Virus record (IMG/VR): IMGVR_UViG_3300027509_000001 | Coordinates: 128,001-188,518 of that record | From: a virus | Lineage: Duplodnaviria > Heunggongvirae > Uroviricota > Caudoviricetes | DNA: 60,518 nt | Direction: 5' to 3' (one strand) | Part shown: piece by piece, positions 1-60,518 of the stretch | Layout: each line of letters begins with the position of its first letter | Numbering within the stretch: position 1 is the stretch's first letter | Notes under the pieces: generated by a model | What the model was told of the DNA's origin: nothing | The model's input: only the letters and a program-made list of their open reading frames with translations | The model's database searches: none | Translations under genes and position numbers: made by a program

Positions 1-10
1 CTTTTTTAGA

Positions 11-214
11 TTAAGTTAATACTGCAAAAATAAAATCGCTTACACTAATAATTGTCTTCTTTGCTAAACGATATTCTAAATCCTTTGAGTTTAATTGCGA
101 TTTAGAAAATACTCCATGCATGACATTATTTCTTGGAAACCACATTTGGGCTTTATAATCAACAATTAATCCAGACGAAGTTTCTATCCATTGACTTTTG
201 ACATTCCGTCGCAT
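11..214 (-). CDS. hypothetical protein (start uncertain)
   Basis: ORF track; same strand as neighbours. Confidence 0.35.
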   Translation of the reverse strand: MRRNVKSQWIETSSGLIVDYKAQMWFPRNNVMHGVFSKSQLNSKDLEYRLAKKTIISVSDFIFAVLT

Positions 215-370
215 TCCAATTTTAAATGAAGATATGGAGATATTAGTTTATGTATTTGATTTTTGTTCATTCTTTTTAATAACTACCTTTGCCAGCTCAC
301 TTAATTTAAATATCTTTGCCAATTCATCCTTTTTAAGTCGAATCTTTTTCTTTCCTAATGAATCAAACAT

Positions 371-699
371 TTATAATCCCGTTTTTGTTTTTAAATCCCA
401 TGGACCCCAATGTCCGTATTTTCCTATTGCCTTTGCAAATGCAATATAATCGTATTTTTTTAAATTATTAAGTTTATCTATTTTACCCAATTCATAATAT
501 TTAGATCTCCTCATGAGGATGTTATTCCCATTCGATTTATCAATTACAATATCATTGCCAACTTCTATCCAACAATGCCCAAATGAAATTCCTGTTAAAG
601 ATCCTTGCCCATTACCTCTCCATGAACTAATTTCCAATCATTTTCGTGTTTGTCCATGAAATGCCTACCATTAGAATCGTAACAATTCCCCTTTTTCAT
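371..699 (-). pseudogene. frameshifted small protein with Cys/His motifs (GNCY..LVHG..HCWIE), papain/transglutaminase-like
   Basis: ATG at 699 reads MKKGNCYDSNG..LVHGEVMG; one added base near 609 joins it to GQGSLTGISFGHCWIE of ORF 371..637. Confidence 0.55.
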
Positions 700-700
700 A

Positions 701-2356
701 CTATGCTTCCCATTTAATTAAAATATTAATGTTGACATCGTCTCTTGACATTACTGGTTGGGCTAATTTTGCTACAACCAATAATTCTCCTGCCTCGTTA
801 TACAATCCTATTTCAGAGATATATGGTTTTAGACCACCATCAGTAAAGTCTGAATTTAATTGATCGGATGATTTATATATTCTCGCCGTTGGGTTCAGTG
901 TTAGGTTGAACTCGCCTTTATTTATCCGACAAAGTACTTCGTATTCATAAATCATATGAGTCGACTTAAATCGAAGCAAATCGATGTTGTCTAAGAAAGT
1001 ATCATAGTATGAAAATGGAGTTGTTATTACAATATTTCCACTTCTATAAAAAACGTTTCCAATAACATTTGTATAAAACATATTTTGAGTTTTAGATAAG
1101 TCTGTCATTAATTCTAAAACTGTAGACGAATCATAAAAACTATTATTATAAAATCGTATTTCATCTAATCCAACATTTGTTCTTGCAGAACCTTCTAATA
1201 TGCTACTTGTTCCAAATAATAAGTCATAATCATTATAAGGAGATATTGTATTATCAGTTACTGTTTCTACTAATGAACCATTTAGAAATATTGATAATTT
1301 AGGCACATTTGAATCTGTATATCTACATATGATTAAATCTATCCAACTTTCGCCGACAGCAGGAATAGTAATTTTAGTTAGATTCTTACCGTCAGATCTT
1401 GTAAATGTTATGACACCAGTGTCAATTGATAAATTATATGGATATATATTCGTAGCTACATGTTCATCTTCATAATAAATTTTCTTTCGAATCTTTATTC
1501 CCTTGTCAGTTACTTCTTCTATTAATCCAATCTTTTTGGTTTTCTTTACACCGTTTTTTGACAAAATTGTGCCATTATTATGGCTAGTCAATTCTATTTT
1601 CATGTGAATAAGAAAATCATCATCTATTAAATTGAAATGGTCATTATGAGCTGTTCTAATATACCCATCGTTTGTTGATATTGCGCCTCTAGTATCTGCA
1701 TCTTCATATGACTTCGATTTAATTAAAGATATTCCTTTGAATTCTGAAGTCATTGTATCTGCATTAAATGGGAAGTCATATGCATAGTCTCCATCTTCTA
1801 ACAATGGATCTGAATTCCACCGCAATACATCCTTATATAAATCATTAAATGACCAATAAGAAACTAAATGATTATTATTCCAGATTTCAGCTAGACTAGT
1901 TGGAACCTCTCTATCAATTAGATTACCATTACCATCATCAATAATTGAATTTAAATAATTGTAATTAATTAATTCTACAGAATTCTTTTTTAATGCTTCT
2001 CCTAAATCTAAATATGGAATTGAAATGTGAGATAATGTAGGAGATATATACTTGTATGTTTTATATCTGTTAACATGTTCAAATGTAGCTGATGGATTAT
2101 ATGGGTCATTATAAAACATATGGTTTAGTGAGGACCATATTATAGCTTGAAATGACCCGTCTGTGTTTTTTAAATCATTATCTGACTTAACGTCATTTAT
2201 AGGAACTGGTATACCTGAATGATATCCCTTTCTAACTAAATATCCCTTTTCAGATGTAATTTCGTCAAGGGGTAAATTGAATTGTTTGTTAACCGTTACC
2301 GGCCTTAATGTAAAATCTGATTTTTTGATTTGTTTTGCAATTCTTGGTATAGCCAT
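701..2356 (-). CDS. virion structural protein (LamG-like region plus baseplate/tail-fibre-attachment C-terminal motif)
   Basis: LVSYWSFN..GLDEIRFYN LamG-like motifs; C-terminal YISEIGLYNEAGELLVVAKLAQPV shared with the next two ORFs. Confidence 0.7.
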   Translation of the reverse strand: MAIPRIAKQIKKSDFTLRPVTVNKQFNLPLDEITSEKGYLVRKGYHSGIPVPINDVKSDNDLKNTDGSFQAIIWSSLNHMFYNDPYNPSATFEHVNRYKTYKYISPTLSHISIPYLDLGEALKKNSVELINYNYLNSIIDDGNGNLIDREVPTSLAEIWNNNHLVSYWSFNDLYKDVLRWNSDPLLEDGDYAYDFPFNADTMTSEFKGISLIKSKSYEDADTRGAISTNDGYIRTAHNDHFNLIDDDFLIHMKIELTSHNNGTILSKNGVKKTKKIGLIEEVTDKGIKIRKKIYYEDEHVATNIYPYNLSIDTGVITFTRSDGKNLTKITIPAVGESWIDLIICRYTDSNVPKLSIFLNGSLVETVTDNTISPYNDYDLLFGTSSILEGSARTNVGLDEIRFYNNSFYDSSTVLELMTDLSKTQNMFYTNVIGNVFYRSGNIVITTPFSYYDTFLDNIDLLRFKSTHMIYEYEVLCRINKGEFNLTLNPTARIYKSSDQLNSDFTDGGLKPYISEIGLYNEAGELLVVAKLAQPVMSRDDVNINILIKWEA

Positions 2357-2363
2357 ATCATAT

Positions 2364-4256
2364 TTATTGTTCTATTTTTATTGTAATAGCGGCTTCTTCA
2401 ACTGCTGATTTTAGTAATGGCTTAGAAAATTTTCCAACCGCCAGCAATTCTTTATTGGCATTGTAAATACCAATAGATGTTATATATACTTTAGAATCGC
2501 CTACCATAGTATCTATAACACTTCCTTCGGCATCTGTGACATATGTTGGGTTATTAGAGAAGTTAAATTGAGAGTTTTTTAATCTTACGAATGCATATCT
2601 AACATGCTTGTATTCAATGTTTCTAGCTTTAAATCCAAAATAATCTCCAGATGCATCTTGGTTTCCTTCTTCCACCGCAAAGGAATTTGTCAAAATTGCC
2701 CTATAAAATTTGTATGGGTTTTTGCTAGACGATTGCACTTCCCTAACTACTGGGTCTCCTACTGCCATTGAAATTACTTCGGGTCTAAACACTATTATAC
2801 CTTTCGATGGATACATTATTGCAAATTCCTCTGTATCTGTTAAGCCTGATTCCAACGTACCTTCTCTCATTGCAACTGGCTTAGTATTATCGATTGATTT
2901 AGTAGATTTTACATGTTCGTCTACCAATGTTCTACCAAATCCATCAAAACCAAAATTAACAATTAAAGGATTCGTGTTTGGGTATGAATTAGTATCTTCT
3001 AATCGATTAAATGACAATTCTACATTTCCGGCATCTAGTCCGTCCTTATATAATTTCCTGTTAAAATTTAATATATATACGGCGTCTTGTTCTGCTCCAT
3101 TAATTATAAATTTATCTTGGCCTTGAGGTAATAATAAATTGGCATACTGAGTATACATTGCTTTTGTCAATGTTTCATTATCGTTACCACCTAAATCTAT
3201 TGCACCTTTGCCCTCATAGTCTCCATATAATATTTTAAATAATTCAGTACGGCAATCTTCATCATCTGGTTTGTCATATACACTTACACAATAATCTATG
3301 TCTTCTGATGCATCGGTTGCTTCGGTGTATTTGTCTTCTAGATTAATAACTTGATTTGGCCATAAGGTCGATGTTTCTATTTCATAGTCACTAAATGTAT
3401 CATCTACTAATGAATGTGTTTGCCCAGCACCAATTAATGGAGTATCTGGGGTAATTGGGTCGTCTACGGGTCCTGGATTAATTGGGTTATTTCCATCATT
3501 AATTGGATCTTCGTCAGTTGACTTTTCGAAAAAACATAATTGACCATTTTCACTTACGTAATAATACCCGTCGGGAGAAATGAAATTTGTAATGTCTACA
3601 TTTCCAAATGTTCCTCGTTGGATTATTATTTCTTTTGGTATTTTGAATTTTGCAATGAACATGTCATATTCTGGAACTGCGTCGTATTTTGCAAATTCAA
3701 TAAAACATGCTAGGTCTGCAATCTTGTGGTCCGTGCAAATTACCTTCATGCCATCAATATCAATTCTTCCATTCCAAAATGTTCTGCTTAATAATACCTC
3801 TTGGTACACATTCATTGCCTTTGAGTTTAGTGTCGAAACTTGACTTACTTCTGGCTTAGCTAGAAATGTTTTTGCTTCCTCTTTCCAAACAAATGAGTAT
3901 TCTGCAAGATTGTATCCATAATCATTAAAATTGAAACATGGATTAGTAGTAGGATTGGAATCTGTCGTTGGAGTTATGGTTACTGGGTTAGGTTGGAATA
4001 AACCAGTTATTTTATAGGATGCATCTCCAATGTAATATATGACGCCAGTAGTTCTGGAACTAGCTATTTCTGGTTTATATTTTATTAATTCAGTTGCATT
4101 TCCAGAAAATATATGAAAATTATTACCATCTACACCAGTGTATGTAAATGACCTTCCATGCAAACTAGTAGAAAGTACATCATATCCAATAACGGCATTG
4201 GTGATGCCAGTTGGGTTTTCTCTGAAAATATATTTGTTACCTACAATATATGACAT
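2364..4256 (-). CDS. virion structural protein, paralog of 4260..5879
   Basis: C-terminal FNFSNNPTY..VYITSIGIYNANKELLAVGKFSKP; lies in the baseplate module. Confidence 0.7.
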   Translation of the reverse strand: MSYIVGNKYIFRENPTGITNAVIGYDVLSTSLHGRSFTYTGVDGNNFHIFSGNATELIKYKPEIASSRTTGVIYYIGDASYKITGLFQPNPVTITPTTDSNPTTNPCFNFNDYGYNLAEYSFVWKEEAKTFLAKPEVSQVSTLNSKAMNVYQEVLLSRTFWNGRIDIDGMKVICTDHKIADLACFIEFAKYDAVPEYDMFIAKFKIPKEIIIQRGTFGNVDITNFISPDGYYYVSENGQLCFFEKSTDEDPINDGNNPINPGPVDDPITPDTPLIGAGQTHSLVDDTFSDYEIETSTLWPNQVINLEDKYTEATDASEDIDYCVSVYDKPDDEDCRTELFKILYGDYEGKGAIDLGGNDNETLTKAMYTQYANLLLPQGQDKFIINGAEQDAVYILNFNRKLYKDGLDAGNVELSFNRLEDTNSYPNTNPLIVNFGFDGFGRTLVDEHVKSTKSIDNTKPVAMREGTLESGLTDTEEFAIMYPSKGIIVFRPEVISMAVGDPVVREVQSSSKNPYKFYRAILTNSFAVEEGNQDASGDYFGFKARNIEYKHVRYAFVRLKNSQFNFSNNPTYVTDAEGSVIDTMVGDSKVYITSIGIYNANKELLAVGKFSKPLLKSAVEEAAITIKIEQ

Positions 4257-4259
4257 CTA

Positions 4260-5879
4260 TTAATATTCTAATTTAACTCGTACAACAGTTTCTCTAGCAA
4301 AATGCTTTTGGAATGGTTTTGATAATTTTGCCACTGCCACCAATTCCTTATTAGTATTATATAATCCAACGGTAGTTACATATACTTTTGGATCATTAAT
4401 CATTGTTGGGTGGGCTAGATCTCCATCTGAACCAGTTGTAAATGTTGGGTTATTTGAAAAATTGTATTCTGAATTCTTAAGTCTACAGAAAAAGTGCGTG
4501 CTCTTGACTACTTCGGCTGACCTAGCTTGGAATCCATATGGGTCTCCTGATCCATCAGTATATATTGCTGATCCTGACATTGACGTAAATAATTTTTGAA
4601 CGTTATCTCCTTCTATTTCTCCGCCCCCGGATGAATTTTCTATTACAGTACCAAAGAATAAATTATCATCTAATTGTTCTGCGTCTAATATCATTACGCC
4701 AAGTCGCTTGTATAGCAAACCATAAACAATTGGGTTATCAGATACTAAATGGACTCCACCATTAGTTTGATAATTTTCTAACGAACCAGACACTAATTGG
4801 TGAACTTCTCCAGCAGATGTTAATTCTGGGTCATTTAGTTTTGAATCGTCTATAATAGTAATTACATTTTCAGCACCTTCTACTACTACGTTGGACCCAG
4901 TATATTCGTAATGGTTTCCAGTATATCCATTATTTGCCGATTTATCGTAATTCCAGCCAGTTAATGCTTGTAAATTTAATTGTAAATTCCCTTCGTCTAC
5001 CCATTCTCTAAATCTGGATCTATTAATGTTAATAACATATATACTTTCTACAGATTTTCCGCCGATCGTAAATGTCTCTTTTTCTCCATTTAAACATAAT
5101 AGCCTATATTGTCCATATATTGCTCTAGTTGGAGTATCATCTACTTGAACACCCTGATCTTCTGACCCCGAACCATATTTATTTCCAAATGCAATAGAGA
5201 ATTGGGCTTCTGGAGCACAATCAGCAGCAGATCCAGTATTATGTATTTCTAAATAGTACTTTTTTTGTGAGTCTGTTTGATCTGGATTAATATGAAATTC
5301 AAGTAAATTACTTAAATCTCCAGTCCACATTGCCCGAGTTACAGTTTGTTGTTGATTCCTAGCTATTTCGTCAAAATTAAATTTATTGTATATTTTACCC
5401 GATCCAATTATTCCGCCAGGAGGAGTTGGTGGATTAAGAGGAATAATAGGATTAGCAGTAACTGGTCCATTATTAATTGGAGTCACTGGTAATGTTGGTG
5501 TTGGTGTAAATGGCTTTACATCATTTCCTGAACCTGTTGGTGTAGGTGTTGGAGTTGGAGTAGTTGGTCCTACATTAGTAACAATTTGAAATATTTGTTG
5601 CCTGTCCGTTAGAACATAAATGGCACCATTTGCATCTCTAAATGCTGGAACATTTCCTATCGATGATGGCCATACGTACTGTCCTAAATTAGATAACATA
5701 GCTTCGATACTTTTCAGATTGTCAGAAGCTATTAATTTTATAACATATCCAGCCTCTTGCAACCTTTCAATTATCGAAGAGTCAACTATAGATCTATCAT
5801 TAAGAGTACCAACTCTTACTGTATTCCCACCTTTTTCATTTGAAGTCGACTTACTGTCTCCTATTCTAATTAAACTCAT
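4260..5879 (-). CDS. virion structural protein (baseplate/tail) with Pro/Thr linker
   Basis: C-terminal YNFSNNPTF..VYVTTVGLYNTNKELVAVAKLSKP; PTPTPT linker. Confidence 0.7.
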   Translation of the reverse strand: MSLIRIGDSKSTSNEKGGNTVRVGTLNDRSIVDSSIIERLQEAGYVIKLIASDNLKSIEAMLSNLGQYVWPSSIGNVPAFRDANGAIYVLTDRQQIFQIVTNVGPTTPTPTPTPTGSGNDVKPFTPTPTLPVTPINNGPVTANPIIPLNPPTPPGGIIGSGKIYNKFNFDEIARNQQQTVTRAMWTGDLSNLLEFHINPDQTDSQKKYYLEIHNTGSAADCAPEAQFSIAFGNKYGSGSEDQGVQVDDTPTRAIYGQYRLLCLNGEKETFTIGGKSVESIYVININRSRFREWVDEGNLQLNLQALTGWNYDKSANNGYTGNHYEYTGSNVVVEGAENVITIIDDSKLNDPELTSAGEVHQLVSGSLENYQTNGGVHLVSDNPIVYGLLYKRLGVMILDAEQLDDNLFFGTVIENSSGGGEIEGDNVQKLFTSMSGSAIYTDGSGDPYGFQARSAEVVKSTHFFCRLKNSEYNFSNNPTFTTGSDGDLAHPTMINDPKVYVTTVGLYNTNKELVAVAKLSKPFQKHFARETVVRVKLEY

Positions 5880-5890
5880 TAATTTCCTTA

Positions 5891-6553
5891 TTAAGATTGC
5901 GTTAAACCTGCATTAAATGTAGTTGACTGTTGATTTACAGTTATGTTAATAACAGTTTGGCCACCTGTTTCGTTTCCTATAACTGTAATCGTTGTCGATT
6001 TAGGACCTGTCAATTGTGGTTTAGCAGTTACTTTAAATTTCATTCCGGACAATATTACTGATTGACTAGCTTCTAATAATGCACTGGTTGGAGCTGTATA
6101 TGCTGTCGTTGATTGACTTGCTTCAGTTACTTCTAAAGTTGCAACATCACTATCTGCTATAATAGCAGTATAACCATAAGTGCTATTACCTTCTTGGTAA
6201 TTTTGAGTATTTGGTATAATCGCTTCGCTTTGCCCGGTTTCCAAAGTTATTGTAGAATGATTTACAGTTACTATTGGAATTCTTACGGTTTTCTTTGGTA
6301 AAGTAACCAATTTAAATTTCATTGATTGGCTTTCGTCTGGAAATGCTTCTGTTATTGGCATTGCTTCTATCACAGCGCCATAATGCTGAGAGCCTAGTGG
6401 ATGGTCTGGATTATATAACGTATAATCTATTTCATCATCTGCTAGAGCGAAGTGTGATATGTTGAATTGATTTTGTCCCTTAGCTAAGAGCTCTCTACCT
6501 TTCTTAGTTAATATTGCGTCGACAGTGATTTCTGTGTTATCTAAGTATCCGAT
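5891..6553 (-). CDS. virion structural protein; frame extends 60 codons upstream of the ORF-track start to an ATC codon
   Basis: open frame (I/M)GYLDNTEITVDAILTKKGRELLAKGQNQFNISHFALADDEIDY; GGAG upstream; late motif at 6602-6609. Confidence 0.65.
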   Translation of the reverse strand: MGYLDNTEITVDAILTKKGRELLAKGQNQFNISHFALADDEIDYTLYNPDHPLGSQHYGAVIEAMPITEAFPDESQSMKFKLVTLPKKTVRIPIVTVNHSTITLETGQSEAIIPNTQNYQEGNSTYGYTAIIADSDVATLEVTEASQSTTAYTAPTSALLEASQSVILSGMKFKVTAKPQLTGPKSTTITVIGNETGGQTVINITVNQQSTTFNAGLTQS

Positions 6554-6601
6554 GGTTTTTTTTCTCCGTTTGATTAAAGCTATTATTCTAGCTCGTATAC
6601 A

Positions 6602-6609
6602 TATAAATA
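6602..6609 (-). promoter_or_regulatory. putative phage late promoter motif TATTTATA (also 15701, 21347, 22369, 23583, 27284, 40894, 41067, 50481)
   Basis: recurrent motif in short intergenic gaps just upstream of structural/lysis genes; gp55-like sigma encoded in the window. Confidence 0.55.
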
Positions 6610-6630
6610 TATTATACGAAGTGAATTTTA

Positions 6631-9600
6631 CTATTCTACGATTAAATTACTTGAACTATTTTCATTTGAGTTAATTAATTGATTTGGATTTACTTCAGTA
6701 AATGACACTACTGGGCCTTTATCTATTGTGTCGTTGGATGGTATATTAAAGTCTGGTCCTGTTAATTTACTTCCTCTAAATCTTTTATTATTTTCGGTAG
6801 AATTTTCATTGATTTGATATGAATGATCATCTTCCCAATAAAAATCAACGATATTTTGAGATTTATTATATAATTTTAATAATTGTTTTTCATATGTACT
6901 AATGTATTTATAAACCTCTATTGAATACAATATAATGGTGTTGCCAGTATTCTGCAAATAAATATCTACTGTCTGATCTACTGTTGGCGTAATTCGTGTG
7001 ATAGCTGGTCTGGCGTAGTTTTGATAGCGATCATTTATTATATAATCAGTTGTTGTTGTAGGGTCGGCGATTGATGGTATAGTACTCAATGTCATAGTGG
7101 TTCCTAATATAGAAGAAGCATATATTATTATTTCATATTCTTGTCCTTGTTTCATTGATATTGAGTTCGCAGATAGATCTTGTCCAGTAGTCAATTCTAT
7201 AGCGAACTCGTATCTAGGATGAACACGATACTCAGGATCATGTATAGGGGAAAATGAATTTATGCCCGAATCTACGACCACTTTATCAATAGAATTGAAA
7301 TATTTTATACCACTTAATTCTTCCATTCTAGTATATGGACTATATACTGGAGTTTTTAACTTATAAGTAGATTTTGTTTTTACTTGATCTATTGCAATTT
7401 CTAGGTCTCCTATAAATCCTTGATATTTACTATCAAATACATCTAATGATCCAGTCCTCTGAGAGGCTAAATCTAATGATCCAATCAATGTTATATCTTG
7501 AGGTATAGTAGCGTATAATTTTAATGTATCCAGAAAAATATTTGAATTCATCTCCAAAACCGCTTTAAGATAAGATCTAATCAATTCTATTTGCTGTTTA
7601 GTTGTAAGTACTCCCTTTAATATAGAAGTCTTTACTAGGGCAAGGATATCGGGTGATACAGTTGTTTCTAAGTATAAATTTTCTGCAAATCTGTCCCATA
7701 TATTTAAATCAATGTCATCTTCTAGGATTACTGCTTCAATTGAAGGCCTTTTAGTTATAACAACTTTATTTCTTTCTAATATATGCGGTTCAATTAATAT
7801 CCCCGATATCAAATTTGCTCTTGCTGGAACTAACTGTTTTATTTGATCAAAGAATGTATAATCATATACGCTTAAAATTCGTATAAATGCATTTATATCA
7901 TTTTTTTGAGTGTATTTACTAAAATAATCAGACCTTAACTTTTTAAATTTATAATATTCAGGTTCAAATTCTGACTCGGGGTCTGCTATATAATCGTCTA
8001 AATTAGAAACGCCCATATGATTATATATGTCTCGATTTATTTGATCTGCCAATGAAAAGACAATGGCTAGCCTATTTTCATCTGGATTTGGATTTGTCTC
8101 ATCTAATATAGCCGACTTGTCCGGACTTAAGGTAAAAGATAATTCCTGATCATCTATTCGTATTTTTTGAGATTGAACAGTTCTTCCGCCTATTTTAGGA
8201 ACATTTATATAATAAGTTTCATTATCATTAATATAATTCTCTGTTTGATCATCTGTAAAATTATAAAGAACCAAAGGGTTTGGTGAAATGTTTCTATCTG
8301 GTTGAGATGATTCATGTGTATCGTTGCTACCCGCAGAGTCGTGTGGCCACCTCTGTAAGTCTAGCCCTAATGGAAAATATTTCCATAAAGAATATTTTGT
8401 TAATTTAAAATCATCTACAGAATATGCAGCTGGATTTAAAACATGTTCAGTGAAAGTCTCTGAGCTATATGTTCCGAAATATTCTTTATACCCCTGAATA
8501 TAACCATCGAAATCTTTAAGGGATCCGGCCCCTAGAGTAAAGTCTAAATATGGACTAACAGGTTGTCCGCCTAATTTAAATAGACTATTATTTGCAGGAT
8601 CTAGGTAATATAACGCACTGGCTGTCATAGGAAAGGTGTCGGAATGTGTCAATTTGCCATATAGACAGTTCCCAGCCGAAGCTATATCTATTATCGTATC
8701 AGTTGGTTGTGACCTGTCTAATCCAGTAAATGATATTCTTACAGTCCACATATCTTTATTGAATAGGGGTATTGATTTGCTTTGGGCGCTTTGTCCAAAT
8801 TGTGGTGAAAACGGGCCTATAACTTCTGTTGTTTCTAGGAGGTATAATTGCCCAAAAGTTTCTTCTTCGTTTGGATCATTATAGATATATAACATTAATG
8901 CCCCATTTCCATCTGTCCTTTCTATACCACCTAAATATACAGAATCTCCTTTTGCATAATCTTTATCAAATTGGAATCGAAATTCATATGTATCTGGATA
9001 TCGATTATAACTAGTTATCCTTTCTAAGCTTATGCCTCCTAGAAATGTAGATTGACTAGCAGATCCTATATCAAATTCTAATTTATCAGACTCTCCGGCG
9101 GCAAATGTATATGCAATAGTTGTTCCAGGATTATCAGTGCTAGATTCTATAACTATGTCATTATGTTTAAATGAATATGATCCACCAGAAGAACTTAAAA
9201 TTGATGCGTTAAACGTATATTCCACATTTGGTATTAAATTAACTATTTGATAGATATTTAATGAGTCATTAATCTCAACCGCTAACCATTTTCCGCCATT
9301 CGGGTGGTTGAAATTTAAAGATGGCATGTCCCCATTTAACGTATAATGTTGAAGTCCATATTCAAAAATTGGGTTTTTAAAATCTAATTTTAAATCAGTA
9401 TCACATACATCTTCTGGTGCCCATCCATTATAATCACAATCAACTAAATTTAAAGTAGTTTCAACATATTGTCCAGGATCTATTTTTAATTTATAATGAT
9501 ATCTATCTTCTATCATAATGGGCTTGTCTGATTCAAGCCCTGGACCACCATATTCTTTAATAGAAACTAAAGTTTTTGGAATTCCATAAATGGACATTAA

Positions 9601-11214
9601 AGCTCTAATAGATCTAGACGTACCCTTTGTCTTTAAAAGATAAGGCAAGTTATTGACTATCCTTTTCCAAATTTGATGAGTTTGTTCTTCATGCGATTCT
9701 TGATCTGTAGATGTTCCATCTTCTAAAACTGCTTCTTTATATAACCACAAATCTGATAATATATTAGAATTTTGCAAATTCCAACCAAAAGATTTTGCAA
9801 TATTAAAAAGCAATTCGTTTGGTGCTCCTCGTTCAGGATGTTCATCTTTAGAATGTATGTTAGTTAATGCCTTTATATATAACCATATATTATCAAAATG
9901 CTGTCCTATCATTTCTACAAATAAGACATATTCACTGTTACCTTCATCCATTAATATATGTTCGGGTATTGACCACCACAATGATTTTGTATTTAATTTA
10001 TCATATGCAATTGCCTTATCTACTAAAGAATTATACCAAGACAATACAGACGGATCATCTATTGCTTTAAGTTGTAAAGAACCATCTTCGTCGCTAATTG
10101 TCTTTGGATATGATGTTATAGGACCTAATAATCCATGTGTAAATATAGGATTATTGTTATCGTAGTATAACCATCTTTCGAAAGGTCCGAAAGAATTTCT
10201 AATCTTATCTATAAATTCAGTTCTTTGCTCTACATCAATATTTATAAAACTTCCCGTATTTTGTTTGGCGTCTGTAATTTCTTGATTATACTTGTCTATC
10301 ATTGTTACTTTTTCAAAAAAGTTAACAATTCTTTTTTCTGCCGAACTATAAAATATATAATTTTCAAAATTTGTATAATCAACATTTAAAGTAACCGATT
10401 CATCTATGTTTAATAACTTATCGATAATATTTTGACTTGTTACTTGGTCTGTTGATAATAACTCTTCCCAACTTTTATAAATTGTCGAATTATTATCAAT
10501 TTGATCTGCATCTTGATTAAATCTTGGACCTCTAATTTTATTAACAGTTGATGGCAATATGTTATGAGTAATAATTAAACTATCAATATACGGATCTGCT
10601 ATTTCATGTCCTATAAAAAATTTAGACTTTAAGTCGATGACGTCAGATAAGGTCTGATAAGTTTTAAAATATATTCCATTTGCATCGTATCTAAAATTAA
10701 TAATATTATATATCTGATTTTCTCCGAAGTTAATTATCACGTTATTTAAGCTACTAGTATTCTGATAACTTAATAAGATTTCTAATATAGAAGCTATTGA
10801 CACTGAATCTATATTAATTTGAATCTCTGTACGATCTGGAGAGATGTCTGTAACTTCAAGTATTTTATTATTAATTGATCCGATTAATGGAACAAGAGTG
10901 TTAAATACTGCTTTATATGAACCTGTTTCTATTTGGTTATCAACAAACACAGATCTAACATCGAATAATAATTCTCTGCTTTCTTCTGATATTGTAACGT
11001 TTGAATTGTAAGAACTTGCCATTATATCCCCAATAAAGGAGTATAAATGTATTTCTGAATTAATTATTGCTTCATTATTTTGCAATGACATTATATGGCA
11101 ATCTTTAACAGTTATATTCATTAACGAAGATAACTCCGGATCATATAACTTCCCATATGAAGGATAATTTTTATCTAAAATTACACTTTTATTAAAATAT
11201 CGATTTAAGCTCAT
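6631..11214 (-). CDS. large baseplate wedge/tail protein
   Basis: 1527 aa; NLPYLLKTKGTSRSIRALMSIYG resembles P2 gpI/T4 gp7-type wedge motif; QIKQLVPARA; near gp6/gp25-like genes. Confidence 0.65.
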   Translation of the reverse strand: MSLNRYFNKSVILDKNYPSYGKLYDPELSSLMNITVKDCHIMSLQNNEAIINSEIHLYSFIGDIMASSYNSNVTISEESRELLFDVRSVFVDNQIETGSYKAVFNTLVPLIGSINNKILEVTDISPDRTEIQINIDSVSIASILEILLSYQNTSSLNNVIINFGENQIYNIINFRYDANGIYFKTYQTLSDVIDLKSKFFIGHEIADPYIDSLIITHNILPSTVNKIRGPRFNQDADQIDNNSTIYKSWEELLSTDQVTSQNIIDKLLNIDESVTLNVDYTNFENYIFYSSAEKRIVNFFEKVTMIDKYNQEITDAKQNTGSFINIDVEQRTEFIDKIRNSFGPFERWLYYDNNNPIFTHGLLGPITSYPKTISDEDGSLQLKAIDDPSVLSWYNSLVDKAIAYDKLNTKSLWWSIPEHILMDEGNSEYVLFVEMIGQHFDNIWLYIKALTNIHSKDEHPERGAPNELLFNIAKSFGWNLQNSNILSDLWLYKEAVLEDGTSTDQESHEEQTHQIWKRIVNNLPYLLKTKGTSRSIRALMSIYGIPKTLVSIKEYGGPGLESDKPIMIEDRYHYKLKIDPGQYVETTLNLVDCDYNGWAPEDVCDTDLKLDFKNPIFEYGLQHYTLNGDMPSLNFNHPNGGKWLAVEINDSLNIYQIVNLIPNVEYTFNASILSSSGGSYSFKHNDIVIESSTDNPGTTIAYTFAAGESDKLEFDIGSASQSTFLGGISLERITSYNRYPDTYEFRFQFDKDYAKGDSVYLGGIERTDGNGALMLYIYNDPNEEETFGQLYLLETTEVIGPFSPQFGQSAQSKSIPLFNKDMWTVRISFTGLDRSQPTDTIIDIASAGNCLYGKLTHSDTFPMTASALYYLDPANNSLFKLGGQPVSPYLDFTLGAGSLKDFDGYIQGYKEYFGTYSSETFTEHVLNPAAYSVDDFKLTKYSLWKYFPLGLDLQRWPHDSAGSNDTHESSQPDRNISPNPLVLYNFTDDQTENYINDNETYYINVPKIGGRTVQSQKIRIDDQELSFTLSPDKSAILDETNPNPDENRLAIVFSLADQINRDIYNHMGVSNLDDYIADPESEFEPEYYKFKKLRSDYFSKYTQKNDINAFIRILSVYDYTFFDQIKQLVPARANLISGILIEPHILERNKVVITKRPSIEAVILEDDIDLNIWDRFAENLYLETTVSPDILALVKTSILKGVLTTKQQIELIRSYLKAVLEMNSNIFLDTLKLYATIPQDITLIGSLDLASQRTGSLDVFDSKYQGFIGDLEIAIDQVKTKSTYKLKTPVYSPYTRMEELSGIKYFNSIDKVVVDSGINSFSPIHDPEYRVHPRYEFAIELTTGQDLSANSISMKQGQEYEIIIYASSILGTTMTLSTIPSIADPTTTTDYIINDRYQNYARPAITRITPTVDQTVDIYLQNTGNTIILYSIEVYKYISTYEKQLLKLYNKSQNIVDFYWEDDHSYQINENSTENNKRFRGSKLTGPDFNIPSNDTIDKGPVVSFTEVNPNQLINSNENSSSNLIVE

Positions 11215-11216
11215 GG

Positions 11217-12011
11217 TTATTCTAAATTATTTATCCGATTAGTTAATGTTATTATCTCTTCTTGTGCTGCGGTAACACTGTCGGATAATCCACTCAATGC
11301 AATAGTTTGATCATTTGTCAAATTTTCTGCTTCTGCTTCTGCTAGTTCCTTTTCAGCAATTGCGAAATCAATTGCGCCCTTTGATGCATCTTTTGCGGAA
11401 TTGACAATTGTATCTGTAGAACCTGCTAATACTAATAAACTATCAAATTGCTGGCTTAATGATTTTAGTTCTAAATTAGGAGACCATTGCAAAATTAAAT
11501 CGGATGATGTAGATGGGTTTATTGGAGTTGGCGATATTCCAGCAGCGTCTAGTTCTGATTTATTTTTATTACCATTATCGTATGCCAAGAGTTCATTAAA
11601 ATCAACTTCCTCTATTATTTGTATAGAATCTAATGATCTCTCTCTTTCTGCCAGAAGAACTTCTACCGATTTATAGTTTGGTATCTTTAAGAGACTTCCA
11701 TTGTTTATTATATAGTATTCGTATTCGGATGGATTTAATATGCCCTGACCTGTTGGTCTAAATATAGTTCCTTCTTGCAAAGAAAAAGCTTCGGTAGACA
11801 CGTCTATAGATGGGGTAAAGAAATTGAATTCGTTATCAATTGTTTTATATACATCTACGTCAGAAACTATTAATTTTTCTAACTTAATTGGTAAAATTAC
11901 AATTTCATTTTCAAAAGGTATTGGATAGACCTGCCTAAAATTTCTTTTTGACGTATTGGCATGTATTATTTCTGGCAATTCTTCAGTTACATATTGATAT
12001 AATGGTGTCAT
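11217..12011 (-). CDS. hypothetical virion-module protein
   Basis: ORF tightly packed in the structural operon; C-terminal coiled coil. Confidence 0.55.
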   Translation of the reverse strand: MTPLYQYVTEELPEIIHANTSKRNFRQVYPIPFENEIVILPIKLEKLIVSDVDVYKTIDNEFNFFTPSIDVSTEAFSLQEGTIFRPTGQGILNPSEYEYYIINNGSLLKIPNYKSVEVLLAERERSLDSIQIIEEVDFNELLAYDNGNKNKSELDAAGISPTPINPSTSSDLILQWSPNLELKSLSQQFDSLLVLAGSTDTIVNSAKDASKGAIDFAIAEKELAEAEAENLTNDQTIALSGLSDSVTAAQEEIITLTNRINNLE

Positions 12012-13030
12012 ACTATTTTGAAATTATAATTGTGATCTTTAATATACATATTTCCATCCGGCGAGATTAGTTTAAATTTAATTTTATAGAATCGGTTAGA
12101 ATAAAAATTATCGGTTGTAAAGGACACATAATATCCTACATCTGATTTATTAATAGTGTTAACTGAATTATATGGCACTATTATTTTCCCCGTATGCGAA
12201 TCTTCTATTTGATATTGAGTTGTTGGCAATGTTATATCGCTTAGTGAACTAGAAGTACTAACATATGACTTCTTATCAAATAATGCTCTAACATTTATAT
12301 TAAAAATCACATGCTCTCCCCTTTCAAATTTTGATTTGAAATTTGAAATACTCAAATCAATTTTATAAGGGTCTAAATCAGTCGATGGGGAAAATTCTCC
12401 ATCTGAAATTGGCATGCTTACAACTAATGTTGGATCCCAAATAGTATGAGTATTCTTACCAAAGAATTTAATGGCACTATTGTCATAATCTATTATTTCG
12501 AATGCATCATCGTATTTAATAATAATACCATGGTTAGGGTTTAAATTCCAATATTCTACAATTTCGGAAATGTCTATAAATAAATCGTTTTCAGTTAAAT
12601 TATATTCATAAGATATTTCAATTGATTCATCATACATTGGATCAGGCCATATGTCATTGGAGTTATAACTTGACCAAGAAGCCCCTCTATTGACATATGG
12701 TGCGTCATTAGTATTACCAACACCTTCTACCCAATCAATTAACAATGGGTATATTTTAATATTAATAATTTGACTTGATGCATTTTGAAGCTCTAAAGTA
12801 TGCAATAACAATTGATATAAATATGATTCATCATATGTTGTGTCTGGAAATTTCATTAATATTCTAGACGAGGTTGATGTTGGCCATGATTCCAATGGAT
12901 TTATTTGAGATGGTATTATTTGCCCCGATGCATTTTTAATCAACTCTAATATAGGATCTGCGCCAGTGTTTTTATCTGGGGCATGTTGGTATATTGTGGT
13001 ATCTTTTTCTAACCTATGTATTTTAAACAT
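12008..13030 (-). CDS. virion protein, DNRLRE-like/carbohydrate-binding fold
   Basis: KDTTIY..NTG..SRILMKF..WVEG..ASW..DISEIVEYW..NHGIIIK..PTLVV pattern. Confidence 0.5.
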   Translation of the reverse strand: MFKIHRLEKDTTIYQHAPDKNTGADPILELIKNASGQIIPSQINPLESWPTSTSSRILMKFPDTTYDESYLYQLLLHTLELQNASSQIINIKIYPLLIDWVEGVGNTNDAPYVNRGASWSSYNSNDIWPDPMYDESIEISYEYNLTENDLFIDISEIVEYWNLNPNHGIIIKYDDAFEIIDYDNSAIKFFGKNTHTIWDPTLVVSMPISDGEFSPSTDLDPYKIDLSISNFKSKFERGEHVIFNINVRALFDKKSYVSTSSSLSDITLPTTQYQIEDSHTGKIIVPYNSVNTINKSDVGYYVSFTTDNFYSNRFYKIKFKLISPDGNMYIKDHNYNFKIV

Positions 13031-13042
13031 ATTTTTACCTTT

Positions 13043-14902
13043 TTATAAATCGATTACACGACCTTTTATATCTGCGTCAGGAAATTTTACTTCAAATATA
13101 CTAGGATCTAAACTAGGATATATTATTCCATTCCTTGTTGCACTTTTAATATCATACAAATTTCCAGAGTATCCACTATCAGAATCATATAAATTTTCAA
13201 TAGCTATAGAAGACACTGTCTGTACTCCTTCTATTTGGTCTAACTCTGCATATAATTTCGACAATATAATTGATTTATTAATTTCCATATATTGCTGCGA
13301 GAATAATTCTTTTAATCTAGCAATACATTTTGTAATTACTTCATAACTATTTGAATTTGGACGAGTAATAATTTCAAAACTTATTCCAATATTAATAATA
13401 AACGCATCTCTAATATTAATTGCGTCTGTCATTAATCTATATTCCATTAAATATCTACGTAAATTTTCTTTAATAGCATCATTAGCTATTATAAACGTAC
13501 CATCTTCATCATATGATAATACATGTAAATCCAATGCATATGGATTATGATTTGTATTATTAGATAATTGCTCATCTTGTTCTATATATGCCTTTGCTAA
13601 TGCCCCATATTTGCTGGGCATATTATAAGCTCTTAATATATAGTCTGCTTTTGTTACTGCTCTATTTTGCGCGGCGAAATGCGATATTGCTTCTTCTCTA
13701 ATTACATCTAAAGGTTTTTGATTTAATCCACCGTATGCTGGTTGTGGATTTGTTATTTTTAATCCCCTTTCGGCGTCAGTTTTTATCAAGTTTAAAATAG
13801 TTTCGTCTATACTATTATTATTGTCAACAAATTCTATATCATCTATTATTGTTATTGAATCAGATTTTACATTATCTATTAAACCATTAGCTTTTGAATA
13901 TGTCACTGTTAAAGTTGTATCAGTTGGCGCTGTACCATATGTTTTAGTATTTAAAAAATTTTGTGGGTCAATTGACACGTCTTCAGATCTTTTAAAATAA
14001 TCTATTCCAATACCAACATTAAATGGATTAGGCAATATTTCTTCATCTGATTCTAAATTCAATCCTGCCCCAAACTGTATTTCATATTTATCGTCATTTC
14101 TAAGTCTAATAACGTATCTTCGGTCAGTTTGTGAATAGCATAATAAATATGGTACGGTAGAATTATACTGACTTAATTCGGTATCATTGAATGAAGTATT
14201 TCTAACAGATATTGGAATTAGATCTTGACTTAGGTAATTAACTTCATACCATTTGTTTTCCTCGGAATCTATAATTTCAATAATCTCGGAAACTCCCGAT
14301 TCATCTATTACTATTTTATCATATTTTTTAGGATCGGTGAATACATATTCCGAAGTACTTATTGCCCCAGAAACTGCTTTTACCGATTTAGTTAATTGAA
14401 AATATGTTATTTCCCCGTCGTTTGCAATTTCATATATTGACACTGTTATTGGAGAAGATTTAGTATTAATATTAAAATCTACAGGTTCAATTGTTCTGAA
14501 TCTAATATTTTCTTGAGTACCAATTTGTGCGCCAGATTTAATATGCAATGCATAATCCATATTAGGCTCGTACTCGCCGCCAACTAACTTGGCTGGCACT
14601 AACTGCATAAAATCTATATTAACTTGAGCAGGCACGATTGTATTAGGCTTATATCCATAATTTTGAGCTAAATTATATATATTCTTTTTCTCAAAAGCCA
14701 TATTAATAAAAGATTCTTGCAATTGCTTGTCATTGTAAAAAGACAGTACATCTCCGATCATTGCAGACATCTCAATGAACATCATTCCTGGGCTTGATTC
14801 GTTGAAGTCACTATACGTATCAGGAAAATAATTTTTCGCATGATTTATTAAGGCTCTTCGAAAATCACCAAAGTCTTTATTGTTATATTTTATATCAGCC
14901 AT
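13043..14902 (-). CDS. baseplate wedge subunit (T4 gp6-like)
   Basis: YNNKDF..YFPDTYSDFNESSPGMMFIE; AQNRAVTKADY motif. Confidence 0.85.
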   Translation of the reverse strand: MADIKYNNKDFGDFRRALINHAKNYFPDTYSDFNESSPGMMFIEMSAMIGDVLSFYNDKQLQESFINMAFEKKNIYNLAQNYGYKPNTIVPAQVNIDFMQLVPAKLVGGEYEPNMDYALHIKSGAQIGTQENIRFRTIEPVDFNINTKSSPITVSIYEIANDGEITYFQLTKSVKAVSGAISTSEYVFTDPKKYDKIVIDESGVSEIIEIIDSEENKWYEVNYLSQDLIPISVRNTSFNDTELSQYNSTVPYLLCYSQTDRRYVIRLRNDDKYEIQFGAGLNLESDEEILPNPFNVGIGIDYFKRSEDVSIDPQNFLNTKTYGTAPTDTTLTVTYSKANGLIDNVKSDSITIIDDIEFVDNNNSIDETILNLIKTDAERGLKITNPQPAYGGLNQKPLDVIREEAISHFAAQNRAVTKADYILRAYNMPSKYGALAKAYIEQDEQLSNNTNHNPYALDLHVLSYDEDGTFIIANDAIKENLRRYLMEYRLMTDAINIRDAFIINIGISFEIITRPNSNSYEVITKCIARLKELFSQQYMEINKSIILSKLYAELDQIEGVQTVSSIAIENLYDSDSGYSGNLYDIKSATRNGIIYPSLDPSIFEVKFPDADIKGRVIDL

Positions 14903-14903
14903 C

Positions 14904-15371
14904 TTATTCTACCCTTATGATTGGTCTACCATTTACTTTAAATATAGACATTGTTCTATTTGCGCCCGAATTATTTACTGTAAAGGATATTAATATCCCT
15001 ACTCCGTGCCCGTCATTTAAATTTGCTTGAGTTGGAGTATTATCAATTATTAACTTATTAATTGTAATATATGGTAACCACATATCTGATTGCATTACAA
15101 TTTCATCGTTAATTAAATCTTGAAATTCTCTAGTATTTTGATCAAAAACGTAATCCATTAAACCAACACCAAAAAGAGGTTGCATGAATCTTTCCCCCTT
15201 TCTAGTTAAAAGCAAATTAATAAAATTGCTTATTGCTTGTTCCTCTGTATAATCTGACATATTGAACGTTGTATTGTATTCGTCATTAGGGTCTTTGTTC
15301 ATTGGCAATTTAATACCAAGTTTACTAAAACCTCTTTTATAGTCAGGTGGATATAATTTAGATTTAATCAA
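14904..15371 (-). CDS. baseplate wedge subunit (gp25/GPW-like)
   Basis: NLLLTRKGERFMQPLFG and WLPYITI motifs. Confidence 0.85.
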   Translation of the reverse strand: MIKSKLYPPDYKRGFSKLGIKLPMNKDPNDEYNTTFNMSDYTEEQAISNFINLLLTRKGERFMQPLFGVGLMDYVFDQNTREFQDLINDEIVMQSDMWLPYITINKLIIDNTPTQANLNDGHGVGILISFTVNNSGANRTMSIFKVNGRPIIRVE

Positions 15372-15373
15372 TG

Positions 15374-15694
15374 TTAAGGCCTATTCTTTTTGTTCATTTT
15401 ATCTAACATTGCCCCATAGTCTTTATACATTATATTAACCATTTTATTCGCGCTATCATTTTCTATTTGAGCCGATTCAACTACATGCGGAGTTTGGACA
15501 TTTTTTATTGTTTCTGGAGATACTATCGATTGTAGTAAATTTAATGTTGGGGTGGTGTTACTTGATTCTTTTGTAGCCTCAACAATTGGCATTGATTCTT
15601 TATTTATTGATTCGACCAATTGCTTAATTGGTTGTAATTCTTCTCGAATAACTTCTCGAATAATATCTTTAAATTTTTCTGTTGCTGTCTTCAT
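15374..15694 (-). CDS. hypothetical late protein
   Basis: ORF preceded by late motif at 15701. Confidence 0.55.
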   Translation of the reverse strand: MKTATEKFKDIIREVIREELQPIKQLVESINKESMPIVEATKESSNTTPTLNLLQSIVSPETIKNVQTPHVVESAQIENDSANKMVNIMYKDYGAMLDKMNKKNRP

Positions 15695-15709
15695 ACTATA
15701 TATAAATAT

Positions 15710-16780
15710 TTAAATTTTAAATTTTTGTGGAAATGTAGCACTTAATAATTTGGTTACATCTCCTACATTTGTAGCTATACTCGTTGGTCCCATCATAGTA
15801 GTAAAGAATTTAGAACCAGTAGTCAATTTTTGAAGTTCAGATAAATGAGATTTTATGAAATTCATTAAATCATCTAAATCAACGTAATGTTCTTTAGATT
15901 GGAAGATTACTTGATCTGCTGTTAATATTGCTTTCTTTTTACCTATTAAAATTATATTATCTTTCTTAGCGTTTAATACAACTCGTTCAGAGTCTCCTAC
16001 TATTTGGGCTCCTTGATATTTTGATATTTTACTTGCATCTTTATTCTTTTTAAATCCTGGCTTTAACTTTTCTAGTTTTTGATCTGAACATAAATATATA
16101 GATGCAGAATCTTCATTTATATTTTCTATTTGATATGTAGGAGCAGCAGGATTTGATACGTCGCTAGTATCGACATTTCTTTTTGTTGAATTAGTTGGTT
16201 TAAATACCCTAATAATGGTTAATGGGTCTCCATTAGATGATCCTTTCCAATTTGGATTTTCATTATATACTGATAGATTTTTCTTTATTGTAGAACCAAA
16301 CCTAATAGATTGTCCCATTCTCCCTTCCATTAAAGTATCACCTTCAAATGGTTGTAAATTCCTGACTAATTTAATTTCTGAATTCTTGACAAAATTATAT
16401 CCTATTTCACTCCTATCTGCCTTTATTGTTGGACTAGATCCATTATAATGCCTAGACCTTTTCCATAATTTTGGAAGTTGATTTAATGCCAAGTCATCGG
16501 TTGCATTATATGATGTCCAATACATAAATCCACTTGCTGTTCTATTAGCGGCAGAATTATCGTGAACGGGACCTTCTAGAATAAAAACATGTTCTCCTAT
16601 AAATGGAATTCGTTTATTAAAGACTGCAGGCCTGGCGTAAAAATTTGCCACTTGTCCATCTAAGCTATTCGAATTTCCTCTAAGCAATATTGAACCAAGT
16701 GGCAATATTCTACCCTTGCTATCTTTTTGATTTGATTTAAAGGCTTTTTTAGTTTCTATGACTTCTGCGGTGAATATCAT
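15710..16780 (-). CDS. baseplate hub/spike protein (gp5-like)
   Basis: P..GE.V OB-fold-like N-terminus; PFEGD..EGRMGQSIRFGST; beta-strand-rich C-terminus; upstream of gp25. Confidence 0.6.
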   Translation of the reverse strand: MIFTAEVIETKKAFKSNQKDSKGRILPLGSILLRGNSNSLDGQVANFYARPAVFNKRIPFIGEHVFILEGPVHDNSAANRTASGFMYWTSYNATDDLALNQLPKLWKRSRHYNGSSPTIKADRSEIGYNFVKNSEIKLVRNLQPFEGDTLMEGRMGQSIRFGSTIKKNLSVYNENPNWKGSSNGDPLTIIRVFKPTNSTKRNVDTSDVSNPAAPTYQIENINEDSASIYLCSDQKLEKLKPGFKKNKDASKISKYQGAQIVGDSERVVLNAKKDNIILIGKKKAILTADQVIFQSKEHYVDLDDLMNFIKSHLSELQKLTTGSKFFTTMMGPTSIATNVGDVTKLLSATFPQKFKI

Positions 16781-17107
16781 TTAAGCAGTAAGTCCCATAG
16801 ATTCTTTATAATTACCTATTAGCTCATCTCTTTCCGATTCAGATAAACTAATTTTTTCTTCGGTCGAAACAGTAGCCTCAGTTCCTTTTTTAATGGTATT
16901 TATTAACTTTAATAATAATTCGTCATTTTTTATATACATTCCCAAATATTGAGAAAGCAATGGAACTAAAACCGACGCGTCGGCTGAATCTTTGATTAGT
17001 GGCGCTAAAGAATCTATTAATGATTTAATCTGGTCTTTATTACCTTTATGATTATTATATAATTCTTCTTGTAACTCTTCTACTGTTTTTTCATTGAATG
17101 CTATCAT
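16781..17107 (-). CDS. hypothetical protein
   Basis: ORF track; helical. Confidence 0.55.
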   Translation of the reverse strand: MIAFNEKTVEELQEELYNNHKGNKDQIKSLIDSLAPLIKDSADASVLVPLLSQYLGMYIKNDELLLKLINTIKKGTEATVSTEEKISLSESERDELIGNYKESMGLTA

Positions 17108-17128
17108 AAATCCTTTCCTTTATTATAA

Positions 17129-17947
17129 TTATAAAGGACTAACTAATTTCCCATTTATTCTATAAGAACTAAACATTTCATAAAAATAAGCCTTTAGTTT
17201 CTTAACTACTCGTGTAATGTGTAAAGTATTATCTATATTTGCAGATTCTCTAATGTAAATATAAATCATTTTTTTATTGAATACATCTAAATCGCCTGCC
17301 GATCTGAATATTTCTACTATTGCATTTGCTACCCTTCTATCAATTTTACTTTTAAATAAAACCTCTAAATTAATATCAATCCATCTGCACCATTCTAAAA
17401 TAAAATCCTTTAAAATTTCCTGATAATCATTTGTACTTACCTCAGTTTGTAGATTTCTTTTACTATCGACAACGTCTAGATCTGCTTTAGTTTTCATTCC
17501 CTTTACAACCATCTGACTTTTCTTTATGAAAAAATGCTTTGCTACGATTGTAAAATATGAGTAGGCTTTAGATCCAGTATCGGGATTGTATTTATGAAGT
17601 TGAGTATATAAGAATGAAACCGCTTCTGTCTTTAAGTCAATATAATCAGTTTCATATTTATAAAACTTCCACTTATGAATGATATTTTCGCATAATTTAT
17701 TTAGAGCTGGATGTATTGTATCTGTAAATACTTTTTCTCGGTCTCTTTCAGTTTTCGCTAACTTCTTTTCTAATTCCTTATATGAATTACCTAATTTCTT
17801 AGCTTCTGTTATTTCTTCTTGAATTGGTTGCAGACATCTTAAATAGTATACGATTGCTGCTTGAACTTCTTTACCAAAATATGGCTTACGCTTTTTCTTT
17901 TTTGCTGGAGCTTTCTTCTTTGGGAGTGGTTTGAATGTCGTCGTCAT
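17129..17947 (-). CDS. late-transcription sigma factor (T4 gp55-like)
   Basis: KPYF..; LCENII..; KYNPDTGSKAYSYFTIVAKHFF matches gp55-family F.YFT region. Confidence 0.7.
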   Translation of the reverse strand: MTTTFKPLPKKKAPAKKKKRKPYFGKEVQAAIVYYLRCLQPIQEEITEAKKLGNSYKELEKKLAKTERDREKVFTDTIHPALNKLCENIIHKWKFYKYETDYIDLKTEAVSFLYTQLHKYNPDTGSKAYSYFTIVAKHFFIKKSQMVVKGMKTKADLDVVDSKRNLQTEVSTNDYQEILKDFILEWCRWIDINLEVLFKSKIDRRVANAIVEIFRSAGDLDVFNKKMIYIYIRESANIDNTLHITRVVKKLKAYFYEMFSSYRINGKLVSPL

Positions 17948-18245
17948 TAAGTTGTATGGTTTTTAATTTTTCGGCTAAACTGTTAATTATCAATAAAATA
18001 GATTTAAATGTAAATCCAACTTCGTCGTCTGATGAGAATAAGCCCTTTCTATCTACTCTAGAAATATTCGCATATGCTCCGTTGAATAACTTTAATAAAT
18101 CTTTATAAAAATTATACATGTCATCTTCAATATATATCTTAGACTCGATATATGATTTAGTTGCTTTCAATTTCAAATATAAATTAATATTAACATATAT
18201 AGAAATTAATAACAATAATACTAGTATAATTACAAATAACGTCAT
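17886..18245 (-). CDS. membrane-anchored hypothetical protein
   Basis: N-terminal hydrophobic helix. Confidence 0.55.
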   Translation of the reverse strand: MTLFVIILVLLLLISIYVNINLYLKLKATKSYIESKIYIEDDMYNFYKDLLKLFNGAYANISRVDRKGLFSSDDEVGFTFKSILLIINSLAEKLKTIQLNDDDIQTTPKEESSSKKEKA

Positions 18246-18251
18246 AATATT

Positions 18252-19055
18252 TTAGTTGTTAAAAATGTCATCAAATTCAGATTCCTTTGTTTTGGGAGCA
18301 GCAGTTGCGAAACCAGAATTCATTAAATTGACTTCTGGGTTTTTATTTACGTCCCATTCTACTAGAGATTCTGTTGATATTTTTTGATTGGATTCCGAAT
18401 GAGTTACAGTTTTATTCCATCTTTCCCATTCAAATCTAGATGCCATCATATCTGCTTGATGCAATACTATTGCAATACTTGATCTTAATTTATTAGATGC
18501 AGAAAAACTAGTTAAATATGATTTATTTCCATCGTCATACATGCCATCATGTATTTTAATAGCATGATATTCGTTCCATGACATTGCTACTCCATATTTC
18601 TGCAAAATATACAATGATAAATCTGGAACTGTTGCGTACGGAGTACTTTCATTTGATTTATATAACCGGCCCTGATTCTTCTTGTGCCAGTCAGAGTCAT
18701 TTGCTATATATCCTTCTCCATTGTCAACTGGAAAACCCATTTTACCTAAATCATGATTTAACGCTGCGAATAATAATTCTTCTAAAGTAAATGTAGTTAC
18801 ATCAAGTCCTAACTTTTCATATAACTTATAAACGTATTTTGAATATTGAATTACTCTTAATACATGATCACAATATCCTCCAGGAAATGCATTGTGAAAA
18901 TAATCAAATCCTGAAGCTGGTTGGAATACTAACCTTTCTTCATATGCTTCGTAAACTTTTCTTAAATTTGGACGAGATGGGAATGTTTCGTCTATTAGAC
19001 TTAGTAATTTGTCGTAATTAGACTTTAATTGATCCGGTGTTAATTGATATGCCAT
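18252..19055 (-). CDS. HD-domain phosphohydrolase
   Basis: HNAFPGGYCDH..NHDLGK..IHDG..HQAD. Confidence 0.8.
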   Translation of the reverse strand: MAYQLTPDQLKSNYDKLLSLIDETFPSRPNLRKVYEAYEERLVFQPASGFDYFHNAFPGGYCDHVLRVIQYSKYVYKLYEKLGLDVTTFTLEELLFAALNHDLGKMGFPVDNGEGYIANDSDWHKKNQGRLYKSNESTPYATVPDLSLYILQKYGVAMSWNEYHAIKIHDGMYDDGNKSYLTSFSASNKLRSSIAIVLHQADMMASRFEWERWNKTVTHSESNQKISTESLVEWDVNKNPEVNLMNSGFATAAPKTKESEFDDIFNN

Positions 19056-19127
19056 TGTTATTTTTGTTAAGTAGCATTAAATATAACAAATAAATCTGAG
19101 ATATCCTAATTATTTGGTAATTATTTT

Positions 19128-20042
19128 TTATTTAGTCTTGTATGTACGTATTTGATTAGGTTTTTGACTTTTAAACGTTTCATCTATTAAATCGTCAAGT
19201 TCATTTTTTGGCTTAATATTAGGAACCACAATTGGCAATGAAGTCGATAATTTTTTAGATTTCAAATTCCATATATTTATAGCTAATATTACTAGGGCAA
19301 TTGCAAGTGGATCGAATACTAGAATTATTATGCAAATAAACCAATTAATTATTTCTTCCATTGGTTTACTAGTTAATGATTGTACATATTTTAAAGGACC
19401 TAATTCTGAACTAGATTCTGAGTTAAGTTTATTATCTATTATTTGAAATTCTAATAATTCAATTGAATCACGAGTATCATTAATATTCATTTCTACTGAG
19501 GACAATCTATTGTCAAATTTAGATAATTGAGTTTGGATTCTTTCTTGGACTTTTCCGGATGTATATGTTACTCTTTCTCCATCAGAATTAATTGTAGAAT
19601 TCTGAATATTAAATCCTTTATTTAACTCTGAAATATTATTTATAATAGATTCTTTTTCTTTTATTAAATAATTATAAGTCTCTTGAAATGTTGATTTTCT
19701 AGTTTCTATTAAATCAATTTTTTTAGTTTCAATTTTATCTTTTTCATAAGTCTCTTGAAATGCAGCAGACAAAAATCCATAAATTCCAGCTGAGGTTATA
19801 ACCATGAGTATAATAATTGCAGTAATTAAATAACTCTTTAGCCAACCATTTAAATCCTTCCAATAATAATGAATGACTCCTGTAATTACAACCTTAGATA
19901 TTTCTAAACTAGTTGCCATAATCATGACATGTATTCTAGCCCCTGAGAATAAAGAACCCAATCCTAATACTGAATATAATGCAGCAGATATAGAAACTAT
20001 AATCCCTAAAATTAATACTGATATTGATATCTTCTTATTCAT
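19128..20042 (-). CDS. multi-pass membrane protein with coiled coil
   Basis: three N-terminal TM helices, coiled coil, C-terminal VFDPLA TM helix. Confidence 0.65.
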   Translation of the reverse strand: MNKKISISVLILGIIVSISAALYSVLGLGSLFSGARIHVMIMATSLEISKVVITGVIHYYWKDLNGWLKSYLITAIIILMVITSAGIYGFLSAAFQETYEKDKIETKKIDLIETRKSTFQETYNYLIKEKESIINNISELNKGFNIQNSTINSDGERVTYTSGKVQERIQTQLSKFDNRLSSVEMNINDTRDSIELLEFQIIDNKLNSESSSELGPLKYVQSLTSKPMEEIINWFICIIILVFDPLAIALVILAINIWNLKSKKLSTSLPIVVPNIKPKNELDDLIDETFKSQKPNQIRTYKTK

Positions 20043-20067
20043 TCTTTTAGTTCAGGAGCGGACCTCA

Positions 20068-20251
20068 TGGATTTGCAAAGTCTTATTCTATTAATATTTA
20101 TAAACTTGAAAAGATAGGATAATTTCCAATTATTCATACTATCCCGAATATACTGTTTGTTTTTTAATATTTATTTTTTTAAAATTTCCACTATTATTGC
20201 GAACCTATTGGATTTGCAAAGTCTTATTCTATTAATATTTATAAACTTGAA
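20068..20251. repeat. perfect 43-bp direct repeat (20068-20110 and 20209-20251)
   Basis: tggatttgcaaagtcttattctattaatatttataaacttgaa occurs twice, 98 bp apart. Confidence 0.9.
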
Positions 20252-20302
20252 TGTTGAAGTTACAGAAAATTTCTGACAAATGCAAGTATTTTATATAATT
20301 TT

Positions 20303-20680
20303 TTAACACCCAAGCCTAAATTTAATTTCAATTAACCGTTTAGCCTTTTCAAAAGTTGATAATAAGTGCCTAGATTCTGATTTAGTTAGTGTCCAAGACC
20401 TTCCTTGAATTTTCCAATGCATTTCTGATATTGGATTATTTCTATTGCTAAATCTATTATATTCAGCAGTCAATATATAGATTTCATCGCATAAATATTT
20501 ATATGTGACTTTATAAGATTTACCTCCAATAATAATAGTTCCAGCATTTAGATTGGTACTTGAATCTTTAAATTCTTCTAGTGGATAATATCTATTAGAT
20601 TCAAAATCTATAGTGTGAAATAATGGACCGAATTTTTTTGTTTTAGAAGGGTCCATTGCAAATCGTAAATTTACGCTCAT
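20303..20680 (-). CDS. hypothetical protein
   Basis: ORF overlaps the upstream gene by 4 bp. Confidence 0.55.
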   Translation of the reverse strand: MSVNLRFAMDPSKTKKFGPLFHTIDFESNRYYPLEEFKDSSTNLNAGTIIIGGKSYKVTYKYLCDEIYILTAEYNRFSNRNNPISEMHWKIQGRSWTLTKSESRHLLSTFEKAKRLIEIKFRLGC

Positions 20681-21324
20681 GATAAGTTTTTAATAATTAG
20701 AATTTTTACTATTTCAACATCGAAAGATGCATCGATAGCATATTTTATACCTTTATTTAATTGTTCTGTATTTAAGTAACTTATTAAATCTCCAAGATTA
20801 TATTGCAATTGAATATCATTGTTAGTATTCGGAATTATTATAGTATATAAATCTCCGTTTAACAATAATAATTGATTTATATGGTCTATTAGGTACTTGC
20901 TAGGGTCCGACAATCCTCCGTAGTCAACGTCTAATGCTAATATAGAAACAATATTATTATACTGATGTTTAATGTTATCCGGATTAGAACTATATTCTTT
21001 TAATTGATGCGTTGATATGTCTAAGTCCGGATATTTTTTATTTCCTATTTTGATCATTAAATCATTTTGATCAAAACCAATATATAATCTTGGCTGCATC
21101 GTTGCATAATATCCAAAATCACCTCTTCCACACCCAACATCCAATATGGTAGCTCCAACCTTAATATCAGTAATTACTGCCTCGTATATTGTCTCTTGAA
21201 TTTCTGACGACGGATATCCTACAAATTGAGGATCTCTTAACATATAATTTGAAATTTCAGGCTCAATTGCAGCCTTACTTTCAGTACTTTCCGTCTGAGA
21301 ATTTGGCATGATAAATTTTTGCAT
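20677..21324 (-). CDS. class I SAM-dependent methyltransferase
   Basis: ILDVGCGRGD motif I; YIGFD motif II. Confidence 0.8.
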   Translation of the reverse strand: MQKFIMPNSQTESTESKAAIEPEISNYMLRDPQFVGYPSSEIQETIYEAVITDIKVGATILDVGCGRGDFGYYATMQPRLYIGFDQNDLMIKIGNKKYPDLDISTHQLKEYSSNPDNIKHQYNNIVSILALDVDYGGLSDPSKYLIDHINQLLLLNGDLYTIIIPNTNNDIQLQYNLGDLISYLNTEQLNKGIKYAIDASFDVEIVKILIIKNLS

Positions 21325-21365
21325 GTTTGCAGTTGTTTAATTTATAATAAATATCGTTATTAGTA

Positions 21366-22352
21366 TTAATAATATAAATTTTCTAGCATAGAAATTAATT
21401 TTGGATGCGGATACACGTCACTCTTATCTTTCCTTACATTAGTATGTGAATATAATCCAGGGGCAGGATATAACATAAAACTATCTTTATATTCAAATGC
21501 ATGATGTTTATCAAAGCCAATAGCCAACTCTTCTTTTATTCCACGAGTAATATCTATATTATATTTTCTCCCTAAATGTTTAATTAAACCTTCTAAGGAT
21601 TTTAATTGTTTATCAGTATACGAATGCCAATATTCATAACCTCTAAATGGTTTGTCAAGTTTAGTGACATATTTAGAAGGAACTTCATTACCAGTATACG
21701 TATAATATTTTCCGTATCGTTCTGTTAACCAACCAAAGTTGCAAATTTCTATACCCACTGATTCTTTTACCATTTTACTAGTAATACCATGCCGCTTTGC
21801 TCCTCCTAAATGATAAGCCCAATTACCTTCTGGAAAAGCTTGAACTATAACGCCATCGTGTTTTGCTTCATCAGTTTCAAAATTAATTCCACCAATTACA
21901 AATTCCGTAGCTATTCGACCTCTGGCATCATCGTTCCACCATTTAATAGTATGATATGGATCGTTCCAACCAGCAGTATGATGTAAAAATATCATTGATT
22001 TAGGAGTATACTCATTAACATATTCATCTGCATCTAGGTACCTTTTCTTAATATCAATGTTATTAGTGTATAAAGTTTCAAACATATCTGAAGTATAATT
22101 CATTGATTCGTTATAATCAATTTCATTTGGATTCATTTCATATGTTCCAATTGCAGTAGTGTCTGCGGTTTCAGATATATTTAATGAGGCATGGGTTTTT
22201 AATTTTTTTATAGTATTATCATCTAATTCTCCAGTTGGTCTTAGAGATACCCTCATTTGAAAATTTTTAATTGCAGATTGTGTTGTTGAATCTAAAAAGC
22301 CTGATTCGCTAACGTGGAGGGCTCTTTGTACTGACGAAATTAACGTGCTCAT
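21366..22352 (-). CDS. endolysin: peptidoglycan-binding domain plus N-acetylmuramoyl-L-alanine amidase
   Basis: VQRAL..TQSAIKNFQ..TGELD; IFLHHTAG, SVGIEICN, HTNVRKDKSD. Confidence 0.85.
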   Translation of the reverse strand: MSTLISSVQRALHVSESGFLDSTTQSAIKNFQMRVSLRPTGELDDNTIKKLKTHASLNISETADTTAIGTYEMNPNEIDYNESMNYTSDMFETLYTNNIDIKKRYLDADEYVNEYTPKSMIFLHHTAGWNDPYHTIKWWNDDARGRIATEFVIGGINFETDEAKHDGVIVQAFPEGNWAYHLGGAKRHGITSKMVKESVGIEICNFGWLTERYGKYYTYTGNEVPSKYVTKLDKPFRGYEYWHSYTDKQLKSLEGLIKHLGRKYNIDITRGIKEELAIGFDKHHAFEYKDSFMLYPAPGLYSHTNVRKDKSDVYPHPKLISMLENLYY

Positions 22353-22378
22353 ATGTATTACTTTTATTTATAAGTACT

Positions 22379-22873
22379 TTATGGAGTTGTTAAAAGTAGT
22401 GAACCTGACCATGGAACTGTAAATGATGGGTAAAAATTAGTATATGTTCCGGAAATAGTTAAAAGATGAGCAGCAATACATCCAATTAATATATCCATAA
22501 ATATATCACCGTCCGAGTTTTGCGGAATATTAGGCCCCTGAAAATTTCCCGTATTAGTTATAACCGTTACACCAGTTATTCCTATTGCAGTTTGTCCCAA
22601 CCAATAGGCATATATATAAGGAGATATTTGTTTAAAGAAGTTTATAGCACTTTTGGCAGTATAATTCAACGTTTGCATAGATTGTATACCTTGAATAAGG
22701 GTTGGTAATCCAGTTGAAATGGTTGAAAATGTTCCGCCGCCAGAAAGTGAATCGAAATGCCTTAGTACTAGATTATTATAAGCGGTTGCAAATGCTTGGG
22801 CAAACTTATTTTTATCTTTATGTTGGACAAAGACTTTATTTTTTAACTCAGCCTTAAATAAGTTATAACTCAT
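22379..22873 (-). CDS. hypothetical protein (possibly virion)
   Basis: ORF track. Confidence 0.55.
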   Translation of the reverse strand: MSYNLFKAELKNKVFVQHKDKNKFAQAFATAYNNLVLRHFDSLSGGGTFSTISTGLPTLIQGIQSMQTLNYTAKSAINFFKQISPYIYAYWLGQTAIGITGVTVITNTGNFQGPNIPQNSDGDIFMDILIGCIAAHLLTISGTYTNFYPSFTVPWSGSLLLTTP

Positions 22874-22877
22874 TATT

Positions 22878-23570
22878 TTATCCTATTCCTCTCTCTACAG
22901 ATAAATTTGGATCTGCACTTATCGTCTTATCTCGAGAGTTTATATTGACTAGCGAGGCTCTTTCATTTAAAGTTACGTTATTAACCATAGAATTTCCGCC
23001 TGCCATACTATAATCGTTTAAAATAGAATTAGTTACATTTGCATTTCCATTGACATATGAACCTCCCGTCATTAACGTACTTGTCACCTTTGCATTTTCA
23101 TATACCATTGAATAATTTAATATCTTTGATTTTGTAACAATGGCATTATTTTTAACAGTTGTCATATTGGCAATCCAAGAATCTGTCACTTGAGTGGCGT
23201 TATATATTTTTGCATATTCACCAACATATGAATTATCTACAACTGCATCCTGAAAAATTAAGGCTTTATTAGCCACATATGTAAAATTCTTAATTATAGC
23301 ATTGTCAAAGACCTTTGCGTCATTGTCAATCCAAACTGGATTTGTGACATCTATATTTTTTAAACTTTGAACATAACCTCCAACTGCATATCTATCGATG
23401 TCTGCGGGTTCTGTTAACATTGGAATAGAAGTTTTGTTCGATTCCCCTTGAATAGGAATGTTTATTCTAAATGACTTATTAGAAATAATCCTGTATAACT
23501 TTACTTCTTTTTGAGTTAAGGGATGTTTAATTTTAATAAAATCGTGATTCAATAATTCAATATAACTCAT
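22878..23570 (-). CDS. hexapeptide-like repeat (left-handed beta-helix) protein
   Basis: LYRI..GGYVQS..WIDNDAKVFDNA repeats. Confidence 0.65.
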   Translation of the reverse strand: MSYIELLNHDFIKIKHPLTQKEVKLYRIISNKSFRINIPIQGESNKTSIPMLTEPADIDRYAVGGYVQSLKNIDVTNPVWIDNDAKVFDNAIIKNFTYVANKALIFQDAVVDNSYVGEYAKIYNATQVTDSWIANMTTVKNNAIVTKSKILNYSMVYENAKVTSTLMTGGSYVNGNANVTNSILNDYSMAGGNSMVNNVTLNERASLVNINSRDKTISADPNLSVERGIG

Positions 23571-23615
23571 AATTTTCTTTATTATAAATATCGAAGTTAA
23601 TTGAATTTTATAAAG

Positions 23616-24074
23616 TTAATGCCTAATAATATGATCAGCTGCCTTTGTTGCTATAAGTTCTTCTGGTTTAGATGCCACCTCAAAATTCATACCTCTGACG
23701 TATCCAGTTCCAGCATTTAATACCATATTGGATCCAGCTGTTTTGTCTTTATTATAGTCTAGCTCAATTCGATTAATAGGAATATAATTATCTCGTAAAA
23801 ATATTGCAGCGTCTACTGAATATTCAGCCTCTTTCCATAATCTAGTAAATCTGTCTTTAATTTTAGGAAACGTTCTTTTAACGTAAATTATATGGACGCC
23901 TTTTTTATTAAATTGAAATGCTATAACGGTCGCATACAAAGTTTTCTTGCGGGTATTTTGACTATCAGTGCCAACGTGAATTTTGCCATCAGGATTTTCT
24001 TTTAAAAAATCTTTGGCATATTGTACAATATTGGTAATTTTAGTCCCTTGAATATTTCGATATATTCTTCTCAT
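23616..24074 (-). CDS. RNase H-like YkuK (DUF458) family protein
   Basis: IHVGTDSQ..RLWKEAEYS..LDYN..AADH. Confidence 0.75.
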   Translation of the reverse strand: MRRIYRNIQGTKITNIVQYAKDFLKENPDGKIHVGTDSQNTRKKTLYATVIAFQFNKKGVHIIYVKRTFPKIKDRFTRLWKEAEYSVDAAIFLRDNYIPINRIELDYNKDKTAGSNMVLNAGTGYVRGMNFEVASKPEELIATKAADHIIRH

Positions 24075-24088
24075 AACTTTGATTTTTG

Positions 24089-24159
24089 TACTCCTACCAG
24101 AATTCGAATCCGGACTAAAGGCTTAGAAGGCCCATGTGCTGCCATTACACCATAGGAGC
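24089..24159 (-). tRNA. tRNA-Arg(UCU)
   Basis: cloverleaf; anticodon loop CTTCTAA. Confidence 0.85.
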
Positions 24160-24164
24160 AGATT

Positions 24165-24350
24165 TAATAATATTACTATGTTTCTGCTAGATACCAATTG
24201 GCACCTTTTGGCAATTTCTTTAATTCTTCTTTTAGGTATGAGATGAAACCAACATCTCTTGATATTTAATATACCTGCCATGATATGCAAGTTTTCAATT
24301 GAATATGGTTTACATACCAAATGTCTTGCGTTATCACAATAAAATTTCAT
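24165..24350 (-). pseudogene. small ORF, apparently degenerate (frame runs into tRNA-Arg)
   Basis: HLVC.PYS.ENLH..RCWFH; no stop before the tRNA. Confidence 0.35.
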
Positions 24351-24351
24351 G

Positions 24352-24425
24352 TACTCAATATAGGATTCGAACCTATGACCCCCTCGGTGTAAGCGAGGTG
24401 CTCTGAACCACTGAGCTAATCGAGT
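24352..24425 (-). tRNA. tRNA-Val(UAC)
   Basis: CCTCG-CTTACAC-CGAGG; TTCGAAT T-loop. Confidence 0.9.
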
Positions 24426-24498
24426 ATTATAATACTTGAATATTAATAGTTATAGATAAAATTTACTCTTTACGCTTTAATCTTAACGTATTAATTTG

Positions 24499-24571
24499 AA
24501 AGCGAGAGTGGAATCGAACCACTGTAATGAGGATTGCAATCTCATGCCTAAAGCCACTCGGCCACTCGCTC
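24499..24571 (-). tRNA. tRNA-Cys(GCA)
   Basis: loop TTGCAAT; U73; cloverleaf. Confidence 0.85.
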
Positions 24572-24576
24572 AAATT

Positions 24577-24816
24577 TTATCCGTCGTAATCTGTAAATAT
24601 TAATTTATTTCCTATAACTTTAATATCTGATAATTTAGTATGGTAAATATCATCATCTACAGTAAAATAAACTTTGTTATTTTCCACGTAATCAACTTCG
24701 GAATGAAATTGTTGACTACCACTTGTAACAGTGAATAATGCACCTGGTTTTAATTTTTTTAGAAGCGCATCGTTAGATGATTCATTTAAAGCTTCGTTCC
24801 ATATTTTCTTGTTCAT
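24577..24816 (-). CDS. small protein with MNKKIWNEA leader (putative internal head protein)
   Basis: start moved to ATG 24816 based on the N-terminal motif shared with three other ORFs. Confidence 0.6.
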   Translation of the reverse strand: MNKKIWNEALNESSNDALLKKLKPGALFTVTSGSQQFHSEVDYVENNKVYFTVDDDIYHTKLSDIKVIGNKLIFTDYDG

Positions 24817-24830
24817 ATTAGATTTCCTTT

Positions 24831-25307
24831 TTAATATATATCTTTTCTTTTCAATAAACGTTTTATATACTTTGAATGTTCTAAATTCCTCCAATTGACT
24901 AATCCAACGGTAAAGTGTGGTTTGAAATATGGTTCTCTAGATAATCCAAGTTCTGACCTAATATCATACAGAATTTCTGGATATTTATCTATAGTAAGCC
25001 ACCAATGTTCATTATCACTCTTTAATATGCTGCTAATATCAACACTAACCTTCTTATTTTTATATTTAAGCGACGTTTCTTTCCACTTAATGTCATTAGT
25101 GTATCTATCATTAATAAACGTTGTATGGGCTTTTCTTAAAGGTTGTTGAGTTATTAATTTGAATCGTTTATAAAGATACCAACGCCACATAGCATCTAGC
25201 TCAGTATTAGAAAACAATACCATAGCAGTTTTTTTCCAAGTTCCTTGTCTAGAATGTTTTTTAGTAACATTCTTTGGATCGAATATTATTTTGCCAGTTA
25301 ATAACAT
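24831..25307 (-). CDS. 2H phosphoesterase family protein
   Basis: two HxT motifs (AHTTF, PHFTV) about 70 aa apart. Confidence 0.65.
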   Translation of the reverse strand: MLLTGKIIFDPKNVTKKHSRQGTWKKTAMVLFSNTELDAMWRWYLYKRFKLITQQPLRKAHTTFINDRYTNDIKWKETSLKYKNKKVSVDISSILKSDNEHWWLTIDKYPEILYDIRSELGLSREPYFKPHFTVGLVNWRNLEHSKYIKRLLKRKDIY

Positions 25308-25311
25308 AATG

Positions 25312-25343
25312 CAAATATAATAAATACAAATGACAATTACAAA
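25312..25343 (-). promoter_or_regulatory. Bacteroidota sigmaA-type promoter
   Basis: TTTG-N20-TATATTTG. Confidence 0.7.
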
Positions 25344-25362
25344 AATAAATAACTTTATAAAG

Positions 25363-25454
25363 CAGAAGATAAGGGATTCGAACCCTTAGACCCATTTTTC
25401 AATAGATCGCTTGTTTAGCAAACAAGTGCCGCGCACCATCTCGACCGATCTTCT
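25363..25454 (-). tRNA. tRNA-Ser(GCU)
   Basis: CTTGT-TTGCTAA-ACAAG; long variable arm; G73. Confidence 0.85.
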
Positions 25455-25878
25455 ATATAGTTATATCTTTATCAATTCTGCCTTGTAAATCTTTTTCTAA
25501 TTCTAAAATAGATTGCAATGCATGTGATTCCTTCATATACCTAACGAAGAAATGTGTTACAATAAATAAAATCCCAAGTATTAGCACTCTGATTTTATAT
25601 GCCTGCACAAATAAAGCTAAAATGCCGTAACCATAACCAGCAATTGCACATAAGATGAACACGAAATTAAAATATAATAAATATTTCTTTGTAGGACTGT
25701 TATTATATTTTTTAGCAGTCTGATAGGTATGCCATGAAACTCTAGTATATTGAATAATCACACCAATTAATAATATGACCATTATAGCTATAAGAGAAAA
25801 ATCTTCATTTGCACAATGGAAAAGTGTTTGGTAAGGTTCTCCATTAGAATCAGTATATAACCATTTAATTAAATTCAT
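25453..25878 (-). CDS. three-TM membrane protein
   Basis: three hydrophobic segments. Confidence 0.6.
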   Translation of the reverse strand: MNLIKWLYTDSNGEPYQTLFHCANEDFSLIAIMVILLIGVIIQYTRVSWHTYQTAKKYNNSPTKKYLLYFNFVFILCAIAGYGYGILALFVQAYKIRVLILGILFIVTHFFVRYMKESHALQSILELEKDLQGRIDKDITI

Positions 25879-25918
25879 TAAAAATCTTTTTTAATATATA
25901 GCTTCTATACTTTAAAAG

Positions 25919-26002
25919 TACTCCCGGCGAGACTCGAACTCGCACCCCCAATTACGGAGAACAGGGCTTAAACCTGTCGTGTCTGCATTCCACCACGGAA
26001 GT
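25919..26002 (-). tRNA. tRNA-Leu(UAA)
   Basis: ACAGG-TTTAAGC-CCTGT; long variable arm; A73. Confidence 0.9.
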
Positions 26003-26003
26003 A

Positions 26004-26168
26004 TTATTTCCATTTAGTTTTTCTAAATCTCTTCCAACTTCTAATTATCTCTTTAGCAGAATAATTGCATCCAGAATGTGGTCCACATAAAAGGCAACCA
26101 CGCCTTTCGGATTTTCTTTTAAGCAACTTATAATTTCTAGAGTTAGTTGTTTTAAATGTCTCTTTCAT
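26004..26168 (-). CDS. 54-aa basic Cys/His peptide (not in ORF track)
   Basis: MKETFKTTNSRNYK..GCLLCGPHSGCN..RSWKRFRKTKWK. Confidence 0.55.
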   Translation of the reverse strand: MKETFKTTNSRNYKLLKRKSERRGCLLCGPHSGCNYSAKEIIRSWKRFRKTKWK

Positions 26169-26245
26169 AATACTTTATTTTTAAGTTAATAAACCTAATA
26201 TAAAGTACCTGTTTTCATTTTTATAAATTTTATTTTTTAAAAAAG

Positions 26246-26316
26246 AACCGAATGTAAGATTCGAACTTACACCAAAGGTTTCGAAGACCCTTACGCTGCC
26301 ATTACGCCAATTCGGT
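26246..26316 (-). tRNA. tRNA-Arg(UCG)
   Basis: AGGGT-CTTCGAA-ACCTT; cloverleaf. Confidence 0.85.
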
Positions 26317-26546
26317 ATCTATATTTGGACTAACTTCAACTCCAGCAGTAACTTGAGTAAATGAAACATTCTTTGTCCACCTTTCCCATTCATCATATGT
26401 AATTAAAATTTTAACCAAATCTGTATCTTTTTTATCCAAAGGTAAAACAGTCCAAAATACATCTGGAGATTTAAGGTTAACTACATTTTCAACTTGGTCT
26501 TGGGCAATATATACTCTAATTAAAGACTTTTTAAATTCCTTTTTAG

Positions 26547-26620
26547 TACCGCAGGTAGGGTTCGAACCTACAAATTTCAGGGTCTAAGCCTGTTGCCTAT
26601 TCCAATTCGGCTACTGTGGC
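26547..26620 (-). tRNA. tRNA-Leu(UAG) with short (5-nt) variable loop
   Basis: ACAGG-CTTAGAC-CCTGA then AATTT then T-arm. Confidence 0.8.
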
Positions 26621-26627
26621 AAATAAG

Positions 26628-26699
26628 AAGTCCCATGCAGAATCGAACTGCAACCTTCGGGATCAAAACCCGACGTACTAGCCGTTGTACCATGAGACA
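26628..26699 (-). tRNA. tRNA-Gln(UUG)
   Basis: TCGGG-TTTTGAT-CCCGA. Confidence 0.85.
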
Positions 26700-26768
26700 A
26701 TGATGAGTGGCTGTTCCCACCGCGTAACTAGAAAGTCGTGCCGCCACTCATAGGCTTTATCTTTTAAG

Positions 26769-26839
26769 TTGATTTATTAGGACTCGAACCCAAACCCTGA
26801 GAGCCAACATCTCAGATGCTACCATTACACCATAAATCA
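26769..26839 (-). tRNA. atypical tRNA, Gln-like body, loop UG-UUG-GC (G33)
   Basis: TGAGA-TGTTGGC-TCTCA; U1-A72; canonical T-arm. Confidence 0.65.
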
Positions 26840-27265
26840 ATTTGTTTTAGTGAAAGTTACATTTATTATTGTCATTTGATTACTAGCATTTGAAACTAAA
26901 TGCGGAATATCAACTGGATATACTACAGATTCACCGATAGTATATATGACATTATTAATATCATCGTACAGTTCACCTTGAATAATTGTTATCTTTTCGT
27001 CGCAATCAGGATGAACATGTTTACCAAATTTCGTATGTGGATAAAGTATGGTAATAAAGTTAATAATATTTGGATCTGTCGTTGGAGTTTTCCAGCCAAC
27101 TATTCCAGTATGAAAGGACATTATATTATTATCGCTAACACCTAACAGATCTGAAAACTTTACCACGCTGATATCGTCAATATGAAATTCATTATTACTG
27201 AATTCATTAATTAATGCTTCTGCTTTTTCTTGTGCTTTTACTAATCTATTTTTCAATCTATCCAT
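26837..27265 (-). CDS. cupin-domain protein
   Basis: HVHPDCDEKITIIQGEL..IPHLVSN. Confidence 0.75.
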   Translation of the reverse strand: MDRLKNRLVKAQEKAEALINEFSNNEFHIDDISVVKFSDLLGVSDNNIMSFHTGIVGWKTPTTDPNIINFITILYPHTKFGKHVHPDCDEKITIIQGELYDDINNVIYTIGESVVYPVDIPHLVSNASNQMTIINVTFTKTN

Positions 27266-27310
27266 TGATCTCTTTATTTAACAATAAATATACGATTGAA
27301 TTAATAAAAG

Positions 27311-27399
27311 GGTGCTAAACGGGAATTGAACCCGCAAATTAATTTCTTAATACCCGAGTCACAATCGGGCACGACTAACCAATATTCGTATCTAGCACC
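27311..27399 (-). tRNA. tRNA-His(GUG) with long variable arm
   Basis: G-1:C73; CCCGA-TTGTGAC-TCGGG; variable hairpin ATTAA-GAAA-TTAAT. Confidence 0.85.
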
Positions 27400-27425
27400 A
27401 TGTAAACGCTGTTTCATCTTCTGCT

Positions 27426-27773
27426 TTAATAATCTCGTCCCGAAGTTTCTGTCTCAAATTGTCCTTGCTCTTTACCAGCGTGATTAGAACAATACAACTT
27501 TTTAGTTTTAGTATCTACAAAAATTACATGCTTCCAAGAATTGTATAACGAATGCACTGATAAGGCAGTTCCTTTTCTCAATGTTTGAGTCTTGCCAAAC
27601 ACATCAATTGCCTTAAAATCATTATCAACGTAATACATAGATTCACTTCTACCGTAAAATAATTTGTCAGCTTCTGATTGAGTTTTCACTGGCAATACAT
27701 TTTTGGTATTATCATTTGGATACCTACTTTCTTTTAATTCATTAATTGCTTCATTCCAAATTTTCTTATTCAT
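27426..27773 (-). CDS. small protein with MNKKIWNEA leader (putative internal head protein)
   Basis: shared N-terminal motif. Confidence 0.6.
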   Translation of the reverse strand: MNKKIWNEAINELKESRYPNDNTKNVLPVKTQSEADKLFYGRSESMYYVDNDFKAIDVFGKTQTLRKGTALSVHSLYNSWKHVIFVDTKTKKLYCSNHAGKEQGQFETETSGRDY

Positions 27774-27794
27774 ATTCCCAATCCTAATTATTTG

Positions 27795-27866
27795 CGATCA
27801 TGGAGAATTACGATATCCCGACCCGCGATTTAACAAACCGCCGCTCTGCCTCTGAGCTACATGATC
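27795..27866 (-). tRNA. tRNA-Asn(GUU), atypical T-loop ATCGTAA
   Basis: GCGGT-TTGTTAA-ATCGC; G73. Confidence 0.8.
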
Positions 27867-27880
27867 TTTTGAATTATTTT

Positions 27881-28108
27881 TTAAAATGATATTTTATTTT
27901 GTTTAACTAAGTTTGAAATAGTACCATTGACGTGTATACTATTATCATTACTAGAAGCAGTAATATAATTGGTTTTTTTATCAAGTTTAGTAATTTTTCC
28001 TGACACATAAATGCCTCCATGTTTATGAATTTTAACCAATTGTCCAACTTTTAAATTCTGTTCGGTTAACCTTTCCTGAATTACTTCGTTCCAAATTCTA
28101 TTGTTCAT
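27881..28108 (-). CDS. small protein with MNNRIWNEV leader (putative internal head protein)
   Basis: shared N-terminal motif; SH3-like LKVGQLVKI. Confidence 0.6.
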   Translation of the reverse strand: MNNRIWNEVIQERLTEQNLKVGQLVKIHKHGGIYVSGKITKLDKKTNYITASSNDNSIHVNGTISNLVKQNKISF

Positions 28109-28266
28109 TTTAATTTCCGTTTCTTTTAAATTTCAATTATATTAATGTTAACGAGGTTGACCCTTACTGTTAAAAAACACATTCATATAATATAATCTAT
28201 CATCTAATATTCACGACTTGTGGTAGTCGCAACCATAAAGAATATTAAATTGTCTTTAAATATTTT

Positions 28267-28340
28267 TGGTGGTACCTCGGGACTCGAACCCTGACCTTTC
28301 GGGCTTCAACCGAACGCTCTGCCAATTAAGCTAAGGCACC
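28267..28340 (-). tRNA. tRNA-Phe(GAA), CCA encoded
   Basis: TTCGG-TTGAAGC-CCGAA; ends ACCA. Confidence 0.85.
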
Positions 28341-28567
28341 ATTTAATATGTCCATTTGTTATTTGTACGATATGATTTCTTTAAAGCATCTAATACTAAT
28401 TGTATTTCATATAAGCATTCATTTCTTCCACCACCAACTAATGTAAGGTTGTAAATTCACTCTGTATCGCTTCTTAAAAATCATCTGAAACTTTTGATTT
28501 AATTAAATCTCCCTCGCCCATTTGCCTAGAATCATTAATATCCAATTCATAGTTATTTGCTTTTTAG

Positions 28568-28640
28568 TGGTACCGATCGGTAACGATCCGATTACTTCCT
28601 GTTCTTCAAGCAGGCACTCTACCATTTGAGCTACGGTACC
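28568..28640 (-). tRNA. second tRNA-Phe(GAA), atypical T-loop ATCGTTA
   Basis: CCTGC-TTGAAGA-ACAGG; perfect acceptor stem. Confidence 0.75.
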
Positions 28641-28646
28641 ATTTTG

Positions 28647-28718
28647 CACTTTCAATAGGACTCGAACCCATACCTGCGGGTTTGGAAGCCGCGGTGCTGC
28701 CAATTACACCATGAAAGC
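28647..28718 (-). tRNA. tRNA-Trp(CCA)
   Basis: GCGGC-TTCCAAA-CCCGC; G73. Confidence 0.8.
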
Positions 28719-28745
28719 ATTTTAAAAGTACGAAAAACAACGTCG

Positions 28746-28819
28746 TACCCCCGGTTGGACTCGAACCAACTACCCCACCGTTAAAAGCGGCGTGCTCCAT
28801 CCCGTCAAGCTGCGGAGGC
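28746..28819 (-). tRNA. tRNA-Lys(UUU)
   Basis: CGCCG-CTTTTAA-CGGTG. Confidence 0.9.
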
Positions 28820-28831
28820 GTTTTATTTTAG

Positions 28832-28917
28832 CGGTCATAACGGGACTCGAACCCGCATACAATTTTTCAACTGATGCCACCGTGACAGGGTGGTCGCTTT
28901 CCATTCGCTTCATGACC
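28832..28917 (-). tRNA. tRNA-Asp(GUC) with long variable arm and reduced D-stem
   Basis: CCACC-CTGTCAC-GGTGG; variable hairpin CAGTT-GAAA-AATTG; G73. Confidence 0.8.
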
Positions 28918-28928
28918 TAAATTAAAAG

Positions 28929-29007
28929 TACTACTGGAGGGATTTGAACCCACATTTTCAACCCAGTTACCTTACTCCTGTGTATCAGACAGGGTGGATA
29001 CAGTAGT
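28929..29007 (-). tRNA. D-armless/rearranged tRNA-Ile(GAU)
   Basis: perfect 7-bp acceptor stem; CCTGT-CTGATAC-ACAGG; 7-nt D region; 23-nt variable region; T-arm. Confidence 0.7.
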
Positions 29008-29021
29008 ATGTTAATATATAG

Positions 29022-29110
29022 CGGAAGAAGAGGGATTCCAACCCCCACTACAAGACTAGTTGTAGGCTACGGTTTTCAAGACCGACACAATAGCGTTCTG
29101 TCATTCTTCC
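29022..29110 (-). tRNA. tRNA-Ser(UGA)
   Basis: TCGGT-CTTGAAA-ACCGT; long variable arm; G73. Confidence 0.85.
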
Positions 29111-29339
29111 AAAAATTAAGTGACTCTTCCTTTAGTTCATCTCTAGAATTTTTAAATTCTAATATTTCACGAGTGTGATTTTCGTTGCCATACTTATTAA
29201 GTGAATATCTAAGTCTTCTACCTGAACCTAAATAACCATCGTCTAAATTATTAGTAGAATGCATTCCAATATAATACTTTCCATTTAAATTGTTCGTCGT
29301 TTTATATATGAAGTGATATTTCTTTGCTTTTCTTGCCAT
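29076..29339 (-). pseudogene. truncated GIY-YIG (Seg-like) homing endonuclease
   Basis: FIYKTTNNLNGKYYIGMHST..YLGSG..REILEF; frame runs into tRNA-Ser and lacks the rest of the domain. Confidence 0.75.
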
Positions 29340-29409
29340 ATTAATAATATATAGTTTGAAAAGTACATAAAACAACGAAAGAAATAAAGGAATCGAACAT
29401 TTCCAATTG

Positions 29410-29483
29410 TCGGGGTGATTGGAATCGAACCAACTAACCCATGGCTCCAGACCACGTGCGCTTAAAACCTTAGTCACACCCCG
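29410..29483 (-). tRNA. tRNA-Pro(UGG), atypical C33/A37
   Basis: CGGGGTG acceptor; CGTGG-TCTGGAG-CCATG. Confidence 0.8.
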
Positions 29484-29489
29484 ATTTTT

Positions 29490-29563
29490 GGCAACATGTC
29501 GGGATCGAACCGACTCTATTCCTGGTTGGAAGCCAGGTGCACCACCATTTATGCGTATGTTGC
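29490..29563 (-). tRNA. tRNA-Gly(UCC)
   Basis: CCTGG-CTTCCAA-CCAGG. Confidence 0.85.
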
Positions 29564-29576
29564 AAAATACCCGCCT

Positions 29577-29587
29577 TGTCAAAGAGC
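29577..29587 (-). promoter_or_regulatory. boxA-like antitermination element GCTCTTTGACA
   Basis: close match to rrn boxA; lies in a tRNA spacer. Confidence 0.55.
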
Positions 29588-29668
29588 TTTCATGTATGAA
29601 TTATAATACATTAAATATTTTATTAAGCCGAAACTTGAAAATAATGTATTATAATTCATGCATTTTTG

Positions 29669-29741
29669 TGGAGCCACCGATGAACGATATCGGATCTGCT
29701 GGGTGCAAGCCAACTATTTTAGCCAATTAAACTATGGCCCC
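29669..29741 (-). tRNA. tRNA-Ala(UGC), atypical T-loop ATCGTTC
   Basis: G3:U70; GTTGG-CTTGCAC-CCAGC. Confidence 0.85.
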
Positions 29742-29802
29742 GTAAGTAAAATATTTAGGAAACTACTAATAACCAGTATTAATCTAAATATTTTACTAAA
29801 TA

Positions 29803-29887
29803 GTGGAAATAGATGGAATTGAACCAACTCAGCCGTTAGGCAGATGTTTTACAGACACCTCCGGCTCTCCAACTCCGGCGTATTTCC
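29803..29887 (-). tRNA. tRNA-Tyr(GUA)
   Basis: GGTGT-CTGTAAA-ACATC; long variable arm. Confidence 0.9.
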
Positions 29888-29919
29888 ATTTTTCAAAATT
29901 TAGCTTATCTTTTTAAACT

Positions 29920-29953
29920 AAAAAAGCCCCTTAAAAATTAAATTAAGAGGCTT
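29920..29953 (-). terminator. intrinsic terminator (attenuator) upstream of the tRNA array
   Basis: AAGCCTCTTAA/TTAAGGGGCTT stem ending in U6, about 32 nt before tRNA-Tyr. Confidence 0.8.
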
Positions 29954-29978
29954 TAAATAAATTCTTTTAAAATTTACA

Positions 29979-30083
29979 TTAAACCTCTATTTGATCCGAC
30001 GCTTTATAACCAAAGATTACAGGAGACCAACTTAACGGTTGCAGATTACGCCCATGTCTTTGATTGTTATGTAAATTTTTCAT
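29979..30083 (-). CDS. 34-aa leader peptide MKNLHNNQRHGRNLQPLSWSPVIFGYKASDQIEV (putative attenuator)
   Basis: sits between promoter and terminator; last codons and stop form the 5' arm of an antiterminator. Confidence 0.7.
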   Translation of the reverse strand: MKNLHNNQRHGRNLQPLSWSPVIFGYKASDQIEV

Positions 30084-30144
30084 ATTGTTTTGTTTAAATC
30101 TAAGTACAAACTAATAATATATAGTATTAGTTATTTAATTTATA

Positions 30145-30176
30145 CAAATATAAGTAAAGTTTTTCACTTGTGCAAA
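30145..30176 (-). promoter_or_regulatory. Bacteroidota sigmaA-type promoter of the tRNA operon
   Basis: TTTG-N20-TATATTTG. Confidence 0.75.
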
Positions 30177-30212
30177 TATTTTGATAAATTTATTTTAAAA
30201 TATTTATCCAAT

Positions 30213-30470
30213 TCATTTTATTATTTTATTAATATACCAATATTTTATTTTATTTTTCAATTGTTCAAGTTGCGATGCTGTTTTACGCATAACGTCAGAC
30301 GCTTTCTTGATAATCTTGGAATTATCGTTTTCGCTGCCTTCATCCGCCTCTAACAACTTTTCCATTGCAATTCTTACGTCTTCGTAACGTTTTGACAATG
30401 AATATGTAATTTTAGAATCTGTTGATTCTTTTAATTTGACTTTTGCTTCTTTCCAAATTTGCTTATTCAT
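30213..30470 (-). CDS. small protein with MNKQIWKEA leader (putative internal head protein)
   Basis: shared N-terminal motif. Confidence 0.6.
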   Translation of the reverse strand: MNKQIWKEAKVKLKESTDSKITYSLSKRYEDVRIAMEKLLEADEGSENDNSKIIKKASDVMRKTASQLEQLKNKIKYWYINKIIK

Positions 30471-30679
30471 TATTCTGATTTAGTTTTTATTTGAGATTCT
30501 ACATATTGAGTATATTTTGCTTTAATCCAATCCCAATTTCTTGTCATGAATACACCAAGTGCAAACGTTGAAATAAAAGACTTGCCTAGTATAAATGCTA
30601 CAACGAATATTGCACCCCATGTAAAAGCCGCTAGTCCAGTACTAGTAAAAATTGATTTGATTTTGTTAAACCATTCCAT
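30470..30679 (-). CDS. small two-TM membrane protein
   Basis: hydrophobic segments. Confidence 0.55.
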   Translation of the reverse strand: MEWFNKIKSIFTSTGLAAFTWGAIFVVAFILGKSFISTFALGVFMTRNWDWIKAKYTQYVESQIKTKSE

Positions 30680-30819
30680 AATATTAATTTCCTTTTTTGA
30701 TTTTTTGATACCGCCTATTATTGTTTATAATATATAATCCCATCAATGCAATTATTTTCATTTGAATTCCAATAATAAAAAGTAAATCCATAGTTACTAT
30801 TAAATAGTCAATAAATTAA

Positions 30820-31137
30820 TTAAACCGATATAAAGTCAGCGGATTTAATTGCATCCTCTAACCATTCTTCTTTATCTGATATATCTTCATTAGTACCAAA
30901 ATATATCATAATATCTTTTAAATGATCCCAATCTAAAGATTTTAAAATCGCCATTGCCATCTCTTTGTCTTTCATTACTATGTCAATTTCGTCATACCAA
31001 TCAGATGATCCTATTTCTATTTCATTTCTAGAACATATTAATTCTGCTCTAATTTCTGCTAAAGACCTTAATGGTATATGGTATATCGTTCCGTCATTTG
31101 GAAATTCAATCTGTATTGTATTTGTATTTATCGTCAT
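30820..31137 (-). CDS. hypothetical acidic protein
   Basis: ORF; likely start at MTINTN. Confidence 0.55.
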   Translation of the reverse strand: MTINTNTIQIEFPNDGTIYHIPLRSLAEIRAELICSRNEIEIGSSDWYDEIDIVMKDKEMAMAILKSLDWDHLKDIMIYFGTNEDISDKEEWLEDAIKSADFISV

Positions 31138-31147
31138 AATGTCATCT

Positions 31148-31678
31148 CTATTTATTATAATTAACAACAGTGACGTCAATTAAGTGGAATTCTTCTGAAA
31201 TAATTTGCTTGAGTATTTCTTTGTCTCCGCCTGCTAGTCCACATCCTATCCATGGCATAATTAATTTTGTATTAGGATGTAATTTTTCAATTTTCCTAAA
31301 GCAAAGTCTAATAGCCTCATAATCTACTGGTATATTATATGGGTAAGTAGATAATGTATTATCGTTAACTTTCTTCCTAGGAAATAATTGCGTATAACAG
31401 TTATAGACCTTTATTGTCGGATTATCTAATGTAAATGGTAAGTTTGTAAGCGAATGATTCCAAATCCCGTTAGATCGCATGAAATGCCTTCCATCGATAG
31501 TACCTAATTTATTTATATCTGACTTTCGTTCGAAGGGAAATTGGTTAGTTTGAAATAATTTGACAAATTGAAGAGCAATTCCCTTCTTTTGTTTACAAAC
31601 ACAATTACACCCCTGAATAATAATGTCATATTCATGGATTAAAATTTCATTAAATATATCTCCTTCAATGATTTTCAT
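31148..31678 (-). CDS. macrodomain ADP-ribose-processing protein
   Basis: IIEGDIF; QGCNC..GIA; PWIGCGLAGGD. Confidence 0.85.
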   Translation of the reverse strand: MKIIEGDIFNEILIHEYDIIIQGCNCVCKQKKGIALQFVKLFQTNQFPFERKSDINKLGTIDGRHFMRSNGIWNHSLTNLPFTLDNPTIKVYNCYTQLFPRKKVNDNTLSTYPYNIPVDYEAIRLCFRKIEKLHPNTKLIMPWIGCGLAGGDKEILKQIISEEFHLIDVTVVNYNK

Positions 31679-31681
31679 TTT

Positions 31682-32068
31682 TTAATTGTATTTCATTACT
31701 TTCAATTGATCTTCGCTTGGACTCCAATTCCCTAATAAATAATCTATAAGCCAATCATGTAAATTGTCGTAAGGTGGCATATTAACATTCATGCCAATAA
31801 AATTATTAGTTCTAAACGATATTCCTAAATGCCGAAAATTAACAGACCATATTTCATTTGTTCTGGAGTCATAACTTGAATCTGTATATTTTATACTATA
31901 ACCATGGGCAAGAACAGATTCGTTAATATTAGGGTATTGTAATTTTAATGATCTTTGTGCATTCTCTCCTCTCCAGGCTGCAAATTTGTGAATCCTTTTA
32001 ACCATTAATAATATGTTAGAATGTTGGAGTGAACTTAGTCCCTTAATAGTTTTATTTTCATTTCGCAT
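31682..32068 (-). CDS. hypothetical protein
   Basis: ORF track. Confidence 0.5.
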   Translation of the reverse strand: MRNENKTIKGLSSLQHSNILLMVKRIHKFAAWRGENAQRSLKLQYPNINESVLAHGYSIKYTDSSYDSRTNEIWSVNFRHLGISFRTNNFIGMNVNMPPYDNLHDWLIDYLLGNWSPSEDQLKVMKYN

Positions 32069-32548
32069 TTAAAAAATTGATTATCCGATAGGCATAATTC
32101 CTTCCCAAGCCAAATTGCCAATCAGTGTTAAAAAAATTATTCCTTTGACTAAAAAGCATATCAGAATCGTCATCTATAATTACATATGATCTGAATTTAT
32201 GAGGTTCATAATTATTGTCTTTTAACCATTTATATATTTCAAGGCCTCTTGGTGTTTTAACGTTGGGAACGTAAATAGATTCGGTTTTTCCTATTACTTC
32301 TCCGGTAATGTTAACTCGCTTAAATAAATCTATTAATTCAGATATACTTCTAGTCTTTCTCCATGATGAACTTATAACAATTTTAGCCTCAGTCTTATCG
32401 GTAATTTTATTTAAATTAGTAACTAATTCTGGGTCGAATTGTGCTTCTTCATATTCTTCAACTGATTCCGATCTCATTCTTTCGACTTTATTGGACTTGT
32501 ATTTAACACTCCATCTATGTCTAGAAATATTAACTTGTTATTCTCCAT
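32058..32548 (-). pseudogene. HAD phosphatase of Swiss-Army-knife RNA-repair type, with one frameshift
   Basis: ATG 32548 gives IFLDIDGVLN; IVISSSWR, RG.EI..W and YVIIDD are in the adjacent frame (shift near 32495). Confidence 0.7.
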
Positions 32549-33617
32549 ATATAGATTTTTGAATTAAATCGAAAAACCCAATCCTAGCCTCAGAACCTAT
32601 TCTAGATTTAACATCTTCCCAATCTAAAGATAATTCACTTAATAAACCAGATTCTTCATCAAATACATCTTTTTGTACCCATTGTATTACATCTCTAGTC
32701 TTTTCTTTACCAGGAACTACATTCTCAAATAATTGATGAATAGCTTGATCTACTCGATTGATAATGTCTATAGAAGAAACGAACTGATTAATATTAGCCA
32801 ACTTTACGGGACCTAGTTTGACATCTTTTTTAGGTCCTTTATTTTTAGATACCTTTTTATGCTTTTCTCCTTTGGTTTTAAAGCTAATTCGATTTCTTTC
32901 TCCTTTATAGTTGGTTATAAAACAATTCCAAACAATTCCTTCTCCCAAACCAATAATGCCAAAATGTTCGGCGACGGGGCATTTATCTTCAACCTTTGCA
33001 ATTATCTTATTAAAATACTCCCTAGCCTCAATTGGATTGTTGAGATCACATTTAAATTTAAAAGTTTTAAATTGGTAAATATTCCATATTCTTTCATTAT
33101 CAATTGAAATATATTTCCAGACTTCAGGATCTATCCAATATGCAGCCCCTTCTTCCGGGGTTACTTTTATTCCAAATATAAAAAACATTTTATGGGGCAA
33201 TTGAGATATTGCCACTTTTTTCTGTACGCCATTTCCACACCATTCTCCATATATTGAATATGTTGCGTTTGCATCAAACATTTCATTGGATTCAACAGCC
33301 ACTTCAAATAAAAACCGAGTCATTGCCTGCTTAGATTCGGGAATATTCATAAATGCATGAAATCCAAAATGACCTGTTATTGTACCCTCTTTTGAAGCAG
33401 TTGTTCTCTTCTGTGTCCAATATTCATCGCCTTTAAAGCAAACTGCCGCATGTGTACCATGAAGCTTGACAGTACCTTCTACGTCTAAAGTAGGTAATGG
33501 TGTCAATTCAAATATTGGGTTATTATCTTTATCTAAGCCCTTAAACTCTTTTTTCTGTTTAAAGTCCTTATAAAAATTATCAAATGATTTAATTTTTGGA
33601 AATGCTATAAATTTCAT
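32538..33617 (-). CDS. RNA ligase, Rnl2-like
   Basis: TVKLHGT motif I; YGEWCG; FFIFGI; GEGIVW; FKTKG. Confidence 0.8.
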   Translation of the reverse strand: MKFIAFPKIKSFDNFYKDFKQKKEFKGLDKDNNPIFELTPLPTLDVEGTVKLHGTHAAVCFKGDEYWTQKRTTASKEGTITGHFGFHAFMNIPESKQAMTRFLFEVAVESNEMFDANATYSIYGEWCGNGVQKKVAISQLPHKMFFIFGIKVTPEEGAAYWIDPEVWKYISIDNERIWNIYQFKTFKFKCDLNNPIEAREYFNKIIAKVEDKCPVAEHFGIIGLGEGIVWNCFITNYKGERNRISFKTKGEKHKKVSKNKGPKKDVKLGPVKLANINQFVSSIDIINRVDQAIHQLFENVVPGKEKTRDVIQWVQKDVFDEESGLLSELSLDWEDVKSRIGSEARIGFFDLIQKSIYGE

Positions 33618-33631
33618 ATGAAGTTGTTTTT

Positions 33632-34189
33632 TTATAATTTAATTAATTCATTTAATTTTCCCCACATATATGTTTCAAATGGATGTGGATTTTTAACAGT
33701 TAAATTATTCTTAAAACCTAAAAATTCCTTTTTGTATTTATTAAACATGGAACCTCCTTCCATACGAGAGTGGGCCATATTTGCATATCTGTCTATTAAT
33801 TTTGCAATTCGACTTAATGTGTTAGATTTAATTCTTTCATAATTTTTCCTTTCATCTCTATTCTTGCCAGGATCATCTGAAATACAAAATACGCCATCGG
33901 CTACAATTTCTCCAAAAAATTTCCTAATGTCATTATAAGACATTCTACCATCTTCCAATGCATCATGTAAAATTATTACACATCTTAGTTCTTCTAGTCC
34001 CGCTCGTTCTTTTGGAAAAATATACTCAATTGTTTGTATTTCATCGAAAAAATAATCAACCATTTGTTCATATATTGCGTCGCAATCTTTCAGATGTTTG
34101 ATATACGTAAATGGGCCATAATACTGACCAACATGTTGTTTCTCAGCCATTAGCCAAGCCATTTCTACTTTATTTGTCAATTTTAGCAT
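33632..34189 (-). CDS. HD-domain small alarmone (p)ppGpp hydrolase-like protein
   Basis: AEKQH.GQ..YIKHL; LHDALED; KLIDR..N. Confidence 0.75.
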   Translation of the reverse strand: MLKLTNKVEMAWLMAEKQHVGQYYGPFTYIKHLKDCDAIYEQMVDYFFDEIQTIEYIFPKERAGLEELRCVIILHDALEDGRMSYNDIRKFFGEIVADGVFCISDDPGKNRDERKNYERIKSNTLSRIAKLIDRYANMAHSRMEGGSMFNKYKKEFLGFKNNLTVKNPHPFETYMWGKLNELIKL

Positions 34190-34775
34190 CTTTAAGTTTT
34201 TTTAGACGTTTAACTTCAGCAGCAGATCTGAATAATAATTCGTTTAAATATTCTGCTTGATATCTACAATCATCAATAGCTATATGTTTAGTTCCTTTGA
34301 ATTCAACTGTTGGCTCACCTTTTAATTGTTTCAATGTTCTAATGTCGCTAGCTAAACGATAATGATATGGCATTTTATAACCAAGCTGATGAGTAATATT
34401 TCTTAAAATTGGGTCGTCAAATGATCCATGCTGCCATATGGCACGTATTTTATAATCTTTCCTAAGTTCAGTTAGCCACAATTCAAATTCAGTAATTACA
34501 TCTGCTAAATTCTTACTGTTTTTTTGATTAAATGCATCATCTCTGGCTTCTTGAGCGCATTCTTTTGATAACCACCATAATATTGTTGAATATGTTGGTT
34601 TAAAATCATAACGTTGTAAATCTTTTACATTAATGTTCAGCGTAAAATCGTCTACAATTTGGAATTCTTTTTTTGCCAACCATGCAACCGCAGCAATTTG
34701 AACTGGAGGAGCTTGAGTGGTATTTCCTAAAGTCTCGAAATCAAATGTTACGTAAATATCTTTTTTCTTTTTCAT
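34170..34775 (-). CDS. DEDDh 3'-5' exo(ribo)nuclease
   Basis: FDFETLG; SFDDPIL; HIAIDD. Confidence 0.8.
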   Translation of the reverse strand: MKKKKDIYVTFDFETLGNTTQAPPVQIAAVAWLAKKEFQIVDDFTLNINVKDLQRYDFKPTYSTILWWLSKECAQEARDDAFNQKNSKNLADVITEFELWLTELRKDYKIRAIWQHGSFDDPILRNITHQLGYKMPYHYRLASDIRTLKQLKGEPTVEFKGTKHIAIDDCRYQAEYLNELLFRSAAEVKRLKKLKDAKIDK

Positions 34776-34777
34776 AT

Positions 34778-35512
34778 TTAACTTGTTTGTGCATCATGAT
34801 GATCTGACATTAACAACCTTTCTTTTCTAAGCAACATCATCTTTTTTATTTCATCAACATGAAACATTGAATATTCACCAAATAATCTAAATTTATTATC
34901 GACACCCACATCAGTAGTTCGGTGTAAATTATAAAATTTGTTAACAGGATGCAATCCCCCTTCGTTAATATTTTCTAAACCATTATGACTGTGTCCATGT
35001 AATTGAATGGCGCCATGATGACTTTTGTTCCAGATCCTTTCTGCATAATGAGATAACGTAGAACGAATTCCGCCAATTCTAAAAAACTGTTTTAAGGTAA
35101 CTTCGGTAAATAAATCTTGCAAATAAATAGCATTTGGAAATCTAACATGTACATCTTCAATTAAGTCCAATGGAATTGGTCTATTTTTCATGATTAGTTC
35201 GTCATGATTTCCTAGGCTTAATATAATATTATTACAATTGATTCTTAATCTGGACTTTATGATATTTTCTATTCCGCCAAACGACCAGTCTCCGCCATGG
35301 CGTATTAAATCATTTTGTTTGGCTTGAGAATTAATATTTGCTATTAATTCGTCGGTCATAATATACTGATTTAAATAATCCCGGCCGCGAAATGATTTTC
35401 CGAGATCCCTTCGATCCTTTGGGTCATGTTCATGGCCTCCGGGCCATCTAGATGATCCTTTGCAAATATTTTTATGATAAAAATGTGTATCGCTTGTTAC
35501 CCAAGTATTCAT
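34778..35512 (-). CDS. calcineurin-like metallophosphoesterase
   Basis: SDTHFYH; GDW; GNHD; HGHSH. Confidence 0.85.
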   Translation of the reverse strand: MNTWVTSDTHFYHKNICKGSSRWPGGHEHDPKDRRDLGKSFRGRDYLNQYIMTDELIANINSQAKQNDLIRHGGDWSFGGIENIIKSRLRINCNNIILSLGNHDELIMKNRPIPLDLIEDVHVRFPNAIYLQDLFTEVTLKQFFRIGGIRSTLSHYAERIWNKSHHGAIQLHGHSHNGLENINEGGLHPVNKFYNLHRTTDVGVDNKFRLFGEYSMFHVDEIKKMMLLRKERLLMSDHHDAQTS

Positions 35513-35566
35513 TGCTTTAATTTTAATTAAAACAAATATATAACTAAATTATCACAATATCAAATA

Positions 35567-36082
35567 TTACACACTTAATTTCTGAATAGATTTATGATTT
35601 TTTAATGCGTCGTCAATATATTGTGGTTCAATCTCAATAGATTTATTTCTTAACGACTCGACATATTCAGCGCCTTTTAATGTACATAAATTATATAATG
35701 TTCCAGCTGGAATTAAATATATGTGATTATGTTCGAACTCTTGTTGACTGGTTATATTCATTAAATCCCCACGTAATACGGTAATATATGTATCATAATC
35801 ATTCATAGTTAATAAGTTACTAGAATATTTCGATTCAATGGAAATTCTATGATATATAAGTTCTTCTTCTGATGGAAGATACATCCTTGTAACCGTTTTA
35901 TTTCCTATTTTAAATGATGAATTATAAGGTTGTAAATTAAAATCTCTAAATTTATTAACAATTACTTTGTCCCTAGAATTGGGATCAAGGTTATACATAG
36001 CTATTTCTGAGTCTGCCCAAGTTGCATATGTTTTAAAAAAATTGTGTTTAAGGTCTTTTAGTAATTGATCATTTAGTGTCAT
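35567..36082 (-). CDS. hypothetical protein, degenerate cupin-like
   Basis: ITVLRGDL..LIPAGT. Confidence 0.5.
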   Translation of the reverse strand: MTLNDQLLKDLKHNFFKTYATWADSEIAMYNLDPNSRDKVIVNKFRDFNLQPYNSSFKIGNKTVTRMYLPSEEELIYHRISIESKYSSNLLTMNDYDTYITVLRGDLMNITSQQEFEHNHIYLIPAGTLYNLCTLKGAEYVESLRNKSIEIEPQYIDDALKNHKSIQKLSV

Positions 36083-36476
36083 TAGATGTGTCTTTAGATA
36101 ACTGTGAATTAATAGTGCCTTCCAACGAATTAATTCGAACTTGTAATTCAGAATTCCTTGTCGTTAATATTAAATTCTTCTTATTAGATTCTTCTAATTT
36201 AATTGACAAATCTCCAAATTTTTGAGAAAACTCTTTACGTTGAGATATTAGCTTTTCGCTAAGCTCTTCGAATGATTTATTTAACCTTTCAATAGTTTCT
36301 ATGGAACTATGGCTAATACGTTTAACCGTATCATGTTCTGTTCCTGTTACAACTACTTCTTCTTTTCTTTTTCTAAGTTTGTTAAAGGCAAATGTGGACA
36401 TTCCTGTTACAATAGTAGTCACTAACGTTGTTACCAACGGGTAATTTTTCATTAACCATATTAGACTTTCCATCAT
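36069..36476 (-). CDS. membrane-anchored coiled-coil protein (holin-like topology)
   Basis: one N-terminal TM helix plus coiled coil. Confidence 0.5.
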   Translation of the reverse strand: MMESLIWLMKNYPLVTTLVTTIVTGMSTFAFNKLRKRKEEVVVTGTEHDTVKRISHSSIETIERLNKSFEELSEKLISQRKEFSQKFGDLSIKLEESNKKNLILTTRNSELQVRINSLEGTINSQLSKDTSNDTK

Positions 36477-36537
36477 TGAGAATTATTCCATTATCATGTT
36501 TATGTATATACATAGCTACGTCGTCTAGAAACCAAAT

Positions 36538-37536
36538 TTAAAATGACCCATAATAAACCTGGAAACAATCCAGTCCCATATTCCTCCAATGATCAATCAT
36601 CATGTCACGGTCATCAAGAACAAAGCCTACTCTATATTGGTCTTTAATATGCCTATCAAACATTTCCTGTTTTACAATTGTATCTTTCCTAGTGTCTCCA
36701 GGTTTCCTCATTGAAAGTAAGTGGTAATCAATGTGATTGTCACCGAGCCATTTCTTTGTAGCTTCCAAGCCCCCATTATCAGAGTTTCTTCCAGAAAATA
36801 AAAATATTTTATGATCTTGTAATTCACTATAGGCAGCTAAGACACTTGCTACAGATTCATTGACTTTATCAGTTCCACAAGCTGCTCCATCGTATGGACT
36901 TCTTCCATCCATTAAAGATAATGTACCATCTAAGTCACATATTATGCACCATGGTAAATCCGACTTTCCTGTATTATACCTATTGTTTTTAATTGTTCGT
37001 GGATCAATATTATTATTTGGTTGGTTGTAAATCTTAGGATTCTCTGGCCACCATGATAATGAATTAAACCCCATGTATCTTCCAGACTTATATCCATTTT
37101 GTCTAAGTCCGTTTGGTAAATTTTTATACTCTGCAAATTGTTTTTCTATAAGTTCTTTGCCAACTGATCTGGTTCTTTGTTGATCTCTCTGTATACAAGT
37201 CTTCTTATCCGTGTCGAATAATAATACTTTTATTGGAAGGTTATATACTTTCCATTTATTAATATGTGATGCCCTTAGATTAGTGTTGTCGACAATTACA
37301 GATTCGCCTGAATTTATAGCAGTAGACATAATCTTATCAAATATAACAGTAATCTCCTTCTCAGTTTGATATATGTTGCCAGTATAATATTTATGAACCG
37401 TTTCTTCTGTGTAACCAAAATACATACATCTAAGAGAATCCCTTGAAATAATTCTTGCAGTTGGTAATTTTGATATGTAAGTAGATTTACCAGAACCGCT
37501 TGGTCCGGACAAAACTATTATTTCTTGTTGTTTCAT
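36538..37536 (-). CDS. pseT: polynucleotide 5'-kinase/3'-phosphatase
   Basis: GPSGSGKST P-loop; SRD; DNTNL; HAD CDLDGT, SGR, DDR. Confidence 0.9.
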   Translation of the reverse strand: MKQQEIIVLSGPSGSGKSTYISKLPTARIISRDSLRCMYFGYTEETVHKYYTGNIYQTEKEITVIFDKIMSTAINSGESVIVDNTNLRASHINKWKVYNLPIKVLLFDTDKKTCIQRDQQRTRSVGKELIEKQFAEYKNLPNGLRQNGYKSGRYMGFNSLSWWPENPKIYNQPNNNIDPRTIKNNRYNTGKSDLPWCIICDLDGTLSLMDGRSPYDGAACGTDKVNESVASVLAAYSELQDHKIFLFSGRNSDNGGLEATKKWLGDNHIDYHLLSMRKPGDTRKDTIVKQEMFDRHIKDQYRVGFVLDDRDMMIDHWRNMGLDCFQVYYGSF

Positions 37537-38678
37537 AATATATTTATTCTTTCTGGTTTAATATTTTTTATTGCAAGTTGCCTAATATCTTCTGGGACTT
37601 GAGCTCCTGCCCCTTTAAAGTCTCTTAGTTTATATAATACGCCTGCGCTGATATTTGCTTTTCCTGATAATAAAGAGTTAACTCTTAATGCATATTGTTT
37701 ATTAAAATCAGACGCATTGGAATCTAAATTCCAAATAATTTCATCTCGATGTCTAATATGCTTCATTATAAAGTCTTTATATGACTTCTTTAAGATGTTT
37801 AGATAATCTGTTATTTTATTATAGCATTCATCTGGAACCGCTTCTAGAAAATCATTAATAGTGTTGTCTTTATAACATTCCCAAATTTTACAAGAATTAA
37901 TATCAGATAATAGCCAATGCAATTTGATATAATTTTCAAATTTAATTTTAACACGTTTACCATCTGGCCAGCAAATTACATACCCTTCTTCATTTTGAAT
38001 GTCTTTCGATTTTAAGTCTAAAAGAAATTCATTTAGGTCTTTGAATTCCTTGTCAACGAGCAATGGCAATGGCTTAACTACATGTTCAAATGAATCTGTT
38101 AACTTAGTTGATTTTAAGGCTATATCCCTACCTGTTTGATTATTGGTAATGCCAAGTAGTACTGCCTTAGATTCTCCTTTGTAATCTAATACTATCCGAT
38201 TTTCCTTGAAAATTAATTCAAATAAATAAGTATAATTTGGAGTTCTAGGAATTTTATTAAAATTGAAATTATCATTTGCATATTCTTTAAACCAAATAGC
38301 TTGTTCTGATCTAAACGATCCTCTAGATGCAAATACCCATTCGTTGTTATACATGAACATAATTCCTAGGCTACCATCTTCTTTGGTGTAAATGTCTAAT
38401 TCATTGTGATGGACTTTCCAATTAATTGGTTGTACTTTCTGAATTAATGGATCAGTATATTCTTCCCAATTAAAAAATTTAGGAAATGATTTAGCAATAA
38501 TATTACCACTGTCGTCTGTTACTAAACCTCTACAATTAATTGTAATGTCATCCCAAGATTTATCGTATGCAGTTAACCTACTATAATTCCATATAGTTAA
38601 TGGTAAAGAATCGTGTCGGCTTGAAATTAATTTCTTATCGATTTCATATTGACGTAATAAATTTATATCTAGTTTCAT
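37533..38678 (-). CDS. rnlA: RNA ligase 1 (T4 RnlA-like)
   Basis: CRGL; KFFN; KEDGS; SRGSF; EGYV; KIK. Confidence 0.9.
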   Translation of the reverse strand: MKLDINLLRQYEIDKKLISSRHDSLPLTIWNYSRLTAYDKSWDDITINCRGLVTDDSGNIIAKSFPKFFNWEEYTDPLIQKVQPINWKVHHNELDIYTKEDGSLGIMFMYNNEWVFASRGSFRSEQAIWFKEYANDNFNFNKIPRTPNYTYLFELIFKENRIVLDYKGESKAVLLGITNNQTGRDIALKSTKLTDSFEHVVKPLPLLVDKEFKDLNEFLLDLKSKDIQNEEGYVICWPDGKRVKIKFENYIKLHWLLSDINSCKIWECYKDNTINDFLEAVPDECYNKITDYLNILKKSYKDFIMKHIRHRDEIIWNLDSNASDFNKQYALRVNSLLSGKANISAGVLYKLRDFKGAGAQVPEDIRQLAIKNIKPERINIL

Positions 38679-38692
38679 ATTTTAATCAATTT

Positions 38693-38947
38693 TTAAAATA
38701 TTTGATTGTTTATTGAATTCTGCCACCACTCGTTAAATGGAATTATTTCGTAAGTAAATTCATCACTGCCAGCTGGTAAGGTTAATCCCTTATAAGTTAT
38801 TTCCCATTGACCATCTTCCATATTTTCAATAATTAATTCTAAGAAATACGCCCACTCGTCAATATCGTTGGTTTCAATTGGTTGAGAATGATAATCATGA
38901 TAAGTACATCCATCTCCGTCTCCCCAAAATAAAATATATTTTTTCAT
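38693..38947 (-). CDS. hypothetical acidic protein
   Basis: ORF track. Confidence 0.55.
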   Translation of the reverse strand: MKKYILFWGDGDGCTYHDYHSQPIETNDIDEWAYFLELIIENMEDGQWEITYKGLTLPAGSDEFTYEIIPFNEWWQNSINNQIF

Positions 38948-39690
38948 TTCTTTTTATCTGTTAACGTAATCCACAATCCAGTTTCATCAAAAATATAAGA
39001 CATTAATGAAAATCCAAAATCATTTTCCATCATAAACAACCATTTCATCGTTAATTTTGAATCAAATGCAAAACATTTATTAATTTCATCTCGAATTCGA
39101 TCTTTTGAAACAACTTCAATTCCAGTCAATCCAATCATTCGAATTGCATCTATCATTTCGCTGTCCATTGTAAATCCCTTTGTAATACAAAATCGAATAG
39201 CGCGAATAATACGCAATGGATCATCAGTAAAAGACTTTTTTGTTTCTCCCGGTGTTCGCAACAATTTTGAATTCAAATTATCCAATCCACCAAACATGTC
39301 AATTATTTTTCCATCTTCTCCTTTAGTCAAAGCATTAACAGTAAAATCTCGACGAAACAAATCGTCTTCCAAAGTTCCAATTTCTGTAATGGGAATTCGA
39401 GTTCCATCAATATATCCAATTTCTTTTCGAGCGATAACGAAATCTGCGTCTCCACTATATGCATGATCGTCTGGAAATTTAGCTTTAACAGTCAAGCGAT
39501 CTGGATATTTAATTCGTATTTTAAATCCATCTATTTCCAATGCTGATACAAATGCATCAAATGCTTCTTTTTCTGGCAAGTTATTTTCTGGCAAAGTAAC
39601 TGCATAATCTACGTCATTACTTTTCAATCCCAACAATTCATCTCGAATCTTGCCACCTACTTCATACAAATTATATTTAATCTTTTTCAT
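38944..39690 (-). CDS. cca: tRNA nucleotidyltransferase (CCA-adding, class II)
   Basis: VGGKIRD..DVDY; RRDFTVNA; DDPLRIIRA. Confidence 0.85.
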   Translation of the reverse strand: MKKIKYNLYEVGGKIRDELLGLKSNDVDYAVTLPENNLPEKEAFDAFVSALEIDGFKIRIKYPDRLTVKAKFPDDHAYSGDADFVIARKEIGYIDGTRIPITEIGTLEDDLFRRDFTVNALTKGEDGKIIDMFGGLDNLNSKLLRTPGETKKSFTDDPLRIIRAIRFCITKGFTMDSEMIDAIRMIGLTGIEVVSKDRIRDEINKCFAFDSKLTMKWLFMMENDFGFSLMSYIFDETGLWITLTDKKK

Positions 39691-39713
39691 ATCTAACTTT
39701 TTAATTACAATGT

Positions 39714-39975
39714 AAATATAATGGAAATTAATGAAAGTATCAAGTTTTAGCTATGCTAATTTAAAATTCGAAAGCCATTTTCTTAGTTTGGCATTGTTCA
39801 TTCCACCTAAAGATTCAATCCATTTAGGAGTAACTTCTTGAACAAATATATGATCATCCTCAGAATTTTTAAACCAGTCATTAAAATCATAATTTTGTCT
39901 CTTCTGCAATCCTTTGTCTATATTCCATATGTTAACCTTTACCCATACTACAAATATAATGGAAATTAATGAAAG
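39714..39975. repeat. duplicated 24-bp promoter segment (39714-39737, 39952-39975) flanking a start-less ORF remnant
   Basis: aaatataatggaaattaatgaaag occurs twice. Confidence 0.8.
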
Positions 39976-39978
39976 ATC

Positions 39979-40010
39979 AAAAAAAAACTCACGTATTTCT
40001 ACATGAGTTT
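39979..40010 (-). terminator. intrinsic terminator after the tmRNA coding piece
   Basis: AAACTCATGTA-GAAA-TACGTGAGTTT followed by a U-run. Confidence 0.85.
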
Positions 40011-40014
40011 AAAA

Positions 40015-40163
40015 ATGGTAAGTGTGTCGTTACTTACCCAAACGTGCTATGCCGCCAGTCTAACTGATTGGTTAGCAAAAATTGAAAAGTTGTCAGTTAT
40101 TTTAGACATTAACAATTCCTCTACATAAGTTACATCATCACCTGTCGATTCTAGTTTACCCCC
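40015..40163 (-). ncRNA. ssrA: two-piece tmRNA, coding piece; tag (A)DNFSIFANQSVRLAA* at 40047-40094
   Basis: GGGGGTA-AACTAGAATCGAC 5' end; ATAACT-GAC resume context; tag ends LAA. Confidence 0.85.
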
Positions 40164-40890
40164 AGTATCGATTGCCAATTTTAATAATCTGATCAGTATT
40201 ATTATATACTAGATCAACAATTTGTTGGCAATTTATAAATTTGTCTTCATCAATCCTTATTAAACGATAATTATTTTCTATGCACCATTCTTCCAGGCAA
40301 CGATCTTTAAATTGCTTAGATTTTAATTGCATGTGAATATCTTTGAAATGCCATATACCATCGTATTCAAAACAAATTTTTAATTTATTAGAATACATAT
40401 CTCTGGATAACCTCGTACCTTTATAATTTAAAAGTCCTCCTGATGTCCAATTGTCGTTTGGAAAATTGTCCTTGAAATAACGAATGATTTTTCTTTCATT
40501 TTTACTAGTAAAATATTTCTTTGGAAAAATTCCGTGCTGCTTTTTCAATTGATCTCCAAACGAATTCTGTGGGTCTGCATAATATTTCTTTAAAATATTT
40601 TTATGCTTATCCGTTGGAATTCTTGTATTTGCGCATGATCTAGAACAAAAATATTTCTTTTTCTTTTTGTTTGGTCTGTAAGATATTGAAACTATACTTG
40701 AACAACCTTTTGGGTTATTGCAATGTACTTCTTCATGAAGATGCTTTCCCAATTCTCTATCATATCTTTCATATGCTCTTTTACTAATTAGTTGATTAGA
40801 ATTCGAATTGTCTTTGTGCCGCCACCTTACATGATTTGCTTTTAATTGAAAAGTTTCAAAGGTACTTTCACACCTATCACATTTATACAT
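40156..40890 (-). CDS. Zn-finger plus Vsr/DUF559-like (EYDGxxH) endonuclease, putative homing endonuclease
   Basis: CDRC..H..H; FCSRSCAN; SKNE..DMY..FEYDGIWH..KD..LIRI. Confidence 0.75.
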   Translation of the reverse strand: MYKCDRCESTFETFQLKANHVRWRHKDNSNSNQLISKRAYERYDRELGKHLHEEVHCNNPKGCSSIVSISYRPNKKKKKYFCSRSCANTRIPTDKHKNILKKYYADPQNSFGDQLKKQHGIFPKKYFTSKNERKIIRYFKDNFPNDNWTSGGLLNYKGTRLSRDMYSNKLKICFEYDGIWHFKDIHMQLKSKQFKDRCLEEWCIENNYRLIRIDEDKFINCQQIVDLVYNNTDQIIKIGNRYWG

Positions 40891-40955
40891 ACTTATAAAT
40901 AGTATGGAGTTACCAATAATCGCAGTTAATAAACATTAATGTCAAACAACTTTTG

Positions 40956-41060
40956 TGGAGGTAGGCGGCTCTGCCCCGCCGTCCAGCGTAATTTCAATCG
41001 TATGTGTCAACGAAATTATATTTCTTTAAAAGGCTTCTTTTTAAGCCTAAGTTTCTTTTA
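40956..41060 (-). ncRNA. ssrA: two-piece tmRNA, acceptor piece (5' boundary approximate)
   Basis: GGAC-GGCGG-GGCAGAG-CCGCC-TACCTCC-A; pairs with GGGGGTA including G3:U70. Confidence 0.8.
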
Positions 41061-41108
41061 ACTAAGTATAAGTAGTCAATTATATCATTTAAGCGCATTA
41101 CAGTTGAT

Positions 41109-41345
41109 TTAAATGGACTCATTCCTTAATTTTTTTATAGCAATTTCAAGCTGGTTAATATTTCCTTTGACAAAGTCATTAGGTCTATTCCTATGAATCC
41201 ATTTCAGTTTTCGATTATGTTTCTCTAAATGCGATATTGCATAATCTAAAGATTCTTTTTTGGGCTTGCCGTAAAACAGAAGCATGAAAAGAATGAACAA
41301 GAAAAATAATAACAAACCGAATGCAAATATAAATTGAATAGTCAT
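41109..41345 (-). CDS. small membrane protein
   Basis: N-terminal TM helix. Confidence 0.5.
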   Translation of the reverse strand: MTIQFIFAFGLLLFFLFILFMLLFYGKPKKESLDYAISHLEKHNRKLKWIHRNRPNDFVKGNINQLEIAIKKLRNESI

Positions 41346-41361
41346 TTTAAAATTAATTTTG

Positions 41362-41395
41362 AAGGAATGGGAAATTTTCCAACTTCCCCATTCTT
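41362..41395 (-). terminator. putative terminator hairpin
   Basis: GAATGGG/CCCATTC inverted repeat. Confidence 0.5.
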
Positions 41396-41402
41396 TATTT
41401 TT

Positions 41403-42113
41403 TTAGAAGTTATAGCCAACTCCAACTCTAATATCGTTTTCAGTATCTACTCCAACTGATAAATGAACATCTCCTATTACTTTATATTGGACGTCAATAC
41501 CATATGATGGATCTTCAAATTCTCCATTATATTTAGTAAATGTACCAAGGGCAGTAATTATAAATCTACTCGATACTTGTTGGCCCAGACCTACCCTAAA
41601 TGCAATATCAGCATCGTCATTAAATATATATGATGCTGCTACTAAAGATCTGCCAATAAAAATTCTGGCAGTTACATCAATATATTCAGTTGTATAATAT
41701 CCAACTCCAATTCCTCCAGTATAATTTCTAGGAGATGTCTCTGATAATATTTCAGTGATTTCCTTCATTCCTTCTAGGACATTAGTATACTGATCTTGAA
41801 CTACGGACATTTCTTCATTACATGCAATGTTATTACTTTGTGATACTTCTAATAGATGTTGGGTTTCATTTAACTGATTCCGAACACCAAGAAGTTCACT
41901 TAATAATGCTTCCTCCTTAGGCCTTACAGTGGCAAACGAAGCACTTACTTCTACCAATGTATCTATATCTTGCGAAGTAGGTAATGTGTCTGTTTCAGAG
42001 TAGCCAATAGTTGATCCAGTAATTGGAGATTTAATTGGAACTCTTTGGGCTGATGAAGCAATTGTCATTAATAATAACATTGCTATCATTGAAAATTTAA
42101 AAATGTTTTTCAT
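41403..42113 (-). CDS. exported protein: signal peptide, coiled coil, outer-membrane beta-barrel
   Basis: Sec signal ending ASSA-Q; amphipathic strands; C-terminal VGVGYNF. Confidence 0.7.
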   Translation of the reverse strand: MKNIFKFSMIAMLLLMTIASSAQRVPIKSPITGSTIGYSETDTLPTSQDIDTLVEVSASFATVRPKEEALLSELLGVRNQLNETQHLLEVSQSNNIACNEEMSVVQDQYTNVLEGMKEITEILSETSPRNYTGGIGVGYYTTEYIDVTARIFIGRSLVAASYIFNDDADIAFRVGLGQQVSSRFIITALGTFTKYNGEFEDPSYGIDVQYKVIGDVHLSVGVDTENDIRVGVGYNF

Positions 42114-42142
42114 TTTAAAATGGTTTAGTTTATTTAATATTT

Positions 42143-42706
42143 TTAATCGAAATCTTCGAAATCTTCGTAGTAGTATTCTTCTTCAGAAACATCAATGTCT
42201 GCATCTTCATCCATCATGACTGCCTTGATTGGTATAGAGTTAGTCTCCATTAATTTCAAGTAAAATGAAACAAATACAGCTTTTTCATGCTCTTGTAATT
42301 CAGCGAAATTAACTTGTTCTCCATTTATTTTAACGTCAAATTCAACAGATATCTTGGGCGCTTTTTCATCCTCAACAAAATCCTCATTTTCATCTGGAAC
42401 TTCTTCTTGAATTTCATGTTCCCATAATACTGATTCGAACATTGCTTCTTTATCATACAATTCATCGCTCCACATATTAACATCATTGTTAGACATTGCA
42501 TCCGTTGGATCAATTAATAATACAATATCATTTCCTACAGAATCTTTGTGCTGTAATTCTGGATTCCAATTTGATGAATGTAAAAATTCTCCATTTTCAA
42601 ACATCAAATGGTATTTTTTAGAACCCTGATAAACCACAGTAAACTTTCGTCCTGATTCAGTTAATCCAATTAATCCAGATTTCAATAATGTTTTTAATTT
42701 TTTCAT
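42143..42706 (-). CDS. acidic hypothetical protein
   Basis: ORF track. Confidence 0.55.
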   Translation of the reverse strand: MKKLKTLLKSGLIGLTESGRKFTVVYQGSKKYHLMFENGEFLHSSNWNPELQHKDSVGNDIVLLIDPTDAMSNNDVNMWSDELYDKEAMFESVLWEHEIQEEVPDENEDFVEDEKAPKISVEFDVKINGEQVNFAELQEHEKAVFVSFYLKLMETNSIPIKAVMMDEDADIDVSEEEYYYEDFEDFD

Positions 42707-42746
42707 TTGCTTTATTTAAATAGTTATTAAAATGTTATTTTGTAAT

Positions 42747-42995
42747 TTATTTATTATTTATATCGCCTTGTAATTCATCTTTGGCATATAAGTTGCCAGC
42801 GGCATTTTCTAGGCTTATATCTAATTCTTTTTTATTCTTAGTTAAGACTTTCAACTCTTCCTTTATCATATCTGCGGCTTCGTAATCTTTTTGTTCCTTA
42901 TGCTCAGTATACAATTTTGCCATTCTTTTCATTTCCTTCTGCACTTTAACTATATCTCTTTGAATTTTATTGACTGTTCTTGCTGTAACTTTCAT
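42747..42995 (-). CDS. coiled-coil hypothetical protein
   Basis: ORF; likely start MKVTAR. Confidence 0.5.
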   Translation of the reverse strand: MKVTARTVNKIQRDIVKVQKEMKRMAKLYTEHKEQKDYEAADMIKEELKVLTKNKKELDISLENAAGNLYAKDELQGDINNK

Positions 42996-43009
42996 TAATT
43001 GTTTTTTAT

Positions 43010-43038
43010 AAAAGGTGGACAAAACCACTTGTCCACCT
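43010..43038 (-). terminator. intrinsic terminator
   Basis: AGGTGGACAA/TTGTCCACCT followed by U residues. Confidence 0.7.
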
Positions 43039-43056
43039 AAGTTGTAATTAAAAATG

Positions 43057-44226
43057 TTATTCTTTTATTTCATTAAATATGCTATCAAATCCGTCTGTTC
43101 CAATTTCTTCAATTAAATTTTCGCCGCTACCATTTTGAAGCGCCTCTAATATATCTAATTCAATTCGATGCCTGTCAGTGTCATATTTTATTCCGTCTCC
43201 ATCAGTAAATCCGTAGTATAATTTTACTTTTTCTTTTCCCTTTCTATTTTTTTCAAACACCATGTATCTTTTTCCTTTTTCTGCCCCGTCCCATAACAAC
43301 TGTAAGAACGCCGTAGTCATGTGTTCTAATCTTTTGGAACCTACATACTGTCCCGACTTGTTTTTCTGTTGTATGCTTAAGGTAGCCGTGTAAGAATTAG
43401 TTTGGTTATATCCTTTATTGTGTCCTCTCATAAACTTCAACATCCAAGCTTCTCCTTTTTTAGCTGACAATCCCAATTCTTCTTGTATTATTGTTTGCAC
43501 TTCAATTAAGCTATCAAACACAACAACATCATATCCTTTAGCTAAGAAACCCGATAAAACTTGCCAAACTGGAATCCCATCGTCCTCATACATGTAATCT
43601 GCTAAAAACAAAAATGGAACTTCATCTAAGCCAGGATAAAACTGTAAAAATTCTTGTAAATCTTCTGGCTCCATTTCCGCGGAAACATATGCAACTTTAA
43701 TTTCTGGATTTTCGTCCTTTAACTTAGTTAAGATTTCCATCATGTTACTAGACTTACCAATACCAGGATCTCCAGTTATCATTGTATTTGTCCCTGGTAA
43801 GATGCCACCTTTTCTAGACCAATATTTGTCCAAGTATGTTCCAGTTTCCCATGGTTTAAATAATTTTGGGTCCCATTTAATATCCTTTAAAAGAGTTGGA
43901 ACAATATCCACTTTATTTGGATCAAATGCTTCAACTAATTCAGAAGCAGAAACTGACTTTGTCAAATCTGCAATTTTGTCTGGGTAAATTTTTCTTACTC
44001 TAGTACTTTTGGATGGATCAATTTTTATATACTGTCCATTTTCGTTCGCTGCATCAATATGCCCTTTCCATATTTTAATGGTGGGTAAATTATCAATTGT
44101 TAAATTAATGTGACTGTCATCTAACTGCTCTATTTTTATTTCAGCATTTAGTTGATTCATATTAATGTCAAACAAATCGTTTGCACTAATTTCGAAATTT
44201 TGTTGTGGTTTTAAAATCGCTAACAT
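43057..44226 (-). CDS. RecA-superfamily ATPase (RadA/Sms-like)
   Basis: GDPGIGKS; YVSAE; VVFDS; GSKRLEHM; KNR. Confidence 0.8.
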   Translation of the reverse strand: MLAILKPQQNFEISANDLFDINMNQLNAEIKIEQLDDSHINLTIDNLPTIKIWKGHIDAANENGQYIKIDPSKSTRVRKIYPDKIADLTKSVSASELVEAFDPNKVDIVPTLLKDIKWDPKLFKPWETGTYLDKYWSRKGGILPGTNTMITGDPGIGKSSNMMEILTKLKDENPEIKVAYVSAEMEPEDLQEFLQFYPGLDEVPFLFLADYMYEDDGIPVWQVLSGFLAKGYDVVVFDSLIEVQTIIQEELGLSAKKGEAWMLKFMRGHNKGYNQTNSYTATLSIQQKNKSGQYVGSKRLEHMTTAFLQLLWDGAEKGKRYMVFEKNRKGKEKVKLYYGFTDGDGIKYDTDRHRIELDILEALQNGSGENLIEEIGTDGFDSIFNEIKE

Positions 44227-44327
44227 TTTTAAGTTTTAAAGTTTTTAAATTTGTTACTTATTAATTACATTGTAAATATACAACCATTTTATCAGTATTC
44301 CAATAGTCGAAATGTTAAAGAAATGTT

Positions 44328-44360
44328 AAAAATAGAGCGAGGAACAACCTCGCTCTATTT
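44328..44360 (-). terminator. intrinsic terminator
   Basis: AATAGAGCGAGG/CCTCGCTCTATT followed by a U-run. Confidence 0.8.
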
Positions 44361-44386
44361 GTGTAATTATAACAATTTAAAAGCAA

Positions 44387-45478
44387 TTAAAATTTTCCCG
44401 GTTTGCTTCTTCCGAATTTCGGTGTATTTTGTATCATTCTATCTTCGTCCGCTGTCTTTCTTAAGAACTGTCCAGCTAATTTTTGGGTGGCAACTTTTGT
44501 TCCCTTGCCCACTTTGGAATTGTAGTCATGTGACGCTAAATCCGTTAACAAGTTTATTCCATCCCATTTATTTACTGGAGTTGGACAATTTTTCAATTGT
44601 TCAACATTTAACTTTTCAAGTTCAATACCTTTTGCCTTGTAATCATCTTTCCATCTTTCGTCTCCCAAATATCTCATTACCTTTGGGGCATCATCTTTCC
44701 AAATCGCTGCATGAGCTTTCACCTTATTGTATTCTGCAACCGACATATTTGTCTGCATTGCATTAAACACATTTTTTTCGTACTCTTTCAATATTGTTAT
44801 ATCCGGATTACTTAATGATTTAATTAATGTGTTATACCAATCTCCTGGCGAACTGCCTGCTGTCAGTCTTTGTGTCCCCGTAGTTGTAAATCCAGTCATC
44901 CCATTAGTACAAACTAATCTTTCTACTAAATCTCGAACTACGACGTCTCCAAACATGTCCCATTCTATTTCCTTTCCATACGAAATATCTTCGCCTTTCA
45001 TTGCTAGTGGAATTGGTCTGTCCCATTTTAAGCTAGTAATCACCTTTGTTCCGCCTGCTTCTACTGATTGCGACAGCATTGATACATTCTTATTTGCCTG
45101 TAAGTATTCAAGCAAATTGGAAAACGTTTTGGCTGGAACTGCTTTACCAATTGAATCTCCGGCTAATGCAATACGTACGATTTTGTTTTCACTTATATCG
45201 ATTAAGACTTTAACTTTCATGCCTTGCTTTTCACCAAGGGCTTTTACTAAATGATTAACTAATCCAAGTCCAGCTTTTTCTCCAAGAGTTTCGTTCATGT
45301 GAACTAACATCTTTTTTGTAACCCCTGAGATTTTCAGGATGTCTTTAAATGCCTGCGAAGCAATTGGAATCCTATTTCCTTCTACTTTAAAGGATCTTTC
45401 CGATTCCGGTTTAATTTTAGAAACTGGCACGATGTATGCTTTTGTTGTTTCTAAATGCTTTTCAATATTCATTTCCAT
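44387..45478 (-). CDS. DUF932-like protein
   Basis: RLVCTNGM motif; NKWDGINLLT. Confidence 0.6.
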   Translation of the reverse strand: MEMNIEKHLETTKAYIVPVSKIKPESERSFKVEGNRIPIASQAFKDILKISGVTKKMLVHMNETLGEKAGLGLVNHLVKALGEKQGMKVKVLIDISENKIVRIALAGDSIGKAVPAKTFSNLLEYLQANKNVSMLSQSVEAGGTKVITSLKWDRPIPLAMKGEDISYGKEIEWDMFGDVVVRDLVERLVCTNGMTGFTTTGTQRLTAGSSPGDWYNTLIKSLSNPDITILKEYEKNVFNAMQTNMSVAEYNKVKAHAAIWKDDAPKVMRYLGDERWKDDYKAKGIELEKLNVEQLKNCPTPVNKWDGINLLTDLASHDYNSKVGKGTKVATQKLAGQFLRKTADEDRMIQNTPKFGRSKPGKF

Positions 45479-45542
45479 TCTTAATGCTTTAAAATGTTAA
45501 TAACTAATTACAATGTAAATATAAAACTTTTAAAATCATTAT

Positions 45543-46325
45543 TCAACTCTTTAACATTTCTTTAACATTTGACTCCCATTTAGGATTATACCAAAATGTT
45601 CGTTTTCCTTTATCCTCAATTGAATTTCCTTTCTTATAGAATTTTAGATATGGTTCTTTGTTATTATAATTAAGTCCCATTTGCTTTTTATAATTTAGGG
45701 TTTTTGCAATAAATGTAGAAGTAACTTTTATTAATTCTGGTTCATTTTTTGCTATATAATCTCTAGCACTAACGAACGGGTTCGAATCAATCCTTCCTAA
45801 AATTTCCGCTCTAAGGTAATTACCAATCCCATTAAAATAACGTTGGTCCATCATGACTTCATATATTGGCTTATTAAATAGTTTTTTGTTAATATTAGTT
45901 TTAATTTTGTTCCACCAATCAACACCTTCTCTTAGAATATCGGGACTTCTGTCTTCTTTCCAAGTTCCTAATTTCCAGAAAGCAAAGTTCCGCCTATCAA
46001 CAAGATATAAGTTGGTGTTATTTGCACCCGAACCATATATTGTTACTCTAGCGTTCTTTGGATGTGGGTCATCTGCGGGCCCATAAGCAAATCCACCTGA
46101 CATTCCCATTCCAAACATATAAGAAATGGTTTGGTTAGTATTCACGTCCTTAAATGTTATTTTCAGCTCCTTACCTCTAGATTCGGCTTCAAGTGTAAAC
46201 TCGTCTAATGGAACTTGTATGTCACCAGATCTATGACCGGGATGGTTCCTTACAAATTTGTATTTCTTACCTTTGGATTTATTAATCCTGTCGGCTTCCA
46301 TTCTTATTTCTACGTATTCAGGCAT
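45543..46325 (-). CDS. Fpg/Nei family DNA glycosylase
   Basis: N-terminal PE; RGK; GMSG; GIGNYLRAEIL H2TH. Confidence 0.9.
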   Translation of the reverse strand: MPEYVEIRMEADRINKSKGKKYKFVRNHPGHRSGDIQVPLDEFTLEAESRGKELKITFKDVNTNQTISYMFGMGMSGGFAYGPADDPHPKNARVTIYGSGANNTNLYLVDRRNFAFWKLGTWKEDRSPDILREGVDWWNKIKTNINKKLFNKPIYEVMMDQRYFNGIGNYLRAEILGRIDSNPFVSARDYIAKNEPELIKVTSTFIAKTLNYKKQMGLNYNNKEPYLKFYKKGNSIEDKGKRTFWYNPKWESNVKEMLKS

Positions 46326-46335
46326 TTTATTGTTT

Positions 46336-46692
46336 TTATAAATAAATTAATTCAACTTGGTATTTAGGTATATACTTTCCATCTTTAAAGAAAGTTACTT
46401 TGTTCCAGGCAGTGGTATGAACATATTGAAGTTCCAAATAAGTATAGGGTTCTCTTTCTTCGGGGCATCCTGGATTAAGTAATGTTAAATCAAAGTATAT
46501 GTGACGACATTGATCAATACCTCTAGCAGCATCTGGTAATCTTTTTGCCAATTGGCAAAATGGGTTTTTAATTGGCGTCTGATTATCTATCTTAGTACAA
46601 AATATCCCATAACTTAATATTATATTGCCTAGCGATTTCATTTTCAGAAAATATTCTGACCTAAATATGCCAAGTTGTATTGCAAAATTCAT
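46336..46692 (-). CDS. hypothetical protein
   Basis: ORF track. Confidence 0.5.
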   Translation of the reverse strand: MNFAIQLGIFRSEYFLKMKSLGNIILSYGIFCTKIDNQTPIKNPFCQLAKRLPDAARGIDQCRHIYFDLTLLNPGCPEEREPYTYLELQYVHTTAWNKVTFFKDGKYIPKYQVELIYL

Positions 46693-46736
46693 ATTTATTA
46701 ATTAATTATTCAACTTCTTTTAAATTTGTTTCCAAT

Positions 46737-46958
46737 TTAAAATTCATTATTTCTGCAACTAGTTTCATTGGTCAAGTTCTTAAATTGGTCATTTAATTGA
46801 TCTCTTAACGAAGTTGGGACTGTTCCATTCATAATAAAATGCATTCCATCATAATATATGTCAGAACCAACATGCTCTATTTCTATAGATGTAGTTGGAG
46901 AACTAAATAACAAGCTAATTCCTTGTTCATCAAAAACTACTAGTTTATATCCAATCAT
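46737..46958 (-). CDS. hypothetical protein
   Basis: ORF behind the promoter at 46981. Confidence 0.5.
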   Translation of the reverse strand: MIGYKLVVFDEQGISLLFSSPTTSIEIEHVGSDIYYDGMHFIMNGTVPTSLRDQLNDQFKNLTNETSCRNNEF

Positions 46959-46980
46959 AATTTTTAATTTTTAATTATGC

Positions 46981-47028
46981 TGTAAATATAAGAAATTATA
47001 TTGTAATATTATGTTAATGAAATGTTAA
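46981..47028 (-). promoter_or_regulatory. promoter with TTAACA-N5-TTAACA-N21-TATATTTACA architecture
   Basis: same spacing at 51866, 54041, 57191, 58074 and 59611(+). Confidence 0.75.
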
Positions 47029-47919
47029 TTATTGAGGTTCTTCGTATTTTTCAAATACTTCGTCAATTAAATCACTAATCATTTTAGAAGATATCGACGA
47101 AGAGTCTTCATTCCTTAGTACTGCAATCAATGTACTGAAGTAGGCAACGTCAACTCCAATAAGTTGTTCTTCTAGGACATTAATATCGGTTAGATCTAAC
47201 TCAGATACTTGAAACAATATTTTCAATATTTCACCAGCTGTAATTTTCCATTGACGTGAAATGAATTTCTTCATTCTAATTATAGATGTAAGTGGATACA
47301 AACTACCTTGGTATTTCAATTGTTTTGTAATCAATGATTCCATGGCTGTTAAGTTAGTAATCAGCCCATCTTTCATTGTGAAGTAATTCGTTGCATGAAT
47401 GTAATCGTAATTCAAGTGAATTTCTTCTGGGCTACCATTGAACCTCAATACAATTTGCACGTCATCAGATAACGATATTGCATTCTGCGATAAAAATATT
47501 GGAAGATACTCTCCTTCTTTTGGTGCATCGTCTCCAATGTATTCTATCAACGTACCTCGCGATGGTATATTAAGTTTAATTTGATCTGACTTTAAGTTAA
47601 ACACTCTAATATATCTTTCAGACATATAGTCACTGTCGTTCCAATTAATTATATTGAATTGCTTCAAATGAAATTTTCTTTTTCTTCCATCTAAAACTTT
47701 TCCTTTGCAATAATATTCGGCTAGATCTTTTAAGACGTCCATATCTTGCAAGTAGACATCGTAATCGTTAACATCTTCTTTTAGAAACATAGATGCAATA
47801 CATCCTCCAGATACTAATAGGTTTTCAGATACTCTTTTACGTAGAGCCTTGTCAGTTATTGTTTCTAACCACGCGGTCATCTTATTTTTGACAACCAATT
47901 GAATTGTTTTCTTTTGCAT
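47029..47919 (-). CDS. nucleotidyltransferase-fold protein
   Basis: VSGGCIAS..VNDYDVY (GG..DxD); YDYIHA. Confidence 0.65.
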   Translation of the reverse strand: MQKKTIQLVVKNKMTAWLETITDKALRKRVSENLLVSGGCIASMFLKEDVNDYDVYLQDMDVLKDLAEYYCKGKVLDGRKRKFHLKQFNIINWNDSDYMSERYIRVFNLKSDQIKLNIPSRGTLIEYIGDDAPKEGEYLPIFLSQNAISLSDDVQIVLRFNGSPEEIHLNYDYIHATNYFTMKDGLITNLTAMESLITKQLKYQGSLYPLTSIIRMKKFISRQWKITAGEILKILFQVSELDLTDINVLEEQLIGVDVAYFSTLIAVLRNEDSSSISSKMISDLIDEVFEKYEEPQ

Positions 47920-47939
47920 TTGTTTTTATTTGTTTTTAT

Positions 47940-48131
47940 TTATCCCATTCTAAATTTAGGTGGTTTATAACTGTCATATACTTTTGCCATTTTATTTTCT
48001 TCTAATTTTCGTTGGATGGCTGGATCGTTTGATAAGTGAAACATAATGTCAGTGTCATTAGAAGTCATTGCTTCGTGAGGTATTTTTAACAATCTTAAAT
48101 ATAATTCTATCTTTAGTTCTTCAATTGTCAT
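47940..48131 (-). CDS. hypothetical protein
   Basis: ORF track. Confidence 0.45.
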   Translation of the reverse strand: MTIEELKIELYLRLLKIPHEAMTSNDTDIMFHLSNDPAIQRKLEENKMAKVYDSYKPPKFRMG

Positions 48132-48552
48132 CTTCCAATATTATGTTAAAGACACAATGGCCTACAGCTTCTGACATTAAGTTTTCTAACCATGTTTCCT
48201 GTTCTTCAATTGATGTGTGAATTTGAGTCAAGCCGATATTGTCACTGTAAAAAAGTTGAGTATAAGGTCTTTTCATGACCTTATGTGGTATCAATTCAGT
48301 TTTGACAATTGCATACTTCTCAGGTAATTCGGATTCATCTATCTTAATCCAATTTTGTCCAATTTTACTTCCGTCGTCTTTATAAAGTCCCTCTTCAGTT
48401 ATTTTAGTTTCGCCGCAAAATCTATCCCACCAACTTGGATTATTGGGATATTTGTATTCATACCTCGTAACACCAAGCCACCATTTAGGTTTAACAAATT
48501 TGGTAGTCATTTCTATTTTAATAAGTGCCTTTAAATTATATAATGTTTTCAT
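48121..48552 (-). CDS. hypothetical protein
   Basis: ORF track; overlapping operon. Confidence 0.55.
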   Translation of the reverse strand: MKTLYNLKALIKIEMTTKFVKPKWWLGVTRYEYKYPNNPSWWDRFCGETKITEEGLYKDDGSKIGQNWIKIDESELPEKYAIVKTELIPHKVMKRPYTQLFYSDNIGLTQIHTSIEEQETWLENLMSEAVGHCVFNIILEDDN

Positions 48553-48887
48553 GCTAATTTTTGAAGTAATTCTCTAGATTGTTTAACTGATTCTTTTACA
48601 ATACGATGTTCTATAGTTCCTATATGTGGAGCTTGTGGATGGGTTATTCTTTTCTTATTATAATGGAAAAAATGATTCACGGCTTCTGTAATTAGGTTTA
48701 ATTCATCATCTTTCATGACTAATATATTATTACCTTTCCCTAATTCAGAAACTCTTCTTAATTTTCCCGCCCATTTTATAGCTTGATCCGAAGCTGGAAT
48801 TTCTTCTGTGTTACTAAACCCTTTGATTTCACCTCTTCGGTCATTTTCGGTGTTATCAACTACTATTTTATAAAAGATTTTATCCAT
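48549..48887 (-). CDS. hypothetical protein
   Basis: ORF track. Confidence 0.5.
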   Translation of the reverse strand: MDKIFYKIVVDNTENDRRGEIKGFSNTEEIPASDQAIKWAGKLRRVSELGKGNNILVMKDDELNLITEAVNHFFHYNKKRITHPQAPHIGTIEHRIVKESVKQSRELLQKLA

Positions 48888-49114
48888 AATAAAAATTTAT
48901 TTTGTTTATTTTTAGATCCATTAAATTTCACGCAATTTCCATATCTATTTTTAACAATTGTGGTATTCCCTTGATCGTCAATGTACAATACAAGCTCCTG
49001 AGTCAGGCATTTAGCCCATATATCTCCAGAAAAATTCTTCCAACTAATTGGGTTGGATTTTGTTTGTTTATTTAAATCGCTTTCAAATAAAATTAATGCT
49101 TCTGCGTTTATCAT
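48863..49114 (-). CDS. hypothetical protein
   Basis: ORF track. Confidence 0.5.
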   Translation of the reverse strand: MINAEALILFESDLNKQTKSNPISWKNFSGDIWAKCLTQELVLYIDDQGNTTIVKNRYGNCVKFNGSKNKQNKFLLWIKSFIK

Positions 49115-49125
49115 TGTGTATATTT

Positions 49126-49527
49126 TTAATGCCTAATTAATTTTTCTTGGTGAAATCCCGTATGTACATTTCTGTGCATTTCTACTATATGAGATATTGA
49201 AAATGCGTGCTCTGGTATTGGGTCAGCGTTTATTGTTGCTCTTGATAAATGGATAGCATACAAAACATCGTTTTCAAATTTGTAATTCATTTGATTGTCT
49301 ATACACTGCTTAATCAATTCAATGTCATAATCTAGGTCCAAGGCGTCGTTAACGACAGCAGCTAATTTTAATTCGTAGTCATCTGTGTCAGGGTTATAAT
49401 CTTCGTGTTGGTAGTAGTTGACTATTATCATTTTTTTGTTTTTTTTTATTCTTCTTCTTAATTCGTTAATCAAATCGGTGTCAGTTCCGTGATCCAATAA
49501 TCTAACGCCTATTAATCCTAAAACCAA
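49126..49527 (-). CDS. hypothetical protein (start uncertain)
   Basis: ORF track; homopolymer tracts near 49430-49450. Confidence 0.45.
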   Translation of the reverse strand: MVLGLIGVRLLDHGTDTDLINELRRRIKKNKKMIIVNYYQHEDYNPDTDDYELKLAAVVNDALDLDYDIELIKQCIDNQMNYKFENDVLYAIHLSRATINADPIPEHAFSISHIVEMHRNVHTGFHQEKLIRH

Positions 49528-50005
49528 AGATTTTAGAGATTCGATATCCGATATCCGATTTCCTAACTGGATCAGTTTCCTCTATATTTAATTTTTCTAG
49601 CAAATGGCCTTGTCGATGTCTAAGATCTCTTATTTGAGATTGTATTTTTATAAGTTCTTCCATTTTCATTTTTAAAAAGTTTCATAATTTTTTATGACAA
49701 TAAAAGAAATCATTGTCAATGTTAACGAGAAAAATGAAGCAATCATTAGGTAGAAATTGTTTGTAGCTACCGACTCTCCAATTAAGGATACAGATGTTAC
49801 TAACAATGTCATGAACACTCCGATTAATTCAGTTTTAGACATAAGATTTATTTTTTAACAAGTCCAGAAAATTCTAAGCCCAGTAGGCAATTTAGCTGTA
49901 AAGCTAGTTTCGGTTGATAATTTATGGGCTTCGTTTTCAGGATCCTTTCCTGCGTCGTACATAAATTGGGGGACAGTAAAATCCATCCCCCAAACTAATG
50001 TGAAA

Positions 50006-50434
50006 TTATAGGCGTACGCCAAAGCTAATGTTGAATCCAAATGTATCTACATTTCCAAAATTATAAGATACGGTAGGTTCGACAAAAAATGTATTGCCAA
50101 TAAAACTAGTAAGCCCAGTTGATAATTCGACTGAAGAATCTTCTTCTGTTCGAGTTGAAAAACCCCCTTGGACAAATACTTTGCCTTTAGTAGTTTCAAC
50201 AAAATATGCCCTAGCAAATAAATCTAGGTCAACAGTACTATCGATTCCAGTGAATCCCATTCCAACAAATACATTATCAGTTACACCAAAAGCCATATTT
50301 GGCTGCAAGGATAAATCAGACAATTCAGTGGAAGATAAATTAGATGTTACTCCTAATAAGAGGTCACCTTTTTCTTGAGAAAATGCTGTAAAGCATAAAC
50401 TCAAACATAATAGACTAAAAATAAACTTTTTCAT
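50006..50434 (-). CDS. small outer-membrane beta-barrel protein
   Basis: signal peptide ending AFS-Q; eight amphipathic strands; C-terminal SFGVRL. Confidence 0.75.
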   Translation of the reverse strand: MKKFIFSLLCLSLCFTAFSQEKGDLLLGVTSNLSSTELSDLSLQPNMAFGVTDNVFVGMGFTGIDSTVDLDLFARAYFVETTKGKVFVQGGFSTRTEEDSSVELSTGLTSFIGNTFFVEPTVSYNFGNVDTFGFNISFGVRL

Positions 50435-50499
50435 AGTTATTAAAGTTTTAATTATATCCTGAATATTCAGGCTGGTTTATTATAAATATCAAATTCTTT

Positions 50500-50787
50500 T
50501 CAATTCAATTGTTTATTATAAAAATCTTTTAATACATGCAATACCTCTATTCCTTCGCCTGATTCAAACATTAACATGTATTGGGCTTCAAATATCCATA
50601 AGTCCGTTAAGATCTCATCATTAGTAGCCACAGCTGACACTACCACTCTTTCAGTAGCAGTAAAAAATTCAAACGTTATTTGCCTAGGTCCTTTAATTGA
50701 AACCAAATACTTTGCTGGACATATTATGCCAAATAGATCAGAAAATAAATAATCGTAAAGGGAATTGTAGACTTCTAAATCGTTCAT
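50500..50787 (-). CDS. hypothetical protein
   Basis: ORF track. Confidence 0.5.
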   Translation of the reverse strand: MNDLEVYNSLYDYLFSDLFGIICPAKYLVSIKGPRQITFEFFTATERVVVSAVATNDEILTDLWIFEAQYMLMFESGEGIEVLHVLKDFYNKQLN

Positions 50788-50873
50788 TTTTATTGTGCGG
50801 CGAAGCCTTTTGCTTCATTAAATGATTCAAAATATACGGCGATGGTTTCTTTTGATTTCATTTTGACTTTCTG

Positions 50874-51230
50874 TTAACATGTTATAAATGATTTTATGTG
50901 TTCAATTGCCTCTAATCCTCTAGGAGTAAGACCCTGATCAGTCCAATTGGAATCTGTATCGTGCAATCTTTGAATTGCCGATATAAATTTAAATCCCATA
51001 TCTGTTAACCTAGTAGGTAATTCGTGAAATGTATGCGATAATGCAATTCCTTCAATTTTATTTGCCAATTCGTCCGAAATTTCATGTCCTATTGCGCACT
51101 TTTTTCCATTATCGTCTCGATATTTGCAGACAAATCCCCCCGTAGAACTAATATATCCAGCCCTATCTTTTGCAGTTTTAAATCTAAGCAATGTATTGTC
51201 TAATAATTCCTGTTTAGTATTTGATATCAT
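50874..51230 (-). CDS. hypothetical protein (C.Y..CAIG..QRLHD)
   Basis: ORF track. Confidence 0.55.
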   Translation of the reverse strand: MISNTKQELLDNTLLRFKTAKDRAGYISSTGGFVCKYRDDNGKKCAIGHEISDELANKIEGIALSHTFHELPTRLTDMGFKFISAIQRLHDTDSNWTDQGLTPRGLEAIEHIKSFITC

Positions 51231-51390
51231 TTATATATCTTTTGAATTTTATATAATGTTCCTGATCGCCTATTATAATTGTTCAGGGCTGTTAATGCTT
51301 CTTCTTCAGAATTAAATTTGAATGGACTTAAATGCCGAACCATTATCCATTCCTTTGTCATATCATAATATTCAATAACCCAAAATATTT

Positions 51391-51831
51391 TCATACCCAA
51401 TTATAATTTACATTATCTTCCTGCGGAAGTCTATTCTTATTCTCTTTAACTGCCTTTACCCAATTTGTAGCGAATTTAAATATTGCTTTAAGCATGGCCT
51501 TTTCGTTTTTTTGAGGTTTTCTAAAAGGCAATCTTACACCTTTAAGGGCATTGCGACTATTATCTTCTGGTAATATCCTAAAATATATTATTCTGCCGCC
51601 ATTTCCTCCAAAGTTTTGAGGAGACAAGGTTAAGTCTGCTTTATAAACGCCTAAAGACACAACTAATGGAAATTGTCCTCTTACCCCGTTAACCCGATAA
51701 TTACTAGCAGCCCATCTAATTTGCAAAAATGCAGAATTATAATGATCGACTACGATTGTATCATGTACTTCATTTGGAAGAATCTTTTTTAAACCTTCCA
51801 ATGTATTTTTAATTAAACTGTCAAAATCCAT
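51391..51831 (-). CDS. hypothetical protein
   Basis: ORF behind the promoter at 51866. Confidence 0.55.
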   Translation of the reverse strand: MDFDSLIKNTLEGLKKILPNEVHDTIVVDHYNSAFLQIRWAASNYRVNGVRGQFPLVVSLGVYKADLTLSPQNFGGNGGRIIYFRILPEDNSRNALKGVRLPFRKPQKNEKAMLKAIFKFATNWVKAVKENKNRLPQEDNVNYNWV

Positions 51832-51865
51832 ATTTAATATTTTTAATTGTTAAATAATTACATAA

Positions 51866-51911
51866 CAAATATACAAAATATTATTCAATTAAAATGTTAA
51901 GGAAATGTTAA
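51866..51911 (-). promoter_or_regulatory. promoter with TTAACA-N5-TTAACA-N21-TATATTTG
   Basis: read directly from sequence. Confidence 0.75.
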
Positions 51912-51915
51912 TAAA

Positions 51916-52191
51916 TTATTTTCCAAAATTAGTTAATATATCCATTAACTTCTTGTTCATAACCTTTTTCTTTTTAATTTTCTTTGCTTTGGCTTTATCT
52001 TTACCTTTTAATTGATTAGCTTTAAAGTAACATGTCTTCTTTCTTCGGTTTATTGTTATTTGGACTTCGTATACTTGAGTACCTTTTTCGTGACGCTTAT
52101 AATACGCTATAATCTTTCCCTTTTTATTTTTAAAAGTACCATGACGTATGAGCACAAATTGGTCTGGTTTATATTTGGGTTTCCACGCCAT
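51916..52191 (-). CDS. basic KOW/SH3-like protein
   Basis: VLIRHGTFKNKKGKI. Confidence 0.55.
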   Translation of the reverse strand: MAWKPKYKPDQFVLIRHGTFKNKKGKIIAYYKRHEKGTQVYEVQITINRRKKTCYFKANQLKGKDKAKAKKIKKKKVMNKKLMDILTNFGK

Positions 52192-52415
52192 TAATCTTTA
52201 ATATCAGTTAATTTGAAATTTTGCATTAATGGAGGACCATCACCTAGCCATATAGGACTATGAGGTTTAAGCCATTTTCTAATAACTTCTGCATCGTCAT
52301 TTATTGCCACTTTTCCAAAATTAATTATCACTTCTTTCCAATTAGCCACTAATTCTATTTCCTTTGGTTTCAAGTCTAATACTTTAGAATCTATTAATAT
52401 GTGTATTTGTGCCAT
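52191..52415 (-). CDS. hypothetical protein
   Basis: ORF track. Confidence 0.5.
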   Translation of the reverse strand: MAQIHILIDSKVLDLKPKEIELVANWKEVIINFGKVAINDDAEVIRKWLKPHSPIWLGDGPPLMQNFKLTDIKD

Positions 52416-52416
52416 T

Positions 52417-52611
52417 TTATAAATTTTTAAATTCAGTTCTTAAGACCCTGATACATTTATCAGTATTTTCCTTTGCAATGCTCAGTATTTTGTCCAGATC
52501 TGCATTCCGTTCACTGTTATTATAATACATAGATACGAAGTCAGAATATTCCTCAAGTTCTCTTATTTCTCGTTTTATATTAGTAGCTCTTTTAAATTTT
52601 TCGTCTGTCAT
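52417..52611 (-). CDS. hypothetical protein
   Basis: ORF; likely start MTDEKF. Confidence 0.45.
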   Translation of the reverse strand: MTDEKFKRATNIKREIRELEEYSDFVSMYYNNSERNADLDKILSIAKENTDKCIRVLRTEFKNL

Positions 52612-53428
52612 GCTTTTTAATTTCATTTTCAGTAAAATAATCATTAATTTGATGTGGGTCATTTAAATGAGTAACTAAATAAACTTGAATTTTATCATTT
52701 ATATGCGATTCAGTATATAAAATATCAGAATCTATCGGAAATTCATCCACTCGAGAAGCGATGGCATCGTCTTCGTTTAAATGATCCATGCCAGTTCGCG
52801 AAGGCTCACTGTGATTGATAATATATCCTGATTTCCAAATTGGAATGCGCAATCTTTCATCATCTCGTTTAACCCTGTATACTCCGCGAGGCAGCCTAGG
52901 CAGCAGATCAATGGTATTTTGACTATAATGACTTATTATATAGATAAAATCGTTGTCTGGGGCTTCTATATAACCGTAGCTAGTTTTTTTATAATATGCG
53001 CTAGGTAACTTAATTAAATTAGCTGACGGTAGATTATTTCCAAATCTCATATTGACGGAAATTTTAGTATAGCATTTAGCCGAGCAGCAGTGATGTTTAT
53101 ATATGGAACTTTCTTTGCCATAAATTCTAGCAATTTCGGATTTATCATGTACTTTGCCACAAAATAGACATGTCAATTCTTTAAATTTTATAATCCAAAT
53201 ATTAGAATTGAATTTGTTAGAAACTTTCTTAAGTATGGTACTAATTCCTTTATTATTTAAATATTTTAACAGGGCTTTAGTTGGTTTCTTGGTAGAATCC
53301 GCCATAGTATACACTTCTTTGGAAGATCCAAAATAACCTATTACATTTTTCCCCCACGAAGGGTGATTACGATGGACATTACAAGCCCATCCCCTTTCAC
53401 TTAATTCTGTTGCTAATTGATCTTGCAT
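52592..53428 (-). CDS. hypothetical protein with Zn-ribbon (CLFC..CCSAKC)
   Basis: ORF track. Confidence 0.55.
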   Translation of the reverse strand: MQDQLATELSERGWACNVHRNHPSWGKNVIGYFGSSKEVYTMADSTKKPTKALLKYLNNKGISTILKKVSNKFNSNIWIIKFKELTCLFCGKVHDKSEIARIYGKESSIYKHHCCSAKCYTKISVNMRFGNNLPSANLIKLPSAYYKKTSYGYIEAPDNDFIYIISHYSQNTIDLLPRLPRGVYRVKRDDERLRIPIWKSGYIINHSEPSRTGMDHLNEDDAIASRVDEFPIDSDILYTESHINDKIQVYLVTHLNDPHQINDYFTENEIKKHDRRKI

Positions 53429-53431
53429 ATT

Positions 53432-53689
53432 TTATAATGAATTTGATTTTATTGGTTTTAGACAGTAAAAGGGAACACACCAATCTCTATTTTTTATTGG
53501 GTCATGTACTAGTACATTATTATCTCCAAATTCCTTAAGGAATACTTCGCTTCCAATTAAATAATTCATTTGTTCATCGGACCAATACACATAATCGGAT
53601 TCGCACTTAAACATAACAATAACCTTATCATTAGGAACTAAGGAATGGGATTCTTGCCAAGCATTTTGATATGTTTTGTAGTTCTTCAT
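53432..53689 (-). CDS. hypothetical protein
   Basis: ORF track. Confidence 0.5.
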   Translation of the reverse strand: MKNYKTYQNAWQESHSLVPNDKVIVMFKCESDYVYWSDEQMNYLIGSEVFLKEFGDNNVLVHDPIKNRDWCVPFYCLKPIKSNSL

Positions 53690-53819
53690 GATAAATAATC
53701 TATTAGATCTGATTTTGTAATATAGAAAGTGTTTGAACTTTTTGAAGGTTTGGTAGTATATAGGTACTTCCCGTCCATAGATATCCAGCCTTCAATTAAA
53801 TGATGCGTATGCATCTCTT

Positions 53820-54020
53820 CTAATCTTTTTTGTAAATATTTTTTTGGTGGCATTTTATTAGATCGTTTTTAACTTCTTCATATGTTCTATTTACAATGCA
53901 TACACCTCCATGAATCGTAAAGATCGTGCTGGTGATGGAATGCCTTTCAAAATAGACTATGTTGTCAATATTAATGCAAATGTTTTTTCCTCCTACTTCG
54001 TATTCTATAAATTTGTACAT
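53820..54020 (-). CDS. small FlbD-like hypothetical protein
   Basis: INIDNIVYFE..VNRTYEEV. Confidence 0.5.
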   Translation of the reverse strand: MYKFIEYEVGGKNICINIDNIVYFERHSITSTIFTIHGGVCIVNRTYEEVKNDLIKCHQKNIYKKD

Positions 54021-54083
54021 AAATTATTTTTAAATTTAGTGTAAATATACAAATTATTTTTGACACTAAATGCTAACAAATTG

Positions 54084-54320
54084 TTAAAGGGATTTAACCT
54101 TACCTGATTTTAATCTTTCTTGCGAATATTCAACATGTAAATCTGGCATAACTTTTTTGGTATACTCTTTAGCTTTTAAAAATGATTCTGCGGGAATTTG
54201 CATGTATCCAGATGCCGACTTGTAAAAATAGTATCCTTCGTCAGTTTCTATCACTTCTATTAATGGCCTAGAAGGATAACTTTGTACGGTAAAAATTAAA
54301 TGAGTATTAATTATTTTCAT
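54084..54320 (-). CDS. hypothetical protein
   Basis: ORF track. Confidence 0.5.
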   Translation of the reverse strand: MKIINTHLIFTVQSYPSRPLIEVIETDEGYYFYKSASGYMQIPAESFLKAKEYTKKVMPDLHVEYSQERLKSGKVKSL

Positions 54321-54457
54321 TCTTCTTCTTTTTGAACTGCATCAATCTTATCAATTAAATAATCGGCATAATAAGCTAATGACGAAGCTCCAATGATAAT
54401 GCCAACAATTAGGCCTACGGCCAATCCTAAGTGAAATAAAGTTAGTGTCATATTTAG

Positions 54458-54847
54458 TTATTTTATTTTATTAATTACGGGATATTGCTTCATTAAATTA
54501 TATTTTAAGCAAATTAAATATTCATAACCATTATTACTAGCATTCCTAGAACCCCAGATGTTACCCAGGGAAATTCTCGAATCGATATCAAAATCTATTT
54601 GGTCTTCATATGCTACGTACCTTTTTAGATCGGTATTATCTTGATAATAAATTGTAGCTAGAATTACATTATAAGATTCGTTCCACTCTTCAAATTGAGA
54701 TTCTATTATTCTATGCTTTTCTGCTTTTTTGTCATGATGACAATCTTTGAGATTAATAGAATACCACGTAGTACAAATACAGAATAAGAGTGCAATTATT
54801 ATTAAATAATATAATTTAAATTTTAAATTGATTAAGATATTTTCCAT
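54458..54847 (-). CDS. membrane-anchored hypothetical protein
   Basis: N-terminal TM helix. Confidence 0.5.
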   Translation of the reverse strand: MENILINLKFKLYYLIIIALLFCICTTWYSINLKDCHHDKKAEKHRIIESQFEEWNESYNVILATIYYQDNTDLKRYVAYEDQIDFDIDSRISLGNIWGSRNASNNGYEYLICLKYNLMKQYPVINKIK

Positions 54848-55135
54848 TTATTTATGATTTTCGTAATATGAAATGAGATTTAAAATATATTCAATGCGAA
54901 CATTCCGATCTTCTTTTGCCCACCAATATGGTGTCCAATATCTAGTAATCGGTTTATGTTTTTTTAAAATAGGCATTATATTTAATTCAACTTGAGAATA
55001 TACTTTTAAGTAGTTAATGATACTGCATAATCCATATGATGTATTAAGATTATATAGATTAGCTTTATATAGGAAAACTAACAATGTCTTCAATTCTAGA
55101 ATAATCTGTCTTGTCGTTGTTTTCATTTTTACCAA
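54848..55135 (-). CDS. hypothetical protein
   Basis: GLC..YWW motif. Confidence 0.5.
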   Translation of the reverse strand: MVKMKTTTRQIILELKTLLVFLYKANLYNLNTSYGLCSIINYLKVYSQVELNIMPILKKHKPITRYWTPYWWAKEDRNVRIEYILNLISYYENHK

Positions 55136-55306
55136 GTTAAATCTGATTCTGGTTTTAATTGAACTATGGCACCCGACTGATCAAGTTCTATTTTAGCGTC
55201 AATTGTGCTCTTTCCTTTGGCGATTAAGTCTTTAAATATTAATGCATGAATATCCTTTGCACTATAAATTATTTTTGTAGATGTTATTATTTCCATTTTT
55301 CTTTTT

Positions 55307-55492
55307 TTAATTCATGTGACGTATAATGGTCGATTTACCATCATCATGATAAATAACGGACCGCAATATAGTCCCTAAGGGAAAATTTTTGAGATTGACA
55401 TGATCGAACTTAACGTCTTCAAATGGCAAATCTTTATACTTTTCAATTAAGTATGTTTTATCAATGTGAGTTATTTTTGACATATTATTCAT
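55307..55492 (-). CDS. hypothetical protein
   Basis: ORF track. Confidence 0.45.
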   Translation of the reverse strand: MNNMSKITHIDKTYLIEKYKDLPFEDVKFDHVNLKNFPLGTILRSVIYHDDGKSTIIRHMN

Positions 55493-55949
55493 TCATATGT
55501 ATATAATCATTAGCTAAATCAATTCCTTTCTCCAAGGCTTCTTCCTTAGTGTCATATTTTGCTTTACGTTCTAATGAGTGTGCCCAATAACCAGTTTCGT
55601 TTGGCTGATATGCCGTAATCTCTATTCCCGATTCCTTCTTTATTGCATCTATTTTTTGCTGTATAACGTCAGCTTCATAGGCACAGTCAGTGTCAAATGT
55701 ACGTTTAAGATCCAATAACATATATTTATCATTTACATACTGCATTAATACCAAGCGACACATATTATAATCCGCAGTGACTCCAATTGTTTTCCCACTT
55801 GATTTATCCCAAGGCAAAACTTGATACTTGACCATTATAGCGTCGAAGGCGGCGAAAATTTCCTTAAACGTAGTTTCTTCAGTAATTCCAATTGAGTATA
55901 TGTCTTTGTATATACTCGCCATATGTTTGTTTGCTGCTGATTGTATCAT
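55485..55949 (-). CDS. hypothetical protein
   Basis: ORF track. Confidence 0.55.
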   Translation of the reverse strand: MIQSAANKHMASIYKDIYSIGITEETTFKEIFAAFDAIMVKYQVLPWDKSSGKTIGVTADYNMCRLVLMQYVNDKYMLLDLKRTFDTDCAYEADVIQQKIDAIKKESGIEITAYQPNETGYWAHSLERKAKYDTKEEALEKGIDLANDYIHMNE

Positions 55950-55952
55950 AAG

Positions 55953-56258
55953 TTATGGTTTTAAAGTAAATGAATATCCTACCCAAGGCAAATTAACTAT
56001 AAAGGTAGTACCCGGCGGGAATTTCCATTTTTTAGTAATTAATCTTTTAGCTGCCTTTAAGGAATAGACATCAGGCCTTCCATGGGACGTCATACTATAA
56101 TATGAAGTAGTAAGTCCAGCATAATTTTCGGGGTTTTTAATCCATTCTAGTGTTTCGGAATTAAACCAAAAACCCCCTTGAACAGGCTCTATCCACAAAG
56201 GCCTTATTTTACTCTTAAATATCCTTTGTTTTTTTGGTTTACTTGATGTGATCTTCAT
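55953..56258 (-). CDS. hypothetical protein
   Basis: ORF; likely start MKITSS. Confidence 0.5.
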   Translation of the reverse strand: MKITSSKPKKQRIFKSKIRPLWIEPVQGGFWFNSETLEWIKNPENYAGLTTSYYSMTSHGRPDVYSLKAAKRLITKKWKFPPGTTFIVNLPWVGYSFTLKP

Positions 56259-56454
56259 ATTTAAGAATTTGGGTTTTATTGAATTCGGTGTCGGCGGCGT
56301 AGGTATCAATATTACCACAACATGTACACGACTCAAACTCCAATTCGATAGTGTCATAGTCTTTTTCGTAAGTGCATACGCAATTCATATCAACTATCTC
56401 TAGACTATGGCAAGCGGCGCAGACTTTATGTTTAGTAAGTTCTTTCATTTTCAA
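56239..56454 (-). CDS. small Cys-rich Zn-binding protein
   Basis: CAAC..CVC..CTCC. Confidence 0.55.
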   Translation of the reverse strand: MKMKELTKHKVCAACHSLEIVDMNCVCTYEKDYDTIELEFESCTCCGNIDTYAADTEFNKTQILKYEDHIK

Positions 56455-56680
56455 TTTTATCGATTGTAGATTTAATTTTAAATTCGATTAAATCGTCTAT
56501 TTCAATCCATACTTTAGACAATTTAAACCATTGCAATGCTAGAGTACCAGCAAGATCTTTCATGCCGCGACCTTTACATTCCTTTATAGCTATATCTAAT
56601 TCATTCATCTTGTCATGAAATCTCTCTATTTGTTCAATATGAATATTTTTTGGTAACATCTTTTTTTTTGGTGGCGCCAA
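56432..56680 (-). CDS. hypothetical protein (start uncertain)
   Basis: ORF track. Confidence 0.45.
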   Translation of the reverse strand: MAPPKKKMLPKNIHIEQIERFHDKMNELDIAIKECKGRGMKDLAGTLALQWFKLSKVWIEIDDLIEFKIKSTIDKIENERTY

Positions 56681-56774
56681 TTTTTTTTCGTGGCTCCGAT
56701 AAAGAACAGCCTATAGATACCCGGAAAACCGGAAAAAGTCTCTATGTCATGACGTAATAGTGACGTACCCCTCT

Positions 56775-56824
56775 CTAACATTTCCTTAACAAAGCTTTAA
56801 CAAAACATTAACACCACGTTAAAA
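56775..56824 (+). repeat. five TTAACA-like hexamers at 11-bp period
   Basis: ctaaca 56775, ttaaca 56786/56797/56808, ttaaaa 56819. Confidence 0.85.
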
Positions 56825-57166
56825 TTATGTTAAAATCTTACGAATCTCATTAACCATCTCAATTGCAATTTCTTCGTGAATAGGTTCGTTTACTAAATCA
56901 GTTAAATCTGCTTTTCTCGAGCTCAAGGTCTTCTGATATAATTCATCGATCGTATCATCGTTAATCAGATCGTTTAATTCTCTAATTGCGTCTCTTATTG
57001 GCATTCCTTCAGTTACTAAATCTTGTAATTCTTTGAAAGAACCTTTTATATCTTCAACTACCTCTAGAGTTACCTTTTCGCGAATTAACTCAATTAGCTT
57101 ATTTTCCTCTTTTTCTACTAATCCGGGATTATCTCGTTTTCTTTGATCTATCGTCGGTTTATCCAT
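56825..57166 (-). CDS. acidic helical hypothetical protein
   Basis: ORF behind the promoter at 57191. Confidence 0.55.
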   Translation of the reverse strand: MDKPTIDQRKRDNPGLVEKEENKLIELIREKVTLEVVEDIKGSFKELQDLVTEGMPIRDAIRELNDLINDDTIDELYQKTLSSRKADLTDLVNEPIHEEIAIEMVNEIRKILT

Positions 57167-57854
57167 AAGTATTGCTTTTTTAATTATACTGCAATATACG
57201 TATAATATCTGACTTAGTATGTTAAGGAACTGTTAAAAAATTTACAATGTATTAAAGAATGATGCGGCAGTTATTATATTGTTACTACCGAATTTTTTAT
57301 TTGTTTTCATAAAGTCTTTAAAATCATGACGTTTATTGTTATGCCTTGGTTGCCCATTGCTTCTATGAACTCATTTCGACATGAAAAACATATATATCCG
57401 ACGTCATCAATATACTTTTGGCACATTATGTGATCACATCCTTTTCTACTGCATGGCATTACTCCCATATTATTCTATTAATTCACTTAGTCTAATAATT
57501 AATCTGGCCAATGGTTGGACTTTACTATAATCCCCATTTGTTATTGCAATTCGCAATTCAGATCTTTTCTGTTCTAACTTGATTTGCTCTGCTGTCATAG
57601 TTAAAGAATCTTTATCATTTGGCTTGTTAAAAACATTATTGCCTGCTGGCGTATCCCGAATTCTCTAGTTAATACGTTTACTGGAAATTTCTGAAAGTTC
57701 CTACATCCATATGCCATTTTACTAGCATCAAACACCCTAGTCCTACCAGCAATAGTACCATTAGAATTTGCGAATGATTCAATGACCGTGGCTAGCTCTT
57801 CTAGCGTTGTGGTCTTATTAACTGCATCATATTTTTCTTCTCTAGTTATATTAT

Positions 57855-58040
57855 TTATTTTTCTCTTTCAACGAATTTATATTCTTCACCAATCTTATCT
57901 TCAAAAACAGAAGCTTCACAAACAATAATCATATTGCCTTCATCAGCGAATTCTAAAATTTGATCCATCTCATCTTCTTTTTCTGACTCGTCTAATTCAA
58001 CTGCATACCATTTACTTCCAAAGTTTGCAAATCTTAACAT
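57855..58040 (-). CDS. acidic hypothetical protein
   Basis: ORF behind the promoter at 58074. Confidence 0.5.
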   Translation of the reverse strand: MLRFANFGSKWYAVELDESEKEDEMDQILEFADEGNMIIVCEASVFEDKIGEEYKFVEREK

Positions 58041-58117
58041 AATTCTTAATTGTATTTATAAATTTAATTGCAATGTAAATATAAGCATTTTATCTGATAA
58101 CAACTGTTAAGGATATG

Positions 58118-58477
58118 TTAAAGGTCTAACAACCTATCGATAATTAATTTGTGTTTGTACCAAGGCAAGTCTACTCTAAGTTGTCCATTCAGTACATATG
58201 TAAATGAGTGAGTGGTGTCTAATAATGTAAAATTCTTTATTCGATTTATCTTTTTTGCTTTTTTAGGCTCTAATGGCTCTGGTAATGTTTCTTCGAGAAC
58301 ACATAATATACTGTCTAATCTATGCAGTTCCTTATCCCACTCGGCTAGAAGTTTAGCGTTATGGCTTATTTTAGGATCCTGTAGAACTGGTTCTTTGACA
58401 AATATAGATTTGATTGCAGAGTAATGTATAATGATCAGCAATATTGCTATCGAGAAAATAACTAATTTATTCTTCAT
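58118..58477 (-). CDS. membrane-anchored hypothetical protein
   Basis: N-terminal TM helix. Confidence 0.5.
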   Translation of the reverse strand: MKNKLVIFSIAILLIIIHYSAIKSIFVKEPVLQDPKISHNAKLLAEWDKELHRLDSILCVLEETLPEPLEPKKAKKINRIKNFTLLDTTHSFTYVLNGQLRVDLPWYKHKLIIDRLLDL

Positions 58478-58499
58478 ATCTTTTAAATTTTTAAGTTAT

Positions 58500-58529
58500 A
58501 AAAAAGGGTTAAGCGACGAAACTTAACCC
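58500..58529 (-). terminator. intrinsic terminator
   Basis: GGGTTAAG/CTTAACCC followed by U6. Confidence 0.75.
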
Positions 58530-58773
58530 AATTTACCATAAACACGAAAACACTCTATATCTGATAGACAGCAGAAGATTCGCACTTCTTAACGGTTACT
58601 TCTAAACAATGTAAGCAACTGCCTATATATCTTTAAACTACTTTTTAAAATAGTATTTTGTGCCGACTCCAAACACAAATAACAGTATTTAATCGCATTT
58701 TTCTTTATCTGGAGGTTGCGAACTTCAATTGCTCTGTGAATACTATTTCTTTTCGTAGTAGTAATATCTTTTT

Positions 58774-58805
58774 AAAAAATAGAGGGCTAACTACTTCCCT
58801 CTATT
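58774..58805 (-). terminator. intrinsic terminator
   Basis: AATAGAGGG/CCCTCTATT followed by a U-run. Confidence 0.75.
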
Positions 58806-58940
58806 ATATTCTCAACAAAAATAACTTAACGTTTTAACGTCAGTAAGTATCTAACTTTTTAAATACAATGTAAATATAATGCCATTATTGTCACACTTCA
58901 AGTATTATTACCTATTTAACATTTTCTTAACATTCGAGAT

Positions 58941-58976
58941 AAAAAATGGGCAATGAAACTGTTAAGCCATTGCCCA
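58941..58976 (-). terminator. intrinsic terminator
   Basis: TGGGCAATG/CATTGCCCA followed by U6. Confidence 0.8.
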
Positions 58977-59018
58977 GAAGGTAGTTATAGTTGTTGAGTT
59001 GTTACTTTAAACTATATC

Positions 59019-59441
59019 TTACCTGTACGTATCCAGATCTGGATAATACGTAGATGATGATTGATCGTCTTTTGTTGTGGTCATTGCATTATAAACGCTC
59101 TCAGCGTCTGTTATATCTATTCTTAGCTGCTTTATCTTGTCTTTGAGTATAACTGCTCCCTCATAGTCTTCTTTAGCTGCCAGGGCCTTTAAATCACGTT
59201 CCATATTCTCTTGCTTTATTTGCATGTTGAGAATATTTTCTTGAATTCTATTAATGTCATTGCTAGCTGGTGAGGTTTGAATCGTTGGTTGAAACCGTTG
59301 TGTTACTCGAGTATACCCATTACCTGATTCAGTCGTTACTATTACATATCCTCCAGTGACATCAAACTTTTCCTGAACTGCATCGGTAATTCTAGGTGGT
59401 ATAATAAAAGCATCGAAAAATGCCTTAGTAAATTTGTTCAT
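59019..59441 (-). CDS. UVR (UvrB/C) coiled-coil motif protein
   Basis: LKALAAKEDYEGAVILKDKIKQL. Confidence 0.65.
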   Translation of the reverse strand: MNKFTKAFFDAFIIPPRITDAVQEKFDVTGGYVIVTTESGNGYTRVTQRFQPTIQTSPASNDINRIQENILNMQIKQENMERDLKALAAKEDYEGAVILKDKIKQLRIDITDAESVYNAMTTTKDDQSSSTYYPDLDTYR

Positions 59442-59610
59442 AAATCCTATCCTTTGTATTAAGTGTTTTAAATAATTAATTAAATATAGTAAAAAGTTAT
59501 CACTTATCCAAATTAAAAGCGAAGTGAATTGTTTTTAGATTTTTGTATCGGTTGAAGATTTAATTATTCTTTTTAATAAAATATCAGAAATATCTGAGAA
59601 CTTATAGATT

Positions 59611-59658
59611 TTAACAATTTCTTAACAGCATCTGAGTTAAATAATGCTTATATTTATA
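59611..59658 (+). promoter_or_regulatory. divergent promoter TTAACA-N5-TTAACA-N21-TATATTTATA
   Basis: same geometry as the minus-strand promoters. Confidence 0.75.
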
Positions 59659-59678
59659 ATGTAATAAAAAGCAATTTA

Positions 59679-59993
59679 ATGAAAATATATACAGTAAAAG
59701 AACAAGTGCCAGCTCCATCAATAACTAGCAATGATTATGATGCTGCAATGGACAAGTATAAAAGGGATGTTGAATCCTTAATTCGCAAAAACTTCAAACC
59801 AAATAAGTATACGGGCAAGATAGTTAAGTTTGCAGTCGCAGATGGAACCGCTGACTATATGATGATAAGTACCACGAAACTTATCCATATGGAGTATATG
59901 GATGCCTACAATTATCCAATGATCGAGAGAATGACGAGCAGCGAATTACTAATTCATTTGAAATATCAAGAAAAATTTACCATTAAATCATAA
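59679..59993 (+). CDS. hypothetical protein
   Basis: first gene of the plus-strand unit. Confidence 0.6.
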   Translation: MKIYTVKEQVPAPSITSNDYDAAMDKYKRDVESLIRKNFKPNKYTGKIVKFAVADGTADYMMISTTKLIHMEYMDAYNYPMIERMTSSELLIHLKYQEKFTIKS

Positions 59994-59996
59994 AAC

Positions 59997-60332
59997 ATGC
60001 ATTATTCAAAATACACTCATGACCATATTCTTAATATGATAGAGTTAGGACATGTAGCTTCAGTTCCATCAAAGATACCCAATGCCGTAGTTGTTATTGA
60101 CACTAAGACAAATAACACGTTGTCATTAGAAACTCGCAATGGTACTAATGTAATAGCCTTTAAATCTAATATTAAGCCTGCTTCCTATACTGTAAATGCA
60201 GCGAAGCGTCTGATGTCTGGGCAAAAGGGTTTAAGAGCCATTCCTTTGAAAGAATACTATAAAGCAAAGATTAATAAGATGCAATCTGAATTAAGAATGT
60301 TGCTAGAAGTAGATGCAGTAATTCCTTATTAA
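59997..60332 (+). CDS. hypothetical protein
   Basis: ORF track. Confidence 0.55.
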   Translation: MHYSKYTHDHILNMIELGHVASVPSKIPNAVVVIDTKTNNTLSLETRNGTNVIAFKSNIKPASYTVNAAKRLMSGQKGLRAIPLKEYYKAKINKMQSELRMLLEVDAVIPY

Positions 60333-60342
60333 AAAAAGAAAT

Positions 60343-60510
60343 ATGTATAGTTGGAAACTTAACCCGTTAAATTTATCAGAAGGATTAATATCAGACAAGG
60401 ATTTGAACATTGTAGCAAGGGTATTTGAAACTGATTATGTACACCATTCCAATCCAAAGAAAGCAATGGAAAGAGAAGCTGAATTTATTACGTTTAAATT
60501 GAATCGATAA
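60343..60510 (+). CDS. 55-aa hypothetical protein
   Basis: MYSWKLNPL..FKLNR* read manually. Confidence 0.4.
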   Translation: MYSWKLNPLNLSEGLISDKDLNIVARVFETDYVHHSNPKKAMEREAEFITFKLNR

Positions 60511-60518
60511 AATAAAAA

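Follow-up and report, generated by a model that had tools for sequence, protein, structure and literature searches.

Leader-peptide attenuators are known for trp and his, for pheM-pheST and, in multivalent form, for thr and ilvGMEDA. T-box riboswitches also couple tRNA charging to termination; they bind tRNA directly, and they may occur before tRNA genes in clostridia, although the literature searched here did not confirm this. In amino-acid operon attenuators a short ORF precedes an antiterminator that competes with an intrinsic terminator, and stalling on hungry codons leads to readthrough, as laid out in the cited part of the work on E. coli pheL-pheA (PMC3082878). The locus analysed here shares this design and lies at the head of a phage tRNA array. 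Judging from comparative analysis and a folding model, it is most probably a ribosome-coupled transcription attenuator that would admit RNA polymerase to the array when ribosomes slow on codons read by the array. It differs from amino-acid operon attenuators in its output, which would be tRNA genes, i.e. the sensed molecules themselves, and in its leader, since those leaders carry runs of one to three codon classes whereas up to 20 classes are listed here.

The nearest described elements in layout are the predicted leader-peptide attenuators of ilvE, hisG and pheA in Flavobacterium psychrophilum (PMC9723704, in part). These belong to the same phylum, lack a Shine-Dalgarno sequence and have leaders (19–27 codons there) that end shortly before a similar terminator, but they head enzyme genes whereas the phage element heads tRNA genes. 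The portion of that paper's supplement considered here has four rows marked as 5' of tRNA, none with a leader-peptide comment. The nearest in purpose is the tRNA array of Anabaena, the trn operon (L-array) with its repressor TrcR (PMC8421152, PMC10272220), which, in the portions cited, is a long array kept quiet and induced under translational stress; in contrast to the proposed phage switch, it is controlled by a DNA-binding repressor acting at initiation, with no codon-level matching. The strings 'attenuat', 'leader' and 'terminator' had 0 occurrences in the portion of PMC8421152 searched, as had 'tRNA gene' and 'phage' in that of PMC2965389. A single uORF, toiL of E. coli topAI-yjhQ, answers stalls at different positions (PMC12121999, in part), but it acts through ribosome-binding-site access and Rho termination of a toxin gene and senses antibiotics. 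With respect to phage tRNAs, the tRNA-Lys of T5 counters PARIS by replacing the cleaved host tRNA, and the abstract of that report names no regulation of the phage tRNA (PMC11464382). The step from cleavage to stalling is supported by a case in Mycobacterium, where a toxin that cleaves tRNA makes ribosomes stall on attenuator ORFs for Cys (PMC13096801, in part). A first-pass annotation of the present DNA knew of no such switch described for phage tRNA arrays, and no paper on leader-peptide control of tRNA genes was found in the literature searched, most subscription papers and the supplements of others lying outside its scope.

The proposed attenuator locus and the tRNA clusters

The window, i.e. 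the whole stretch of 60,518 nucleotides analysed, corresponds to C1:128001-188518 in a viral record that is complete (188,518 bp) and bears terminal repeats. For window positions 27000–33000, one marine DNA run and no RNA run was listed. This marine phage encodes a Gp23-type capsid protein, the closest named relatives of which are in Microcystis phage Mel-JY01 (54.8%) and the Flavobacterium phages immuto (50.9%). Because promoters of the form TTTG-N-TAnnTTTG precede its genes, we infer that its host belongs to the Bacteroidota. The features of the locus, in window coordinates, are as follows.

30145–30176, minus strand: Bacteroidota primary-sigma promoter by pattern match, TTTG-N20-TATATTTG, with a TTTG −33 box and a TAnnTTTG −7 box
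30116–30123, minus strand: TATATATT motif in the leader UTR, possibly a second promoter of phage late type
29979–30083, minus strand: leader ORF of 34 codons, putatively translated, with an A-rich start context and without a Shine-Dalgarno sequence
29994–30080, minus strand: predicted sensing zone, codons 2 to about 28–30, with 18–19 of the 20 array boxes and no Thr, Glu, Met or Ile-ATA codon
29946–29988, minus strand: antiterminator, the 5' arm of which (29988–29981, last codons and stop) pairs with 29953–29946
29977–29957, minus strand: inner 9-bp hairpin of the antiterminator
29920–29954, minus strand: intrinsic terminator, a 12-bp stem (29954–29923) followed by U6
29887–29803, minus strand: tRNA-Tyr, first tRNA gene of the array
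24088–29887, minus strand: array of 22 tRNA genes with interspersed ORFs
29576–29663, minus strand: between tRNA-Ala and tRNA-Gly, long hairpin with a boxA-like motif after it
25312–25343, minus strand: internal primary-sigma promoter, upstream of ORF 25307 and of tRNA-Cys, Val and Arg(UCU)

The promoter and the leader ORF, both named in the first-pass annotation, were recovered by pattern matching and from the ORF list, and its placing of a U6 terminator before tRNA-Tyr, the first of 22 tRNAs, was borne out by folding, ARAGORN and Rfam. The −33/−7 consensus used is that described for Bacteroidota (PMC7366714, PMC9723704, each in part), and transcription would start near 30138. The short ORF sits between promoter and tRNA genes, as the attenuator class requires. 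Its peptide matched no PHROGs family, and no close orthologue was found in the surveys run. Neither T-box nor other cis-regulatory models of Rfam matched the locus, only tRNAs passing; the Rfam leader families were rejected (L10_leader, 23.9 bits against a cut-off of 44). In six relatives (L158, L174, L207, L238, L259 and L281), the −7 box ends 4–6 nt before the leader ATG, which implies leaderless transcripts.

Half of the minus-strand copies of TATATATT (20 of 40) are intergenic, as against 17% of that strand being non-coding by the ORF mask. Intergenic copies lie at window positions 30123, 29353, 29020, 26513 and 25900, and the motif is also found before the capsid region (C1 107321). Recurring in this way, it is a candidate for a late promoter of the phage, in which a late sigma factor gene is present at 17129–17947.

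The array reads Tyr, Ala, Gly, Pro, Ser, Ile, Asp, Lys, Trp, Phe (two genes) and Asn, followed by His, Gln (two genes), Leu, Arg, Leu, Ser, Cys, Val and Arg. Nineteen genes were called by ARAGORN, and Pro, Asn and the gene at 28929–29007 by Rfam, the Ile-GAT anticodon of the last being assigned by eye. This atypical tRNA-Ile, the second tRNA-Gln (26768–26839) and tRNA-His (27310–27398) have low model scores or odd arms, and their function is uncertain. Promoter-like motifs occur inside the array at 29353, 29020, 27292, 26513, 25900 and 25319, and from these the distal tRNAs may be transcribed in a way that bypasses the attenuator. The earlier claim that the attenuator switches on the array is therefore perhaps overstated as to reach, although gating itself is supported. 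The hairpin and boxA-like motif at 29576–29663 may be an rRNA-type antitermination signal. BoxA-like motifs lie near the start of both tRNA clusters of the phage (in the second, near C1 40852), and use of host rRNA antitermination is possible. As a shared part of such loci the motif was rejected, being present within 400 nt in only 2 of the 46 arrays surveyed below (among the matches listed). The second cluster lies outside the window:

C1 ~34,600–40,830, minus strand: second RNA cluster, starting with tRNA-Thr and tRNA-Glu and including a long-armed Met(CAT)-like gene

A promoter-like and a boxA-like motif were found at its head, and no terminator hairpin was found there. About eight tRNA-like RNAs of this cluster have intact acceptor and T arms with shortened, enlarged or odd anticodon arms, and several exceed the Rfam cut-off; they are possibly decoys or decayed tRNAs. 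A 22-codon ORF rich in Pro, Val, Ala, Lys and Thr (C1 40716–40648) lies between tRNA-Thr and tRNA-Glu, with no terminator listed after it.

Leader codons and competing RNA folds

Twenty decoding boxes were defined from the tRNAs of the array itself. The leader covers 19 of them, Cys being missing, a coverage that none of 3554 windows of 33 codons from real phage genes attained (P 3.4e-4 when simulated from codon usage, and about 4e-3 with the uniform, shuffled and short-ORF nulls). Under strict wobble 18 boxes are covered, because tRNA-Arg(UCG) reads CGT only with an unmodified U34. The count of 19 agrees with the first-pass statement that every isoacceptor class of the array except Cys has a leader codon. 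The explanation given there for the exception, that tRNA-Cys lies behind an internal promoter, is weak, because this promoter also precedes tRNA-Val and tRNA-Arg(UCU), both of which are represented in the leader. Codons 2–30 contain all 19 boxes and zero non-array codons; 0 of 3611 windows reach 19, and the joint probability of this coverage with no non-array codon is ≤2.5e-5 under both simulated nulls. The codons that the array cannot read, Ile-ATA at 32 and Glu at 33, both lie past the predicted switch point. Thr and internal Met had been reported absent from both leader and array, which holds within the array of the window and the sensing zone, but a tRNA-Thr gene and a Met(CAT)-like gene are present in the second cluster.

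Two other properties to which importance had been attached were rejected as signals. The "highly diverse" leader does encode 18 amino acids if the start Met is counted (17 internal), but this is not significant (P 0.12–0.22), and the use of GC-ending codons, taken as a class, is ordinary (9 of 33, P 0.31), although individual codons are rare in the genome (CTG 2%, CCG 6% and CGT 7% of their synonyms). The leader has no tandem run of one control codon, with 26 different codons in 33, whereas relatives do have runs. Since most codon boxes occur once or twice, the delay caused by one missing tRNA may be short.

In fold regions that were picked after being seen, the terminator (−15.1 kcal/mol, z −3.6) was equalled by 1 of 200 shuffles and the antiterminator (−13.6 kcal/mol, z −4.4) by none of 200; in a stricter test of the arm of the window against its shuffled upstream region, p was 0.04 only. 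The two folds are mutually exclusive, as had been expected, both using the terminator 5' arm; the alternative hairpin proposed to sequester this arm thus exists, but with 17 bp in the MFE structure and not about 19. Since the end of the leader ORF overlaps the antiterminator, the position of the ribosome is predicted to select the fold. This was modelled on the nascent RNA, folded as far as the terminator loop while the ribosome footprint was masked, at two assumed footprint sizes. The probability of the antiterminator was about 0.85 when the ribosome was absent or had its A site at codons 2–27/28, and 0 with the A site from codon 30/31 on. No pause/protector (1:2) hairpin, by which amino-acid operon attenuators terminate when untranslated, was identified on the nascent RNA in this model and, since the antiterminator forms on untranslated nascent RNA, an untranslated leader is predicted to read through. 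On the full-length RNA at equilibrium the terminator was favoured at every ribosome position, so the switch would rest on kinetics and on transcription-translation coupling. A long-range helix was seen only in the full-length fold.

Occurrence in viral and cellular genomes

All surveys rest on one terminator motif. Viral loci were picked by this motif followed by a tRNA T-loop only, in two scans that gave at least 213 matches, the first scan covering 11 of 64 parts of the viral set. Among the matches listed, 158 loci were kept after removal of duplicates and of those with <120 nt upstream, comprising 46 arrays (≥3 tRNAs), 52 loci with one or two tRNAs, 28 truncated loci and 32 without a called tRNA. 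An ATG ORF of 15–60 codons ending 15–40 nt before the terminator was taken as a leader. Among the matches listed, leaders were found in 39 of the 46 arrays versus 6 of the 52 lone-tRNA (1–2) loci (p 7e-14), and shifted control windows gave 4, 2 and 2 of the 46 arrays. By scan, the values for arrays and lone tRNAs were 23/30 versus 6/36 (among the matches listed) and 16/16 versus 0/16, with a distance window that was set on the first scan and narrowed after the second had been seen; the earlier, wider window gives 2/16 for the lone tRNAs in the second scan. Four of the 7 arrays without an ATG leader have one with a GTG start (three confirmed, one by eye), and the remaining three are Asn-first trios, which we take to resemble lambdoid late tRNAs.

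Grouped by similarity of their peptides and not on a tree, the 39 leaders form 28 families. Over these families the proportion of leader codons matching the downstream cluster was 0.474 versus 0.280 when permuted, and the amino acid of the first tRNA was present in the leader in 27 of 28 (0/20,000 permutations in each case); leader codons thus track array content, a test that the first-pass annotation had asked for. The matched codons are most frequent 10–22 codons ahead of the stop and become sparser close to it, in keeping with the predicted geometry. For example, leaders rich in Ser and Arg precede Ser and Arg tRNAs, Gln-rich leaders precede Gln tRNAs, and one with Thr, Asp, Val, Gly, Met, Cys and Trp precedes exactly those tRNAs. 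In all 16 cases in which an array has both boxes of Leu, Ser or Arg, both are found in its leader (12–14 expected, P 0.008–0.07). Leader diversity did not vary significantly with array size (rho 0.31, p 0.11).

The arms of the two hairpins covary, another comparison asked for there, and the leaders stand at a fixed distance before array-heading terminators. Upstream sequence pairs at −10.97 kcal/mol with the locus's own terminator arm versus −7.66 with swapped arms (0/50,000), and no such effect was found in lone-tRNA loci. Pairing was better than that of a locus's own shuffles in 17 of 28 families versus 1 of 52 lone-tRNA loci, and the arm starts 1–37 nt before the end of the stop codon in 21 of the 22 elements with a folded arm. 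These statistics include five of the 28 family representatives, which show no antiterminator pairing in the MFE, and L181, whose leader resembles a chance ORF. In the Trp family, the members of which were selected for a Trp-first cluster, a frame of 19–22 codons is kept in 10 of 10 despite ATG/GTG and TGA/TAA swaps, with an invariant Trp codon.

When loci were picked on the hairpin arms alone, 8 of 17 distinct viral matches with complementary arms preceded tRNAs, all 8 with leaders, as against 0 of 61 matches with mismatched arms; in metagenomes, 5 of 39 arm matches preceded tRNAs, all with leaders. In three metagenome contigs (L590, L603 and L604) leader ORFs with Trp runs, accompanied by this hairpin motif, head an enzyme gene and resemble classical attenuators. 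A sample based on the capsid (22 of 80 loci, 21 of them searched, plus 3 named records) contained 9 records with tRNAs. One of these, G020, has a dense main array with tRNAs for all 20 amino acids, headed by a 52-codon leader that itself contains all 20 (P 0.016), with antiterminator and terminator present. No leader was found, in the stretches examined, in the other eight, which have 1–3 or scattered tRNAs: Immuto 2-6A (3 tRNAs), Mel-JY01 (1), G012 and W03 (scattered) and four records with 1–3; for W03, which has 28 such genes, five stretches were covered, and for six loci the first tRNA only. Other all-codon leaders are those of L328 (20/20, P 0.003), L070 and L023 (19), whereas L581 lacks Asp and Val, and L589 lacks Tyr, Trp and Cys, of their own arrays.

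In cellular genomes, where the search covered 12 of 64 parts of the set and 110 of at least 120 rows were kept, leaders were found, among the matches listed, in 7 of 9 arrays versus 0 of 41 lone-tRNA loci, and codon matching between leader and cluster was 0.40 versus 0.27 (p 0.0012). Six of these loci are Bacteroidota by title (L359, L368, L369, L376, L415 and L425), with flanking genes that look cellular by eye. The Cytophagales isolate Xanthocytophaga flavus (L415/L619) has one cluster with separate Phe and Leu leaders, and two relatives in its family show similar ORFs. L621 and L622 are likewise Bacteroidota tRNA clusters headed by codon-matched leaders, of which there are sometimes two per cluster in this set. 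The presence of such clusters on Bacteroidota contigs indicates that the element is neither confined to phages nor purely a means of anti-defence, and favours a general feedback on tRNA supply.

Proposed function, alternatives and genomic setting

Taken together, the comparisons point to a real, recurrent attenuator of known mechanism with a new target, tRNA genes. They support the core of the first-pass proposal, that a translated leader overlapping an antiterminator gates the tRNA genes, and the fold model suggests the polarity. A ribosome keeping pace and reaching about codon 30 would mask the 5' arm of the antiterminator; the terminator would then fold and stop transcription near 29920. 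If the ribosome were held up anywhere in codons 2 to about 29, or were missing, the antiterminator would stay free and the tRNAs would be transcribed. New tRNAs would then speed up decoding of the leader and close the switch, a negative feedback. The trigger would be any fall in usable tRNA, whether through turnover brought on by infection, cleavage by anticodon nucleases, lack of charging or a general slowing. It is likely that the phage makes more tRNA when ribosomes decode slowly, and there is good reason to regard the circuit as a feedback on tRNA supply that is matched by codon. The first block (Tyr, Ala, Gly and Pro) is probably the most tightly controlled.

A real switch of this kind could also sense the global speed of translation or its uncoupling from transcription (antibiotics, host shut-off, ribosome damage), with the leader as a generic test track. 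In the fold model a delay at any codon from 2 to 28, or no ribosome, gives the same antiterminated state; uORFs for generic translation stress exist, toiL being one (PMC12121999, in part), and the cyanobacterial tRNA array is induced by ribosome antibiotics (PMC8421152, in part). When a leader lists all codons, these two readings coincide to a large extent. We nevertheless consider this unlikely, as leader content follows the particular tRNAs downstream, both Leu, Ser and Arg boxes are used wherever the array has them, and the leader of the window has no Thr, Glu or Met in its sensing zone.

It is very improbable that the hairpin is an ordinary terminator of the upstream genes, with the ORF and the alternative hairpin present by chance and the tRNAs arising from leakage or internal promoters. 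The genes upstream of the leader do lie on the same strand as the array, short ORFs are frequent, the array itself contains several promoter-like motifs and the terminator wins at equilibrium, but there is a consensus promoter upstream of the ORF and none between the terminator and tRNA-Tyr, the box coverage has P values of 3e-4 to 4e-3, and other loci repeat the layout with constant spacing, arms that covary and frames that are conserved. Still less credible is a leader sensing amino-acid starvation that was captured before tRNA genes without benefit, or that raises tRNA under starvation. The layout is that of the predicted F. psychrophilum attenuators (PMC9723704, in part), Trp-run leaders before enzyme genes surfaced in the hairpin-arm scan, and uncharged tRNA would stall the ribosome too; however, the matching of leaders to tRNA sets across 28 families argues for selection on tRNA output, and extra tRNA would be no remedy for a missing amino acid.

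Returning to codon-matched feedback, we lean towards a widespread and unrecognised circuit in which the leader of a tRNA operon lists the operon's own tRNAs, so that each operon gauges the working level of those it encodes, be it in Bacteroidota-type phages, in other viruses or on some Bacteroidota chromosomes. As the list here covers the whole array, it would serve as an alarm against nearly every specificity of host tRNA destruction, coupled to tRNAs that replace those lost and standing beside an RNA ligase/kinase repair kit. A role against anticodon nucleases is one possible use of the switch. A codon-matched attenuator would imply that the tRNAs are made on demand, which bears on why phages carry tRNA arrays and when they use them. 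Its leader would name the tRNAs that each phage watches and could serve as a reporter for tRNA loss in infection or anticodon-nuclease attack. Leader-peptide attenuation would reach beyond enzyme genes to tRNA genes, and a direct feedback loop would be closed. The presence of this design in the cultured X. flavus makes it testable without the uncultured phage.

The repair genes lie 1–9 kb upstream of the attenuator:

31148–38678 of the window: RNA-repair genes, encoding two RNA ligases, a polynucleotide kinase, a phosphoesterase, a phosphohydrolase and a phosphatase-family protein

Relatives of RNA ligase 2 were found at 39 loci (24–37% identical), which were scanned for tRNAs. No viral relatives were found for the 152-aa ORF after the array. 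In blastn of 28000–31700 against named phages, the matches were to tRNA and homing-endonuclease fragments only; a homing-endonuclease-like ORF fragment at 29076–29582, behind tRNA-Pro and with its end overlapping tRNA-Ser, appears truncated by this search. Four small ORFs in or beside the array (24577–24818, 27426–27773, 27881–28108 and 30213–30470) have a similar N-terminus (Met-Asn-Lys/Asn ... Ile-Trp), which suggests a repeated cassette.
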